This document shows, in pieces, positions 1 to 59,250 of a DNA stretch of 59,250 nt (within the stretch, counting starts at the first letter, position 1; each line of letters opens with the position of its first letter). Below the pieces are notes generated by a model. It saw nothing but the letters and a program-made list of their open reading frames with translations. It was not told the DNA's origin and did not search any database. Location of the stretch: NCBI GenBank assembly GCA_046052065.1, contig JBJOND010000005.1, positions 1-59,250 of the forward strand, written 5' to 3'. The position numbers were made by a program, and so were the translations under genes. Source of the stretch: Bacteroidota bacterium (lineage in GTDB: Bacteria > Bacteroidota > Bacteroidia > AKYH767-A > OLB10).

Positions 1-2
1 TA

Positions 3-317
3 GAAACAAGTGGATTTTCTTCTAAAATTCAAACGTTTGAATCGGCACAAGAAGCAATTGTACATCTTAGCGTATGCCCTTTTGATGAACTTCCTAATGT
101 CATTTTCCTGGATATTATGATGCCTATCATGGATGGTTTCGAATTCTTAAATGCATTTGAAAAACTACCGCAACAAGTAAAAAATCATTGTAAGGTAATT
201 ATGCTTTCTACTTCTGAAAGTTTTAAAGACCTTAACAAAGCTAATAGCAATCGCTTTGTAAAGAAATTCTTGAATAAACCATTGTCACAGGAAATCGTCG
301 ATGCGATTAACGTATAG
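3..317 (+). CDS. Response regulator receiver (CheY-like) protein, 5'-truncated by the window edge
   Basis: Frame is open from position 3 (ETSGFSSKIQTFESAQEAI...). It contains VIFLDIMMPIMDGFEFL (phospho-acceptor D), IMLST and KPL receiver motifs. Confidence 0.88.
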   Translation, partial: ETSGFSSKIQTFESAQEAIVHLSVCPFDELPNVIFLDIMMPIMDGFEFLNAFEKLPQQVKNHCKVIMLSTSESFKDLNKANSNRFVKKFLNKPLSQEIVDAINV

Positions 318-752
318 TTATCGCTTACTTCTAAAATAATTCACAATTATTTCGCTGCACTCATCGGCTAATACTCCTTGAACGTATTCGGTCTGTGGGT
401 GCAACTTTATTCCCTGGCTTAAAAAGCCTCTTTTCTCATCTTTCGCACCAACAACTATTTTATCAATTTGTGTCCAGTACGAAGCACCGCTGCACATCGT
501 GCATGGCTCTAAAGTCACATACAAGGTACACCCTTTAAGATATTTTCCTCCCAATGCTTCTGCTGCAGCAGTAAAAGCCATCATCTCGGCATGAGCTGTA
601 ACATCGTTAAGCCTCTCCACCATGTTGTGTGAGCGAGCTATAATTCTTCCATTAGCTACAATCACAGCCCCAATAGGCACCTCATCAGCATCCAACGCCT
701 TCTCTGCTTCAGCCAAGGCCTGACGCATAAAGTATTCGTCATCTAAAATCAT
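318..752 (-). CDS. tadA: tRNA-specific adenosine deaminase / nucleoside deaminase
   Basis: DEVPIGAV, HAE and EPCxxC zinc-deaminase motifs; 144 aa. Confidence 0.8.
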   Translation of the reverse strand: MILDDEYFMRQALAEAEKALDADEVPIGAVIVANGRIIARSHNMVERLNDVTAHAEMMAFTAAAEALGGKYLKGCTLYVTLEPCTMCSGASYWTQIDKIVVGAKDEKRGFLSQGIKLHPQTEYVQGVLADECSEIIVNYFRSKR

Positions 753-855
753 TTGTTAAAAATATTAAAATTATTGATGACAAGTTCTAAACAATACCTA
801 TTGAAAAACTAATTTAATTTAACTTTATCAATACAATTAAAACGACTGATTAAAT

Positions 856-863
856 TATTTTTG
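856..863 (+). promoter_or_regulatory. Bacteroidota sigma70 -7 element (TATTTTTG)
   Basis: Matches TAnnTTTG, 5 nt before the ATG at 869. Confidence 0.55.
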
Positions 864-868
864 TAGAG

Positions 869-1333
869 ATGGCTAAAAAGATAGTACAGTTTTTAGATTT
901 TGAAACAGAATACGACTTTCTGCTATTGGGGATTTATTGCGCCTACCGCGATTACAGAATTTGCTTTGAATTAAATAACACATTGGAATTGTCTTTCGAA
1001 AAACAAGACGACTTTGAAATTCAAGTGGAGAAGAAAGGATCAACTGGTCAGTTCCCTGTTTTCTTTGCAGAAAATAGTGATGAAGAGCAATTTTTTGTGG
1101 TTGGAAATAAAGGCAACAACGGATTGTTAATCCCAGACCTAAAACAGGTTGATTATTTCTTACTTGTACGTAATAATTCAAGATACACCACCAGTCAAAT
1201 CTTAATAGAAAAAATAAAATCAATCAAAATTGTCAGCAGCGTTTTAGAATACTTTCCAGATGAATTAAAATCAGGCGACCTATTTCTATATATCGAAAAA
1301 AAAGCAGAGAAACCAACACCTACACATGACTAA
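869..1333 (+). CDS. IPExxxVDY family protein (unknown function)
   Basis: Contains LLIPDLKQVDYFL. Lies directly upstream of pyk, overlapping it by 8 nt, which is the usual Bacteroidota context. Confidence 0.75.
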   Translation: MAKKIVQFLDFETEYDFLLLGIYCAYRDYRICFELNNTLELSFEKQDDFEIQVEKKGSTGQFPVFFAENSDEEQFFVVGNKGNNGLLIPDLKQVDYFLLVRNNSRYTTSQILIEKIKSIKIVSSVLEYFPDELKSGDLFLYIEKKAEKPTPTHD

Positions 1334-2756
1334 AGAACCAAACAAATCAAAAATTGTTGCCACAATAGGACCTGCATGCATGGACCTTTTCACACTCGAA
1401 AGAATGATCTTATCAGGTGTTAATATTTGTCGATTAAATGGATCACATGGCGACCATGCTATGATGCAAAAAATCATCGATAATGTGCGATTGCTAAATG
1501 AAAAGCTAAATAAACATATTGCTATTTTATTCGACCTACAAGGGCCAAAAATCAGAATCGGAGATATTCTCGAAGGCAGCTTTACACTAAACAATGGAAG
1601 CGAATTAATTTTAACTCCACATCAGGTAGAAGGAAACGCGGAACAAGTGTTTATTAAATATCCACAGTTTCATAAGGATGTTAAAGTAGGCGATAGTGTT
1701 TTGATTGATGACGGAAAATTAGAATTGCGTATTGAAGAAATATTACCCGACGAAAGAGTAAGAACGAAAGTTATTCATGGAGGAATTTTATCATCCCGTA
1801 AAGGAGTTAACTTACCTAATACTGAAATCTCATTACCTAGCCTTACAGAAAAAGATCGCGCAGATTTACTCTTCGCTTTAGAGAATAATGTTGAGTGGAT
1901 AGGATTGTCGTTTGTGCGTAAACCACAAGATGTAATTGAGTTAAAAGAAATTATTAAAGCACATAAAAAGATTTCTAAAGTTGTAGCTAAAATCGAAAAA
2001 CCATCTGCTGTAGATTTTATCGATGATATAATTGAAGTATCTGATGCTATCATGGTAGCACGTGGCGATTTAGGAGTAGAAATGGCGATGGAAAAAGTAC
2101 CGATGATTCAAAAGATGATTGTACAAAAAGCTAATCAGAAAGCGAAGCCTGTTATCATCGCAACGCAAATGATGGAAAGTATGATTGCAAACTATCGTCC
2201 TACACGAGCGGAAGCGAATGACGTTGCCAATGCTGTTTATGATGGTGCTGATGCGTTAATGCTTAGCGGCGAAACATCAGTAGGAAACTTCCCAATTGAA
2301 ACTGTTCAAGCTATGTATAAAATCATTAGCGAAGTTGAAAAAAATGATTCAATCTATTTTAAGTCATCAATACCCAATAAAAAGTCTCTTAACTTTATTC
2401 CAGAATCAATTTGTTTAAACGCCTGTGAAATGGCTCGTCATTCAGAAGCTAAAGCAATTATTGCTATGACGCACAGCGGTATGACTGCATTTAGAATTTC
2501 ATCACATCGACCAAAGTCAAATATTTATATTTTTACAGATAACAAATCGATTTTAAATACGCTAAGTTTATTGTGGGGGGTACAAGGATTTTTCTATGAC
2601 AAGTATGAAAGTACTGATAACACAGTTCAAGAAATAAAAGATTATTTAAAATCGAAAAATTTAATAGAAGTGGGAGATTATATTATCAATGTAGCAAGTA
2701 CTCCACTTCATGAAAGAGCAACAGCCAACACAATCAAATTAACTTGTACAAACTAA
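1326..2756 (+). CDS. pyk: Pyruvate kinase
   Basis: KIVATIGP, RLNGSHG, DLQGPKIR, MVARGDLGVE, ATQMMESM and MLSGET motifs. Confidence 0.97.
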   Translation: MTKEPNKSKIVATIGPACMDLFTLERMILSGVNICRLNGSHGDHAMMQKIIDNVRLLNEKLNKHIAILFDLQGPKIRIGDILEGSFTLNNGSELILTPHQVEGNAEQVFIKYPQFHKDVKVGDSVLIDDGKLELRIEEILPDERVRTKVIHGGILSSRKGVNLPNTEISLPSLTEKDRADLLFALENNVEWIGLSFVRKPQDVIELKEIIKAHKKISKVVAKIEKPSAVDFIDDIIEVSDAIMVARGDLGVEMAMEKVPMIQKMIVQKANQKAKPVIIATQMMESMIANYRPTRAEANDVANAVYDGADALMLSGETSVGNFPIETVQAMYKIISEVEKNDSIYFKSSIPNKKSLNFIPESICLNACEMARHSEAKAIIAMTHSGMTAFRISSHRPKSNIYIFTDNKSILNTLSLLWGVQGFFYDKYESTDNTVQEIKDYLKSKNLIEVGDYIINVASTPLHERATANTIKLTCTN

Positions 2757-2757
2757 A

Positions 2758-3813
2758 ATGAATATTGAATCATTAAAAAAGATATGTGAAATCCCTGGAG
2801 CTCCAGGACATGAACACAGAATACGCGAACACGTAATTGAAGAGTTAAAGAAGTTAAACGTTGAAATTTCCATTGACAAAATGGGCAATGTTACCGCACT
2901 CGTAAAAGGTAAAGAACCTAAGCGTGCAATGGCAGCTGCGCATATGGATGAAATTGGTTTCATCGTTACGCATATTGATGAAAAAGGATTTGTTCGCTTT
3001 AATACTTTGGGAGGATTTGACCCAAAGACATTGACAGCACAACGTGTAATTGTACACGGAAAGAAAGATATTATTGGCGTGATGGGTTCAAAGCCTATTC
3101 ACATTATGACGCCTGAAGAAAGAACGAAGACAGCACAGCTTACAGATTACTTTATCGACTTAGGACTACCAAAAGAAGAAGTTGAAAAGCATATTAGTAT
3201 AGGCGATGCCGTTACACGCGAAAGAGAACTGATTGAAATGGGAAATTGCGTGAATTGTAAATCGATTGACAATCGTATTTCAGTATTCATTTTATTAGAA
3301 ACATTAAAGCAACTTGATAATACTATTCCTTACGACTTCTATGCTGCATTTACGGTACAAGAAGAAGTAGGAATGCGTGGAGCTTCAGTGGCTTCACATC
3401 ATATCGAACCTGATTTCGCATTTGGATTAGACACTACGATTGCATTCGACACTCCTGGTGCTCGTCCACATGAAATGGTAACTGAGTTAGGAAAAGGCGC
3501 TGCGATTAAAATCATGGATTCAAGTACTATTTGCGATACACGTATGATTGCTTTCTTGAAAAACACAGCCGATAAGCACGCTATAAAATGGCAACCTGAA
3601 ATTCTTCCAGCTGGAGGAACTGATACTGCTGCACTTCAACGCAATGGCAAAACAGGTGCAATCGCAGGAGCTATTTCTATTCCTACCAGACATATTCATC
3701 AGGTAATTGAGATGGCCGATAAAACAGATATTCAAAACTGCATTGACCTACTTACAAAAGCCATTCAGGAACTCGACAAACACGATTGGGGAATGGTTGG
3801 AAAGATTAACTAA
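2758..3813 (+). CDS. M42 family metallopeptidase (TET-type aminopeptidase)
   Basis: AHMDEIG, DNR, QEEVG, GGTD and IPTRHIH motifs. Confidence 0.92.
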   Translation: MNIESLKKICEIPGAPGHEHRIREHVIEELKKLNVEISIDKMGNVTALVKGKEPKRAMAAAHMDEIGFIVTHIDEKGFVRFNTLGGFDPKTLTAQRVIVHGKKDIIGVMGSKPIHIMTPEERTKTAQLTDYFIDLGLPKEEVEKHISIGDAVTRERELIEMGNCVNCKSIDNRISVFILLETLKQLDNTIPYDFYAAFTVQEEVGMRGASVASHHIEPDFAFGLDTTIAFDTPGARPHEMVTELGKGAAIKIMDSSTICDTRMIAFLKNTADKHAIKWQPEILPAGGTDTAALQRNGKTGAIAGAISIPTRHIHQVIEMADKTDIQNCIDLLTKAIQELDKHDWGMVGKIN

Positions 3814-3831
3814 TAGAGAGTTTAGATTACA

Positions 3832-3861
3832 AAAAAGGGTTGAAAAATTTCAACCCTTTTT
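3832..3861. terminator. Bidirectional intrinsic terminator
   Basis: Perfect 14-bp inverted repeat AAAAAGGGTTGAAA-aa-TTTCAACCCTTTTT between convergent genes. Confidence 0.85.
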
Positions 3862-3863
3862 CA

Positions 3864-5114
3864 TTATGTGTTAGATCGTATTGCTTCTACCGGATCTAAA
3901 CGCGAAGCTTGATAAGCGGGCACTAATCCTGAAATAACACCGACTATAACGGATACGGATAACCCCAGAACAATATTTCCTGTGCTCAAAGGTAGATTTA
4001 ACCCTGCATACTTACCGGCAATGGTTCCGAGATAAACAAGTAACAAACCAATTAGTCCGCCTAAAACGCAAAGGAATACCGACTCCGATAAAAACTGAAA
4101 TAGAATAAAAAAGTTCTTAGCCCCTAATGATTTTTGAATTCCGATAATGGTAGTTCTTTCCTTTACTGAAACGAACATAATATTGGCAATACCAAATCCG
4201 CCAACAAGAATACTAAAACTTCCAATGATCCAACCTGCTTTAGTCAGCATTGCAAATAAACTGTTCAGCTGATTGGAAATTAATTTTGTCTCATTCAAAG
4301 CAAAGTTATCTTCTTCTGCAGGACGTAAACGACGAATAGAACGAAGGTTCCCTTTTAACTCATCCATTAATTGCGCATTCGATATACCAGGCTTGCCTTT
4401 TACCATAATGCGTGGCTCTAATTGATCACTTCTGATATCTAAAAATCGTCTTGCATAATTAACGGGCACCATTACCGACTTATCTTTTGAATCGCCGAGC
4501 ATACTCTCTCCTTCTTTAACGAATACACCAATAACAGTAAACTTCCGTCCTTTTACGGTAATACTTTTTCCAATAGGATCAACATTCGGAATTAATGTTG
4601 AAGCCACATCAGCACCAATGATAGCTACCGGAGTTCCAGCAGCAGATTCGGTTTCGGTGAAATAACGACCGTTTGATAAATTAATGGTATAGAGATCTTC
4701 ATAATGGTGAGAAACCATCGTAACTTTTGCACTTTCAACTGCATTCTTACCCGACTTAACCGTTACATCATTAGCAGTAGCACTAAACGCAAAACTTTCT
4801 CCTAACGCACTGCGTTGCTTGAGCAACTCCATTTCTTTGTAATTTGCTGTTGGACGAACCCAATACTTCCACCACGGGAAATCCTTACCAAACTCCCACG
4901 GCCATTTCTCAATGAACACCACATTACTTCCCATCTCATTTACGCTGCTACGAATTTTATTTTCTAATCCATCTACCGCAGTAAAAACAGCAATAATGGC
5001 AAAGATTCCGATGGTAACTCCTAAAAGTGAAAGAATAGTACGTAGCTTATTCACCACCAATGCATGAATGGCCATAAGCACGCTCTCGCGTAAAAGTCGT
5101 AGGTAAATTTTCAT
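3864..5114 (-). CDS. ABC transporter permease, MacB/FtsX family
   Basis: N-terminal TM, large periplasmic MacB-type domain, and the C-terminal VGGFGIANIMFVSVKERT...GIQKSLGA motif with three TMs. Confidence 0.9.
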   Translation of the reverse strand: MKIYLRLLRESVLMAIHALVVNKLRTILSLLGVTIGIFAIIAVFTAVDGLENKIRSSVNEMGSNVVFIEKWPWEFGKDFPWWKYWVRPTANYKEMELLKQRSALGESFAFSATANDVTVKSGKNAVESAKVTMVSHHYEDLYTINLSNGRYFTETESAAGTPVAIIGADVASTLIPNVDPIGKSITVKGRKFTVIGVFVKEGESMLGDSKDKSVMVPVNYARRFLDIRSDQLEPRIMVKGKPGISNAQLMDELKGNLRSIRRLRPAEEDNFALNETKLISNQLNSLFAMLTKAGWIIGSFSILVGGFGIANIMFVSVKERTTIIGIQKSLGAKNFFILFQFLSESVFLCVLGGLIGLLLVYLGTIAGKYAGLNLPLSTGNIVLGLSVSVIVGVISGLVPAYQASRLDPVEAIRSNT

Positions 5115-5119
5115 TGGGG

Positions 5120-5127
5120 CAAAGGTA
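5120..5127 (-). promoter_or_regulatory. -7 element (TACCTTTG) of the ABC permease gene
   Basis: Matches TAnnTTTG on the minus strand, 5 nt before the ATG. Confidence 0.6.
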
Positions 5128-5328
5128 CGATAGTTTGAATAGAATTAGGAGATGACCTATAAAAATCGACTAAACAGCTAGGCATTTATTTGGGGGCAAT
5201 GTGTTTAAGTTATAAATTTGTTTGAGATGCAAAATAAGTGCTAAGCCTAACATAAATTGGCCATTTTAGCCAAAACATGTTGTGTATTTTAAAAACCAAG
5301 GAACATTTTAATAATTATTTAAGAATAT

Positions 5329-6228
5329 ATGGATTACATTTCGACATCAGCGCTTGCAAATGAGCTTGATTTAAAGTCCAGCGAACTTTTCGACAAACTG
5401 CAAACACTTGGTTGGATTGAACGAAAAAATGATAAATGGATATTGACTGACCTCGGAAAACAAAAAGGTGGTCAAATAAGAACGAACCCGAAATTTGGAG
5501 AATTCGTTGTTTGGCCTGAAAACATATCAATCGATAATGAATCGCAAATAGATAGATCAAAACTACTAAACGCAACAACCATTGGGAAGCACTTCAAAGT
5601 CTCATCGCAGCGACTGAATTTGATTTTATCAGAATTAGGATGGATAGAAAAAGGTCTATCGGGGTGGACAGTTACAAAACTTGGAAAAAATGTTGGAGGA
5701 AAACAGTTTGAACACGAAACTTCTGGTGGTTCTTATGTTTTATGGCCCAACTCAATTTTACAAAACACAAGCTTAGTCGATGTCTTTACAGATGCACCCA
5801 TTGAAAAAACAATAGCTAAGCAAGTCGAAACAATTCAAGAGCAGTCGCAGTCATCTTCGCAAACATCAAATAATTTTAGAGATAAATTTGAAGCAAAACA
5901 CAGAACAAAAGATGGACACTATGTTCGTTCAAGAGCCGAGTTAATAATTGACAACACGCTTTATGATTACGGCTTGGTTCACGCATATGAAAAAAAAGTA
6001 CCAATTCAAGAGGAATTATATACTGACTTTTATTTACCTAATGGAAAAGTTTATATCGAATTTTGGGGAATGGAAAGTGACCCTAAATATTTAGAACGCA
6101 AGAAAGTAAAATTAGAGATTTACAAAAAGTATGAATTAAAATTAATTGAGCTTGATGATAATGATATTGCAAACCTCGATGATCACTTACCAAAAAAATT
6201 ATTAAAGTTTGGTATCAAGGTATATTAG
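5329..6228 (+). CDS. Uncharacterised protein: two tandem KilA-C/antirepressor-like winged-helix repeats plus a C-terminal PD-(D/E)XK-like (DUF559/Vsr-like) nuclease domain
   Basis: An internal repeat (L..LGWIE+...W.+T.LGK..GG...G.+V+WP) occurs at aa ~3-64 and ~79-141. After a S/Q-rich linker comes GHYVRSRAE...AYE...TDFYLP...IEFWG. The ORF is certain; the domain names are pattern-based. Confidence 0.6.
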   Translation: MDYISTSALANELDLKSSELFDKLQTLGWIERKNDKWILTDLGKQKGGQIRTNPKFGEFVVWPENISIDNESQIDRSKLLNATTIGKHFKVSSQRLNLILSELGWIEKGLSGWTVTKLGKNVGGKQFEHETSGGSYVLWPNSILQNTSLVDVFTDAPIEKTIAKQVETIQEQSQSSSQTSNNFRDKFEAKHRTKDGHYVRSRAELIIDNTLYDYGLVHAYEKKVPIQEELYTDFYLPNGKVYIEFWGMESDPKYLERKKVKLEIYKKYELKLIELDDNDIANLDDHLPKKLLKFGIKVY

Positions 6229-6367
6229 TTGAAAAATAAAATAGCTGTTTATTTATTTTCATTTGAGGCAAATCAATTTTAATTTGCCCCCAACCAACCG
6301 TAAAAACTCGCCTTCTCTCACCAGGCAAACATCAAAATAAACTAATTTTAGCGCAGAAGAAATTAAC

Positions 6368-7939
6368 ATGTCGCAAGAAAAACAACAACTCGAACAACAA
6401 CTCTGGAATATAGCAAATACCCTTCGTGGTAAAATGGATGCCGATGATTTCAGAGATTATATATTAGGATTTATTTTTTATAAATACCTCAGCGAAAAAA
6501 TGGAAGATTATGCCAACACCATTTTGAAGCCTGATAAATTAACCTACGATCAAGTAGAAAAGCATAAAAACAAAAAAGAATTTCTGGCGGCCATCAAAGA
6601 AGAAGCTCTTGATAAATTAGGGTATTTCTTAAAGCCCTCTGAATTGTTTAGCGAAATGGCCCGCAGAGGAAATGCAGAAGGGAAAAGTAAATTTATATTA
6701 GACGACCTCTCCAAAGTACTTACCAGCATTGAGCAAAGTACCATGGGCTCTGAGAGCGAAGAAGATTTTGGAAACCTCTTCGAAGATTTAGATTTAACAA
6801 GTAGTAAGCTCGGCAAAACCGAAAACGATAAGAATGAACTCATCGTTAAAGTACTTGCGCATTTAAACGAAATCGATTTCGATTTAAAAAATACTGAGAA
6901 TGATGTATTAGGCGATGCCTACGAATACCTCATTGGAAAATTTGCCAGTGGTGCTGGTAAAAAAGCAGGCGAGTTTTATACACCTCAACAAGTAAGTTCG
7001 GTGTTAGCGCGACTCGTTACAGTAGGAAAAACAAAACTTAAATCGGTGTATGACCCTACTTGTGGCTCGGGCTCTTTGTTGCTGCGAGTAGCTAAGGAGG
7101 TGAAGGAGGTCTCTGCGTTTTACGGACAAGAAAGTAACCCAACAACGTACAACTTATGCCGCATGAACATGATCATGCACGATGTACACTACAAAAAGTT
7201 TGATATTAAAAATGAAGATACGTTAGAACGACCTCAACACATCGACCAACGCTTTGAGGCCATTGTTGCTAACCCTCCGTTTATTGCTGAGTGGAGCGCA
7301 AGCCCTTTGTTTATGAGTGATGATCGATATGCTGCCTACGGCCGACTTGCACCAAAAGGTACAGCCGACTTTGCCTTTGTACAACACATGGTTTTTCAGT
7401 TGGCAGATAATGGAACAATGGCGTGCGTATTACCGCATGGTGTTTTGTTTAGAGGTGGTGCCGAAGGACATATACGCGAGTATCTGATAAAAGAAAGAAA
7501 CTACCTCGATGCAGTTATTGGATTACCAGCTAATATTTTTTACGGAACCGGTATTCCTACCTGTATTTTAGTTTTAAAGAAAGACAGAAACAAAGATGCT
7601 GAGCGAAGCCGAACCGTATTATTTATTGATGCCAGCCAGCACTTTGAAAAAGTAAAAACACAAAATGTATTAAGGGCCGATGATATAAACAAAATCATTG
7701 CTACCTATAAGGCGCGCACAGCAGAAGACAAATACAGTTACGTAGCAAACCTGCAAGAGATTGCTGAAAACGATTACAACCTAAACATCCCTCGCTATGT
7801 TGATACCTTTGAAGAAGAAGAAGCGGTTGATTTAAAAGCAGTAAGTAAAGAGTTGCGAGAGATTGCTGAGCAGAGCCGAAGTACCGATGCAACCATTGCT
7901 AAATTTTGTAAAGAGTTAGGAATAGACACCCCGTTTTAA
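6368..7939 (+). CDS. hsdM: Type I restriction-modification methyltransferase subunit M
   Basis: LWNIANTLRG N-terminus, GEFYTP, YDPTCGSGSLL (SAM-binding), ANPPF (N6-adenine catalytic motif) and LPHGVLFRG. Confidence 0.97.
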   Translation: MSQEKQQLEQQLWNIANTLRGKMDADDFRDYILGFIFYKYLSEKMEDYANTILKPDKLTYDQVEKHKNKKEFLAAIKEEALDKLGYFLKPSELFSEMARRGNAEGKSKFILDDLSKVLTSIEQSTMGSESEEDFGNLFEDLDLTSSKLGKTENDKNELIVKVLAHLNEIDFDLKNTENDVLGDAYEYLIGKFASGAGKKAGEFYTPQQVSSVLARLVTVGKTKLKSVYDPTCGSGSLLLRVAKEVKEVSAFYGQESNPTTYNLCRMNMIMHDVHYKKFDIKNEDTLERPQHIDQRFEAIVANPPFIAEWSASPLFMSDDRYAAYGRLAPKGTADFAFVQHMVFQLADNGTMACVLPHGVLFRGGAEGHIREYLIKERNYLDAVIGLPANIFYGTGIPTCILVLKKDRNKDAERSRTVLFIDASQHFEKVKTQNVLRADDINKIIATYKARTAEDKYSYVANLQEIAENDYNLNIPRYVDTFEEEEAVDLKAVSKELREIAEQSRSTDATIAKFCKELGIDTPF

Positions 7940-7964
7940 TGAAAGCATCAAGTAAATTATTTTT

Positions 7965-8076
7965 GGGGCACGCCCCTTTGCCTGCGCAAATCCCAGCCCT
8001 CACGGGTCAGGCTGTCACTACTCGCTTTGCTATTTGCAATAGCAAGAGCTCAAACAAACCGTTCCATCCTTCGTGC
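7965..8076. repeat. GC-rich structured intergenic element (REP/MITE-like) between hsdM and hsdS
   Basis: Hairpins GGGGC-ac-GCCCC, TTTGC-ctgc-GCAAA and TTGCTATT-tgc-AATAGCAA (8027-8045). The ends GCACG (7968-7972) and CGTGC (8072-8076) are complementary. It is the only copy in the window; its resemblance to dispersed Bacteroidota repeats is from recall. Confidence 0.5.
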
Positions 8077-8081
8077 AAACT

Positions 8082-9221
8082 ATGAAACCAGCCATGGCAG
8101 CTAACAAAACAAAAAAAGCCCTCGTACCGAAATTGAGGTTTAAGGGATTTGGCGATGAATGGAAACCCACATTGCTTGGCAGTACATGTAGAGTTACAAC
8201 AGGAAATAAAGATACACAAAATAGAGTTGATGATGGTGCATTTCCTTTTTTTGTACGCTCTAATACAGTTGAAAGAATAAATAGCTATTCTTTTGATGGG
8301 GAGGCAATACTAACATCAGGTGATGGTGTTGGGGTTGGCAAAAACTTTCATTATATAAATGGCAAATTTGATTTTCATCAAAGAGTATACGCTTTATTAG
8401 ATTTCAAGAAAAATTATTATGGAAAATTTATTTATCAATTATTCGTAGAAAAATTCTATAAAAGAGTAATGCGATTAAGCGCAAAAAACTCTGTTGATTC
8501 GGTGCGTCTGAATATGATAACAGAAATGAATGTTTGCTTCCCCACCCTACCCGAGCAACAAAAAATAGCGGTCTTTTTATCTGCCCTAGATGAAAAAATA
8601 CAGCAGCTCACCCGCAAAAAAGAATTGTTAGAGCAATACAAAAAAGGAGTGATGCAGCAGTTACTAACTGGCAAGTTGAGATTTAAAGACAGTAACGGCA
8701 AGGCGTATCCGAAGTGGGAAGAGAGAAGACTTGGAGATGTTTTAGATTATATTCAACCTACAAAGTATTTAGTAGAAAGTACAGAATATGACAATTCTTA
8801 TTCGACACCAGTACTTACAGCAGGTAAAACTTTTATTTTAGGATACACAAATGAAACAAAGAATATTTACAATCAAATTCTTCCTGTAATATTATTTGAT
8901 GACTTTACTACTGCAACTCAATTTGTTGATTTCCCATTTAAAGCAAAATCGTCTGCAATGAAGATTTTAGTTCCTAAGCAAAATGAAAACATATTATTTT
9001 TATATGAAGTAATGCAACTTATTAAATTCGAAGTTGGAGGTCATGGTCGTCACTGGATTTCTCAGTTTGCATTATTGAATATTCCATACCCTTGCATTGA
9101 AGAACAACAAAAAATATCTGAATATCTAAAAGCAATCAACTCCAAAATAGAATTCGTTTCTAAACAAATAACCCAAACTCAAACTTTCAAAAAAGGTTTG
9201 TTACAGCAAATGTTTGTATGA
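8082..9221 (+). CDS. hsdS: Type I R-M specificity subunit S (start ATG 8082, or GTG 8073 / ATG 8094)
   Basis: VPKLRF N-terminus and two TRDs. Two conserved helical regions: P(T/C)xxEQQKI...L...I and QTFKKG(L/V)(M/L)QQ. ATGA overlap with hsdR. Confidence 0.95.
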   Translation: MKPAMAANKTKKALVPKLRFKGFGDEWKPTLLGSTCRVTTGNKDTQNRVDDGAFPFFVRSNTVERINSYSFDGEAILTSGDGVGVGKNFHYINGKFDFHQRVYALLDFKKNYYGKFIYQLFVEKFYKRVMRLSAKNSVDSVRLNMITEMNVCFPTLPEQQKIAVFLSALDEKIQQLTRKKELLEQYKKGVMQQLLTGKLRFKDSNGKAYPKWEERRLGDVLDYIQPTKYLVESTEYDNSYSTPVLTAGKTFILGYTNETKNIYNQILPVILFDDFTTATQFVDFPFKAKSSAMKILVPKQNENILFLYEVMQLIKFEVGGHGRHWISQFALLNIPYPCIEEQQKISEYLKAINSKIEFVSKQITQTQTFKKGLLQQMFV

Positions 9222-12097
9222 GTTTACAAAGTGAAGCCCTTTTAGAAAATAATTTAATCAAGCAATTAACTAGCTTAGGTTATGCGTCCGTAAATATACA
9301 GGATAGTGATGTCCTAGTGGCTAATTTAAAATTACAGTTAGAGCACTTCAATCAAACAACCTTCTCTGCAAAAGAATTTGATGCTATTTTAAATCACTTA
9401 GCCAAAGGCAACGAGTTTATAAAAGCAAAAACATTAAGAGACCGCTTTGCTATTGTAAAAGAAAATGGAGAAACCGTTTATGTGCGCTTTTTTAATAATG
9501 AAGATTGGAGTAAAAATATTTACCAGGTTACTAATCAGGTTCAACAGCAAGGTTCATTTTTAAATCGCTACGATGTTACGTTACTCGTTAATGGCTTGCC
9601 GTTAGTACAGATAGAACTAAAACGAGCAGGCATCGAAATTAAAGAAGCCTTTAATCAAATTAACCGTTACCAGCATCATTCATTTTGGAGCAACTACGGC
9701 TTATTTCAATATGTGCAGTTATTTGTAATCAGCAACGGAGTAAACACAAAATACCTTGCAAATAACAAACTACAATCGGTTAAGCAAACCTTCTTCTGGG
9801 CCGATGAAAAAAATAAAAACATCACCGACCTTACGCAATTTGCAACTGCGTTTTTAAATACCAGTCACTTAGGTAAGTTCATATCACATTACGTGGTAAT
9901 CAATGAAACTTTTAAGAACATGATGGTATTGCGTCCGTATCAATACTACGCAACCGAAGCCATAATTCGTCAGGTAGCTACAAGCAATAACAATGGTTAT
10001 ATCTGGCATACCACCGGCTCAGGTAAAACATTAACCTCGTTTAAGGCAAGTCAAATTATTATGGATTTGCCACAAGTACATAAAGTGGTTTTTGTAGTCG
10101 ATCGTAAAGATTTAGATTATCAAACCATGCAGGAGTTTAACAGCTTCAAAAAAGGCAGCGTAGACGTTACCAACAATACTACTTCCTTAGTTAAACAGCT
10201 CACAGACGATACTAAGCTCGTGCTTACTACCATTCAAAAGTTAAACAATGCGATATCAAAACAGCATTATGAAACTAAAATGGGAAATCTGAAAGACAAA
10301 AAAATTGTTTTCATTTTTGATGAATGTCATCGTTCGCAGTTTGGTGATACCCACGATAGAATTGTTACCTATTTTAAAAATGCACAACTATTTGGCTTTA
10401 CAGGCACACCCATATTTGCTGAAAACGCCAGTAAAAACGAATTAGGAAAACGCACCACCAAAGATTTGTTTGGAACTTGTCTGCATAAATATGTAATCAC
10501 AGATGCTATCCGCGACCAAAACGTTTTAAAATTTGGTATTGAGTACATTGGTAAATACAAAAACAAAAGCAAAACATTTATTGATATCGAAGTAGAAGAT
10601 ATTGATAAAGCAGAAGTGCTGGATTCACCAAAGCGTTTAGAAAAAATTGCTGATTATATTATCAAGTACCATAACCAAAAAACTTTTAATCGTGAGTACT
10701 CTTCTTTGTTTGCTGTAAGCAGCATTGAAAATTTAATTAAGTATTACGAAATTTTTAAAAGAAAGAAAGAATCAGGTGAACACGATTTGCGCATTGCTAC
10801 CATTTACACCTACGGAGTAAACGAAGATGATGCAGATGCACAAGATATATTACCTGGTGAGGATTCGTTTTTTGCAATGGCCGCCGATCCACAATTAGGT
10901 TATGAAACCAAACATACAAGAGATAAATTAGAAAATTTTATTTCCGATTATAACGCGCAATACGGAACTAATTTTTCTACAAAAGATAATTTGCTGTTTG
11001 AAGGATATTTCAAAGATATTAGCAAGCGACTAAAAGAACGCGAGAAAGAAAATTTCGATGACGATAAAGATCGTCTAGATGTTTTGTTAGTCGTAAACAT
11101 GTTTCTTACAGGCTTTGATGCGAAAAAAGTAAACACCCTTTACGTAGATAAGAACTTAAAGCATCACGGATTAATACAAGCTTATTCCAGAACCAACAGA
11201 ATATTTGGAGAAAAGAAATCACAAGGCAACATACTTTGTTTTAGAAATTTAAAAGCTTCTACCGATGAGGCCATCACCCTGTTTTCAAACAAAGAAGCTA
11301 TTGAAGATATTGTTCTTCCTCCTTACGAAGCCATAGAAAACAAATTCAAAGAAGCATTAGATAGATTACTGTCGATAGTTCCTACGTATCAATCGGTAGA
11401 TGATTTAGAGAGTGAAGATGACGAGTTGCAATTTATTCAAGCATTTAGAGCATTACTACGCGCTAAAAACGTATTGGAATCCTACACCGATTTTACGTGG
11501 AACGACTTAGGAATTGACGAACAAACTTTTGAAAACTACAAAAGCAAATACCTCGACCTTTACGATAAAGTAAAAAAAGATACAGCCAAACAAAAAGCAT
11601 CCATCTTAGATGATATCGATTTTGAAGTAGAGCTTATTCATCGTGATCAAATTAATGTAGCTTACATTTTAAAGTTATTAGCCAAATTAAAAGGAGCTAA
11701 AACATCAGAAACGCAACAGCAACGTAAAGCCATTATGGAATTACTCGGTGGCGATGTGATGTTAAGAAGCAAGCGCGAGTTAATTGAAAAGTTCATCTTA
11801 GAAAACTTACCAATCATTAGTGATGCAGATAACATCCCTGATGAATTTGAGAAATACTGGCACGACCAAAAAGTATTAGCATTAGGTAAACTATGTGATG
11901 TTGAGAACTTGGATCAAGAGCAATTCAAAGCCTTAATTGACGCTTACATTTTCAGTGGACAAGATCCTCTTCGCGATGAAGTATTCAAATGCATCGGTAA
12001 CCGTCCGAGTATTTTAAAAGCAAAAGAAATTGGCGAGCGCATCATTCATAAAATGAAAGAATACGTTGAGGTGTTTGTAAAAGGGATGGTGGCTTAA
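9218..12097 (+). CDS. hsdR: Type I R-M restriction subunit R (EcoR124-like family)
   Basis: YDVTLLVNGLPLVQIELK nuclease motif, HTTGSGKT Walker A, DECHR, FTGTP, MFLTGFD and QAYSRTNR helicase motifs. Confidence 0.97.
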   Translation: MSLQSEALLENNLIKQLTSLGYASVNIQDSDVLVANLKLQLEHFNQTTFSAKEFDAILNHLAKGNEFIKAKTLRDRFAIVKENGETVYVRFFNNEDWSKNIYQVTNQVQQQGSFLNRYDVTLLVNGLPLVQIELKRAGIEIKEAFNQINRYQHHSFWSNYGLFQYVQLFVISNGVNTKYLANNKLQSVKQTFFWADEKNKNITDLTQFATAFLNTSHLGKFISHYVVINETFKNMMVLRPYQYYATEAIIRQVATSNNNGYIWHTTGSGKTLTSFKASQIIMDLPQVHKVVFVVDRKDLDYQTMQEFNSFKKGSVDVTNNTTSLVKQLTDDTKLVLTTIQKLNNAISKQHYETKMGNLKDKKIVFIFDECHRSQFGDTHDRIVTYFKNAQLFGFTGTPIFAENASKNELGKRTTKDLFGTCLHKYVITDAIRDQNVLKFGIEYIGKYKNKSKTFIDIEVEDIDKAEVLDSPKRLEKIADYIIKYHNQKTFNREYSSLFAVSSIENLIKYYEIFKRKKESGEHDLRIATIYTYGVNEDDADAQDILPGEDSFFAMAADPQLGYETKHTRDKLENFISDYNAQYGTNFSTKDNLLFEGYFKDISKRLKEREKENFDDDKDRLDVLLVVNMFLTGFDAKKVNTLYVDKNLKHHGLIQAYSRTNRIFGEKKSQGNILCFRNLKASTDEAITLFSNKEAIEDIVLPPYEAIENKFKEALDRLLSIVPTYQSVDDLESEDDELQFIQAFRALLRAKNVLESYTDFTWNDLGIDEQTFENYKSKYLDLYDKVKKDTAKQKASILDDIDFEVELIHRDQINVAYILKLLAKLKGAKTSETQQQRKAIMELLGGDVMLRSKRELIEKFILENLPIISDADNIPDEFEKYWHDQKVLALGKLCDVENLDQEQFKALIDAYIFSGQDPLRDEVFKCIGNRPSILKAKEIGERIIHKMKEYVEVFVKGMVA

Positions 12098-12213
12098 CAT
12101 GGACACCCATTAATCTAGGAAAGGCCTGCAATAAAATCAGAATTTATAAAAATGTCAATGGAAAAATTTATGGTTATGCTATTGGCGTGGATGTAATGAA
12201 GGGAGAGTTTTGA
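12085..12213 (+). pseudogene. 3' remnant of a BNR/Asp-box (YCF48-like beta-propeller) gene overlapping the hsdR stop
   Basis: Frame 12085-12213 reads DGGLTWTPINLGKACNKIRIYKNVNGKIYGYAIGVDVMKGEF*. DGGxTW is an Asp-box. There is no usable start, and an in-frame TGA sits at 12067-12069. Confidence 0.6.
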
Positions 12214-12220
12214 TTTTCAC

Positions 12221-12228
12221 TAATTTTG
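12221..12228 (+). promoter_or_regulatory. Candidate -7 element (TAATTTTG) for the ABC operon
   Basis: Matches TAnnTTTG about 80 nt upstream of the ATG at 12308. Confidence 0.4.
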
Positions 12229-12307
12229 TTTCGCTCAGTTAGATGTTATAATAGTTGCAACTACATTTTACAAAACCAAAAATATCATTTATATACCTAC
12301 TCAAATT

Positions 12308-13180
12308 ATGGATTTAGTAATCAAAAATCTCAACAAGCAATATAGCAATGGTGTACATGCCATGAACGATGTAACTCTTACCATCAACAAAGGTATGTTT
12401 GGTTTGTTAGGACCGAATGGCGCTGGCAAATCATCATTGATGCGCACCCTAGCAACACTACAAAATGCTGATAGTGGTTCAGTAATGCTTGGTGATATTG
12501 ATGTTTTAAACGACCAAGAATCAGTAAGGAAAATCTTGGGCTATTTGCCACAAGAGTTTGGTGTATATCCTAGAACATCGGCTGTTGACTTACTCGAACA
12601 TTTAGCTATTCTAAAAGGATTTAGCAATGGCAGTGAGCGAAAAGATATGGTTGATCAATTGCTCAACAAAGTAAATTTATATGAACATCGCAAAAAAGCA
12701 GTGAGTAGTTACAGTGGTGGAATCCGCCAACGATTTGGTATTGCACAGTGTTTAATTGGCAACCCTAAATTGGTAATTGTGGATGAACCAACTGCTGGAT
12801 TAGATCCAGGCGAACGTAATCGTTTCTACAACATATTAAGTGAAATTGGTGAAAACATCATTGTAATTTTATCTACGCATATTGTACAAGATGTAAGAGA
12901 ACTTTGCACACAAATGGCAATCATGAACAAGGGTAAAGTCTTGTTTTGTGGCAATACTGATGACGCCTTACTTCAAATAAAAGGAAAAGTTTGGGAACGA
13001 AAAGTGGATAAAGGTCAATTACAAGATTTTCAAACTAATTATAAAATTATTTCCAGCAAATTGGTTGGAGGAAAACCTTTAATTCATGCATTTTCTGAAA
13101 ATGAATTAGGCAACGGATTTACAAAAGCGGAAGAAAATTTAGAAGATGTATTTTTCGCAAAACTGAATGAATTAGTTTAA
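12308..13180 (+). CDS. ABC transporter ATP-binding protein
   Basis: GPNGAGKS Walker A, YSGGIRQR signature, IVDEPTAGLD Walker B and STH switch. Confidence 0.95.
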   Translation: MDLVIKNLNKQYSNGVHAMNDVTLTINKGMFGLLGPNGAGKSSLMRTLATLQNADSGSVMLGDIDVLNDQESVRKILGYLPQEFGVYPRTSAVDLLEHLAILKGFSNGSERKDMVDQLLNKVNLYEHRKKAVSSYSGGIRQRFGIAQCLIGNPKLVIVDEPTAGLDPGERNRFYNILSEIGENIIVILSTHIVQDVRELCTQMAIMNKGKVLFCGNTDDALLQIKGKVWERKVDKGQLQDFQTNYKIISSKLVGGKPLIHAFSENELGNGFTKAEENLEDVFFAKLNELV

Positions 13181-13198
13181 TACCAACCGAAAAACTTT

Positions 13199-16100
13199 AT
13201 GTGGAAATTTATAAAACACGAATGGAAATATTGGCTCAATTCGCCAATGACATGGATCTTTTTATTCATCATCACTATTTTGGTGATGGGTGCTGTATCA
13301 TCTGACAGCGTCACTATTGGTGGTGGTGTAGGTAGCGTTCATAAAAATGCGCCATTTGTAATTCAAACTTATTACGGAGTAATGTCGCTCATTTGTTTGT
13401 TAATGACGACTGCATTTATGAATGCTTCAGCCAACAGAGACTTTTCAAGTGGCATGTATCAATTTATTTTTTCATCGCCTATCAAAAAACGAGATTATTA
13501 TTTCGGAAAATTTATTGGTGCTGCAAGTATAGCGGTATTACCACTTTTAGGTGTTTCTATTGGTGCATTGATTGGACCGTTGATGCCATGGGCAGAACCA
13601 AACCGCTATGGCGACGTTATTTGGAGCGGACATTTACAAGGCCTAATTACATTTGGAATTCCCAATACAATTATTGCTGCTGTACTTTTGTATTCGTTAG
13701 CAATTATTTTTCGAAGCAATATTGTTTCATTTGTTGGAGCAATGCTGATATTAGTATTGTATGCTGTATCTGCAGGCTTCACTAGAGATATTGAAAAAGA
13801 ATGGTTGGCAAATATTTTAGATCCATTTGGCTTTCGTCCTGAAACAATCATTTCAAAATACATGACGGTCGATGAAAAAAATGCTCATGGCGTTCCGCTA
13901 GTTGGTGCTTTGTTGATTAACCGTTTGGTATGGCTATCGATAAGTTTTTTGATTTTAATTGTGGCTTACTTCAAATTTTCATTCAGCGCAAAAAATGAAT
14001 CAGCTAAAAAAGCAAAAACGAAGGATTCAAAAATTGAATCGTTAAATAGTACTAATCGTATTTATGCAGCAAATACTGCTAGTCAATTCTCGCTTTCAGC
14101 TTTGTGGTTTTTAATAAAGTTTGAAAAAAAAGCAATTATTAATAACTCTACGTTCATCATCATTGTTGTTATTGGCTTAATGAATTTAGTCGCATCGTTA
14201 ACAACATTTTCGGGTGGCTATGGAATAGAGCAATATCCTGTTACCTATAATGTAATTGATCTCATTAACGGTTCATTTTATTTATTCCTTATTGCCATTA
14301 TTACCTTTTATACAGGTGTGTTAGTATGGAAGGAACGCGATGCGAAAATAAATGAAATACAAGACGCTACTCCTATTCAAACATCACTGCTGTTCGTTTC
14401 GAAATTAGCAGCTATCATTTTTTCGATTGCCTTGATTTTGTCTTGCACAATATTTATTGGCATAATCGCACAAGCATGTATGGGATATCATCGTTATGAA
14501 ATTGATGTATATGTTAAATCCTTGCTAATAAAAGATTTACTCTCTTTCTCTTACCTTGTAATCATTTCTTTGTTTTTCCATTACCTAATCAACAATCGTT
14601 ATATCGCTTACTTTGCATTTGTAGCCTTTGTTATTTTGAATTCATTTGTTTGGGGTGTTTTAAAAATCAATTCTAATCTTGTAAAATTTGGAGGAACTCC
14701 CACTGTTACCTATTCCGACATGAATGGATTTGGTCCGTTTGTACCTTCAAGTATATGGTTCAATATTTATTGGACAATTGCTTCTGTGTTGATTGGCTTT
14801 GTAATTTTTTCATTCTATATACGAGGTAAAGAAACTGGCTTTAGACATCGACTTGTAAACTCAAAATATTTATTGAGCAAAAATAAAATCGCCATTGGCT
14901 TATGTGCAATTGTGTTCGTGCTGTGTTGCAGTTTCATGTATTACAATACTAAAGTGGTAAACGAATACACGTCTGGTCAAGAGCAAGAAAACGATCAAGT
15001 TGATTATGAAAAAAAATATAAAAAATATGAAACGTTAGTTCAGCCACGTTTCTATAAATACAATTACAATATCGATTTGATGCCATACGAGCGCAGCATG
15101 AGTGCTAATGTAGAAGCTTGGGCAAGAAATATTTCTAATCAACCGATAACTGAATTACATTTTACAATGCCTCAGGTACCTGATTCAGTAAAAATATTAA
15201 TCGAAAGCAGCAAATTAAAATTGAATGATAGTCGATTAGGTTATCGCATATATACGTTAGTAAAACCTTTGCAACCCAACGATTCAATCATGATTAAATT
15301 TGATGTGAGTCGTATCACAAAAGGATTTGAGAACGAAGTAACATTTACGCAACTTACGCAAAATGGAACATTCTTTAACAACAGAGATATATTACCCACT
15401 TTTGGTTATGAAAACGCGTATGAAATCAGCGATAAAAACAAGCGTATAAAATTAAAGTTGCCTCCTCGTTTGCGCATGCCTAAATTGAATGAACAAGATT
15501 TAAGCGCAAGAGCAAATACATACATTAGCAACTGTTCTGATTGGGTGGAATTAAACACAACTATCAGTACCACTAAAGACCAAATAGCAATTGCTCCTGG
15601 CAGTTTAATTAAGTCTTGGGAGGCAAATGGCAAAAAATATTTCAATTATCAGCTCGAACAAAAATCATTGGATTTCTATTCATTCATTTCGGCGAAATAT
15701 GAAGTGAAAAGAAAACGTTGGAATGGAATTGATTTGGAAGTTTATTATATCAAAGAGCATGAATACAATGTACCCAATATGCTCAATAGTTTACAAAAGT
15801 CAATTGACTACTACACGAGCAATTTTGGGAAATATTACCACAAGCAATGTAGAATTATTGAGTTCCCACGTTATGCAAGTTTTGCGCAAGCATTCCCAGG
15901 TACTATGCCTTATAGCGAAGGAATTGGTTTTATCATCGATGAAAGAAACGTTACCAAAGATGATATTGACCAAGTGTTCTATGTGGTAGCGCATGAAATG
16001 GCACATCAATATTGGGCGCATCAACTATGTGGCGCTAATATGCAAGGTAGTGAAATGATGAGTGAAGGATTTGCACAATATTCTGCTTTGATGGTTATGG

Positions 16101-16774
16101 AAAAAGAATACGGCAAGGATAAAATGAAGAAGTTTTTGAAGTATGAAATGGATGGCTATTTAAGGGGAAGAAGCAGTGAGTTTGAAGCAGAAAGACCTTT
16201 AATTAAAACAGAATCGCAACAGTATATTCATTATCAAAAAGCGAGTGTGGTTATGTACTATTTAAAGGAAATGATTGGCGATAAGAAAGTGAATGAAGCC
16301 TTAAAATCCCTGATAGATTCTTTTGCATACAAGCAACCACCCTATCCAACATCAATTTCAGCAGTCAATGCTTTTAGAAAAGTAACACCTGATAGCTTAC
16401 AATATCTAATTGATGATATGTTTGAAAACATCACTATTTTTTCCAACAGAACAATCGACACAAAGTATAAAAAGGTAGGTCAAGAATATGAAGTTACAAT
16501 AACAACTACATCTGAAAAGTTCAGAGCTGATTCTTTAGGAAATGAAAAAAATAGAATTTTGAATGATTATATTGATGTAGGCATCTTCGCAGAGCCAAGT
16601 AATAAAAATAACTTGGGTAAAGTTCTAGTTTATCAACGCATGAGAATAAATAAAAAAGATAACACTTTTGTATTTAGAACGAAAGAAAAACCATATCAAG
16701 CAGGTATTGATCCATACAACTATTTAATTGATCGAATTCCAGATGATAATATTAAGAAGCTGGAGGAATTGTAA
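13199..16774 (+). CDS. ABC-2-type permease fused to an M1 (gluzincin) aminopeptidase domain
   Basis: About 12-14 hydrophobic segments in the first ~580 aa, then a soluble domain with AQAFPGTMPYSE, HEMAH...SEGFAQY and YQKA. Confidence 0.88.
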   Translation: MWKFIKHEWKYWLNSPMTWIFLFIITILVMGAVSSDSVTIGGGVGSVHKNAPFVIQTYYGVMSLICLLMTTAFMNASANRDFSSGMYQFIFSSPIKKRDYYFGKFIGAASIAVLPLLGVSIGALIGPLMPWAEPNRYGDVIWSGHLQGLITFGIPNTIIAAVLLYSLAIIFRSNIVSFVGAMLILVLYAVSAGFTRDIEKEWLANILDPFGFRPETIISKYMTVDEKNAHGVPLVGALLINRLVWLSISFLILIVAYFKFSFSAKNESAKKAKTKDSKIESLNSTNRIYAANTASQFSLSALWFLIKFEKKAIINNSTFIIIVVIGLMNLVASLTTFSGGYGIEQYPVTYNVIDLINGSFYLFLIAIITFYTGVLVWKERDAKINEIQDATPIQTSLLFVSKLAAIIFSIALILSCTIFIGIIAQACMGYHRYEIDVYVKSLLIKDLLSFSYLVIISLFFHYLINNRYIAYFAFVAFVILNSFVWGVLKINSNLVKFGGTPTVTYSDMNGFGPFVPSSIWFNIYWTIASVLIGFVIFSFYIRGKETGFRHRLVNSKYLLSKNKIAIGLCAIVFVLCCSFMYYNTKVVNEYTSGQEQENDQVDYEKKYKKYETLVQPRFYKYNYNIDLMPYERSMSANVEAWARNISNQPITELHFTMPQVPDSVKILIESSKLKLNDSRLGYRIYTLVKPLQPNDSIMIKFDVSRITKGFENEVTFTQLTQNGTFFNNRDILPTFGYENAYEISDKNKRIKLKLPPRLRMPKLNEQDLSARANTYISNCSDWVELNTTISTTKDQIAIAPGSLIKSWEANGKKYFNYQLEQKSLDFYSFISAKYEVKRKRWNGIDLEVYYIKEHEYNVPNMLNSLQKSIDYYTSNFGKYYHKQCRIIEFPRYASFAQAFPGTMPYSEGIGFIIDERNVTKDDIDQVFYVVAHEMAHQYWAHQLCGANMQGSEMMSEGFAQYSALMVMEKEYGKDKMKKFLKYEMDGYLRGRSSEFEAERPLIKTESQQYIHYQKASVVMYYLKEMIGDKKVNEALKSLIDSFAYKQPPYPTSISAVNAFRKVTPDSLQYLIDDMFENITIFSNRTIDTKYKKVGQEYEVTITTTSEKFRADSLGNEKNRILNDYIDVGIFAEPSNKNNLGKVLVYQRMRINKKDNTFVFRTKEKPYQAGIDPYNYLIDRIPDDNIKKLEEL

Positions 16775-16891
16775 GTAATTTATAAAGCGACATTAGAACA
16801 GGAATTAGAAGAATAAATAAAAAGCAATTTCTACTTTTAAATACAGTAATTTACAAATAGAAATAGTGTAACCTAAGATATTAAAGCTCAT

Positions 16892-16922
16892 AAAAAAATC
16901 CCCGCTCACGCAGGGATTTTTT
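16892..16922. terminator. Bidirectional intrinsic terminator
   Basis: AAAAAAATCCC-N10-GGGATTTTTT between convergent genes. Confidence 0.7.
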
Positions 16923-16943
16923 ATTTACTCAGAAAATTATTTT

Positions 16944-17864
16944 TTATTTCTTATCTTCCGACATCAACGTATCCATACCCATCATCTGACGCATTGTTTT
17001 TTGCATTCCTTCAGGAGAGCCATCCAAGAATAAAACATTTCCTTTTCCATACTCTGCAAAATTCTTAATTGCTTCTGTCCACATCGAAAACATAATCATC
17101 GATGTATCCAAGTTTGCCTGTTGCATTTCGCGTGCAGCATTCTGCATACCCTTAGCCACCTCTTCTCTGAATAACGCAACTCCTTGTCCGCGTAACTGTG
17201 CAGCCTCACGCTCTGCTTGCGCTGCAATTTTAATTGCATTACCTTCTGCTTCTGCCGATTTTGTTTTAGTAATTAATAAAGCTTGTCCTTCGTTTTCAGC
17301 TGCTGCTTTTAAATTGTTTGATGCAACCACTTTACTCATCGATACCATTACTGCTTCATCAAATGTAATATCGTTGATTTGTAAATCTTGTAAGTGATAT
17401 CCCCACTCTTCAATTACATTATCAATTTGCTCTTTTACGTGATCTACGATTTCACGACGAAGTCCTAATACTTCCGACTGCTTTTTAGTAGCAACGAAAG
17501 CACGAATATTTCCTTCAATCGTTCTGATTAATGCTTGCATTAAATTCTTTTCATCGATGAACTTAAATGCTACTTTCTTAATTGTTTCTTCTTCGCTATC
17601 AATTACCGAAAATAAAATCATCGATTTAAAATACACATTCGCCTGATCGACAGTTACTGCCTGGAACTCCAACTCAACAGAACGATTCTGAGTTGATATT
17701 TTTTTGAAGACAGTTTCGATAAACGGAATAATAAAATTTAAACCTGGACGAATAATTCGCTGATACTTTCCGAAGATGGTAATAACAGAAACATTTCCTT
17801 GTTGGACTGTTCTCAAGCCCATAAATAGAATCACTACGATTCCAATAATAATTGCTGTTGACAT
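16944..17864 (-). CDS. SPFH (stomatin/prohibitin/band 7) domain protein
   Basis: N-terminal TM, FGKYQRIIRPGLNFIIPFIE, EWGYHLQDLQINDI and an Ala/Glu-rich coiled coil. Confidence 0.9.
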   Translation of the reverse strand: MSTAIIIGIVVILFMGLRTVQQGNVSVITIFGKYQRIIRPGLNFIIPFIETVFKKISTQNRSVELEFQAVTVDQANVYFKSMILFSVIDSEEETIKKVAFKFIDEKNLMQALIRTIEGNIRAFVATKKQSEVLGLRREIVDHVKEQIDNVIEEWGYHLQDLQINDITFDEAVMVSMSKVVASNNLKAAAENEGQALLITKTKSAEAEGNAIKIAAQAEREAAQLRGQGVALFREEVAKGMQNAAREMQQANLDTSMIMFSMWTEAIKNFAEYGKGNVLFLDGSPEGMQKTMRQMMGMDTLMSEDKK

Positions 17865-17880
17865 ATTGATAAAATTTAAA

Positions 17881-18462
17881 TTAATTCCACTTTAATGTTG
17901 AGATCATTTTCATGATATCTTCTTTCGCATATTTAATAGCAGGTGCTAAACTATCGGCATTAGGAGCTGCATTAAAATAAAGTGCGCCTCTTAAAAAATG
18001 ATTAGTACTATCGGTTACAAAAAACTGAATGGGTGATGCTGCATCGCCACCGATTTCATAAAGAATACCACCAACGTTATCATTTACTTTCAATACACTT
18101 TCGTTTATAGAACTTGCACGCGAAGTATGCTTATAAACTAATGTGCGTGTATCTTCTGCGTACTTATTAAAATCACCGTTTAGTTTTTTATACGTCAGAT
18201 AAATCTGTCCATTTAATTTAGGCATTACAATGTAATACCAAAATGGCTCCGACAAGCTATTAGTATCGGGAATAGCAGCTGCGGATGTAGATATATCAAA
18301 TGAATACGGACAATTAGCAGGCTTAAACTCTTTATAAGCATGTGCGGGAAAAGAAATTCGATAATAACCCTTCGGCTTTGGAATAGTATTGTCTTCGTTA
18401 TCGCCACATGCAATAATTACCATTGCTAAAAAAACAAGTACAACAAGCTTCTTGAAATTCAT
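17881..18462 (-). CDS. gldD: Gliding motility lipoprotein GldD (start probably ATG 18462, not 18489)
   Basis: Lipobox IIAC, PKPKGYYRI, GDAASPIQF and HFLRGALYF. Confidence 0.88.
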   Translation of the reverse strand: MNFKKLVVLVFLAMVIIACGDNEDNTIPKPKGYYRISFPAHAYKEFKPANCPYSFDISTSAAAIPDTNSLSEPFWYYIVMPKLNGQIYLTYKKLNGDFNKYAEDTRTLVYKHTSRASSINESVLKVNDNVGGILYEIGGDAASPIQFFVTDSTNHFLRGALYFNAAPNADSLAPAIKYAKEDIMKMISTLKWN

Positions 18463-18475
18463 GGTACAAAGATGC

Positions 18476-18500
18476 AAAAAGAAAGGCATCCGAAGATGCC
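18476..18500 (-). terminator. Intrinsic terminator of ssb
   Basis: On the minus strand: GGCATC-TTCG-GATGCC followed by TTTCTTTTT. Confidence 0.75.
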
Positions 18501-18513
18501 TGGTATTAAAATC

Positions 18514-18930
18514 TTAAAAAGGTTCTTGCGAGCCCTGATCACTAATTGGAGGTTCCTCCATTCCATGATGAACATCGTGATTATTATTTTGTTCGTTTTC
18601 ACGTTTGCTTAGCATAGTCATGTTTTCTGCAATGATTTCTGTCGCATATTTTTTCACACCATCTTTCTCCCAGCTGCGCGTACGCAATTTACCTTCGATA
18701 AAAATCATATGCCCTTTACGTAATTTCAGCTTTTCGGCTGCTTCGGCTAAGCCTCGCCATAGCACAATGTTATGCCATTCGGTTTGATCCTGGCGCTGTC
18801 CATCTTTGTTCTTAAAATATTCGGTGGTGGCCAAAGGAAACTTCGCTACCATAATACCACCTTCCATGTGTCTGAACTCAGGATCTTTTCCTAAGTTTCC
18901 AATTAAAAATACTTTGTTTACTCCCGACAT
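18514..18930 (-). CDS. ssb: Single-stranded DNA-binding protein
   Basis: VNKVFLIGNLGKDPE, TEWHNIV, IEGKLRTRSW and an acidic tail ending in PF. Confidence 0.96.
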   Translation of the reverse strand: MSGVNKVFLIGNLGKDPEFRHMEGGIMVAKFPLATTEYFKNKDGQRQDQTEWHNIVLWRGLAEAAEKLKLRKGHMIFIEGKLRTRSWEKDGVKKYATEIIAENMTMLSKRENEQNNNHDVHHGMEEPPISDQGSQEPF

Positions 18931-18984
18931 AATATATAGTTTGATGAATTACTTATTTACTATGTTCGGCTTGGCTGTGTATAG

Positions 18985-18992
18985 CAAATATA
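18985..18992 (-). promoter_or_regulatory. -7 element (TATATTTG) upstream of ssb
   Basis: Matches TAnnTTTG on the minus strand in the mutY-ssb gap. Confidence 0.5.
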
Positions 18993-19064
18993 ATTAATTA
19001 CTTGAAAGAAAAAACAATAACCTTTGATGATAATAGAAATATTACACTAAATGTTCGCCCGCAC

Positions 19065-20117
19065 TTAAGATTCCTCATTTTCGAGGTATTTGACAATTAG
19101 CTGGGGCATTCCAAAATCGCTCAACCGACTCCATGGGATATTGATATATTCAGTAGCGTCCATACTTGGAATATTTTCCAATTTAATCCACCAAAATTTA
19201 GCATATATGATTTGATGCGACAATACATGTTTTACAACCGAGCTTGATTTAACTACGCTGTAAGAAGTACCTTTTATGTGATTTGCTATATTCGTATTTG
19301 ATAAATCAAAAGCACTTTGATTTTTATTTTCTGATTCAATTAGTGGAAATTGATACAATCCCTGCCAGATATCTTTTGCTTCTCTTTTCTGAATGATGGT
19401 ATTTTTCTCATCCGAAAGAATCAGGTAATTGAAATAACGATTGCGCGTTTTGGTTTTTTTTGACTTGACAGGATATTCGCTTACCGAATTAGAAGCATAA
19501 CTCTTGCAATACTCCATAAATGGACAAACGGAACAATCGGGGTTGGAAGGTTTGCACTGCATAGCGCCGAACTCCATCAAAGATTGATTAAATGTCCCAG
19601 GATTGGATTTATCGAGTAGTTCATTCGCTAGTACAAAAAACTCTTTTTTACCATTGTTAGAATCGATGGGCGTATTTATCGCAAATATTCTGGAAAGAAA
19701 ACGGTAAACATTTCCATCGACAACGGCATGAGGTAAATTAAAAGCAAAGGAACTAATGGCTGCTGCAGTATAATCGCCAATTCCCTTTAATGCTCTAATT
19801 TGCTCATATTGATTAGGAAAATTTCCATTGTATTCATCTCTCACTACTTTGGCCGCGGCGTGTAAATTTCTGGCGCGCGAATAATACCCTAGCCCTTGCC
19901 ATAATCGCAAAACCTCTCGTTCATCGGCATTGGCAAGGTCGGTTACCGTTGGGAAGTTTTCCATAAATCGGAGCCAGTATGGCATTCCCTGCTCGACACG
20001 GGTTTGTTGTAAAATCACTTCTGAAAGCCAAATCGCATAGGGGTCGTTTGTCCTACGCCAGGGCAAATCACGCTGGTTATTGCGATACCAATCCATTAAA
20101 ATTTGGCTTAATTCCAT
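19065..20117 (-). CDS. mutY: A/G-specific adenine glycosylase
   Basis: SEVILQQTRV, GLGYYSRARN, HhH GIGDYTA, VVDGNV and the C-x6-C-x2-C-x5-C Fe-S motif. Confidence 0.96.
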   Translation of the reverse strand: MELSQILMDWYRNNQRDLPWRRTNDPYAIWLSEVILQQTRVEQGMPYWLRFMENFPTVTDLANADEREVLRLWQGLGYYSRARNLHAAAKVVRDEYNGNFPNQYEQIRALKGIGDYTAAAISSFAFNLPHAVVDGNVYRFLSRIFAINTPIDSNNGKKEFFVLANELLDKSNPGTFNQSLMEFGAMQCKPSNPDCSVCPFMEYCKSYASNSVSEYPVKSKKTKTRNRYFNYLILSDEKNTIIQKREAKDIWQGLYQFPLIESENKNQSAFDLSNTNIANHIKGTSYSVVKSSSVVKHVLSHQIIYAKFWWIKLENIPSMDATEYINIPWSRLSDFGMPQLIVKYLENEES

Positions 20118-20137
20118 TATTTATTGTGTAAGGGGCT

Positions 20138-20145
20138 CAAAAATA
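20138..20145 (-). promoter_or_regulatory. -7 element (TATTTTTG) of mutY
   Basis: Matches TAnnTTTG on the minus strand, 20 nt upstream of the ATG. Confidence 0.45.
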
Positions 20146-20180
20146 AAGAATTAATGTTTTTGTATTTCAATCATAAAGCC

Positions 20181-20188
20181 TATCTTTG
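20181..20188 (+). promoter_or_regulatory. -7 element (TATCTTTG) of the HU-TPR-small protein-rne cluster
   Basis: Exact TAnnTTTG followed by C, 42 nt before the HU ATG. Confidence 0.65.
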
Positions 20189-20230
20189 CAGCCCCTAAAC
20201 GAGAATTAACAATTTAAACATATTGTCATT

Positions 20231-20530
20231 ATGACTAAAGCAGAATTAGTAAACGAGATTTCAACTAAAACAGGTATTGAGAAAGTTGCGGTTCAACAGA
20301 CTATTGAATCGATGATGAAAGTAGTACGTAACTCATTAATCAATGATGAAAACGTATACTTAAGAGGATTTGGAAGTTTTATCGTTAAAAAACGTGCAAA
20401 GAAGACTGGTCGTATCATTACAAAAAATGCAACTATTATCATCCCTGAGCATTATATCCCGGCTTTCAAGCCTGCTAAAACTTTCACCGAGCGCGTTAAA
20501 ACTGCACACGTGAAAAAATCAGAAGGATAA
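20231..20530 (+). CDS. hup: HU family DNA-binding protein
   Basis: MTKAELV, YLRGFGSF, GRIITKN and PAFKP. Confidence 0.93.
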   Translation: MTKAELVNEISTKTGIEKVAVQQTIESMMKVVRNSLINDENVYLRGFGSFIVKKRAKKTGRIITKNATIIIPEHYIPAFKPAKTFTERVKTAHVKKSEG

Positions 20531-20533
20531 TAA

Positions 20534-21376
20534 ATGAAAGGAAATCATTTGCAATTAATAATTGTAGGAGCAGCTTTAGTACTTACCGGAGTAATTTACA
20601 CGATGCCTTCTCAGGTAAATGTAAAGGGAGAAACTATAGAGGGTCCTGCCAAAATAGATGCAAGTGGTTTTAGTGAGAGTGAAATATTAAATCAAGCGAA
20701 AGCTTTACTGGACAGTAACCAGTCGAAAAAACTAGCGTTCTTTGAGACAGCAGTAAAAAATAATGGAGATCGAGACACCGCAGTGCTCGATCAAATGGGA
20801 AGATTTTGGGATCAGGCCGGACTACCTGCAGCCGCAGCAATTTGGTTTGAAAAGAAATCAGTAGTCGTAAAATCAGAGCAAGGTTATCTTGACGCTGCCT
20901 ACCGTTATTTTGACGCATTTAAAATGACAGAGGATTCGTTATTTAGAACGTTGATGGTTAAGAAAGCAATGGAAAACTATCAACTTGTTTTAGATAAAAA
21001 CCCTTCGAACTTAAATGCAAAAACAGATTTAGGAGTTTGTTATGCCGAGGGATCTGCGGAGCCAATGAAAGGAATTATGCTTCTTCGAGAAGTAGTTTCA
21101 GCGGACCCTAATCATGAAATGGCCCAGTTCAACTTAGCCATGTTATCGATTAAATCAGGTCAGTTGGATAAAGCCATCGACAGGTTAAACACAGTATTAA
21201 AGATTAACCCTAAAAGAATCGACATTTATTTCTACCTTGGACAAGTGTATTCGTCGAGTGGAGATAATGCAAAAGCGATTGAAAGCTACAACAACTTCGT
21301 CACTAAAACCGACGACCCTAATGCAGCTGTTGAAGTAAAAAAAATGATTACAGCGCTTGAAAAAAGCCCTGCTTAA
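20534..21376 (+). CDS. Tetratricopeptide repeat protein with N-terminal membrane anchor
   Basis: Hydrophobic N-terminus, then TPR-like helices (AKTDLGVCY, AQFNLAMLSI, IYFYLGQVY). Confidence 0.8.
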   Translation: MKGNHLQLIIVGAALVLTGVIYTMPSQVNVKGETIEGPAKIDASGFSESEILNQAKALLDSNQSKKLAFFETAVKNNGDRDTAVLDQMGRFWDQAGLPAAAAIWFEKKSVVVKSEQGYLDAAYRYFDAFKMTEDSLFRTLMVKKAMENYQLVLDKNPSNLNAKTDLGVCYAEGSAEPMKGIMLLREVVSADPNHEMAQFNLAMLSIKSGQLDKAIDRLNTVLKINPKRIDIYFYLGQVYSSSGDNAKAIESYNNFVTKTDDPNAAVEVKKMITALEKSPA

Positions 21377-21420
21377 AACTGAAATAAATTACAATTCTAA
21401 CCGAATAAAAAAATATTATT

Positions 21421-21513
21421 ATGCCTTCAGGTAAAAAACGTAAGCGCCATAAAATGGCAACCCACAAACGTAAAAAGCGTCTTAGAAAAAACCGTCATAA
21501 GAAGAAGAAATAA
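21421..21513 (+). CDS. 30-aa basic protein, AURKAIP1/COX24-type small ribosomal protein (bS22-like)
   Basis: Hand translation: MPSGKKRKRHKMATHKRKKRLRKNRHKKKK*. Absent from the supplied ORF track because it is under 60 aa. Confidence 0.85.
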   Translation: MPSGKKRKRHKMATHKRKKRLRKNRHKKKK

Positions 21514-21548
21514 TCTGTAACAACAGGTTATTTCAAACGACAGATTGT

Positions 21549-21570
21549 GCTCTAATTTTTTAGGGCTTTT
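21549..21570 (+). terminator. Possible intrinsic terminator after the small basic protein
   Basis: GCTCTAA-tttt-TTAGGGC (one G-U pair) followed by TTTT. Confidence 0.4.
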
Positions 21571-21649
21571 CTGCTTTGTATGACTATGGACATTCATTTC
21601 GTATGTCCGTACTGTTTGTATATTCTAAATTTTAACCAGCTTTTTCTGA

Positions 21650-23212
21650 TTGAACAGTGAATTAATTATTGATTCGTCTTCAAGCGAAGTGACTATTGCT
21701 TTGGTTGAAGAGAAGCGCCTCGTAGAGCTCAACAAAGAGAAAAAAGAAAACAATTTCTCTGTTGGAGATATCTATTTGGGACGTGTTAAGAAACTCATGC
21801 CTTCACTGAACGCAGCATTTGTTGACATCGGCTATGAAAAAGATGCATTCTTGCATTACCTTGACCTTGGTCCGCAGGTACATTCATTGCTTAAGTTTAT
21901 GCGAAGCACCGTAAATGGTAGTCAGCCGCAATCATTATTGAACAATTTCGAACTAGAAGCTGACATTAACAAGGCAGGTAAAATTGGACAAATACTCTCT
22001 CCCAATATGAACCTAATCGTTCAAATTGCGAAAGAACCAATTTCAACCAAAGGACCACGTATCACTTCTGAAATTTCACTAGCCGGAAGATATGTCGTTT
22101 TAGTTCCCTTCTCCGATGTAGTTTCGATTTCTCAGAAGATAAAAAGCAGTACTGAACGCCAGCGCCTGAAGCGATTGGCCATGTCGATTAAGCCAAGAAA
22201 TTTCGGAATTATTGTTAGAACTGTTGCTGAAGGTAAAAAGGTTGCAGATCTTGATGCTGATATTCAAGACTTGTGTTCGCGCTGGCAAGCGATGCATGAA
22301 CAGCTAAAAACAGCATTGGCTCCTGTCAAGATTTTGGGAGAAATGAATAGAACTTCGACCATTCTTCGTGATTTACTTAATCCAAACTTTAACAGTATTC
22401 AGGTGAATGACCCTTCGTTAGCTGAAGAAATTAAAAGCTATATCCGAAGTATTGCTCCCGATCAGGTAGATATTGTAAAGCTTTATAAAGGCAAACTTCC
22501 AATTTTTGAAAACTTTGGAGTAGACAAACAAATAAAAGGATTGTTCGGTAAGACGGTAACGTTAAGCGGTGGTGCTTACTTAATTATTGAGCATACAGAA
22601 GCGCTTCATGTAATTGATGTCAATTCAGGAGGAAGAAATAAAGGGGCACAGGATAATCAAGAAGCAAGTGCTTTAGCTGTAAACATTGCTGCTGCCAAAG
22701 AAATTGCTCGTCAGTTGCGCTTGCGCGATATGGGCGGAATTGTGGTTATCGATTTTATCGATATGAAGAACACGCTTCATCGCAAAGAGTTGTTCGACAC
22801 TTTACGCGATGAGATGAAATTAGATCGCGCACGCCATACTATTTTACCAGCAAGTAAATTTGGATTGATTCAATTAACTCGTGAACGTGTACGTCCTGTT
22901 ACCAATATCATCACCGTAGAAAAATGTCCTACATGCGATGGCAGTGGTGAAATAAAAGCTTCTATCCTTTTAATTGACGATATCGAAAATAATATTCGTT
23001 ATTTATGTCAAGAACAGAATGAAAAATCACTCACACTACACGTACATCCTTACTTGGCTGCATATTTAACGCAAGGTAAGTATACGTTTAAGTCATATCA
23101 GTGGAAGTGGTTTAAGAAATACAAAAAATGGATTGCTATCGATCCTATTTCAGCACTTCATTTTATGGAGTATCATTTTTTCAATAATCAAGGAGAAGAA
23201 ATTAAACTTTAA
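21650..23212 (+). CDS. rng: Rne/Rng family ribonuclease (TTG start)
   Basis: S1 domain (GDIYLGRV...AFVDIGYEKDAFLH), KGPRIT, VIDVNSG, GGIVVIDFIDM and CPTCDGSG. Confidence 0.92.
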   Translation: MNSELIIDSSSSEVTIALVEEKRLVELNKEKKENNFSVGDIYLGRVKKLMPSLNAAFVDIGYEKDAFLHYLDLGPQVHSLLKFMRSTVNGSQPQSLLNNFELEADINKAGKIGQILSPNMNLIVQIAKEPISTKGPRITSEISLAGRYVVLVPFSDVVSISQKIKSSTERQRLKRLAMSIKPRNFGIIVRTVAEGKKVADLDADIQDLCSRWQAMHEQLKTALAPVKILGEMNRTSTILRDLLNPNFNSIQVNDPSLAEEIKSYIRSIAPDQVDIVKLYKGKLPIFENFGVDKQIKGLFGKTVTLSGGAYLIIEHTEALHVIDVNSGGRNKGAQDNQEASALAVNIAAAKEIARQLRLRDMGGIVVIDFIDMKNTLHRKELFDTLRDEMKLDRARHTILPASKFGLIQLTRERVRPVTNIITVEKCPTCDGSGEIKASILLIDDIENNIRYLCQEQNEKSLTLHVHPYLAAYLTQGKYTFKSYQWKWFKKYKKWIAIDPISALHFMEYHFFNNQGEEIKL

Positions 23213-25803
23213 TTTCTGTGTTCCGCAACTACAATTGGCTTGCGGATTTTTTGTACTTGTCCTTGCTCAGTAATTATTTCAGCATACAAAATGTAAATTC
23301 CTGAAGGCAAAATTCGATTTCGTTCGTCCGTGCCATCCCAGATAAGCTTATCATCACCGCCAATTAAATCAGCATTTAATAATTGTTTGATTTTATTTCC
23401 GTTTAAATCAAGAATTAGAATAAATGACCATGCTCCACCAATATTCGAATTAATTTCAATCAGTGTATGATCATCAAAACCATCGTTATCAGGAGAAAAA
23501 ACGGTTGGAGTTATGCTAATAATTGTTTCCTCTGTTGAACCATCAATGGCCTGCGAATTTTTTAAAGTTGGAGTTGCATAACCGGAGGCATAAGATGCGC
23601 TACTCCAGTTTTTATCATTAGAAGCTGGAACATCAGCGCTTATTCTTTCGAGTGAAACTCCTTCGTTTGTTGTTAATAATTGTGAATGTAGTTTTTCGGA
23701 ATACTTCAATTCGTCAATAACAACTGCAGCGGCATCCAAAAACAAAATACTTCCTTCATCATCATTCATTGAAGGCAATTCATAAAACACCGATTTGCTA
23801 ATTTGTGCCGATGGATAACAATTAAAATAATTGTCGTTTGTATTACTTAAAACCAAATAATCTTTTGGCATTATCACCAAATCATCAGTGGTGATTTTTG
23901 AATTATACTCAACCTGATTGCTCGTACTATTCCTACGCGAACAACTACAACTTTTAAGTGAAATTATTTTGTCGGATTTATTATACATCTCTACAAAATC
24001 AACACAGTTATCATAAGGGTTAAACATAATTTCATTGATGATTAAATCGTCTGCATCAGGAGTAACTCCAACTCCAAATTGGTATTTATTATCGCGAAGT
24101 ATTTTGTTGCCATTACAGTCGATAATATCATTCAACTGCAACCAGTGCGCTTCATTAGGCAACAATGTAAGATTAACTTGTAGATGGATTTTACTAGTAT
24201 AAGTTTTATCCGCACTAATTGATATAGGATTTATTTGCTCATCAATAATAAAATCGTTTGCCGATAAACTATCTGCATTTATCTCTTCATTAAACACAAC
24301 CGATAGATGATTACTATCGATAACAAAAACAGATTGCACCATCGGATAATCCGCATCAATAAAAATATGATTACTGCAATTGGCTAATCCAGGACTACCT
24401 CCCCTTGCATCACAGGATGCGCTCCAGTTATTTGAATTAGCGCACATATAATCGAGTTGGATTTTCTCCAACGACCATCCTCCTTGACTTTTAAATTCAT
24501 TATGATAAAAAGAAGTATTGTAATTTAAAATATCTAAAACATTTGACGAATCCTTTAACACCAATTCATCTCCATCGTTATTCAATGTTGGAAATCCCGA
24601 AACAACTTTTGCATCAATACCATTTGCTTCGAGTTGTAATTTTCCAGAAGCGCTCGTGAAAACCACATAACATTTTGGACAAATAGTATCATTCGAAAAT
24701 ATCCCTGTTGATGAAGGATCACTTAGTGTAAGTGATTTTGTTGCGAGATATTTATTGGAAATATTATACAACTCTAAATATTCTACATTAGGTAAATTAT
24801 TTGCGCCTGAAGGATGACACATGACTTCGCTAATCACTAAATCGCCAACAGCAATAATATCGCAACGAATAAAAACAAGATTACATAAAATGGTATCGGC
24901 AGTATTTGAACTAACATCTTGAATATCCTTGAGTAAAAATTTTAACGTATCTCCGCTGTTAATTTGATTAGCTAATTCAATCTGAAAAATACTTGAATCG
25001 TTATTAGCGAAAATATTTACAGGATTATTACTTGATTGCAACAATTGAAAATTTGTATTAAGTTTAAATCCTTTAATAGGCTCGTTAAAATCAATTTCGA
25101 TAATTGAATCATTTATCATTTTTGAATCAATTAAAAAAGGACAAACCGTATCACGAATAAAACTCCCAGCATACACATTATCTAAATAAAATCCGGAAGT
25201 GTTACTTACCGTATAAGTGCATTGCCAACCTAAATAACCGTTACCAAGATTCATATTATCATTTACAAAAAATTCTAATTGATAATTATTCCCGCCCGTA
25301 TAATCGGTATAGATTTCAATCAATCCGTTAGGATATTTAACAACCTTAATACTTACGCCAAATGCTGAAGCAACTCTTGCATCAACACCTCTACCAAGTA
25401 ACGCATTCACATTGCCACTTTGCTTATAAAATTGAATTGCATCATTGGATCCTGATTCACCAAATTGAAGATAATACCCATCTGCATTAGCAAAATTGTT
25501 TTGTGTTGAGTACAGATAATACTTTGTATTATTTTGCGAAGATGGAGAGAAATCAAGCTCGATATAAAAGCGCCATTCGATTGTATCCATTCCTGATAAA
25601 TCAACAGCAGTAGTTAAAGTTGAAGTGCCAGCTACTGCTGCATGTAATTGTAGTTGCTTAACTGAGTTCACCATAAAATCAGTAGTATCCCCTGACCAAC
25701 ATGGATTACTATTAAAATCCGCATCGCTAAAATCATCCGAAACTTGCGAATAAGAAAATTGAAAGCAATGAACTAAAATCAAAAGAGTAATGAGGTGCTT
25801 CAT
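23209..25803 (-). CDS. Secreted lamin-tail-domain protein with a gliding-motility-associated (type B-like) T9SS C-terminal domain
   Basis: Signal peptide, two LTD-like motifs (VISEVM...EYLELYN; IINEIMFNP...DFVEMYN), GWSLE/GVSLERI, and the C-terminal PTVFSPDNDGFDD...WDG...GIYI. Confidence 0.78.
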   Translation of the reverse strand: MKHLITLLILVHCFQFSYSQVSDDFSDADFNSNPCWSGDTTDFMVNSVKQLQLHAAVAGTSTLTTAVDLSGMDTIEWRFYIELDFSPSSQNNTKYYLYSTQNNFANADGYYLQFGESGSNDAIQFYKQSGNVNALLGRGVDARVASAFGVSIKVVKYPNGLIEIYTDYTGGNNYQLEFFVNDNMNLGNGYLGWQCTYTVSNTSGFYLDNVYAGSFIRDTVCPFLIDSKMINDSIIEIDFNEPIKGFKLNTNFQLLQSSNNPVNIFANNDSSIFQIELANQINSGDTLKFLLKDIQDVSSNTADTILCNLVFIRCDIIAVGDLVISEVMCHPSGANNLPNVEYLELYNISNKYLATKSLTLSDPSSTGIFSNDTICPKCYVVFTSASGKLQLEANGIDAKVVSGFPTLNNDGDELVLKDSSNVLDILNYNTSFYHNEFKSQGGWSLEKIQLDYMCANSNNWSASCDARGGSPGLANCSNHIFIDADYPMVQSVFVIDSNHLSVVFNEEINADSLSANDFIIDEQINPISISADKTYTSKIHLQVNLTLLPNEAHWLQLNDIIDCNGNKILRDNKYQFGVGVTPDADDLIINEIMFNPYDNCVDFVEMYNKSDKIISLKSCSCSRRNSTSNQVEYNSKITTDDLVIMPKDYLVLSNTNDNYFNCYPSAQISKSVFYELPSMNDDEGSILFLDAAAVVIDELKYSEKLHSQLLTTNEGVSLERISADVPASNDKNWSSASYASGYATPTLKNSQAIDGSTEETIISITPTVFSPDNDGFDDHTLIEINSNIGGAWSFILILDLNGNKIKQLLNADLIGGDDKLIWDGTDERNRILPSGIYILYAEIITEQGQVQKIRKPIVVAEHRN

Positions 25804-25885
25804 AAATTATTTTTTGGCAAAACTATAATGAGGTCGTGCCTTCTACCCCATAACAAACATTTACAAACGTTTAACTTCAAGATTT

Positions 25886-25899
25886 GTGACAATAGTCAC
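25886..25899. promoter_or_regulatory. Palindromic operator-like site GTGAC-AATA-GTCAC
   Basis: Perfect 5-bp inverted repeat (GTGA-N6-TCAC). Its centre is 28.5 nt upstream of TATCTTCG (25921-25928). Confidence 0.45.
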
Positions 25900-25947
25900 C
25901 AACTCATTTTTATAAATACCTATCTTCGTTCCGCCTTACCGAAAAAA

Positions 25948-26868
25948 ATGATTCGCAAGTCACTATTTATTCTTGCATTAGTTGTATGCACAATTCCTTT
26001 TATGAATCCACCATTAGCTTTGCTATTGGGATTTATTATTGCGCAGACAATTGAGAATCCATTTGAAAAATACAGTCATAAAGCGACGAACTGGCTTTTA
26101 AAATCATCCATCGTTTTACTTGGTTTCGGAATGAACTTGCACAAAGCATTTGATGCTGGTAAAACAGGATTTATGTTCACCATTTTTTCTATTGGCATCA
26201 CCTTACTTGCAGGATGGTTATTGGGAAGAAAGTTAGGAGTAGATAAGAAAACATCATTTTTAATATCAAGCGGAACCGCTATTTGTGGTGGAAGTGCCAT
26301 TGCAGCGGTTTCACCAATTGTTCAAGCTAACGAAAAGGAAATGAGTGTTTCTTTAGGAACGGTTTTCATTTTGAACTCAATTGCTCTTTTGATATTCCCA
26401 ATTATTGGTCATTTATTGCACATGAGTGAGCACCAATTCGGACTATGGGCGGCAGTTGCTATTCATGATACCAGCTCTGTGGTTGGTGCTGCGAGTAAAT
26501 ATGGCGATGAAGCATTACAAGTTGCCACGACCGTTAAATTAGCAAGAGCACTTTATATTATTCCTTTATCATTATTAACGGCTTACTTTTATAAATCTGG
26601 TAATTCAAAAATCAGCATTCCTTACTTCATAGGCTTATTTTTAATTGCTATGGTCATAGGAACCTACGTTCCTGAATACACATCAACTTATAGTACACTA
26701 GTGATGATAGCAAAGAAAGGATTAACCATTACCTTGTTCTTAATTGGTAGTGGATTATCTATTAAAAAATTAAGATCGGTTGGAGTAAAGCCATTAATTC
26801 AAGGAATAAGCCTGTGGATTTTCATCAGCTTACTTTCCCTAGTTTCCATATTTTACTTTACGCAATAA
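25948..26868 (+). CDS. YeiH / UPF0324 putative sulfate exporter family membrane protein (start probably ATG 25948)
   Basis: Multi-TM protein with GTAICGGSAIAA, AIHDTSSVVGA and VKLARAL. The ORF-track start at 25795 overlaps the divergent gene and reads as non-coding. Confidence 0.88.
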   Translation: MIRKSLFILALVVCTIPFMNPPLALLLGFIIAQTIENPFEKYSHKATNWLLKSSIVLLGFGMNLHKAFDAGKTGFMFTIFSIGITLLAGWLLGRKLGVDKKTSFLISSGTAICGGSAIAAVSPIVQANEKEMSVSLGTVFILNSIALLIFPIIGHLLHMSEHQFGLWAAVAIHDTSSVVGAASKYGDEALQVATTVKLARALYIIPLSLLTAYFYKSGNSKISIPYFIGLFLIAMVIGTYVPEYTSTYSTLVMIAKKGLTITLFLIGSGLSIKKLRSVGVKPLIQGISLWIFISLLSLVSIFYFTQ

Positions 26869-26949
26869 TCCTTAGTAATTAAAAGCACTTTGTTCAAAAT
26901 ATATTGAAAGGCCAACGCTACTTTCGATGTTTTAAATAGTTTTGTTACT

Positions 26950-27939
26950 ATGAAAATAGCCGTAGTGGGTGCAACCGGATTGGTAGGCACAAAAATGATT
27001 GAAGTATTAGCTGAAAGAAATTTTCCTGTTAGCGAATTAATTCCTGTTGCCTCTGAAAAGTCGGTAGGAAAAGAAATTGTTTTTAATGGTAAATCATATA
27101 AGGTAGTTGGAATGCAAACCTGCATTGATATGAAGCCCGCTATTGCATTATTTTCTGCCGGAGGTAATACTTCTTTGGAATGGGCTCCCTTGTTTGCTGA
27201 AGCAGGAATAACAGTCATTGATAATTCATCGGCATGGAGAATGGATCCATTAAAAAAACTAGTAGTTCCCGAGATCAATGCAGATGTGTTAACGAAAGAC
27301 GATAAAATCATCGCTAATCCGAATTGCTCTACCATTCAGATGGTATTACCATTAGCACCCTTACATAAAGCTTATAAAATAAAAAGAGTTGTTGTTTCTA
27401 CCTATCAATCGGTGAGTGGCACTGGTGTAAAAGCTGTTTCCCAATTAATGAATGAGCGACAAGGAATCAATGGTGAAATGGCGTACGCCTATCCTATCGA
27501 TTTAAATCTAATTCCCCAGATCGATTCTTTTCTTGATAATGGAAGTACCAAAGAAGAAATGAAGATGGTGAACGAAACATGTAAGATTTTGAGAGATGAT
27601 TCTATCCGAGTTTCTGCAACTACCATTCGTGTTCCTGTAAAAGGAGGACATAGCGAAAGTGTAAATATTGAATTCGAAAATAATTTTGACCTTTCAGATG
27701 TAAGAAAGCTTATTTCGGATATGCCTGGCGTTATATTACAGGATGATCCTACTAAACAACTTTATCCGATGCCATTGTTTGCCGAAGGTAAAGACGATGT
27801 ATTTGTAGGACGTGTGAGAAGAGATGAGTCGCAACCGAATACACTAAACATGTGGGTGGTGGCTGATAACTTACGCAAAGGAGCTGCTACTAATGCGGTT
27901 CAAATAGCGGAGTACCTATTAAAAAACAATCTCGCTTAG
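26950..27939 (+). CDS. asd: Aspartate-semialdehyde dehydrogenase
   Basis: VVGATGLVG, DNSSAWRM, NPNCST, GHSE and DNLRKGAATNAVQIAE. Confidence 0.97.
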   Translation: MKIAVVGATGLVGTKMIEVLAERNFPVSELIPVASEKSVGKEIVFNGKSYKVVGMQTCIDMKPAIALFSAGGNTSLEWAPLFAEAGITVIDNSSAWRMDPLKKLVVPEINADVLTKDDKIIANPNCSTIQMVLPLAPLHKAYKIKRVVVSTYQSVSGTGVKAVSQLMNERQGINGEMAYAYPIDLNLIPQIDSFLDNGSTKEEMKMVNETCKILRDDSIRVSATTIRVPVKGGHSESVNIEFENNFDLSDVRKLISDMPGVILQDDPTKQLYPMPLFAEGKDDVFVGRVRRDESQPNTLNMWVVADNLRKGAATNAVQIAEYLLKNNLA

Positions 27940-27941
27940 AA

Positions 27942-28721
27942 TTACTTTACTAAAGCTAATGGATGCGCAACTCCAGTGTATTGCAATAAATCCATTTTAA
28001 TTGAACCAACCATCAAATTTGCTTCAGCACGAACTGGCAATCTGTTTTTATCATCGCTAATCCAGATGGTCATACTTTCCTGCTCTTTAAATACGCGCCC
28101 TTCCATCACATAAGGCTTAAACTTCATGCACCGAATTTTACCTTTATCAGTTGATAGAATAACCTTCCCTGTATACTTCAACATCATCGGAAAAATAGCA
28201 TCATCTAAATAGGTTTGAATGACGAATGTATCTCCGGGTGCAGCACGACTAAAATCGATAGTGCGAGCAAAGTAAAATGCCGATAACAAATCCTGAACAT
28301 GCTTTGGCGTTTTAACTGCTTTTTTCTCACTAGTGGCTAAGCCATTCACATGATCAAATTTCACCTTTTGATTTACTTTATAGCCACCTTCTCTCACATC
28401 ACGTACAAAATACCAAGGCAACATCGCGTCTTTATCAATATAACTTTCATAGCGATCGCGCACTTTGAAAAACCAATCGAAGGCCCCAACAGACTTCCCT
28501 TCACCGATTACCTGATAACATGATTTACCAAAAACTGTTTTTAGTGTAGGCGACACCGTTAGTGTAGCTTCACCTGCATCCATAAATCCGTAGTGGACTC
28601 TGAATTTTAATTGTTCACCAGGAACAAATGCTTCCTGATTGACTTTTCTTAACTCTTGACAATTTGCTTTTGAAATAAAAATCAAAAGGGAAAATGTCAG
28701 TAAATAAATTGTTTTTCTCAT
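27942..28721 (-). CDS. DUF3108 domain-containing secreted protein (start probably ATG 28721)
   Basis: Signal peptide, AFVPGEQLKFRVHYG, FFKVRDRYESY, QDLLSAFYFAR and WISDDKNRLPV. Confidence 0.75.
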   Translation of the reverse strand: MRKTIYLLTFSLLIFISKANCQELRKVNQEAFVPGEQLKFRVHYGFMDAGEATLTVSPTLKTVFGKSCYQVIGEGKSVGAFDWFFKVRDRYESYIDKDAMLPWYFVRDVREGGYKVNQKVKFDHVNGLATSEKKAVKTPKHVQDLLSAFYFARTIDFSRAAPGDTFVIQTYLDDAIFPMMLKYTGKVILSTDKGKIRCMKFKPYVMEGRVFKEQESMTIWISDDKNRLPVRAEANLMVGSIKMDLLQYTGVAHPLALVK

Positions 28722-29419
28722 TGTGCGTAAGGATCGATATTCCATTCATCATTCGACGAACTGTCGTTTGATGAATTATCGAGACTTCCCCTATCGAAGT
28801 TAGCATTGCCTGACTCAAAGCCTGGAGGCAAATCAACCGGCACATCCATTTCATCGACTAAATCAGAAGGAGTTCCAATTTCGTTATCAAGAATATGAAG
28901 GTCTTTTAGTTTTGGCAGGTCTTTCACCGACTTCAAACCAAAGTGATCCATGAAGCTTTTACTTGTTGCATATAGCAACGGTCTTCCTGGGCCGTCTCCT
29001 TTTCCGTTAATAACAATTAGTTCCTTTTCCAATAGTTTCTGAATTGAGTAATCGCAATTCACACCGCGAATGTGTTCAATCTCTGATTTGGATAACGGCT
29101 GTTTATAGGCAATTATTGCAAGCGTTTCTAAAGCGGCCGTTGAAAGTCGGCGTTTAGCCTTGATTTGCAACAAGGTATTGACTACTGAATGATATTCTTT
29201 TTTCGATAAAAACTGATAGCCTTCTGCTATTTCAACTAATTCGAATGAGAATACTTCATCCTTGTACTTATCTTTTAAAACTTCAACAATTTCTTTTAGC
29301 TGATCCTTTTTAAGCTCCCAGCCATAAGTTGTATTCAAACAACTAATAATATCATCTGCTGATACAGGCGATTCAGCAGTAAAAATTAAAGCTTCGATAT
29401 GTTGTTCGAGTAATTGCAT
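28718..29419 (-). CDS. scpB: SMC-Scp complex subunit ScpB
   Basis: IEALIF, LSTAALETLAIIAYKQP, IRGVNC and GPGRPLLY.T...F...FGL. Confidence 0.93.
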   Translation of the reverse strand: MQLLEQHIEALIFTAESPVSADDIISCLNTTYGWELKKDQLKEIVEVLKDKYKDEVFSFELVEIAEGYQFLSKKEYHSVVNTLLQIKAKRRLSTAALETLAIIAYKQPLSKSEIEHIRGVNCDYSIQKLLEKELIVINGKGDGPGRPLLYATSKSFMDHFGLKSVKDLPKLKDLHILDNEIGTPSDLVDEMDVPVDLPPGFESGNANFDRGSLDNSSNDSSSNDEWNIDPYAQ

Positions 29420-29436
29420 AAATGAGTTTGTTAAAA

Positions 29437-32253
29437 TTAAATTACAATATTGACTATTCGTCCGGGCACTACAATGATTTTCTTAGGAGCTCCATCAAAT
29501 AATTTGGCTGTTTCAGGTGCAGACAATACCGCCTTCTCTATATCCTCTTTCGTTAGCTGCAATGAAAGTTTAATTTTCGATTTCACCTTTCCATTAATTG
29601 AAATTGGATACTCAAATTCATCCTCTACTAAATATTCTTCTTTCCATTGAGGGAAGTTTGCTTTGGTGATACTTTCAGTATGACCAAGTTTCTCCCAAAG
29701 TTCTTCCGCGAAGTGAGGTGCATAAGGAGACAATATCACTAACAACGGCTCTAGAATCTCGCGCTTGTTACATTTTAAATCGGTTAACTCATTCACACAA
29801 ATCATGAATGAACTAACTGTTGTATTAAATGAAAAGCGCTCTACATCATCTTCTACTTTTTTAATTGTTTTATGAAGCGTTTTTAATTCTGCTTTTGATG
29901 CTGCTTCATCTGAAACTTGAAAAACATTTTCTTTTCCATGAAACAATCTCCACAAGCGACGAAGGAAATTATGTACGCCACTGATACCTTGTGTACTCCA
30001 TGGCTTACTTTGTTCCAGCGGACCTAAAAACATTTCATACAATCGAAGTGTATCCGCACCATACTGAAGAATAATATCATCAGGAGTTACCACATTGTAT
30101 TTACTCTTCGACATTTTTTCTACTTCACTTCCGCAGATATACTTTCCATCTTCTAAAATAAATTCAGCATCTACAAAATCTTCACGCCACTTTTTAAACT
30201 CTTCAATATTCAATTCATGATTAGGAGCTATTGCAACATCAACATGCAAAGCACTTGTGTTATACTCTTTGCGCAACCCTGCAGAAACAAATTTGTTGGT
30301 CCCTACAATACGATAAACAAACGCACTCACACCTTGAATCATTCCCTGATTAATCAGCTTTTGCGCTGGCTCATTCATCGGAATAACACCCATATCATAC
30401 AAGAACTTCGTCCAGAAACGCACATACAACAAATGTCCTGTTGCATGCTCTGCACCACCTAAATAAAAATCAACATTCTTCCAGTACTCAACCGCTTCTT
30501 TCGATACTAATTCATTTTCATTTTTAGCATCCATGTATCGCAAGTAATACCAACTTGAACCAGCCCATCCAGGCATCGTTGTCGTTTCATAGTCATACTC
30601 GCCTTTATACTTCCAATCAGTAGCACGAGCTAAAGGAGGCTCACCAGTTTCTGTTGGATGAAACTTATCAATTTCAGGCAATATTAATGGAAGGTCTGAC
30701 TCTTCTAACGTTTGTGGGATACCGTTCTTATAATAAATTGGAATTGGCTCTCCCCAATAACGCTGACGACCGAAGGCGGCATCACGCAAACGATAATTCG
30801 TTCTTCCTTTACCACAACCAGTTGCTTCAATCTTTCCGATGGATGTTTTGATAGCTTCTTTAACATCAAGGCCATTTAGAAAATCAGAATTCATAATAAC
30901 ACCACTCTTGTCATCAAACGATTCCTGATCTAAACCTGGATGTCCTTTTGGCAATTCCACCACTTGCAAGAAAGGACTTCTTCCAAGCTGACTTGTTAGT
31001 TCATTAATAAAATGATTGGCAAATGCATAATCGCGACTATCATGAGCAGGAACCGCCATTACAGCACCGGTACCATAGCCTGCAAGTACATAATCACCCA
31101 CCCACACTGGAATTTTATTCCCTGTGAACGGATGAACAACATAAGCTCCTGTAAACTGTCCAGTAATCTTTTTCACATCGGCCATACGTTCACGCTCACT
31201 TCTGTTTTTTGCCATCAACACATATTCGTCCACGTTAGCACGATACTCGTCTGTTGTAATTTTAGAAACCAACTCATGCTCTGGAGCAAGAGTTACGAAA
31301 GAAACTCCAAAAACAGTATCAGGTCGCGTTGTAAAGACTTCTATAACTTCATTGCTATTTTCAAGATTAAAGATGATGGATGTTCCTTCACTCTTACCTA
31401 TCCAGTTGCGTTGCGCTTCTTTCATCGACTCTGACCAATCTAATGAATCAAGGTCGGATAATAAACGATCTGCATAAGATGTAATTCGCAAACTCCATTG
31501 TGGCATTTGCTTACGCTCAACAGGAAATCCTCCACGCTCACTAACACCATCTTTCACTTCGTCGTTAGCTAACACACATCCGAGTGCAGGACACCAGTTT
31601 ACCCAAGCCTCACTTAAATAAGCTAATCGGAAACAAAGTAAAATTTCCGACTTACGCTCTTCACTAAATGATTTCCAATCAGCAGCAGTAAATGGTGCTA
31701 ATTCTTGTTCAATGCCCCCCGTTAAATAAACAGGTTCAAATTGACCCCAACCTTGTGTTTCGAAAATTGAAAGTAAAGTATCAATAGACTCTGCTTTATT
31801 TGTTTTCGGATTATACCAGGAATTAAAAAGCTGAATAAATATCCATTGCGTCCATTTGTAATATTCGGGCTCACAGGTTCTGATTTCTCTCGACCAATCG
31901 TAGCAGAATCCCATTTTATCCATTTGCTCACGATAGCGCGCGATATTTTTTTCTGTAGTTACCTTCGGATGTTGTCCTGTTTGAATAGCATATTGCTCAG
32001 CAGGCAAACCGAAAGCATCATAACCCATTGGATGCAAAACATTAAATCCTTTGAGTGATTTATAGCGGGCAACAATATCAGATGCAATGTATCCTAACGG
32101 ATGACCCACATGCAAACCAGCTCCTGACGGATATGGGAACATATCGAGCACATAATATTTCGGTTTTGTCGGATGTATCGCAGTTTTATAAGTTTCGCGC
32201 TTCTTCCATTCACCCTGCCATTTGGATTCTATCTCCCTGAAATTGTATTCCAT
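29437..32253 (-). CDS. leuS: Leucine--tRNA ligase
   Basis: [14 protein letters not shown] (HIGH), [10 protein letters not shown], the editing domain [12 protein letters not shown], and KMSKS. Confidence 0.97.
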
Positions 32254-32275
32254 TTAATAATTAAAATAAGGGTTA

Positions 32276-32283
32276 CGAAGTTA
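32276..32283 (-). promoter_or_regulatory. -7 element variant (TAACTTCG) of leuS
   Basis: TAnnTTCG variant on the minus strand, 22 nt upstream of the ATG. Confidence 0.45.
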
Positions 32284-32418
32284 GCAAAAAGGCATTGTTT
32301 AGCGAGCTATTCCTGAATTTTTCTGAAGGCAATTTCATTTGATAAGCAACATTGACGATTTCAGCACTTCATTTTCCATTTATACCGTTGGAAAATAGGG
32401 AAATTTGATTCAGCTGAT

Positions 32419-32426
32419 TACATTTG
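32419..32426 (+). promoter_or_regulatory. -7 element (TACATTTG) of the ftsX operon
   Basis: Exact TAnnTTTG followed by C. Confidence 0.6.
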
Positions 32427-32453
32427 CGGTTAAGTAAAGAAAAATAGCTTTAA

Positions 32454-33302
32454 ATGAAGGTTTTGAAAAATCCATCTGGAGTATCTAATATTATCAGTAT
32501 CACGTTGGTATTGATAGTTTTAGGCACTTTAGGATTAATCCTTTCGAGTGCGCAGAAGATTTCTAATCACTTAAAAGAAAATGTAGAGGTGGCTATTACA
32601 CTTAAAAGTGATTCTGATTCGGTGTCCATTCAGCAATTTGTTCAACAACTTAAATCGGCTGAATACGCTAAAAATGTTCAGTACATCACGAAAGAACAAG
32701 CTGCTATTAAATTGCAAAAAGAGTTAGGCGAAAACTTTGTCGACTTTTTAGGCTACAATCCATTAAAACCCTCTATCATCATTTCGTTTAAATCAAACTA
32801 TACGGAAAAGGTACTTTTAAAAAGCACTATTAACCGAATAGCAGCGAACCCATTAATTGAAGATATTCAATATCAAGAGTCTTTGATATCAGAATTAAAT
32901 GAGAATTTGAAAACCATTGCCATCATTTTGTTGAGCTTTACTTCGCTTTTAATTATAGTTGCTATTGGATTAATCAATAATACCATTCGTATTGCATTGT
33001 ATTCACAGCGACAAATTATCAGAAGCATGTTGCTGGTAGGAGCTAAAAAGAACTTTATCAGAAAACCATTCTTAATTGACAGTATTAGAAATGGAATATT
33101 AGGCGGGTTGTTCTCAATTATAATTTTGTTGACGTGTATTTATTTTGCGGAGCAAAAAATTGCAGACTTAAAAAATCTTATTGATACAAATACACTAATT
33201 CAGGTTGGAGGATTGCTACTATCATGCGGAGTAGTATTATCATTCACCTGCACATTAATCGCATTAAACAGACATTTAAAGTATAGAACTAATCTATTAT
33301 AA
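32454..33302 (+). CDS. ftsX: Cell division permease FtsX
   Basis: ISITLVL TM, periplasmic LGENFVDFLGYNPL, and INNTIRIALYSQR.II..MLLVGA...FIRKPF. Confidence 0.88.
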   Translation: MKVLKNPSGVSNIISITLVLIVLGTLGLILSSAQKISNHLKENVEVAITLKSDSDSVSIQQFVQQLKSAEYAKNVQYITKEQAAIKLQKELGENFVDFLGYNPLKPSIIISFKSNYTEKVLLKSTINRIAANPLIEDIQYQESLISELNENLKTIAIILLSFTSLLIIVAIGLINNTIRIALYSQRQIIRSMLLVGAKKNFIRKPFLIDSIRNGILGGLFSIIILLTCIYFAEQKIADLKNLIDTNTLIQVGGLLLSCGVVLSFTCTLIALNRHLKYRTNLL

Positions 33303-33306
33303 TTTT

Positions 33307-33591
33307 ATGGCGAAGAAAGAAGTAAATAAAACGATTAGCACTGAAAAAACGAGTGCCACTCCAAGTGAAGGATTCGTGTTTTCAAAAGTTAATTTTCAAT
33401 TGTTAATTGCAAGCCTTATAACAATTGTTATTGGCTATGCATTAATGGCGGGTGGCAAATCAGATGATCCAAATAAATTCAGCGAAGAGATTTTCAACTT
33501 CCAGCGAATTACACTTGCTCCGATAGTTGTATTGGCAGGATATGCATTAGGCATCTATGCCATATTGAAAAAATCAAAAAACGCTGAATGA
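33307..33591 (+). CDS. DUF3098 domain small membrane protein
   Basis: Two TMs around GG.S.DPNKF...IF...RITLAP; canonical position between ftsX and uppP. Confidence 0.8.
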
Positions 33592-34397
33592 ATCTTTTTC
33601 AGTCGATCGTACTAGCTATTGTAGAGGGAATCACTGAATTCTTACCTGTTTCATCTACAGGACATATGGTTATTGCATCATCGTTAATGGGAATCGCCAA
33701 CGATGATTTTACCAAGACATTTACAGTAGCAATTCAGTTTGGTGCAATCTTATCGGTTGTTGTTTTATACTTCAAACGCTTTTTTCAGAGTATCAATTTT
33801 TATTTCAAATTATTTATAGGATTTATCCCAGCTGCAATACTCGGGTTAATATTTGATGATTACATTGACGCCCTATTAGGCAATGTACTTGTAGTTGCTT
33901 ATACATTATTAGTTGGCGGAGTTATTCTGATTTTTTTAGAAGAGCTTTTGAAGCACAAAGAAATTGAAGACAGCATTGACGATATTACTTACCCTAAAGC
34001 ATTTAAAGTGGGTATCTTTCAGTGTTTAGCAATGATTCCTGGGGTATCGAGATCTGCCTCTACAATTATTGGAGGGATGCTTCAGAACTTAAGCAGAAAA
34101 ACTGCTGCAGAATTTTCATTCTTCTTAGCATTACCTACTATGTTTGGAGCGACTGTTCTTAAGGTTTATAAGTTTTATAAAGCGATGGACGAAAAAGGCG
34201 TGTCTTTTTCAGGAAATGAAAAGATGCTTTTGATAGTAGGGAATGTTGTTGCATTTGCTGTCGCGATGATCGCCATAAAAGCCTTTATTAGTTACCTTAC
34301 TAAACATGGATTTAAAGTTTTCGGATATTACCGAATAGTAGTTGGTCTTTTGATTATCCTGCTTTACATTTTAGATTTCGATATTCAACTTATTTAA
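33588..34397 (+). CDS. uppP: Undecaprenyl-diphosphate phosphatase
   Basis: [23 protein letters not shown] and PGVSRS motifs. Confidence 0.95.
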
Positions 34398-34399
34398 AA

Positions 34400-35089
34400 A
34401 TGAATATTGAAGTAACGCCAGTGAATGATGGAGAGGTTTTATTAGTCAATAAGCCTTTAACATGGACCTCCACCGATGTAGTTCGAAAATTAAAGGGGAT
34501 TTTAAAAGTTAAAAAAATCGGACATGCGGGAACGTTAGACCCTTTGGCAACCGGACTATTAATTATCTGCACTGGCAAAAAGACTAAAACAATTCCTTTT
34601 ATTCAAGAGGAAGAAAAAGAGTATACTGGTACTTTTTATTTGGGAGCAACTACTCCATCTTTTGATAAAGAAACAGAACATGATTCCACATTTGACATTT
34701 CAGGAATAAGCAATGAGCAAATTTTGGAGGCTGTGAAGAAACTAAAAGGACATCAGTTACAAACTCCTCCTATGTTTTCTGCGGTAAAAGTCAATGGTAA
34801 GAGAGCCTATGCCATTGCCCGACAAGGTGAAACAGTTGAACTGAAATCGAAGCCCATCGAAATCAAAGAATTTGAAATAAGCAGAATTGAATTACCCGAA
34901 ATAGACTTCCGAATTGTTTGTACAAAAGGTACTTATATTCGATCGATTGCGCGTGATTTAGGCGTTTTATTACAAAATGGGGCCTACCTGACTAAATTGG
35001 TCAGAACCAGAATAGGCTCACACTTGCTCTCTGAAGCATCTGAAATTGAGTCGTTTAAGTCGAAAATTGACGAACAAGCCAAGCAATAA
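34400..35089 (+). CDS. truB: tRNA pseudouridine(55) synthase
   Basis: GHAGTLDPLATG, PPMFSAVKVNG and KGTYIRS. Confidence 0.96.
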   Translation: MNIEVTPVNDGEVLLVNKPLTWTSTDVVRKLKGILKVKKIGHAGTLDPLATGLLIICTGKKTKTIPFIQEEEKEYTGTFYLGATTPSFDKETEHDSTFDISGISNEQILEAVKKLKGHQLQTPPMFSAVKVNGKRAYAIARQGETVELKSKPIEIKEFEISRIELPEIDFRIVCTKGTYIRSIARDLGVLLQNGAYLTKLVRTRIGSHLLSEASEIESFKSKIDEQAKQ

Positions 35090-35203
35090 AACTCCCCTTT
35101 TTAAACTATTGCAATTCAGCACCTTACGAAAAATAAAAGTTTTTAGTCACTGATTACCATATCCTTACAGGCAAGTCACATACGTTTAGGCCATTTCGTA
35201 CCC

Positions 35204-35211
35204 TATCTTTG
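35204..35211 (+). promoter_or_regulatory. -7 element (TATCTTTG) of queA-ispD
   Basis: Exact TAnnTTTG in the truB-queA gap. Confidence 0.55.
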
Positions 35212-35285
35212 GCCTCCCAATAAAGTTACTTTTCAAACGACTGTTGGACAACAACAACTAACAATATTTAAAGCCCGTAAGCTAC

Positions 35286-36338
35286 ATGAAACTATCCCAG
35301 TTCAAATTTAACTTCAACGAAAAGTTACTTGCCAACCACCCTGCTGCAAACAGAGATGAATCTCGTTTGATGGTTATTCACCGCAGCACTGGTAAAATTG
35401 AGCATAAAGTATTTAAAGATGTACTTGACTATTTTGATGATGGTGATGTGTTAGCTTTAAACAACACTAAAGTATTCCCTGCCCGCCTTTATGGAAACAA
35501 GGAGAAAACAGGAGCTAAAATTGAAGTTTTTTTACTTCGTGAATTAAATGCTGAGAGTAAGCTTTGGGATGTTTTAGTAGATCCTGCTCGTAAAATCAGA
35601 ATTGGTAATAAGCTATACTTCGGTGATGATGATAATTTAGTAGCTGAGGTTATTGATAATACAACTTCAAGAGGAAGAACATTACGTTTCCTTTTTGACG
35701 GAACTTCTGAAGAGTTTCGCGAAGTAATTGAGCAATTAGGAAACACTCCATTGCCAAAATACATTAAGCGCAAAGCTGAACCAGCTGATAAAGATCGTTA
35801 TCAAACGGTTTTTGCTAAGAATGAAGGAGCCGTAGCTGCACCAACTGCAGGTTTACATTTTAGTCGTGAGTTATTAAAGCGTTTAGAATTGAAAGGTTGT
35901 AATCTTGCTGAAGTAACATTACACGTTGGATTGGGAACTTTCCGTCCGGTAGAAGTAGAAGATTTAACAAAGCATAAAATGGAGTCTGAGCAATTTTTCA
36001 TTCCTCAGGACGCCGTAAATATTATCAATAAAGCGAAGGCAAATAAAAAGAATATTTGTGCTGTTGGAACAACAACTATGCGTTGCTTAGAGACTTCTGT
36101 TTCTACAATGGGAGAGTTAAAACCTAATTCAGGTTGGACCAACAAATTCATTTTCCCTCCTTACGATTTTAGCATCGCTAACATGATGATTACTAATTTC
36201 CATATGCCAGAGTCGACATTATTAATGATGACAACTGCATTTGGTGGTTATGATTTAATTATGGAAGCTTATCGCGTAGCGCAAAAAGAAAAATACCGTT
36301 TCTATAGCTACGGAGATGCGATGTTAATTCTTGATTAA
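35286..36338 (+). CDS. queA: S-adenosylmethionine:tRNA ribosyltransferase-isomerase
   Basis: [31 protein letters not shown] and YGDAMLI. Confidence 0.97.
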
Positions 36339-36994
36339 TGAATAAAGTTGCGATAATCGTTGCTGGTGGAATTGGTAGCAGAATGGCGGCTGACCTTCCG
36401 AAGCAATTTTTGCCTATCGCAAACGAACCTTTATTGTTTCATACCCTACGTAAATTTGAAAATTCAGTAGATCATCTGATTTTGGTGATGCATCCAGAAT
36501 GGATATCCTATTGGAACGATTTAATAGCGAAGCATTCATTCAACGTAAAGCATACTATTGTTGGTGGCGGACAAACACGTGCGCAGTCTGTATTAAATGG
36601 ACTGGGGCACGTTGAAAGCGATTGTCTCATAGCTATTCATGACGCAGCCAGGCCTACCGTTACAAAGGAGCTTATTGATTCTACTTTTAAAAATGCTGAA
36701 AAGCATGGTGCATGCATTCCTATTATTGATTTAAAAGATAGTATACGGGAGATTTCAGAAGATGGCAATAGCAAAGCCGTTAATCGTAGTAAATTTAAGA
36801 GTGTTCAAACACCTCAAACTTTTCAAGCGTCAATTTTAAAAGCCGCATTTGAGAATAAAGATTACGAAAAATACACCGATGATGCATCATTAGTAGAGGC
36901 TAATGGGACACCTGTTTTTTTAATTGAAGGTGAAGAAAAGAACATTAAAGTCACTACAGCATCAGACCTGATTTTAGTAGCATCGTTTATTTAG
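36338..36994 (+). CDS. ispD: 2-C-methyl-D-erythritol 4-phosphate cytidylyltransferase
   Basis: AGGIGSRM, PKQF, IHDAARP, QTPQ, TDDAS and NIKVT. Confidence 0.93.
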   Translation: MNKVAIIVAGGIGSRMAADLPKQFLPIANEPLLFHTLRKFENSVDHLILVMHPEWISYWNDLIAKHSFNVKHTIVGGGQTRAQSVLNGLGHVESDCLIAIHDAARPTVTKELIDSTFKNAEKHGACIPIIDLKDSIREISEDGNSKAVNRSKFKSVQTPQTFQASILKAAFENKDYEKYTDDASLVEANGTPVFLIEGEEKNIKVTTASDLILVASFI

Positions 36995-37107
36995 TTTTCA
37001 ATAAAATAATTCCATCTTTTTCTCGTTTTTAAATTAACACTTGATTGTGTAAATTGATTTTCTAAGAATTCAAAAATCATACTTAAATCTCGTATAATTG
37101 TATAGCT

Positions 37108-38688
37108 ATGAAAAACACCAGCTATCCTAACCTTTTGACGAAGCAACTACTGTTGTTGGTTGGGTTATTATTCATAGCCTCACATTTTGCACTCGCCGAT
37201 AATCGCGACACACTTAAATCTCCAATCTTCAGAAATGATTACATCAATGGACTTGTAGGAGATGAAGATCAAATAAGAGCCGGACTTTTATATGACGTAA
37301 CGAGAGATAAAATTGTTTGGGATAAAAAAGGTGATCAAGTATTCCCGATTGCATCACTAACAAAAATGATGGTAGGACTTTTAGCTATCGAAGATATCGA
37401 GGCTGGCAAAGTTTCCATGTCGGACACCATTACCATCACGAGCAGCTACAAGAAAAAAATCAAAAGAAGAAAATGGGCTACTTACACTCTTCGCTACGAT
37501 TATACATTTGAAGATGTATTAAAGATGGCGATGGTTGCATCACACAATGAAAGTACCATTTGGATAGCCAAGCATTGTGCTCCGACAGTTGAAGAGTTCG
37601 TTGCACGTATGAATGAGAAGGCGGCTCAACTTGGAATGACCTCTACAAAGTATTACAACACTTCAGGGCTTCCAGGATATGGTTCAACGCCAGATAATAG
37701 TTCGTCGTCACGCGACTTATTATTATTAGGAATGGAAATTACCAAGCATGCGCAATTGATGAAGATTACTTCTATTCCGTATGCAACTGTAAGTAATGGA
37801 AAGTTTAAAACTACCTACCGAAATCATAATGGTTTAGTGATAAATTATAATGATGAAGTTGATGGAATAAAAACAGGCTATACTAAAGCTGCGGGATTTT
37901 GTTTGGTTTCTACATGTAGTCGCGGTGGACATAAATTGATGGGGGTTATTTTAGGTTGTCAAAGTGCGGTGGTGCGTAATGGATTAGTAGCATCGATGGT
38001 AAATAATTACTTTGATGCAATTAAGTTAGGCCGCTTAGGAGAAGGACCTATTGATGGATTCCAATCGAAATTGTTTTTAGACAGTGTCGATAGAGGCTTA
38101 GCGGTAATTATTCCAACGATTGATACAACTACTAAAGAAGCCCCGGATTTAAAATATGCCTACACCTACAAAACGGTTTATGAAAAAGTACGATCTACAC
38201 ATACCGTTAAACGAGGTGATAATTTAAGTAAGATTGCCGATAAGTATAATGTAGCTTTAGCAGATCTGAAAAAATGGAATAAGATTAAGAAAAACAATAT
38301 CCAAGCGGGACAAAAGCTCGCAGTATATAAAACAGTAAAGAAGAAAATTCAAATCAAGATTGTAGTTGATCCGGATGAAGAAAAAGAGGATTTAGCTTGT
38401 AATGATAAAGATTTGAAATGTGGCGATGAAGAGGTAGCAGATAACTCAAACAACAAAACAGAAGTTAAAACTGAACCTAAAACAACAGTTAAAAGTACAA
38501 CGGCTAATAATACAACAGTTAAAAAAATAAAGCCTGTATTTATTTATCATACTGTGCAACCAGGTGATACACTTTGGAGAATATCACAACGTTATCAATT
38601 AAATATTGATGAATTAAAAAAGGCCAATAATATTTCAGGCACTAATTTAAAGAAGGGAACAAAAATTAAAATCCCTGTAAAAGGTTAA
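37108..38688 (+). CDS. Peptidase S11 (D-Ala-D-Ala carboxypeptidase-like) protein with two LysM domains
   Basis: SxxK (ASLTKM), SxN (ASHNE) and KTG. LysM motifs HTVKRGDNLSKIA and HTVQPGDTLWRIS. Confidence 0.88.
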   Translation: MKNTSYPNLLTKQLLLLVGLLFIASHFALADNRDTLKSPIFRNDYINGLVGDEDQIRAGLLYDVTRDKIVWDKKGDQVFPIASLTKMMVGLLAIEDIEAGKVSMSDTITITSSYKKKIKRRKWATYTLRYDYTFEDVLKMAMVASHNESTIWIAKHCAPTVEEFVARMNEKAAQLGMTSTKYYNTSGLPGYGSTPDNSSSSRDLLLLGMEITKHAQLMKITSIPYATVSNGKFKTTYRNHNGLVINYNDEVDGIKTGYTKAAGFCLVSTCSRGGHKLMGVILGCQSAVVRNGLVASMVNNYFDAIKLGRLGEGPIDGFQSKLFLDSVDRGLAVIIPTIDTTTKEAPDLKYAYTYKTVYEKVRSTHTVKRGDNLSKIADKYNVALADLKKWNKIKKNNIQAGQKLAVYKTVKKKIQIKIVVDPDEEKEDLACNDKDLKCGDEEVADNSNNKTEVKTEPKTTVKSTTANNTTVKKIKPVFIYHTVQPGDTLWRISQRYQLNIDELKKANNISGTNLKKGTKIKIPVKG

Positions 38689-38701
38689 TCAAATTTTATT
38701 C

Positions 38702-39259
38702 ATGAAAACACTATTCTTAACAATCTTGACATTGTTCTCGATGAATTATGCTTTTTCACAAGCAACTAAAAGTACCGTTAAACTTCCTATTGATGAGTCA
38801 ACAAAACTTATTACTTATACCAAAGTGATAGATGTAACGAATCAAACAAAAGATGTGTTATTTGATAGAGCATTGACGTGGGCTCAGAGTTATTATAAAA
38901 ACCCTGTTGATGTTATCAGAGAGCAAAATAAGGAAGAAGGAAAAATAGTTTGTAAAGGACGTTATAAAATTTCTAATCTGGCAGACAAAAAAGGATTCGC
39001 AACAGATGCCGGCTTGATTCAATACACATTGACATTGCTATTCAAGGATGGGAAAATAAAATACACTTTATCAGAGACAAACTGGAAGCAAACATCTTAT
39101 TATGCTTGCGAAAAATGGATGGACACAAGCAGTCAGTATTATAAAACAGAGTTTGAATATTATTTAGAGCAGTTAGATACGAACTCGAAAGAAATTTTAA
39201 AGTCGCTTGAAAAAGAATGTCTGAATCCGAAGTCAGAAAAAGCAAAAGATAACTGGTAA
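38702..39259 (+). CDS. Secreted protein, DUF4468-like
   Basis: Signal peptide, ITYTKVI, LFDRALTWA, and YTL.L.FKDGK.KY pattern. Confidence 0.6.
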   Translation: MKTLFLTILTLFSMNYAFSQATKSTVKLPIDESTKLITYTKVIDVTNQTKDVLFDRALTWAQSYYKNPVDVIREQNKEEGKIVCKGRYKISNLADKKGFATDAGLIQYTLTLLFKDGKIKYTLSETNWKQTSYYACEKWMDTSSQYYKTEFEYYLEQLDTNSKEILKSLEKECLNPKSEKAKDNW

Positions 39260-40447
39260 TTAGATTTTTATTCTTCGAGTGAAGGAATCGAAAGTAATTA
39301 CTGGATTTTCAAAATTGATTTTTGAAATTTGAACTAAACCTGGATTATATCCGGGTTTTATTTTACCCAATTTATTTCCTAACGACAACGCATTAGCCCC
39401 ATTTACGGTAGCCCATCTAATCAAACGTTCAAACGGAATTTGATTATTCAAGCGACTAATCAATTTTAATTCTTCCAAAAGAGACAAATTAGTATTACTT
39501 GCTAGACTATCTGTACCTATAACAACATTCAATGAATCGTTATTGAAAATTTTTAAGTCGGGGGCTTGTCCGGCGATGTATTCATTCGCTTGCACACATA
39601 AACACCAATACAAATTAGCATTTAACTGATTCGACTTTTCTATTTCTGCTAAATCAGTTTTTACATTATGCACTAAAATAAGCGGAGCTGCATTGGTTAA
39701 CTCCTTAACAACATCGATTAAAACAGTTTCTTGCGTAAGATTATCAAAATCCTGAACAGGTAATTTATATTTTTCAAATACCTCTTTCAGCGGACCTACT
39801 TTACTCTTGCAAAAAACTATTTCATCGTCGCTTTCATTGATATGAATGGATGATGGAGAGTTGCTTTTCAAATACGTATTTACAAGCTGAATTAATTTCT
39901 TACTTATCGAATATGGAGCATGCAAGGCAAGTGAAACACTTGATAAATCATTTTCTACAAACCGATTTAAAAGTTGAACACCATTTTCAAATCTACTTTC
40001 GGCTAAAGCATCCGACATTCCCATTACTTCCACGAAAGTGTGATAGTGAATTCCACTCTCCTTTTTTACATCTATTGTAATCGAAGAATTTGAAATATCC
40101 CCTACCGCAACAATGCCTTCATCATACATAGCTTTATCGTTTGCTATCATTGCTTCGCGACAAGCATCATCGTTGGTATTTGCTCTTAACGAAAAAATCT
40201 GATCGATAAATCCTGCCATGCCGTTAGTATGAGCAGTTATCTGACCCTTTAGATGAGATAACTCCAAATGACAATGTGCATTGACTAATCCAGGAATTAA
40301 TACTCCTTCAACATATTTAAAATCGTGAAAACTATCATCTTGAAAAACGGAAACTATAAGCCCATCCTCGTTTAACTCAACAATTCCCTCTCGTAAAGGA
40401 GGACCATCATTGGTAATGATTAAATCGGATTTATAGAAGATTGACAT
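39260..40447 (-). CDS. Amidohydrolase family metal-dependent deaminase (possible aminodeoxyfutalosine deaminase); start ATG 40447 or 40465
   Basis: PGLVNAHCHLELS, VGDIS, HAPYS, HINES and GTDSLASN. Confidence 0.8.
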   Translation of the reverse strand: MSIFYKSDLIITNDGPPLREGIVELNEDGLIVSVFQDDSFHDFKYVEGVLIPGLVNAHCHLELSHLKGQITAHTNGMAGFIDQIFSLRANTNDDACREAMIANDKAMYDEGIVAVGDISNSSITIDVKKESGIHYHTFVEVMGMSDALAESRFENGVQLLNRFVENDLSSVSLALHAPYSISKKLIQLVNTYLKSNSPSSIHINESDDEIVFCKSKVGPLKEVFEKYKLPVQDFDNLTQETVLIDVVKELTNAAPLILVHNVKTDLAEIEKSNQLNANLYWCLCVQANEYIAGQAPDLKIFNNDSLNVVIGTDSLASNTNLSLLEELKLISRLNNQIPFERLIRWATVNGANALSLGNKLGKIKPGYNPGLVQISKINFENPVITFDSFTRRIKI

Positions 40448-40452
40448 GGTTC

Positions 40453-40460
40453 CAAAATTA
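40453..40460 (-). promoter_or_regulatory. -7 element (TAATTTTG) of the amidohydrolase
   Basis: Matches TAnnTTTG, 5 nt before ATG 40447. Confidence 0.55.
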
Positions 40461-40495
40461 ATCAATTAGCTGTTGTTATCCATCATTCGCGATAG

Positions 40496-40503
40496 TATCT
40501 TTG
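40496..40503 (+). promoter_or_regulatory. -7 element (TATCTTTG) of rlmN
   Basis: Exact TAnnTTTG, 4 nt before ATG 40508. Confidence 0.65.
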
Positions 40504-40507
40504 CGTC

Positions 40508-41551
40508 ATGGAAAAACCAAACCTTCGTCATTTGAATTTAGATCAAATGAAAGCTTATTTTGTTGAGATTGGCGAAAAACCATTCAGAGCAAAACAGGTT
40601 TACGAATGGATTTGGAAAAAATCAGCACGTAATTTCGAACAAATGACAAATTTGTCGATTGAGACAAGAGCTAAGTTAGAAGATAAGTTTTCAATTAATC
40701 CAGTACAAGTACAGAATCATCAGAAGAGTAACGATAGAACCATTAAGAATGCTTTTCAATTACATGATGGCTTTGTGGTTGAAGGAGTGCTTATCCCTAC
40801 GGATACACGAATGACAGCTTGCGTATCATCGCAGGTTGGATGTAGTCTTACTTGTAAGTTTTGTGCTACTGGTAAATTAGACCGCGTTCGTAATTTACAT
40901 TTTGATGAAATTTATGACCAGGTAGCAATTATTCGTGAGCAGGCAATGGAAAATTACAATATCCAACTTTCGAATATTGTGTATATGGGAATGGGTGAAC
41001 CATTATTGAATTATGCGAATGTTTTAAAAAGCATCGAGCGTATTACTGCACCCGATGGACTAAACATGTCGCATAACCGAATTACTGTTTCTACAGCCGG
41101 TGTTGCGAAGATGATTAAAAAGCTTGGCGATGACGAGGTGAAATTTAATCTTGCTTTATCATTACACGCTGCAAACGATGCGAAGAGAAGTCAGATAATG
41201 CCGATTAATGATTCGAATTCATTAGAAGTATTAGAAGAAGCTCTAAAATATTTTTACGATAAAACAGGAACGCGTATTACGTTAGAGTATATCGTATTTA
41301 AAGACTTCAACGATTCACTTCAAGATGCGAAAGAGCTTGCTTTATTTGCTAGAAAAGTTCCTTCAAAAATTAATTTAATTGAATACAACTCGATTGGTGA
41401 TTCGATGTTCACGAATACATCAGAAGATAAACTAAATAAGTTCTTTCAGTATTTAGCGAAAGAAGGTCTTATTGTTAATTTGAGAAGAAGTAGAGGAAAA
41501 GATATTGATGCAGCCTGCGGACAATTAGCCAACAAGAGCGCTATCAAATAA
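40508..41551 (+). CDS. rlmN: 23S rRNA (adenine(2503)-C2)-methyltransferase
   Basis: CVSSQVGCSLTCKFCATG (CxxxCxxC), MGMGEPL and AACGQL. Confidence 0.96.
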   Translation: MEKPNLRHLNLDQMKAYFVEIGEKPFRAKQVYEWIWKKSARNFEQMTNLSIETRAKLEDKFSINPVQVQNHQKSNDRTIKNAFQLHDGFVVEGVLIPTDTRMTACVSSQVGCSLTCKFCATGKLDRVRNLHFDEIYDQVAIIREQAMENYNIQLSNIVYMGMGEPLLNYANVLKSIERITAPDGLNMSHNRITVSTAGVAKMIKKLGDDEVKFNLALSLHAANDAKRSQIMPINDSNSLEVLEEALKYFYDKTGTRITLEYIVFKDFNDSLQDAKELALFARKVPSKINLIEYNSIGDSMFTNTSEDKLNKFFQYLAKEGLIVNLRRSRGKDIDAACGQLANKSAIK

Positions 41552-41553
41552 AT

Positions 41554-42147
41554 TTATTGAGCAATATTTTTCATGTATTGCGCTACGTACTTTCCGATAA
41601 TATCAAATTCAAGATTTACCGTATCCCCTGCTTTTAAATATCGAAAAGTGGTATGCTCATACGTAAACGGAATGATTGCTACAGAAAAACTTCCTTTCGA
41701 TGATTCTACCACAGTTAGGCTAACACCATTCACGCAGATAGAACCTTTACTTACCGTGTAATGCGGACTGTTTGCATCATACTTAAAATAAAATATCCAG
41801 CTTCCTTCCATTTCATCAACTTGCGACAACGTTGCGGTTTCATCTACATGTCCTTGCACCATATGTCCATCGAGGCGAGCCCCCGTAACCATACAGCGTT
41901 CAACATTTACGCGAGTACCAACTTCCCATTTACCCAAATTCGTTTTTGACAATGTTTCAGAAATGGCAGTAACGTAATAAGTATTGTTTGCAATTTCGAT
42001 TACAGTTAAGCAAACACCATTGTGTGCTACACTCTGATCTATTTTAAGTTCGTTCGTAAATGAGCATTTAAATCCGAAGGTAATATTACTTTGCGATTGC
42101 TTTATTTCTACCACTTCGGCAATCGACTCGATGATTCCTGTAAACAT
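41554..42147 (-). CDS. ribE: Riboflavin synthase (alpha type); start ATG 42147
   Basis: Diagnostic MFTGII N-terminus, NGVCLT / NGVSLT duplication and GHMVQGHVD. Confidence 0.95.
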   Translation of the reverse strand: MFTGIIESIAEVVEIKQSQSNITFGFKCSFTNELKIDQSVAHNGVCLTVIEIANNTYYVTAISETLSKTNLGKWEVGTRVNVERCMVTGARLDGHMVQGHVDETATLSQVDEMEGSWIFYFKYDANSPHYTVSKGSICVNGVSLTVVESSKGSFSVAIIPFTYEHTTFRYLKAGDTVNLEFDIIGKYVAQYMKNIAQ

Positions 42148-42590
42148 GTTGTAAAGATAGTAAAGGATTGAACTTTTTTTGATTTTATAAAATCTGAACT
42201 CAACTTTTATCAAAATTAACTTTTTAGCTTAAGTGATGAAATTGTTCAATCTAATGCTAATGAATACTAATCGTAGATATCAATTAGATTTTAAAATCAT
42301 TATTAATGATACTGCTAAATGGATTATTAACAAAAAATAAAACTTATAACATGTCCATTTATATTAAAATTAAATAATATAGATGAAAGCAAAATCTGAC
42401 GTTTTTTGGAAGAACTTTGAAAATTTCAAAAAATGATTTTTTTAGTTTTTTGAACGAAAAAACCTGTTGTTTTAATTTCTAAACAACTGAATATCAGTAG
42501 ATAAAATAATAATAAAAGACCGAGATTTGCCGTTTTTAATGAATTAAAAAATAAGTAAAATTACTTATTGTTTTGAGTTATTTGCCACTT

Positions 42591-42598
42591 TAAATTTG
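42591..42598 (+). promoter_or_regulatory. -7 element (TAAATTTG) of the T9SS gene pair
   Basis: Matches TAnnTTTG, with TTG at 42568-42570 about 20 nt upstream (possible -33). Confidence 0.5.
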
Positions 42599-42618
42599 AA
42601 TACCAAAGACTTCAAACT

Positions 42619-45516
42619 ATGAAAAAAATCAACTACTTACTAGCACTTTGGTGCATTTTATTAAATTCTGCATTAGCAATCGGACAAAATTGTAATCCCA
42701 TGTTAAATGGTAAACATAGTATGTGCGAGTCTCAAAAACAATTCACTTATAATATTGATAATTTTATCAGTGGTGGTATTTATTGGGCAGTAGTGACTGG
42801 ATTTAACGCTGGGAATAATGTAATATTAAATGACACAATAACTATAACTGGAAATAGCTTCACAGCAGATACATTAAATAACAATTCTAATTTAGATTAT
42901 GCAATGATTGTTTTGCATCAGACAAGCCCTTGCAATGTAACCGATACATTGTTCTTACAGCCATGTTGCTATCATGACTATATTCCACAATTAGTAGATG
43001 TAACACCAGATAAAATTCCAAATATATCAGCAATAGGCACTAATTTTATATATGACCCTTTATTAGATACAACTCAAAATGATACTATTGAAATACACGG
43101 ACAATTATTAATTAACCATAATCTGGAAATCAGTAATACAACAATACTTGTTGACCAGGGAGGAATTATCAATGTTATGCCCAATATGGGGTTTGGATTA
43201 ATAAATTCCACCATTCAAGCAGGGTGCGGGCATTTGTGGCAAGGCATACATGCTCAGGATCAAAGTACAATTAAAATACGAGACGGTAGTACAATAAGAG
43301 ATGCAGAATACGGACTTTATTACAAAGGGACTATTACAGGTGATTTTAATAATGATTCAGTCAATGCTAGTAGTTTTTTGGATAATTATATTGCTGTTTA
43401 TTCTCCTGAAAACCCTTTTGGTAACAACTTGAATTTTGGAGGTGCCACAGGACCTGGAATTTCAATAAATAACAATGCTATTTTATTACCCAATTATTGG
43501 GGGCAACAAACTAGACCACAAGGTAAAAGTTTTGCTGGATTTTATCTATATGACAATCCGAATTTTAATAACCTAATAAATAATGATGCGATGCAAATTA
43601 ATATTCAGAACATGAATATTGGTATTGCTAATATTAGAGGGTCAATAACACTTCCAGAACGTGTTACCATACTTAATACATTTCCAATAACCGCTTATAC
43701 CAATACACGAATTTATAATGGTAGTGCTATCTATTGTGAAGGAACATCCAACCAAGAACAAACAATCAATTTTGGCCAGTTGTTTACAACCAATAATAAC
43801 CTAATAAATAACTGCAAGTATGGTGTAAATGCTTTTAAAAATGTAAATGTTTATTGTTATAAAAACAATATAAATAATGTCTATTCATTAGGTGGAGTGC
43901 GAGTAGATAATTTTAATATTTCAAATAAAACAATTAAAATTTTTGGTAACAATTTCGATTCACGCTTTTACTGCGCTATTTATTGCAAAAGATTTATTGC
44001 TGCTTCTTTAGAAATTGACAGCAATACATTTAATACTGGTACTTATTTCAGTTTTAATTCTTATAACTATAATTTAGAGAATGTAGCAATTCGTTTAGCA
44101 TTTGTATCTCCTACTACTATTAATGGTCATATTCAAAACAACACTTTTAACGCGGCTAGAATAGGTATATATGCCAGCAATATTAGAGGGCTTGGCAATG
44201 ATACTACAAGCATGTTTCCTATAAGGTTTAATAGTTTTAATTTAAATCATACACCAACACCAAGTGTTTCTGAAAACCCATTTCATGTAGGAATTTGCTT
44301 AGAAAACGCTAACAAAGTATTTGTTAATTCGAATAATATATTTCAAACGACCCCCCTAAATATTACTAATAAAGATTATATTAACCAGCTGATTGGTATT
44401 AAACTAGTTAATTGCAGTGGAAGTAATTCAATTATTAGCGAAAACATTTTAAATAAAATGGGAAGTGGCTTGTTTATCAAAGATGATTGTGTTGGCTCAA
44501 ATATTTATTGTAATAACTTTGTAGGAGATCCATCTACTCCTTTAACAGGGTTTTTAAATGGTATTTATTTTAGCAAAGCAAAGTTAGCCGATCAAGGCAA
44601 GCCTTTAATGCCCTATAATAACTTTTTTACCTCTTTTAAAATCAATATTTCTAAATTTGGAGGTACGGTAGATGCCGTTAGTTGGTATTTATCTGGCAGT
44701 TCACCAATTATACCCATTAGTGTTAATCCAATTAATAATTTTATTGTACACATTACTAATGTTGCTCAAAATTCATTCTGTGGTCAATCAAACTCCACTT
44801 TAACAGATGCTATTTATGAACGTGTTCGCCAAATAATTTATAATGAAATAGAATATGATGAAAACATAGAAGAAAATCATTATTTAGATAAAGTATTTGC
44901 TTACTCAGTAATCTCAAATGACTCTACTCTTCAAGCGTTAGATCAAAACTATGTAGATTTTATTAACTTGCATCGTCAAGATAATATAGGGAATTATGTA
45001 GATGCAATAGCACTAAGCAATGAAAAAACCGTTATTGACGCCTTATATCGATTAAACAATATGATTTCCAATAATACAATTGAAGAGAACAACCTAATAG
45101 TGGATAGGATAGCACTATCATTAATTGCAGAAGATAGAGACCCTACCGAAAATGAAATACAAGTCTTAGAAGCAATCGCAAATACAGATGAATTAATTGG
45201 TGGACCAGGAGTTAGAAATAGCCGCACCTTACTTGACCGCGAATATCATATCAATAATTTTAATTTAAGAAAAAGCAATACTTCAACAAATAATGTTACT
45301 GAAATATTAAATCTTGAACAAATAGCGCAATTAAATGATTTACAAAAAGAATTTGTACGTTTAGAAGTTTTTGACTTGGCTGGTAAATTAATTTATCAAA
45401 ACACTTTAATGAGTTGGGGCAAAGACAAATTAAAGTACCCTAATTCCTTATTCCTTATTAAATATTACTATGAAAATCGATATATCGGTAGTAAAAAAGA
45501 ACTTAACACCAAATAA
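42619..45516 (+). CDS. Large secreted Asn/Ile-rich protein with a parallel beta-helix-like region and a degenerate T9SS-like C-terminus
   Basis: Signal peptide; recurring N.I.NN/G+ beta-helix-like patterns; a helical region; C-terminal EVFDLAGKLIY...LFLIKY...SKK. Confidence 0.6.
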   Translation: MKKINYLLALWCILLNSALAIGQNCNPMLNGKHSMCESQKQFTYNIDNFISGGIYWAVVTGFNAGNNVILNDTITITGNSFTADTLNNNSNLDYAMIVLHQTSPCNVTDTLFLQPCCYHDYIPQLVDVTPDKIPNISAIGTNFIYDPLLDTTQNDTIEIHGQLLINHNLEISNTTILVDQGGIINVMPNMGFGLINSTIQAGCGHLWQGIHAQDQSTIKIRDGSTIRDAEYGLYYKGTITGDFNNDSVNASSFLDNYIAVYSPENPFGNNLNFGGATGPGISINNNAILLPNYWGQQTRPQGKSFAGFYLYDNPNFNNLINNDAMQINIQNMNIGIANIRGSITLPERVTILNTFPITAYTNTRIYNGSAIYCEGTSNQEQTINFGQLFTTNNNLINNCKYGVNAFKNVNVYCYKNNINNVYSLGGVRVDNFNISNKTIKIFGNNFDSRFYCAIYCKRFIAASLEIDSNTFNTGTYFSFNSYNYNLENVAIRLAFVSPTTINGHIQNNTFNAARIGIYASNIRGLGNDTTSMFPIRFNSFNLNHTPTPSVSENPFHVGICLENANKVFVNSNNIFQTTPLNITNKDYINQLIGIKLVNCSGSNSIISENILNKMGSGLFIKDDCVGSNIYCNNFVGDPSTPLTGFLNGIYFSKAKLADQGKPLMPYNNFFTSFKINISKFGGTVDAVSWYLSGSSPIIPISVNPINNFIVHITNVAQNSFCGQSNSTLTDAIYERVRQIIYNEIEYDENIEENHYLDKVFAYSVISNDSTLQALDQNYVDFINLHRQDNIGNYVDAIALSNEKTVIDALYRLNNMISNNTIEENNLIVDRIALSLIAEDRDPTENEIQVLEAIANTDELIGGPGVRNSRTLLDREYHINNFNLRKSNTSTNNVTEILNLEQIAQLNDLQKEFVRLEVFDLAGKLIYQNTLMSWGKDKLKYPNSLFLIKYYYENRYIGSKKELNTK

Positions 45517-45524
45517 TTCAAACG

Positions 45525-46679
45525 ATGAAAAATATAAAACACTATTTGACAATTATATTTGTGATAAGTGTCAAAATAAATACATATGGGCAAATATCTC
45601 CTAATAAAATAAATGATACTGCTGCATGTTACAATATACCCTGTAATCCCAATACATTTTGGCTAAAATATTATCTTGGACCACCAGTTGACTCATTCAG
45701 AATAGCAGAATACACCCTAGTAAATAATACAATTTCTTTAGTTACATTGAATAAAACAGGTACCGCGTCATATTCTTCATCTTTAGCTTTCGTAAATTTA
45801 GAATTCCCAAGTTCATGTAGAACGTTTTATGAATTGGACACTGCTTATTTAAGGCGGTTTAATACCAATTCAAATAATTGGGAAGCAATTAATGTCAATT
45901 TAAATTTTCCTTGTGGCTCATTGACAGGTAATGACAATTTTATAGTTGCTGAAGCTCTTTCACCTGTAAGTGGTTCGGGGTGGGCATCAGATTTCGTACG
46001 ATTAAAATATAACAATTTGAATCAAATTGCAGATACCATCATTTATCCATGGAATCCAAATGAATTAATTATTGCTCAATTAGCAATAGATAATTTAAAT
46101 CAAATTTGGTTTTTTGACCATATTGGTAGCAGCAGTGGTTATTGGGTTGCTACCAACTTAAAATGCATCGACGAAATAGGTAATTTAATTCATGACTATC
46201 CATTGAATTTTTACTGCGACCTATATGGTGCTCACGGGGTGTTTATTATGAACAATAAAATTTATGTAGGGACAGATGCAAGCAATGGTCCTTCACCCAC
46301 TGATTTAATTCCCTTCTCAATAATTAATGACACAGTAGTTCGTGAACCTCCCATTAATTTTATTGCACCTCCAAATAGAAAAAATATGGCAACCTGTTTC
46401 AATGGCACCTTGGTAAGTGTAAATGAAATACCACCTTCACTAAAAGAACTGTCGGTTTATCCCAACCCTGCTAATTCTAATTTTACAATTTATTTACCTT
46501 ATAAAACTTCGGCGCAAGCCCAAATAACCGTTAGTAATTCACAAGGGCAACTTGTTTATTCTTCGCCTGCGATTGATTATAACACTATCAACTGCTCCAC
46601 TTGGTCACGTGGGGTTTACCTCATCAATCTTCATGAAAATGGCAAAATAATAACTAGCAAAAAAATAGTGCTGGAGTAA
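45525..46679 (+). CDS. T9SS type A sorting domain-containing protein
   Basis: Signal peptide and a canonical CTD: LSVYPNPANSNFTI...NSQGQLV...GVYLI...SKKIVLE. Confidence 0.85.
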   Translation: MKNIKHYLTIIFVISVKINTYGQISPNKINDTAACYNIPCNPNTFWLKYYLGPPVDSFRIAEYTLVNNTISLVTLNKTGTASYSSSLAFVNLEFPSSCRTFYELDTAYLRRFNTNSNNWEAINVNLNFPCGSLTGNDNFIVAEALSPVSGSGWASDFVRLKYNNLNQIADTIIYPWNPNELIIAQLAIDNLNQIWFFDHIGSSSGYWVATNLKCIDEIGNLIHDYPLNFYCDLYGAHGVFIMNNKIYVGTDASNGPSPTDLIPFSIINDTVVREPPINFIAPPNRKNMATCFNGTLVSVNEIPPSLKELSVYPNPANSNFTIYLPYKTSAQAQITVSNSQGQLVYSSPAIDYNTINCSTWSRGVYLINLHENGKIITSKKIVLE

Positions 46680-46718
46680 TTATAAAAAAGTAATAAGTAA
46701 TTCGTTTTTCAAAATACC

Positions 46719-46743
46719 AAGGAATCTTCGGATTCCTTTTTTT
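46719..46743 (+). terminator. Intrinsic terminator
   Basis: AAGGAATC-TTCG-GATTCCTT followed by a T-run. Confidence 0.85.
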
Positions 46744-46856
46744 GTCGTTGTAATTTATTATTTTAAAAATATGCTTATTAAACTTAATAGAAAATAAATT
46801 CTAAAAAACGGCTAATGCTTATCGAGGCTTCAGAAATCAAATTGTTAAATTATTTC

Positions 46857-46864
46857 TACATTTG
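46857..46864 (+). promoter_or_regulatory. -7 element (TACATTTG) of the S9 peptidase
   Basis: Exact TAnnTTTG, 4 nt before ATG 46869. Confidence 0.6.
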
Positions 46865-46868
46865 CTCT

Positions 46869-49007
46869 ATGACAAAATCACATCAATTGAGAGCGGCATT
46901 TATTGCATTATTAGTTATTGTTTCTACTGGAACTTTTGCACAAAAGAAAAATTTAACGTTGGATGAAGCTGTAATGCAACAACGCTCTACCCTTGCACCT
47001 AAACGACTAGCACAACTGCAGTGGGTGGCGAATACTAATTCGTATAGTTACACAGAAGTTGATAAACTGATTGTTGAAAGCATTACGAATACAACAAAAA
47101 AAGAATATCTATTAGCTGATATAAATTCAGTTTTAAAAGGTGCTAAACAAGATACACTTTCGCGATGGTCGCTAATAGTTTGGAAAAGTGTTAACGCAAT
47201 TGAAATTCAAGTTGGAGATAATTCAATTACGATTGATCTATCAAGCAAAAAAATCACAAACACTAAAACAAGTACACTCACTGAAACAGCAGAAGTACCA
47301 GAAAATGGTCCGCAGGGAGATGTGGCTTATGTAATAAATAATAATATTTTCATCGATGGGAAACAAATCACTACCGATGGTAAGCGTGAATTAGTTTATG
47401 GCAAGAGTGTACACCGTGAAGAATTCGGAATTGAAAAAGGATTGTTCTGGTCGAACAGTGGAACTCAACTTGCTTTCTACAGAATGGACCAAAGCATGGT
47501 CGCTGATTATCCAATTATCAACTGGAACGATAAACCAGCATCAGAAAAATTAATTAAATATCCTTTTTCAGGAGCAACCAGCCATGAGGTAACGATTGGA
47601 GTTTATAATAAATCAAATGGCAATACAACTTACTTAAAAACGGGATTACCGAAAGATCATTACTTAACAAATATTGCTTGGAGTCCGGATGATAAAACAA
47701 TTTACGTTGCAGAAGTAAATCGTAATCAAAATGAAATGAACCTTAATAGCTATAATGCAACTACAGGAGATTTCATCAAAACATTGTTTACTGAAAAAGA
47801 TGATAAATATACTGAGCCATTACACCCAGTGCAATTTTTACCAACGAATGCGAATCAGTTCATCTGGCAAAGTAGAAGAGATGGATTTAATCATATGTAC
47901 TTGTATGATACCAATGGAAAATTAATTCGTCAGTTGACAAAAGGAAATTGGGAAGTAATTGATGTAGCAGGCTTCAATAAAAAAGGAGATAAAATTTATT
48001 TTACTTCTACCATTAATAGCGGTGTAAACAGAGATTTCTGCTCAACAACAATTAGCAATGGCAAAACAAGTCGTTTAACATCAGGCGATGGTGTTCACAC
48101 AGCCTTCTTCAATGCTGAAACAGAAAACTTCATTGATAATTTCAGTTCGTTAAATACACCAAGGATTATAAAAGTTGTTTCATCGCAAGGGAAGGATATC
48201 AAAACACTTTTAACAGCGGAGAATCCTTTAAAAGATTATGCAATCGGAACTACTAAACTATTCACGCTAAAATCGCAATTAGGTGATGACCTATTTTGTC
48301 GTATGGTGTTGCCTGTCGATTTTGATTCTACAAAAAAATACCCAGTGATTGTTTATGTATATGGTGGTCCACATGCGCAAATGATTACGAATACATGGCT
48401 TGCTGGTGGCGACTTATGGTATCAGTACATGGCGGAGAAAGGATACATCGTATTTACTTTAGATAATCACGGAAGTGGTAACCGAGGTAAAGCATTTGAG
48501 CAAGCTACTTTCCGCCAGCTTGGAACCGTTGAAATGATGGACCAACTAACGGGAGTGGATTACCTAAAATCGTTATCCTATGTAGATGCTACTCGCATGG
48601 GTGTTCATGGATGGAGCTTTGGTGGATTTATGACAACCTCATTGATGACAAGAAATCCGGATGTGTTTAAAGTAGGTGTTGCTGGAGGACCAGTAATCGA
48701 CTGGAGTTATTACGAAGTAATGTACACCGAGCGTTACATGGATACACCGGAGCAAAATCCCGAAGGATATAAAAACAATAACCTTTTAAATTACGTTGAT
48801 AAACTTAAAGGAAAACTATTATTGATCCATGGTACGTCTGACGATGTAGTTGTTTGGCAACATAGTTTAATGTTTGTGAAGAAAGCGGTAAGCAAGAATA
48901 TTCTATTAGATTATTTCCCTTACCCAGGCCATTTGCACAATGTAATTGGAAAAGACAGAGTGCATTTAATGGGAAAGATTTCTCAATACTTCGAAGAAAA
49001 TCTTTAA
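46869..49007 (+). CDS. S9 family dipeptidyl-peptidase IV (start probably ATG 46869)
   Basis: Signal peptide, DPP-IV N-terminal propeller (HREEFGIEKGLFWS), YGGPHAQ, GWSFGG nucleophile and HGTSDD. Confidence 0.92.
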   Translation: MTKSHQLRAAFIALLVIVSTGTFAQKKNLTLDEAVMQQRSTLAPKRLAQLQWVANTNSYSYTEVDKLIVESITNTTKKEYLLADINSVLKGAKQDTLSRWSLIVWKSVNAIEIQVGDNSITIDLSSKKITNTKTSTLTETAEVPENGPQGDVAYVINNNIFIDGKQITTDGKRELVYGKSVHREEFGIEKGLFWSNSGTQLAFYRMDQSMVADYPIINWNDKPASEKLIKYPFSGATSHEVTIGVYNKSNGNTTYLKTGLPKDHYLTNIAWSPDDKTIYVAEVNRNQNEMNLNSYNATTGDFIKTLFTEKDDKYTEPLHPVQFLPTNANQFIWQSRRDGFNHMYLYDTNGKLIRQLTKGNWEVIDVAGFNKKGDKIYFTSTINSGVNRDFCSTTISNGKTSRLTSGDGVHTAFFNAETENFIDNFSSLNTPRIIKVVSSQGKDIKTLLTAENPLKDYAIGTTKLFTLKSQLGDDLFCRMVLPVDFDSTKKYPVIVYVYGGPHAQMITNTWLAGGDLWYQYMAEKGYIVFTLDNHGSGNRGKAFEQATFRQLGTVEMMDQLTGVDYLKSLSYVDATRMGVHGWSFGGFMTTSLMTRNPDVFKVGVAGGPVIDWSYYEVMYTERYMDTPEQNPEGYKNNNLLNYVDKLKGKLLLIHGTSDDVVVWQHSLMFVKKAVSKNILLDYFPYPGHLHNVIGKDRVHLMGKISQYFEENL

Positions 49008-49010
49008 GAT

Positions 49011-50075
49011 TTAACGATCACCACCGTACTTTGTGAATGCTAGCGGATTCGCAGTAACGTCATCATATACCTGATGATTATTGTAAATATCGTAAGCAAG
49101 GTAAATCGCTTCGCGCAATGAAGTCTCACTCGCAATTCCTTTACCTGCGATATCGTATCCTGTACCATGATCTGGCGAAGTACGAATAACAGGTAAGCCT
49201 GCAGTAAAGTTCACGCCTGTTTCAAAAGCCAATGTTTTAAAAGGAATTAACCCTTGATCGTGATACATGGCAAGTACTGCATCAAACTTTTTATACTGAC
49301 CGCTACCAAATAAACCATCAGCAGAATAAGGTCCGTAAACCACAGCCGATTTATCATTGAAAGCTTTTACCGCTGGCGCAATGATATCCATATCTTCACT
49401 TCCAATCACACCATTATCTCCTGCATGAGGATTTAATCCTAGCACTGCAATTTTGGGTTTACGAATATTAAAATCACGCTTAAGTGACTGCACCATTATA
49501 TTCAGTTTATTCTGAATGTTCTCTTTCGTTATTAATGAAGCTACTTTAGTTACAGGCACATGTCCTGTGACTAATGCCACACGCAAATCGCCCGAAACTA
49601 AAAACATCAATGGTGATGAATTAGGAAATGCTTTCCCTAAAAACTCTGTATGTCCGGTGAAGCCACTACCTGCTGGTTGAGCAGTATGTTTATCAAGCGG
49701 AGCAGTTACAATTGCATGTAATTTTCCAGCGGCTAAATCGGCAGTTGCAGCTTGTAGCGCTTTATAACTATAAACACCAGTTTCTGATGAAGGAGTACCT
49801 ACTTCAATTTTCAATTCTTCTTCCCAACAATTAATTACGTTAATCTTTCTCGGAATAACTTCATTAATACTTTTAACGGTATTATAATTAAACTCCTGAA
49901 TATTTAAAACCTTACGATGATGAGAAATCACCTTCGATGAACCATATATGACAGGCGTAATTGTTTGAAACAATCGATTATCTGAAAGTGCTTTCATAAC
50001 CACTTCAGGCCCTACTCCATTCACATCTCCGAGCGTTATTCCAATGCGCACTTTACCTTCACCATCATGACTCAT
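49011..50075 (-). CDS. pdxA: 4-hydroxythreonine-4-phosphate dehydrogenase
   Basis: GDVNGVGPE, VTAP, GHTE, NPHAGD, MYHDQG and RTSPDHGT. Confidence 0.95.
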   Translation of the reverse strand: MSHDGEGKVRIGITLGDVNGVGPEVVMKALSDNRLFQTITPVIYGSSKVISHHRKVLNIQEFNYNTVKSINEVIPRKINVINCWEEELKIEVGTPSSETGVYSYKALQAATADLAAGKLHAIVTAPLDKHTAQPAGSGFTGHTEFLGKAFPNSSPLMFLVSGDLRVALVTGHVPVTKVASLITKENIQNKLNIMVQSLKRDFNIRKPKIAVLGLNPHAGDNGVIGSEDMDIIAPAVKAFNDKSAVVYGPYSADGLFGSGQYKKFDAVLAMYHDQGLIPFKTLAFETGVNFTAGLPVIRTSPDHGTGYDIAGKGIASETSLREAIYLAYDIYNNHQVYDDVTANPLAFTKYGGDR

Positions 50076-50091
50076 AAAAATATATTTTAAA

Positions 50092-51531
50092 TTATTTAAC
50101 TCTATTCTTTATAAACTCAACTATTAGTCGTACTCCTGTTCCTGTTCCGTTTTTACCTCTATAGCTATCGTTACCTTTTATAAATGCAGGCCCTGCAATA
50201 TCAAAATGCATGTACGGATAATCTGTAAAATTCAATAGAAATCTTCCAGCAGTAATTGCTCCACCATAAGGACCACCAATATTTTTCAAATCTGCTATAT
50301 CCGACTTTAACAAATCGTCATACTCATCCCACATTGGAAATTCTGCAAGACGCTCATAAACATTGTTACCAGCAATTTCTAATTCTGCACGTGTAGCATC
50401 ATCAACTTTTCCCATTGATACAATTCCGTGCTGACCAATTGCTGCTGCTGCTGCTCCTGTTAACGTTGAAAATTCTAATACTAATTCAGGCTTCAAGCTC
50501 TTCGCATGATGCAATGCATCAGCTAAAATCAAACGACCTTCCGCATCAGTATTTAACACCTCCACTGTTTTACCACTCATCATCGTGATTACATCGCCAG
50601 GAACATATGCGTTACCATCAGGACGATTATCAGTTGCTGGAACTAAAGCAATAACATGCACCGGCAATTTTGCTTTCGCGATAGCATACATTGCACCACC
50701 TACTGCAGCACCACCAGCCATATCACACTTCATCGAATCCATCGAGTTAGGCGTTGGCTTTAAGCTCATACCACCTGTATCATAAACAACTCCTTTACCT
50801 ACTAAAACATATGGTTTTTTATTCACTGCATTTGCAGGCTTGTATTCCATAATGGTAAAAGTTGGAGGTTCAATACTACCAAGATTTACAGATAGCAATC
50901 CACCCATTTTCATCTTCGTGATTTCCTCTTTATCAAGAACGGTAACAGAAAAACCTGCTTCCTTACCCATTTTCATGAATTGATTTCCTAATTCAACAGC
51001 CGTTAAAAAATTAGGAGGCTCGTTAACCAAATCTCTCGACTTATACACCGCCGTACAAACAGCTTTCAAATAATCGATTTCTGACTTTGTTATTGCCTTA
51101 TGATGAATTCCAATTGTCTTCAACGAATTCTTTTCAGAAGCCGCCTTCGTTTTATACTTCAAAAACTGATAGTTGGAAAGTGCTAATCCTTCTGCAAATG
51201 CTAACACAACTTCGTTATTTAAGCTGGAAGAAATAGTCACATGACTTGCTTTAGCGGCATTTACACGCGCACTAAGTGAAGCTCCCGCCTTACGACTCGC
51301 TTCCATATTCACGTAATCTGTAGCATCAGCATTCGTTAAAACCTGAACTATTGCTAATCGCTTGTATTGGTTAATCACGATCTGCTTTTTCTTGTCTTTC
51401 ATTTCCTTTCGGATGTAAGACATTTCTTCTTTAGAAAACTGATCGCTAGGGATTTCCTTTTCAGTTGAAACAAGTGCGATTAAATGTTCTGTTTTACGCG
51501 CAGTGTTTTGTTGTGCTATGGTAATATGCAT
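50092..51531 (-). CDS. pepA: Leucyl aminopeptidase, M17 family (start ATG 51531 or 51567)
   Basis: GKGVVYDTGG, MKCDMAG, NTDAEGRL and HFDIAG. Confidence 0.93.
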   Translation of the reverse strand: MHITIAQQNTARKTEHLIALVSTEKEIPSDQFSKEEMSYIRKEMKDKKKQIVINQYKRLAIVQVLTNADATDYVNMEASRKAGASLSARVNAAKASHVTISSSLNNEVVLAFAEGLALSNYQFLKYKTKAASEKNSLKTIGIHHKAITKSEIDYLKAVCTAVYKSRDLVNEPPNFLTAVELGNQFMKMGKEAGFSVTVLDKEEITKMKMGGLLSVNLGSIEPPTFTIMEYKPANAVNKKPYVLVGKGVVYDTGGMSLKPTPNSMDSMKCDMAGGAAVGGAMYAIAKAKLPVHVIALVPATDNRPDGNAYVPGDVITMMSGKTVEVLNTDAEGRLILADALHHAKSLKPELVLEFSTLTGAAAAAIGQHGIVSMGKVDDATRAELEIAGNNVYERLAEFPMWDEYDDLLKSDIADLKNIGGPYGGAITAGRFLLNFTDYPYMHFDIAGPAFIKGNDSYRGKNGTGTGVRLIVEFIKNRVK

Positions 51532-51652
51532 AAGATAGTATAACTTTGAGCGGTTGAAATTAAACAATGTGAATGTGAAACCAAAAGGATATAAGCATTG
51601 TTTAGTTTTTATTTTAAAGAATGATTGTTAATTAATAACCGATTGCGAAGAG

Positions 51653-52777
51653 ATGAACAGTGACTTATTGCTAAAACGCGCCTTAAACTTCGAATTTCTG
51701 TCTGTAGAAGAGGGAAAGTTCTTATTTGAAACAGTTCCCACAGCTGAATTAATGTATGTGGCAAATGAACTTCGAAAAATACAGAAGCCCGATGGCAAAG
51801 TAACCTGGATCATTGACCGTAATCTAAATACCACAAATGTTTGCCTCGCAAACTGCAAGTTTTGTAATTTTTATCGTATTCCAGGACATGCAGAATCCTA
51901 TATTACCACGCTTGAGCAATACAAAGAAAAGATTGAAGAAACCTTCCGTTATGGAGGAGAGCAATTATTACTTCAGGGAGGGCACCATCCTGATTTAGGA
52001 TTGGCTTACTATTCTCAGCTATTTCGCGATTTAAAAAAGATGTTCCCTACTGTGAAACTACACTCACTAGGGCCACCAGAAATTGCGCATATTGCTAAGC
52101 TGAAAGGAAAGTCGCACACTTACGTTTTAAAAACATTGATGGAAGCGGGGTTAGACTCTCTTCCAGGACCAGGAGCAGAAATATTAAATGACCGTGTTCG
52201 AAGAATTATTTCGAAAGGAAAATGTTCAGGACGTGAATGGCTGGATGTAATGCGTGCTGCACATCAACTAGGATTAACAACCTCAGCAACGATGATGTTT
52301 GGTCATGTAGAAACAATTGAAGAGCGCTTTGAACACCTTGCTTTACTTCGTCAGGTGCAATCTGAAAAACCTGAATTTGCTAAAGGATTTATTGCCTTTA
52401 TTCCGTGGCCTTTTCAAGATGAGGGAACGTTGTTGAAGAAAGTGAGAGGAGTTAGAAATGAGGTGACGGGCGATGAATACATTCGTATGATTGCGATGAG
52501 TCGTATTATGTTGCCAAATATTAAAAATATTCAGGCTTCATGGTTGACTGTTGGAAAAGCGGTTGCGCAGGTATGTTTACATGCAGGTGCTAATGATTTT
52601 GGATCTATCATGATTGAAGAAAATGTAGTTTCTGCTGCAGGTGCTCCGCATCGATTTACATCCAACGGAATTCAGGAGGCAATTCGCGAAGCAGGATTTG
52701 AGCCGCAATTACGTAATCAGCAGTACGAATACAGAGAAATTCCAGCGACCATTGAACAACAAGTGATAAATTACTAA
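51653..52777 (+). CDS. mqnC: CofH/MqnC-family radical SAM enzyme, probable cyclic dehypoxanthine futalosine synthase
   Basis: DRNLNTTNVCLANCKFCNF (CxxxCxxC), LQGGHHP, ATMMFGH and ANDFGSIMIEENVVSAAG. Confidence 0.8.
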   Translation: MNSDLLLKRALNFEFLSVEEGKFLFETVPTAELMYVANELRKIQKPDGKVTWIIDRNLNTTNVCLANCKFCNFYRIPGHAESYITTLEQYKEKIEETFRYGGEQLLLQGGHHPDLGLAYYSQLFRDLKKMFPTVKLHSLGPPEIAHIAKLKGKSHTYVLKTLMEAGLDSLPGPGAEILNDRVRRIISKGKCSGREWLDVMRAAHQLGLTTSATMMFGHVETIEERFEHLALLRQVQSEKPEFAKGFIAFIPWPFQDEGTLLKKVRGVRNEVTGDEYIRMIAMSRIMLPNIKNIQASWLTVGKAVAQVCLHAGANDFGSIMIEENVVSAAGAPHRFTSNGIQEAIREAGFEPQLRNQQYEYREIPATIEQQVINY

Positions 52778-52804
52778 TTTAGTCATAACAAAACACCTTT
52801 CCTT

Positions 52805-55390
52805 GTGCGTCTACTAAAGCTCTTTTTCATTGTTTCCTTCTGTTTGATTTCATCGATGCTTTATGCAACGCATAATCGTGCAGGTGAAATTACTTATCGC
52901 AAAATTTCCAATTTATTCTACGAAGTAAAAATTGTTACTTATACGAAGTCATCAAGTCCTGCCGACCGACCTGAATTAGAATTCTGGTGGGGCGATGGAA
53001 CAAGAGATACGATTCCTCGTCAGAGTATTACGCCTAATGTTGGCCCTGATATTCAGAAAAATATTTACGTAGGTACGCATACTTATCCTGGAAGTGGCAG
53101 TTATACGATGTATTTTTTAGATGAAAACAGAAATGCCGATGTAGTCAACATGCCCGGCTCTGTGAACATTGCATTTTACGTTGAAACAAAGTTGGTCATC
53201 TCTCCAGCAATTTTAAATAATAGTTCTCCGAACTTATTACAGCCACCAATTGATAATGGAGCTGTAGGACAAATATTCCTTCATAATCCAAATGCATTTG
53301 ATCCCGATGGCGATAGTTTGTCGTACGAGTTAGTGAAATGCAAAGGATTGGGAGGACAAGTAATTCCAACATTCTCTTATCCTGCAGCAAACAACTCATT
53401 TACGCTAGACAGTATTACGGGCGATTTAATTTGGGATAGTCCTATTTTAGTTGGTGAATATAACGTAGCGATGATTATTCGAGAGTGGAGAAACTTACCT
53501 GGCATTGGAACTTTTAATATTGGATATGTGACGCGCGATATGCAAATCACGATTTATCCTCCAGTGAATCAACCTCCAATTATTACGGCTATTAACGATA
53601 CATGTGTTGAAGCGGGAACTGTATTAAACTTTACCGTTAATGTTGGTGAACCAAATAATGAATTGATTACATTAACTGCTTCAGGAGGACCGTTTGTTAC
53701 TGCCAACAATCCCGCAACATTTACCTCAACACCAGCTGTGGGAATTAACAATGGAGTATTCAACTGGAACACGGACTGCTCACATGTTCGCAAATCGAAA
53801 TACACGGTGGTGTTTAAAGCAATTGACAATAATACCAACGTACAATTGGTGGATCTAGAAACGATGTCGATTACCGTTGTTGGGCCATCACCTAAAAACC
53901 CATATGCAACGCCGTTAGGAAATAGTTTAGTGTTAAATTGGGATACCAGTTTATGTGCGCAGGCCATTGGATACAAAGTTTATCGCCGACAGGGCTCTTA
54001 CGGATTTACTCCTTCGCAGTGTGAAACAGGAGTTCCCTCTTATACTGGATATACTTTCATCGGACAAACAAACGGATTTTACAATACCACATTTACAGAC
54101 GATAATAACGGAGTTGGCTTAGCGCCTGCCGTGCAATATTGCTATATGGTAATAGCTATTTATCCTGATGGCGCCGAAAGCTACGCTTCAATTGAATTCT
54201 GCGGAACGCTCATCAGAGATTTACCGATTATTACTAACGTTGATGTCAATACGACATCCAACAATAACGGGGAAATATATGTGGCTTGGGGCAAACCAAC
54301 CAATCTTGATTTCACGCAAACTCCTGGTCCATTCAAATACGTATTACAACGCAAATCAGGAAGTGGATCATTTACTGATGTAGTCACAAAAACTGATTTG
54401 AACGACACTACTTATACAGATTTAGGATTAAACACGGTAGATTCTTCGTATACGTATCGCATAGCATTTTCCAACGAAACACCAGGCAATTCATTCTTGA
54501 TTGGAAATACACAACAAGCAACAAGTATGTATTTGCGTGTAACTCCATCCGACGAACAAAACACACTTAACTGGAGTGTGAATGTACCGTGGAATAATTC
54601 GACGTATGAAATTTACAGAGAAGTTAGTCCTGGAATTTTTAATTTGATTGGTAACAGTACTACAAACACTTATACGGATGATAGTCTGGCCAATGGAGTT
54701 GAATATTGTTATTATGTAAAATCATATGGCAGTTATTTAGACACAGGCTTGATTAATCCGATTATCAATAAATCACAAATCGGATGTGCAACGCCGTTAG
54801 ACAATGTTGCTCCTTGCGCACCGAGCATTACGATTAATGGAAATTGTTTAAACTTAACGGATACTATTAATTGGTCGACTGATTTAACTTGCGGAAGCGA
54901 TATTGAAAAAGTGAATTTATATTTCAAAGGATCGATGCAAAGTGCTTATGCATTAATCACTACCGAAACCGGATTGAATGGCAGCTACATTTATAACAAC
55001 CCTATTTCTATTGCTGGGTGTTATTATTTAATAGCTATTGACACAACTGGTAATATCAGTTTAAGTTCGGATACGTTATGCATTGATCCTTGTCCGACAT
55101 ATGAATTACCGAATGTTTTCACTCCGAATGCTGATAACATAAACGATCTCTATCATCCTATTCTTCCTTATCGCGATGTGCAAGACATTACCTTTAAAGT
55201 ATTCAATCGCTGGGGTGCATTAATGTTTGAAACTACGGATATTGATATTAACTGGAATGGTAAGAAAAACAATAATGGCGAAGAAGCTCCTGCTGGTGTT
55301 TACTTTTACATTTGTACAGTTTATGAAACAACCGCTAATGGAGAATTAATTCCAAGAAACATCAACGGTACAATTGAACTAATCCGATAA
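52805..55390 (+). CDS. Secreted multi-domain protein with a gliding-motility-associated (type B) T9SS C-terminal domain (GTG start)
   Basis: Signal peptide + THNRAGEITY, DPDGDSLSY, FN3-like repeats and the C-terminal PNVFTPNADNIND...FNRWG...W.G...GVYFY. Confidence 0.85.
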   Translation: MRLLKLFFIVSFCLISSMLYATHNRAGEITYRKISNLFYEVKIVTYTKSSSPADRPELEFWWGDGTRDTIPRQSITPNVGPDIQKNIYVGTHTYPGSGSYTMYFLDENRNADVVNMPGSVNIAFYVETKLVISPAILNNSSPNLLQPPIDNGAVGQIFLHNPNAFDPDGDSLSYELVKCKGLGGQVIPTFSYPAANNSFTLDSITGDLIWDSPILVGEYNVAMIIREWRNLPGIGTFNIGYVTRDMQITIYPPVNQPPIITAINDTCVEAGTVLNFTVNVGEPNNELITLTASGGPFVTANNPATFTSTPAVGINNGVFNWNTDCSHVRKSKYTVVFKAIDNNTNVQLVDLETMSITVVGPSPKNPYATPLGNSLVLNWDTSLCAQAIGYKVYRRQGSYGFTPSQCETGVPSYTGYTFIGQTNGFYNTTFTDDNNGVGLAPAVQYCYMVIAIYPDGAESYASIEFCGTLIRDLPIITNVDVNTTSNNNGEIYVAWGKPTNLDFTQTPGPFKYVLQRKSGSGSFTDVVTKTDLNDTTYTDLGLNTVDSSYTYRIAFSNETPGNSFLIGNTQQATSMYLRVTPSDEQNTLNWSVNVPWNNSTYEIYREVSPGIFNLIGNSTTNTYTDDSLANGVEYCYYVKSYGSYLDTGLINPIINKSQIGCATPLDNVAPCAPSITINGNCLNLTDTINWSTDLTCGSDIEKVNLYFKGSMQSAYALITTETGLNGSYIYNNPISIAGCYYLIAIDTTGNISLSSDTLCIDPCPTYELPNVFTPNADNINDLYHPILPYRDVQDITFKVFNRWGALMFETTDIDINWNGKKNNNGEEAPAGVYFYICTVYETTANGELIPRNINGTIELIR

Positions 55391-55393
55391 AAA

Positions 55394-56119
55394 ATGATTT
55401 TAGGAATTATTCCTGCAAGATACGCATCGACTCGTTTCCCTGGCAAACCATTAGTAATCATTGATGGAAAGCCAATGATTCAACGTGTTTATGAGCAAGC
55501 TTTAAAATCCGACTTAGATGCAGTTGTTGTAGCTACTGATGATGTTCGTATTGCCGATGCCGTTAGAAGCTTTGGAGGGAACGTAGTTATGACTTCCGAC
55601 AATCATCCTAGCGGAACCGATCGTTGTGCAGAGGCATTAACTATTTTTGAAGGCGATTGGAAAGCTGTTGTGAATATTCAAGGTGATGAACCCTATATTC
55701 AACCAAGTCAGATAAATGCTATTGCTTCGCTTTTAAAAAACGGAGCGCCAATCGCAACGCTGGTTAAAAAAATTGACAACACAGAAGAACTCAATAATAT
55801 TAACTCACCCAAAGTTGTAAAAAGTACAAATGGCGATGCATTGTATTTTAGTCGACAGCCAATACCTTTTCAAAAAGGAGTTGACATTAGCGATTGGTTA
55901 AAACATGGAACCTATTACAAGCATATTGGAATCTATGGGTACCAGTCGGCCGTGCTGCCCCAATTAACCCAACTAAAACAAGGCATTTTAGAGATGGCAG
56001 AATCGTTGGAACAGCTAAGGTGGCTGGAGAATGGATATGGCATTATGACAGCGGAAACTACTGAAAATACCGTAGCTATTGATACGCCTGAAGACTTATC
56101 ACGACTTAAAAACCTTTAA
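55394..56119 (+). CDS. kdsB: 3-deoxy-manno-octulosonate cytidylyltransferase
   Basis: IPARYASTRFPGKPL, SGTDR, NIQGDEP, YFSR and ESLEQLRWLE. Confidence 0.96.
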   Translation: MILGIIPARYASTRFPGKPLVIIDGKPMIQRVYEQALKSDLDAVVVATDDVRIADAVRSFGGNVVMTSDNHPSGTDRCAEALTIFEGDWKAVVNIQGDEPYIQPSQINAIASLLKNGAPIATLVKKIDNTEELNNINSPKVVKSTNGDALYFSRQPIPFQKGVDISDWLKHGTYYKHIGIYGYQSAVLPQLTQLKQGILEMAESLEQLRWLENGYGIMTAETTENTVAIDTPEDLSRLKNL

Positions 56120-56177
56120 TTTCTAGCTATTTACGAGTTTGATTGTTCATAACCCTTGTTCATAGGGAACTTTCTGC

Positions 56178-56185
56178 TATCTTCG
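56178..56185 (+). promoter_or_regulatory. -7 element variant (TATCTTCG)
   Basis: TAnnTTCG, 18 nt upstream of ATG 56204. Confidence 0.45.
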
Positions 56186-56203
56186 TAATTCAATTGCTAA
56201 CCC

Positions 56204-57403
56204 ATGGTAAGACCTGACCAATACATTTGTGAACTTTTATTTACCAATGATTGTGTAATCATTCCAGGATTAGGAGGTTTCGTATCTAATACAAGATCTA
56301 CTTTTTTAAATCCCTCACAACATACATTTACACCACCGTCTAAGAAAGTTGCTTTCAATTCTAGCTTGCGTACTAACGACGGATTGTTGGCACATTATAT
56401 CAGTCAGGAAGAAAATATCACCTATCACGAAGCCAATGAAATTATCAGTGCTTATGTAGATGATGTTTTCCGAAAGTTAGCTTTAGGAGAGCAAATCAGT
56501 ATTGAAGAAGTAGGAATGCTTTCGATGGATATGGAAAAGCACCTGCAATTTGAACCTGAAACTAACTCCAACTTCTTACTTTCTTCTTTTGGAATGACCA
56601 CTCTTCATTCACCAGCTATCAAGCGTGAAGAAGTGCCTATGGAAGTTGTGCAAGGAGATAAGCAAAAAGCTACAACACCAGGCAAACGCAAAACTAAATT
56701 TTGGAAAATTATTGAGTTAGTACCAGCTGCAGCTGTATTGGCAATAATGATCTTCAATCCGAGAGTTGTTCATACATTAAATAACAACCTTGGAAATATA
56801 ATTAGTGTTCCTGCTCCAAGAGAAATCAATGTTGATGAACGTCCTGAAGTAAAGAAGGAAGCAACAACTACTTTTGAAATTCCTTCTGTTAACAATCAAA
56901 ATGGAATTACGCCAGTTGTAATTGAAGACCAAAACGATTCTTTCAATCAAAAAATGATTGAAGAAACTGCTAAAGCATTACAAGATGCATTTGACAGGGA
57001 TGTAGAAGAAAAGACTAGAAAAATTTTAGCAGGAGAATCTACTGTAACATCAACTAATGTTGTCAAAGAAAACAATAAAGTAGTAGTAAAGCCTGTTCAC
57101 ACAGAAGTAGCCAAACCAATAAATATTAATAAGACTGGAAATTCTTCATCGTCTGAAACTAATAGTGCCGTTACTTTGAAAAAATTTCATGTTATTGGAG
57201 GAGTTTTTTCAATTAAAGACAATGCAAACAACTACATCAAGAAAGCACAAGCTGATGGATATTCTGCTGCGATAGCAGGTAAAAACAAGCGTGGTTATTG
57301 GGTTGTAAGTTTAGCTAGCGCCAATAGTGAAGCTGAATTAGAAGCTACACTAGAAAACATTCAGGCTACCTATGAAAAGAATGCCTGGATTTATAAAAAA
57401 TAA
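56204..57403 (+). CDS. HU-CCDC81-like N-terminal domains + TM + C-terminal SPOR domain protein
   Basis: ELLFTNDCVIIPGLGGF, FNSSL..NDGLL, a single TM (LVPAAAVLAIMIF) and SPOR-like FHVIGGVFSIKDNA...Y...AW. Confidence 0.8.
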   Translation: MVRPDQYICELLFTNDCVIIPGLGGFVSNTRSTFLNPSQHTFTPPSKKVAFNSSLRTNDGLLAHYISQEENITYHEANEIISAYVDDVFRKLALGEQISIEEVGMLSMDMEKHLQFEPETNSNFLLSSFGMTTLHSPAIKREEVPMEVVQGDKQKATTPGKRKTKFWKIIELVPAAAVLAIMIFNPRVVHTLNNNLGNIISVPAPREINVDERPEVKKEATTTFEIPSVNNQNGITPVVIEDQNDSFNQKMIEETAKALQDAFDRDVEEKTRKILAGESTVTSTNVVKENNKVVVKPVHTEVAKPININKTGNSSSSETNSAVTLKKFHVIGGVFSIKDNANNYIKKAQADGYSAAIAGKNKRGYWVVSLASANSEAELEATLENIQATYEKNAWIYKK

Positions 57404-57425
57404 AACACTTAAAAACCTAATAATT

Positions 57426-57455
57426 AAAACCATCAATTCTGTTGATGGTTTTTTT
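57426..57455 (+). terminator. Intrinsic terminator
   Basis: AAAACCATCAA-ttctg-TTGATGGTTTT with an extended T-run. Confidence 0.85.
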
Positions 57456-57466
57456 ATACCATTAAA

Positions 57467-57952
57467 ATGAAGCAAAAATTAGAGTTTGATCTTACTACTA
57501 AAATTATTTCAGCATTAGTAATTGCAATTCCTTTTGTAATGATTATTGCTCAATACACATTTATAAACGACCATAATGTTATTCTAGATATAACCGCAAT
57601 ATTTCTTTTTATAACTTATTTTATTACGTGGATGCTGCATCCAACTTCGTATGAAATCACAACTGAAACTTTATTGATACACCGCCCTCTTAGTTCAATT
57701 AAAATCAAATTATCGACAATACAAGAAATCTTCCGAACGGAGCCAGGATTTAGTATACGCTTATTTGGATCTGGAGGATTGTTTGGTTACTTCGGATTGT
57801 TTTCTTCTAATAAATTAGGACGACATCACCGATATACAGGCAACAATGAAAATCTAGTCCTGTTGAATGCAGGAAAGAAAAAATACTTATTGAGCATACA
57901 TGATGAGTTGTTCTTTCAAGAATTAATCAAACACAAAAAAATTGCATTATAA
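57467..57952 (+). CDS. Bacterial PH-domain membrane protein
   Basis: Two N-terminal TMs, P.SYEIT...L.IHRP and the RLFGSGGLFGYFG motif. Confidence 0.72.
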   Translation: MKQKLEFDLTTKIISALVIAIPFVMIIAQYTFINDHNVILDITAIFLFITYFITWMLHPTSYEITTETLLIHRPLSSIKIKLSTIQEIFRTEPGFSIRLFGSGGLFGYFGLFSSNKLGRHHRYTGNNENLVLLNAGKKKYLLSIHDELFFQELIKHKKIAL

Positions 57953-57962
57953 ATATCCTAAA

Positions 57963-57978
57963 AGTGATAATTGTCACT
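57963..57978. promoter_or_regulatory. Palindromic operator-like site AGTGA-TAATTG-TCACT
   Basis: GTGA-N6-TCAC. Its centre is 29.5 nt upstream of TAAATTTG (58000-58007). Confidence 0.45.
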
Positions 57979-58027
57979 GAAAACAATTTTATGAAATCAT
58001 AAATTTGTACTGCTAAAACAAACTAAA

Positions 58028-58426
58028 ATGATTGCCAAATTATACTCCATCTTTAATCATAAATGTCCCCGTTGTTTAGAAGGTGATATTTATGCGAATA
58101 AAAGTTCCTACGACTTAAAAAACATTGCCAACATGAAACATTCATGTGATAAATGTGATTTGGATTTTGAAAGGGAGCCAGGGTATTATTACGGAGCAAT
58201 GTATGTTAGCTATGCACTAACGGTAGCCATAGCCGTTTCTATTTTTGTAGCATATATTGTGCTATTTCCAACGTTTGATGCACTAACGTATATTATTGCA
58301 CTAACATTGTTTTTACTTGTTTTAGCACCATGGACATTCAGAACATCAAGAGTAATATGGCTGAATTTCTTTATCAAATTTAAACCTGAGATTCAAAAAG
58401 AAATTCAAGCTAAAAAAGCTGCCTAA
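58028..58426 (+). CDS. DUF983 domain-containing protein
   Basis: CPRC...C.KC Zn-ribbon, EREPGYYYGAMYVSYAL and two TMs. Confidence 0.85.
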   Translation: MIAKLYSIFNHKCPRCLEGDIYANKSSYDLKNIANMKHSCDKCDLDFEREPGYYYGAMYVSYALTVAIAVSIFVAYIVLFPTFDALTYIIALTLFLLVLAPWTFRTSRVIWLNFFIKFKPEIQKEIQAKKAA

Positions 58427-59250
58427 TTACTTTATAAAACCGCAAACAGATTTAACTACTTGGTCAATTGACTCGTATTTAAAATTTAAATCTTTTACAA
58501 TTTTATTTCCATTATAGTACCTTTTCTGATGCGCTGAATACGCAGTCTCCTTTGTGATAAAAGGCTTTTGTCCTGTAATTCTGTATTTCATCCATTCAAG
58601 TCGCCAGACTACTTGCGATAAATAAAAAGGAACTTTCAGTGATGGTGGGTTAACTTTCAGCGCTTCTGCAATTTGATTAAACAATTCCTGAAAAGAAACA
58701 TTCGCAGCATTAAGAATATAACGTTCGCCGTTGATGGTGCTTTTATTTAGCTCGATAATAGCTTTGGAGACATCTCCCACTCCAACAAATCCGCTCACCC
58801 CATCGGTATAAAAAGGAAACTTATTTTTAATTTTCATAAACAACGACGAGCTATCCGTTTTCCAGTTACCCGCTCCTAAAACAATTGAAGGATTCACTAT
58901 GTTCACTGGCAGACCTTCAGCATGAGCACGCCATACCTCACGTTCAGCATTAAATTTACTCACGGAATAGACAGAATTATGTTTTCCCGGAATCCAGTCG
59001 CTATGTTCGTTTAATTCACCTGCATCTGCTACACGACCAAGTGTTGCAACCGAGCTCACATGTGTAAAGCAGGAAATATGTCCACAAGCTAAGGATGCAT
59101 TGACCATATTGGCTGTTCCCTCGGCATTTACCTTCATCATTTCGTTATAATCACGAGGATTAAATGAAACAACATTCGCACAATGAATAACATGGGTTAT
59201 ACCTTTCAAAGCATCATCAATTGATGAAATATCTAACACATCTCCACTCA
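58427..59250 (-). CDS. NAD-dependent epimerase/dehydratase family protein, 5'-truncated by the window edge
   Basis: Frame is open to the edge (SGDVLDISS...). It has VIHCA, HVSSVA, YSVSK (YxxxK) and VNPSIVLG. Confidence 0.88.
   Translation of the reverse strand, partial: SGDVLDISSIDDALKGITHVIHCANVVSFNPRDYNEMMKVNAEGTANMVNASLACGHISCFTHVSSVATLGRVADAGELNEHSDWIPGKHNSVYSVSKFNAEREVWRAHAEGLPVNIVNPSIVLGAGNWKTDSSSLFMKIKNKFPFYTDGVSGFVGVGDVSKAIIELNKSTINGERYILNAANVSFQELFNQIAEALKVNPPSLKVPFYLSQVVWRLEWMKYRITGQKPFITKETAYSAHQKRYYNGNKIVKDLNFKYESIDQVVKSVCGFIK

What the first reader, a model, noticed from the sequence alone, without database searches (positions are those of the whole stretch)
5329..6228. Candidate undescribed defence gene: tandem winged-helix repeats fused to a PD-(D/E)XK-like nuclease, directly upstream of hsdM
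Seen: a 299-aa ORF with two similar ~62-aa units. Unit 1 is at ~5335-5520 (SALANELDLKSSELFDKLQTLGWIERKNDKWILTDLGKQKGG..GEFVVWPE). Unit 2 is at ~5563-5751 (TTIGKHFKVSSQRLNLILSELGWIEKGLSGWTVTKLGKNVGG..GSYVLWPN). A Ser/Gln linker follows, then a C-terminal domain (~5875-6225) RSRAE..YE..TDFY..IEFWG. It is co-oriented with hsdM and 139 bp upstream of it. Known: the repeat resembles phage antirepressor KilA-C (ANT) helix-turn-helix units; the C-terminus resembles DUF559/Vsr-type nucleases; type I R-M loci often host back-up effectors (e.g. PrrC in EcoprrI). Inference: a DNA-sensing nuclease that acts with, or as a fail-safe for, the R-M system (e.g. triggered by anti-restriction proteins or modified phage DNA). 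From memory, similar proteins are often auto-annotated 'glycerol kinase', which would hide them; no kinase motif is present here.
Basis: partly seen in the sequence, partly recalled or inferred. Interest (0 to 1): 0.75.

Follow-up and report, generated by a model that had tools for sequence, protein, structure and literature searches.

The report
Catalogued candidate defence nuclease beside hsdM
The gene is real and encodes two DNA-binding winged-helix repeats tethered to a Vsr-like nuclease, but it belongs to a family that PADLOC already lists as the untested antiphage candidate PDC-S69, and its position next to the restriction system looks like defence-island neighbourhood rather than an obligatory partnership.

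Summary
A 299-aa ORF (5329-6228, +) lies 139 bp upstream of a complete type I R-M operon (hsdM/S/R). It has two homologous ~65-75-aa units (33% identical, E 5e-12), a disordered Ser/Gln linker and a conserved C-terminal domain.

AlphaFold2 with Foldseek shows tandem winged-helix units and a PD-(D/E)xK nuclease. The nuclease is closest to the Vsr-like catalytic domain of the homing endonuclease I-Bth0305I (3r3p, TM 0.72). Conserved E204, D233, E244 and K258 form a plausible active site.

The 'undescribed' claim fails. The protein matches PADLOC-DB model PDC-S69 end to end (E 9e-112). PDC-S69 is one of 145 candidates predicted by 'guilt-by-embedding' (Payne et al. 2024). I found no experimental test of it.

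Homologues (>2,300) occur mainly in Bacteroidota, with scattered members in other phyla. They are almost absent from phages. They often sit beside R-M, TIR/Thoeris, McrBC or GmrSD genes, but also beside housekeeping genes. Only about 4 of 42 genome loci have type I genes nearby.

In related strains the ORF and hsdMR show different divergence (dS 1.0 against 0.17).

Best reading: a stand-alone DNA-targeting defence nuclease. A fail-safe coupling to hsdMSR is unsupported.

The parts
5189..5220 (+). Bacteroidota-type promoter-like element (TTTG-N20-TAAATTTG), 108 nt upstream of the ATG
   Evidence: It is one of only two full matches to TTTG-N18-22-TAnnTTTG in the 59-kb window on both strands. No -7 box occurs in the ORF-hsdM spacer. 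The region is 97-100% identical in sister strain L144. Promoter function is inferred, not shown.
5329..6228 (+). 299-aa ORF, a member of the PADLOC candidate family PDC-S69
   Evidence: ORF call. PDLC05067 matches at E 9e-112 over residues 3-299. There are 2,381 homologues. dN/dS is 0.079 against the sister-strain allele.
5329..5532 (+). Winged-helix unit 1 (aa 1-68)
   Evidence: Pfam ANT/KilA-C matches aa 4-40. The model has pLDDT >90 with the pattern strand-helix-helix-hairpin-helix-hairpin. W37, G43, W62 and P63 are invariant or nearly so.
5563..5796 (+). Winged-helix unit 2 (aa 79-156)
   Evidence: It is 33% identical to unit 1, E 5e-12. It has the same secondary-structure pattern. G112, W113, G119 and W139 are invariant.
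5797..5874 (+). Ser/Gln-rich disordered linker (aa 157-182)
   Evidence: pLDDT is below 50 for residues 158-180. It is only 50% identical to the sister-strain allele, against 96% for the nuclease domain, and its length varies in the alignment.
5875..6225 (+). C-terminal Vsr-like PD-(D/E)xK nuclease domain (aa 183-299). Putative active-site codons: E204 at 5938-5940, D233 at 6025-6027, E244 at 6058-6060, K258 at 6100-6102. The conserved D195-G196-H197 lies at 5911-5919.
   Evidence: Foldseek best PDB hit is 3r3p_B (TM 0.72 on the target, rmsd 3.1 A, 96 columns). A profile search of PDB sequences hits 3r3p at E 0.016, and D233 aligns with the D196A position of that mutant. The same domain matches the C-termini of PADLOC models PDC-S68 and HEAT_CxxC_PD-DEXK.
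6368..12097 (+). Type I R-M operon hsdM (6368-7939), hsdS (8073-9221), hsdR (9218-12097). It is a neighbour and not shown to be a functional partner.
   Evidence: Pfam domains. HsdM and HsdR are 98% identical in sister strains, with dS 0.17 against 1.02 for the ORF.
5143..16879 (.). Strain-variable region that contains the ORF, hsdMSR and an ABC-transporter/M1-peptidase pair
   Evidence: The close relative L064 (88-93% nucleotide identity) is syntenic with window 3395-5142 and 16880-17201 but has only 1.7 kb of unrelated genes between those anchors.

Best explanation
The ORF encodes a stand-alone, single-gene DNA-targeting nuclease of the PADLOC candidate family PDC-S69. It lives in defence islands and most likely restricts incoming (phage or plasmid) DNA. 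Two tandem MerR/excisionase-like winged-helix units bind double-stranded DNA. A flexible Ser/Gln linker of about 25 residues tethers them to a Vsr-like PD-(D/E)xK domain. That domain, probably after dimerising as I-Bth0305I does, cuts DNA using D233 and E244 as metal ligands, with help from E204 and K258. What is shown: the domain architecture, the fold, the conservation of the acidic and lysine residues, strong purifying selection, the near-absence from phages and the recurrent defence neighbourhood. What is inferred: DNA binding, cleavage, antiphage function and how self DNA is spared. My preferred guess for self-sparing is type IV-like recognition of a feature of foreign DNA, because no cognate methyltransferase travels with the gene. 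In this window it has its own conserved promoter and may also drive read-through into hsdM, but it is not a dedicated partner of the type I system.
For: There is a full-length PDC-S69 match, and this candidate class was derived from genes embedded in BREX, DISARM or type I R-M systems. The AF2 model has pLDDT 87. The nuclease domain is closest to I-Bth0305I/Vsr-like, followed by TnsA, Bax1, PvuRts1I and PA-N, all PD-(D/E)xK enzymes. 63 viral-protein structures match at E<=1e-3, with names such as homing endonuclease, Vsr, DUF559, DUF2726 and TnsA. Conservation across 55 diverse homologues: D233 50/55, E244 54/55 acidic, E204 47/55 acidic, K258 46/55 K or R. The N-terminal units match only DNA-binding winged-helix proteins, including the tandem dsDNA binder TraN. 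The same winged-helix unit is fused to other nuclease types (PLD, DUF2726) elsewhere, and the same nuclease domain ends other PADLOC candidates. That is the modular sensor-effector pattern typical of defence proteins. Among 10 contexts picked without regard to gene content, 5 have clear defence neighbours: type I R-M here; HEPN, TIR and Thoeris-like genes in L047; TIR and type II R-M in L052; type ISP-like R-M and AAA_15/RloB in L059; GmrSD and an MTase-S in L146. Two more are probable (L045, L058). Two further loci, selected because they showed Hsd hits, place it next to type I R-M and McrBC. The gene lies in a strain-variable region. dN/dS is 0.079. There is no full-length copy in 50,697 phage genomes and only 2 relatives in 2.9 million viral contigs. 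As a base rate, 4 of 8 randomly tested PDC/HEC candidates protected E. coli.
Against: No experiment on PDC-S69 was found. Many homologues sit beside ordinary housekeeping genes. No known modified-base reader domain (Mrr_N, SRA, EVE/PUA, DpnI-type) was detected, so the type IV idea rests only on the lack of a linked methyltransferase. All Foldseek matches to solved structures have weak E-values (>=0.013). The architecture equally fits a homing-endonuclease-like selfish gene.
Confidence: 0.5

Rival explanations
1. It is a fail-safe or accessory effector of the adjacent type I R-M system. In this reading it senses anti-restriction proteins or modified DNA and acts only together with HsdMSR.
For: It is co-oriented with hsdM and 139 bp upstream. 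There is no promoter-like -7 box and no terminator in the spacer, so co-transcription is possible. The arrangement is retained in sister strains. Independent lineages again place a homologue next to type I genes (L027, L024). The PDC class was found through embedding in such systems.
Against: Only about 4 of 42 genome loci have Hsd-like genes within 10 kb. Homologues at about 80% identity already lack them (L001-L003, L006). Other partners are type II or type ISP R-M, TIR, Thoeris-like or housekeeping genes. The ORF and hsdM/hsdR have different divergence (dS 1.02 against 0.17), with an identity break at about 6390. It has no ATPase or HsdR-interaction module like PrrC, and it is not embedded between hsd genes.
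Confidence: 0.1
2. It is a selfish, free-standing homing-endonuclease-like gene. It would be a sequence-specific nuclease that promotes its own spread into intergenic sites, and defence islands would merely be places that tolerate it.
For: Its architecture is the same as that of I-Bth0305I: two N-terminal HTH-type repeats and a C-terminal Vsr-like nuclease of similar size (PMC3239194). I-Bth0305I is also the best structural match. The distribution across phyla is patchy, with high identity (70-80% across Bacteroidota orders and a Spirochaetales MAG). It occurs as a single gene in many unrelated contexts.
Against: It is essentially absent from phage genomes, where free-standing homing endonuclease genes thrive. 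It is not found inside introns or inteins. The EDxHD His and second Asp are not conserved; K258 occupies the D222 position. Strong purifying selection over a long residence at one chromosomal site (dS ~1, dN/dS 0.08) is unusual for homing genes, which tend to decay after fixation. No conserved flanking repeats or target duplication were found.
Confidence: 0.12
3. It is a DNA-repair or housekeeping nicking endonuclease (Vsr-like lesion or mismatch processing), or a DNA-binding regulator with a vestigial nuclease domain.
For: The Vsr fold is a repair fold. A rare fusion of this nuclease domain to a family-4 uracil-DNA glycosylase exists (P0212/P0271). Some neighbours are UvrD or PIF1 helicases, umuD and AlkB-like genes. 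Many contexts are housekeeping.
Against: The gene is accessory, strain-variable and horizontally scattered, not a core gene. No cytosine methyltransferase partner, as Vsr has, is present. The catalytic residues are conserved, which argues against a vestigial domain. Enrichment beside immune genes and the PADLOC candidacy point elsewhere.
Confidence: 0.08

Closest known systems
PADLOC phage defence candidate PDC-S69 (model PDLC05067; candidate set of Payne, Hughes, Fineran and Jackson, bioRxiv 10.1101/2024.01.29.577857)
   Same: There is an end-to-end HMM match (E 9e-112, residues 3-299 against 5-289 of 289). It is a single-gene unit found with type I R-M systems, as in the discovery rationale.
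   Different: Nothing differs structurally, so this ORF is a member. The family has no published domain analysis, mechanism or phage assay in the library I could search. Here the gene flanks the R-M operon rather than being embedded in it.
I-Bth0305I / 'EDxHD' Vsr-like homing endonucleases (PDB 3r3p; PMC3239194)
   Same: Both have two N-terminal HTH-type DNA-binding repeats, a linker and a C-terminal Vsr-like PD-(D/E)xK domain, and are of similar size (266 against 299 aa). I-Bth0305I is the best structural hit (TM 0.72). The catalytic Asp is aligned (D233 = D196 = Vsr D51).
   Different: The EDxHD His213 and Asp222 are not conserved (a conserved Lys/Arg258 sits at the D222 position), and the family has its own DGH...E...D...E...K signature. 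The DNA-binding repeats are KilA-C/MerR-like winged helices, not NUMODs. The gene is chromosomal, lies in defence islands, is not in an intron or intein and is practically absent from phages.
Type IV restriction enzymes of the Mrr type (winged-helix reader plus PD-(D/E)xK nuclease; E. coli immigration control region hsdRMS-mrr-mcrBC) - comparison from established knowledge
   Same: It is a single polypeptide with N-terminal winged-helix DNA binding and a C-terminal PD-(D/E)xK nuclease. No linked methyltransferase travels with the family. It sits beside type I R-M here, and between hsdR and mcrBC in L024.
   Different: There is no sequence or fold match to Mrr_N, Mrr_cat or any known modified-base reader. 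The readers are in tandem and the nuclease is a Vsr-like variant. Dependence on DNA modification is untested.
PrrC/RloC anticodon nucleases linked to type I R-M
   Same: Both are an extra effector gene physically associated with hsd genes.
   Different: PrrC is embedded between hsd genes, has an ABC-type ATPase and an RNase domain, and is almost exclusively found with type I R-M (Figure 6C legend). This protein is a DNA-nuclease fold without an ATPase, lies upstream of the operon and is mostly found without hsd genes.
TraN of pIP501 (PDB 4p0y/4pm3), a tandem MerR/excisionase-like winged-helix dsDNA binder
   Same: Both have two consecutive small winged-helix units in one chain. TraN is the top Foldseek hit for the N-terminal half.
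   Different: The match is weak (E 0.1, rmsd >14 A over both units, so the relative orientation differs). TraN has no nuclease domain and belongs to conjugation machinery.

Membership tests
PADLOC PDC-S69 | Full-length match to the family HMM PDLC05067 | tested here: met
   E 9e-112, 371 bits, protein residues 3-299 against profile positions 5-289 of 289.
PADLOC PDC-S69 | Single-gene unit (S class): no conserved partner gene | tested here: met
   Neighbours of 42 genome loci and about 12 annotated contexts are heterogeneous. No family recurs in more than 6 of 137 flanking proteins.
PADLOC PDC-S69 | Antiphage activity | not testable with these tools
   No report was found. PDC-S69 was not among the candidates assayed in PMC12881386.
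PD-(D/E)xK nuclease superfamily, Vsr-like branch | Alpha/beta core fold superimposable on a solved Vsr-like nuclease | tested here: met
   Foldseek hit to 3r3p_B with TM 0.72 (target-normalised), rmsd 3.1 A, 96 of 98 columns, prob 1.00 but E 0.013. Further hits are TnsA, Bax1, PvuRts1I and PA-N.
PD-(D/E)xK nuclease superfamily, Vsr-like branch | Conserved metal-binding Asp at the start of the second core strand and an acidic residue on the third strand | tested here: met
   D233 aligns with the D196(A) position of 3r3p, which equals Vsr D51. D233 is conserved in 50/55 and E244 is E or D in 54/55.
EDxHD homing endonucleases (I-Bth0305I family) | Composite EDxHD motif, including the catalytic His (H213) and the second Asp (D222) | tested here: not met
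   In the profile alignment the H213 position falls on a variable residue, and D222 aligns with the conserved K/R258.
EDxHD homing endonucleases (I-Bth0305I family) | Encoded in group I introns or inteins, or free-standing in phage genomes | tested here: not met
   No full-length copy in 50,697 phage records and 2 relatives in 2.9 million viral contigs. The gene is a chromosomal intergenic ORF with its own promoter-like element.
Pfam ANT / KilA-C (PF03374) | Score above the Pfam gathering threshold over the domain | tested here: inconclusive
   The whole-protein score is 29.3 bits against a cut-off of 25.3, and 48 of 55 homologues hit it. But only profile positions 24-62 of 108 are covered, so the match is to the helix-turn-helix core only.
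Pfam DUF559 (PF04480) / Vsr (PF03852) | Detectable profile match | tested here: not met
   No hit at E<=10 for the window protein and none at E<=0.01 in any of 55 homologues. The resemblance is at fold level only.
Type IV (modification-dependent) restriction enzymes | A recognisable modified-base reader domain (Mrr_N, SRA, EVE/PUA, McrB-N, DpnI-type winged helix) | tested here: not met
   No such Pfam or PDB-fold match was found. Only generic MarR-, MerR- and Xis-like winged helices match.
Type IV (modification-dependent) restriction enzymes | Cleavage depends on DNA modification | not testable with these tools
   This needs nuclease assays on modified and unmodified substrates.
PrrC-like R-M-linked fail-safe effectors | Near-obligatory genetic linkage to (embedding within) type I hsd genes | tested here: not met
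   Hsd-like genes lie within 10 kb in only 4 of 42 loci. In the window the gene flanks the operon.
Glycerol kinase (FGGY), the name given to some homologues | FGGY carbohydrate kinase domains | tested here: not met
   No kinase family was hit in Pfam or NCBIfam. The name on P0049 and P0083 is a mis-annotation.

The most novel reading that the evidence does not exclude
PDC-S69 could be a new type of restriction enzyme descended from the same stock as Vsr-like homing endonucleases. Its tandem KilA-C-like winged helices, a module otherwise typical of phage antirepressors, would read a feature specific to foreign DNA, or a phage protein bound to DNA, and direct a tethered Vsr-like nuclease to it. 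In this lineage it would also be the promoter-proximal gene that drives the type I R-M operon, which would link the expression of two layers of immunity.
Probability: 0.15. Interest if true: 0.6.

Novelty: new member of a known kind. Interest (0 to 1): 0.38.

Why it matters
If PDC-S69 is confirmed as a defence nuclease, it would add a compact single-gene system that is widespread in environmental Bacteroidota, a phylum under-represented in experimental defence work. It would also show that the Vsr-like 'homing endonuclease' architecture (tandem HTH repeats tethered to a nuclease) has been used for immunity.

The analysis here gives the family what the catalogue entry lacks:
- domain boundaries
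- a structural assignment
- point mutants to test (D233, E244, K258, E204 and the DGH motif)
- evidence that the gene is autonomous rather than an R-M accessory

As a discovery it is limited, because the family is already flagged by PADLOC and any routine defence annotation would find it.

Tried and rejected
1. Flanking inverted 10-mers. TTGGGGGCAA at 5190 pairs with 6284, and TAAACAGCTA at 5171 pairs with 6242, which looked like cassette ends. The order is not nested, and the downstream arm is absent from the sister-strain spacer. I rejected this as chance; the upstream copy overlaps the -33 promoter box.

2. Sequence search of PDB with the single protein found nothing meaningful. Only the family profile reached 3r3p.

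3. I looked for PDC-S69 by name in the Payne et al. supplements. It was not found, because the stored tables are truncated. Literature searches for the name and its spelling variants found nothing relevant.

4. A known RNA element or stable structure in the perfectly conserved 5' leader: no Rfam hit, and fold z-score 0.72.

5. RNA-seq evidence for co-transcription: no RNA run holds the sequence, only freshwater metagenome DNA runs.

6. The UDG-nuclease fusion as a clue to base recognition: it is real but confined to two near-identical proteins, which is too rare to carry weight.

7. A per-locus PADLOC tally for all 137 flanking proteins: the tool returns only family totals, so the defence association is counted from Pfam-annotated contexts instead.

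8. Whether the MacB-type permease neighbourhood is conserved: none of 79 more distant permease loci carries the ORF or hsd genes.

9. One look-up (P0023) returned no record.
Full report
**Observation.** The window contains the ORF exactly as described: 5329..6228 on the + strand, 299 aa. A 139-bp spacer follows, then a complete type I R-M operon. Pfam annotates it as hsdM (6368-7939; HsdM_N and N6_Mtase), hsdS (8073-9221; Methylase_S) and hsdR (9218-12097; HSDR_N, SWI2_SNF2, T1R_D3, EcoR124_C). The two N-terminal units are truly homologous: BLASTP of one against the other gives 33% identity over 73 residues, E 5e-12. Two homologues are called 'glycerol kinase' in NCBI MAG records, yet neither Pfam nor NCBIfam finds a kinase domain.

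**Already catalogued.** The protein matches the PADLOC-DB v2.0.0 model PDLC05067, 'PDC-S69', from end to end (E 9e-112). PDC systems are the 145 'phage defence candidates' that Payne, Hughes, Fineran and Jackson derived from genes embedded in BREX, DISARM and type I R-M systems and then added to PADLOC (bioRxiv 10.1101/2024.01.29.577857). They are computational candidates; the seven systems validated in that work are a separate set. I found no paper that names or tests PDC-S69. An independent study tested eight randomly chosen PDC/HEC candidates and saw protection from four, but S69 was not among them (PMC12881386). So 'undescribed' and 'hidden' are not correct, while 'uncharacterised' is.

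**Structure.**
- An AlphaFold2 model built on 55 diverse homologues is confident within domains (mean pLDDT 87). It is disordered at 70-76 and 158-180.
- Residues 3-63 and 80-154 repeat the pattern strand, helix, helix, beta-hairpin, helix, beta-hairpin.
- Modelled alone (pLDDT 90.6), the N-terminal half matches only DNA-binding winged-helix proteins in the PDB: MarR/OhrR/AbfR, the MerR-like RacA domain, ScpB, AbiEi and the tandem dsDNA binder TraN. All matches are at non-significant E-values (>=0.1).
- Pfam places the helix-turn-helix core in ANT/KilA-C. The score of 29.3 bits exceeds the 25.3 cut-off, and 48 of 55 homologues hit the family, but only positions 24-62 of the 108-position model are covered.
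- I therefore treat 'tandem winged-helix DNA-binding units' as supported at the level of general fold. Membership of KilA-C remains inconclusive.

**The C-terminal domain.**
- The best solved-structure match of residues 183-299 is 3r3p, the catalytic domain of the homing endonuclease I-Bth0305I (TM 0.72 normalised to the target, rmsd 3.1 A, 96 of 98 columns, E 0.013). Weaker hits are TnsA, Bax1, PvuRts1I and influenza PA-N, all PD-(D/E)xK enzymes.
- A family profile also reaches 3r3p by sequence (E 0.016).
- Against predicted viral structures there are 63 hits at E<=1e-3, named homing endonuclease, Vsr-type mismatch endonuclease, DUF559, DUF2726, TnsA or restriction enzyme.
- The I-Bth0305I paper (PMC3239194) states that 3r3p is the D196A/H213A mutant and that D196 equals Vsr D51, the Mg-binding aspartate. 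In the profile alignment that alanine faces D233 of the window protein.
- Across 55 homologues, D233 is kept in 50, E244 is acidic in 54, E204 is acidic in 47, K258 is K or R in 46, and the D195-G196-H197 triplet is kept in 53, 55 and 51.
- The EDxHD histidine and second aspartate are not conserved; K258 sits where I-Bth0305I has D222. The domain is thus a Vsr-like scaffold with classical D...E...K chemistry. It is related to the EDxHD family but is not a member.
- No Pfam nuclease family, including DUF559 and Vsr, detects it in the window protein or in any homologue.
- The same domain does end two other PADLOC models, PDC-S68 and HEAT_CxxC_PD-DEXK.

**Distribution.**
- The family is large: 2,381 proteins at E<=1e-3 in the 90% clusters and 2,321 representatives at 50%.
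- It is unusually well conserved. The top 120 hits are 69-100% identical and all about 300 aa.
- Forty-two species-level genome loci are mostly Bacteroidota. Others include Leptospira, a Spirochaetales MAG, Halobacillus, Aneurinibacillus, Sedimenticola, Thiohalomonadaceae, Phycisphaerae and Gallionellaceae.
- Nine plasmids or chromids carry full-length copies.
- Phages essentially do not carry it. There is no full-length copy in 50,697 phage genomes, and only two relatives were found in 2.9 million viral contigs.
- Modules are shuffled. Many relatives have one winged-helix unit or a different N-terminus. A single winged-helix unit is appended to PLD-family and DUF2726 proteins on plasmids and to a protein of Vibrio inoviruses.

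**Genomic context.**
- Flanking genes are heterogeneous.
- I examined ten contexts chosen for contig length or by collection search, not for gene content. Five have clear immune neighbours: this window (type I R-M), L047/48 (HEPN, several TIR genes, ThsB-like and SIR2-STALD), L052 (TIR and a type II R-M), L059 (a type ISP-like MTase-REase and AAA_15/RloB) and L146 (GmrSD and an MTase-S pair).
- Two more are probable: L045 (2CompART/ARG with UvrD-like, methylase and AlkB-like genes) and L058 (HTH and a Schlafen-type helicase).
- The rest show a Gp49-HTH toxin-antitoxin pair in a housekeeping setting (L061-63), PIF1 plus a methylase (L049), and UvrD and umuD on a plasmid (L054).
- Two loci that I examined because they had Hsd hits put the homologue directly upstream of an hsdR / KilA-N / hsdM-S operon (L027) and between hsdR and mcrBC (L024).
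- Hsd-like genes lie within 10 kb in only four of 42 genome loci, and relatives at about 80% identity already lack them.

**The local locus.**
- A close relative (L064, 88-93% nucleotide identity) is syntenic with window 3395-5142 and 16880-17201. It has 1.7 kb of unrelated genes where the window has 11.7 kb. The ORF and the R-M system therefore lie in a strain-variable region.
- Contigs L144 and L145 are the same locus in sister strains. Protein identities to the window are permease 96%, HsdM and HsdR 98%, HsdS 40%, and the ORF 85-86% (85% by tblastn, 86% in the global alignment).
- The ORF is under strong purifying selection (dN/dS 0.079). Changes are concentrated in the linkers (50% identity), against 86-91% in the winged-helix units and 96% in the nuclease domain.
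- Its synonymous divergence (1.02) resembles or exceeds that of the backbone permease (0.68). That of hsdM and hsdR is 0.17, and identity jumps to 96-98% at about position 6390. The R-M module has therefore been exchanged more recently than the ORF, and the two do not evolve as one unit.
- A Bacteroidota-type promoter match (TTTG-N20-TAAATTTG) lies at 5189-5220. It is one of two in the whole window, and the ORF-hsdM spacer has neither a -7 box nor a terminator. Read-through into hsdM is therefore possible, but it is untested because no RNA data exist.

**Interpretation.** The most economical reading is a stand-alone DNA-binding nuclease that belongs to the mobile defence gene pool (confidence about 0.5 for antiphage function; about 0.8 that it is an active DNA-binding nuclease). 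Because no methyltransferase travels with it, self DNA must be spared in one of three ways: recognition of a foreign-DNA feature (type IV-like, my preferred guess, roughly 0.2), a very rare target sequence, or activation only during infection. None of these could be tested.

Rivals:
- A homing-endonuclease-like selfish gene is a serious rival (0.12), because the architecture is that of I-Bth0305I. Against it are the absence from phages, the missing EDxHD residues and long-term purifying selection at one chromosomal site.
- A repair or regulatory role (0.08) fits the Vsr fold and a rare UDG fusion, but not the accessory, island-borne distribution.

**Verdict.** This is a real and correctly described gene, a new member of an already catalogued but uncharacterised candidate family. 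The added value here is the structural assignment, the putative active site and the evidence for autonomy from the R-M system. It is of moderate interest.

Noticed in passing
L144:5254-6362 and L145:4267-5375 (sister-strain copies of window ~9100-9330): In sister strains a 327-aa RhuM/Fic gene and a 41-aa ORF are inserted between hsdS and hsdR, with the first 38 codons of hsdR duplicated. The window lacks this insert. RhuM-domain genes are themselves PADLOC candidates; PDC-S05 was reported as protective in PMC12881386.
   Followed up: partly
window 8073-9221 (hsdS) compared with L144:4019-5257: HsdS is only 40% identical between strains whose HsdM and HsdR are 98% identical. This is a swap of specificity subunits within an otherwise near-identical R-M system.
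   Followed up: partly
window 5204-5328: The stretch between the promoter-like element and the ATG is 100% identical to the sister strain over about 125 nt, although synonymous sites in the ORF are near saturation (dS ~1). There is no Rfam match and no unusual RNA stability (z 0.72). The cause is unexplained. It may be a shared regulatory region for the divergent permease gene and the ORF, or a recombination tract.
   Followed up: partly
window 5143-16879: The whole segment (ORF, hsdMSR, an ABC ATPase at 12308-13180 and an 1191-aa membrane protein with an M1 peptidase domain at 13199-16774) is replaced by 1.7 kb of unrelated genes in the close relative L064. This marks an integration hot spot next to the MacB-type permease gene.
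   Followed up: partly
P0212 / P0271 (metagenomic proteins, 421 and 446 aa): These proteins are a rare fusion of a family-4 uracil-DNA glycosylase domain, an unassigned middle domain (shared with P0232) and the PDC-S69-type nuclease domain. The fusion is seen in two independent assemblies only.
   Followed up: partly
L055:5482-6198, L056:5449-6210, L057:2491-3201: A single copy of the winged-helix unit forms the C-terminus of a phospholipase-D-family protein (Aeromonas plasmid), a DUF2726 protein (Vibrio plasmid) and a 236-aa 'DNA repair protein' of f237-like Vibrio parahaemolyticus inoviruses. It therefore appears to be a portable module attached to different nucleases.
   Followed up: partly
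L027:13661-14476: A KilA-N domain gene is embedded between the hsdR-like gene and the hsdM-S fusion gene of a type I-like system. That system lies directly downstream of a PDC-S69 homologue.
   Followed up: no
window 5190-5199, 6284-6293, 43497-43506: The 10-mer TTGGGGGCAA occurs three times in the window (0.07 expected by chance), and two of the copies flank the ORF in inverted orientation. The downstream copy is not conserved in the sister strain, so a role as a cassette boundary is unlikely. The third copy was not examined.
   Followed up: partly
L054:4988-7927 (Methylotuvimicrobium alcaliphilum plasmid): A 979-aa UvrD-helicase-domain gene ends 55 bp before the plasmid-borne homologue. UvrD-like or PIF1 helicase genes also lie within a few genes in L045 and L049. 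This could be a recurrent helicase neighbour, but it was not analysed statistically.
   Followed up: no
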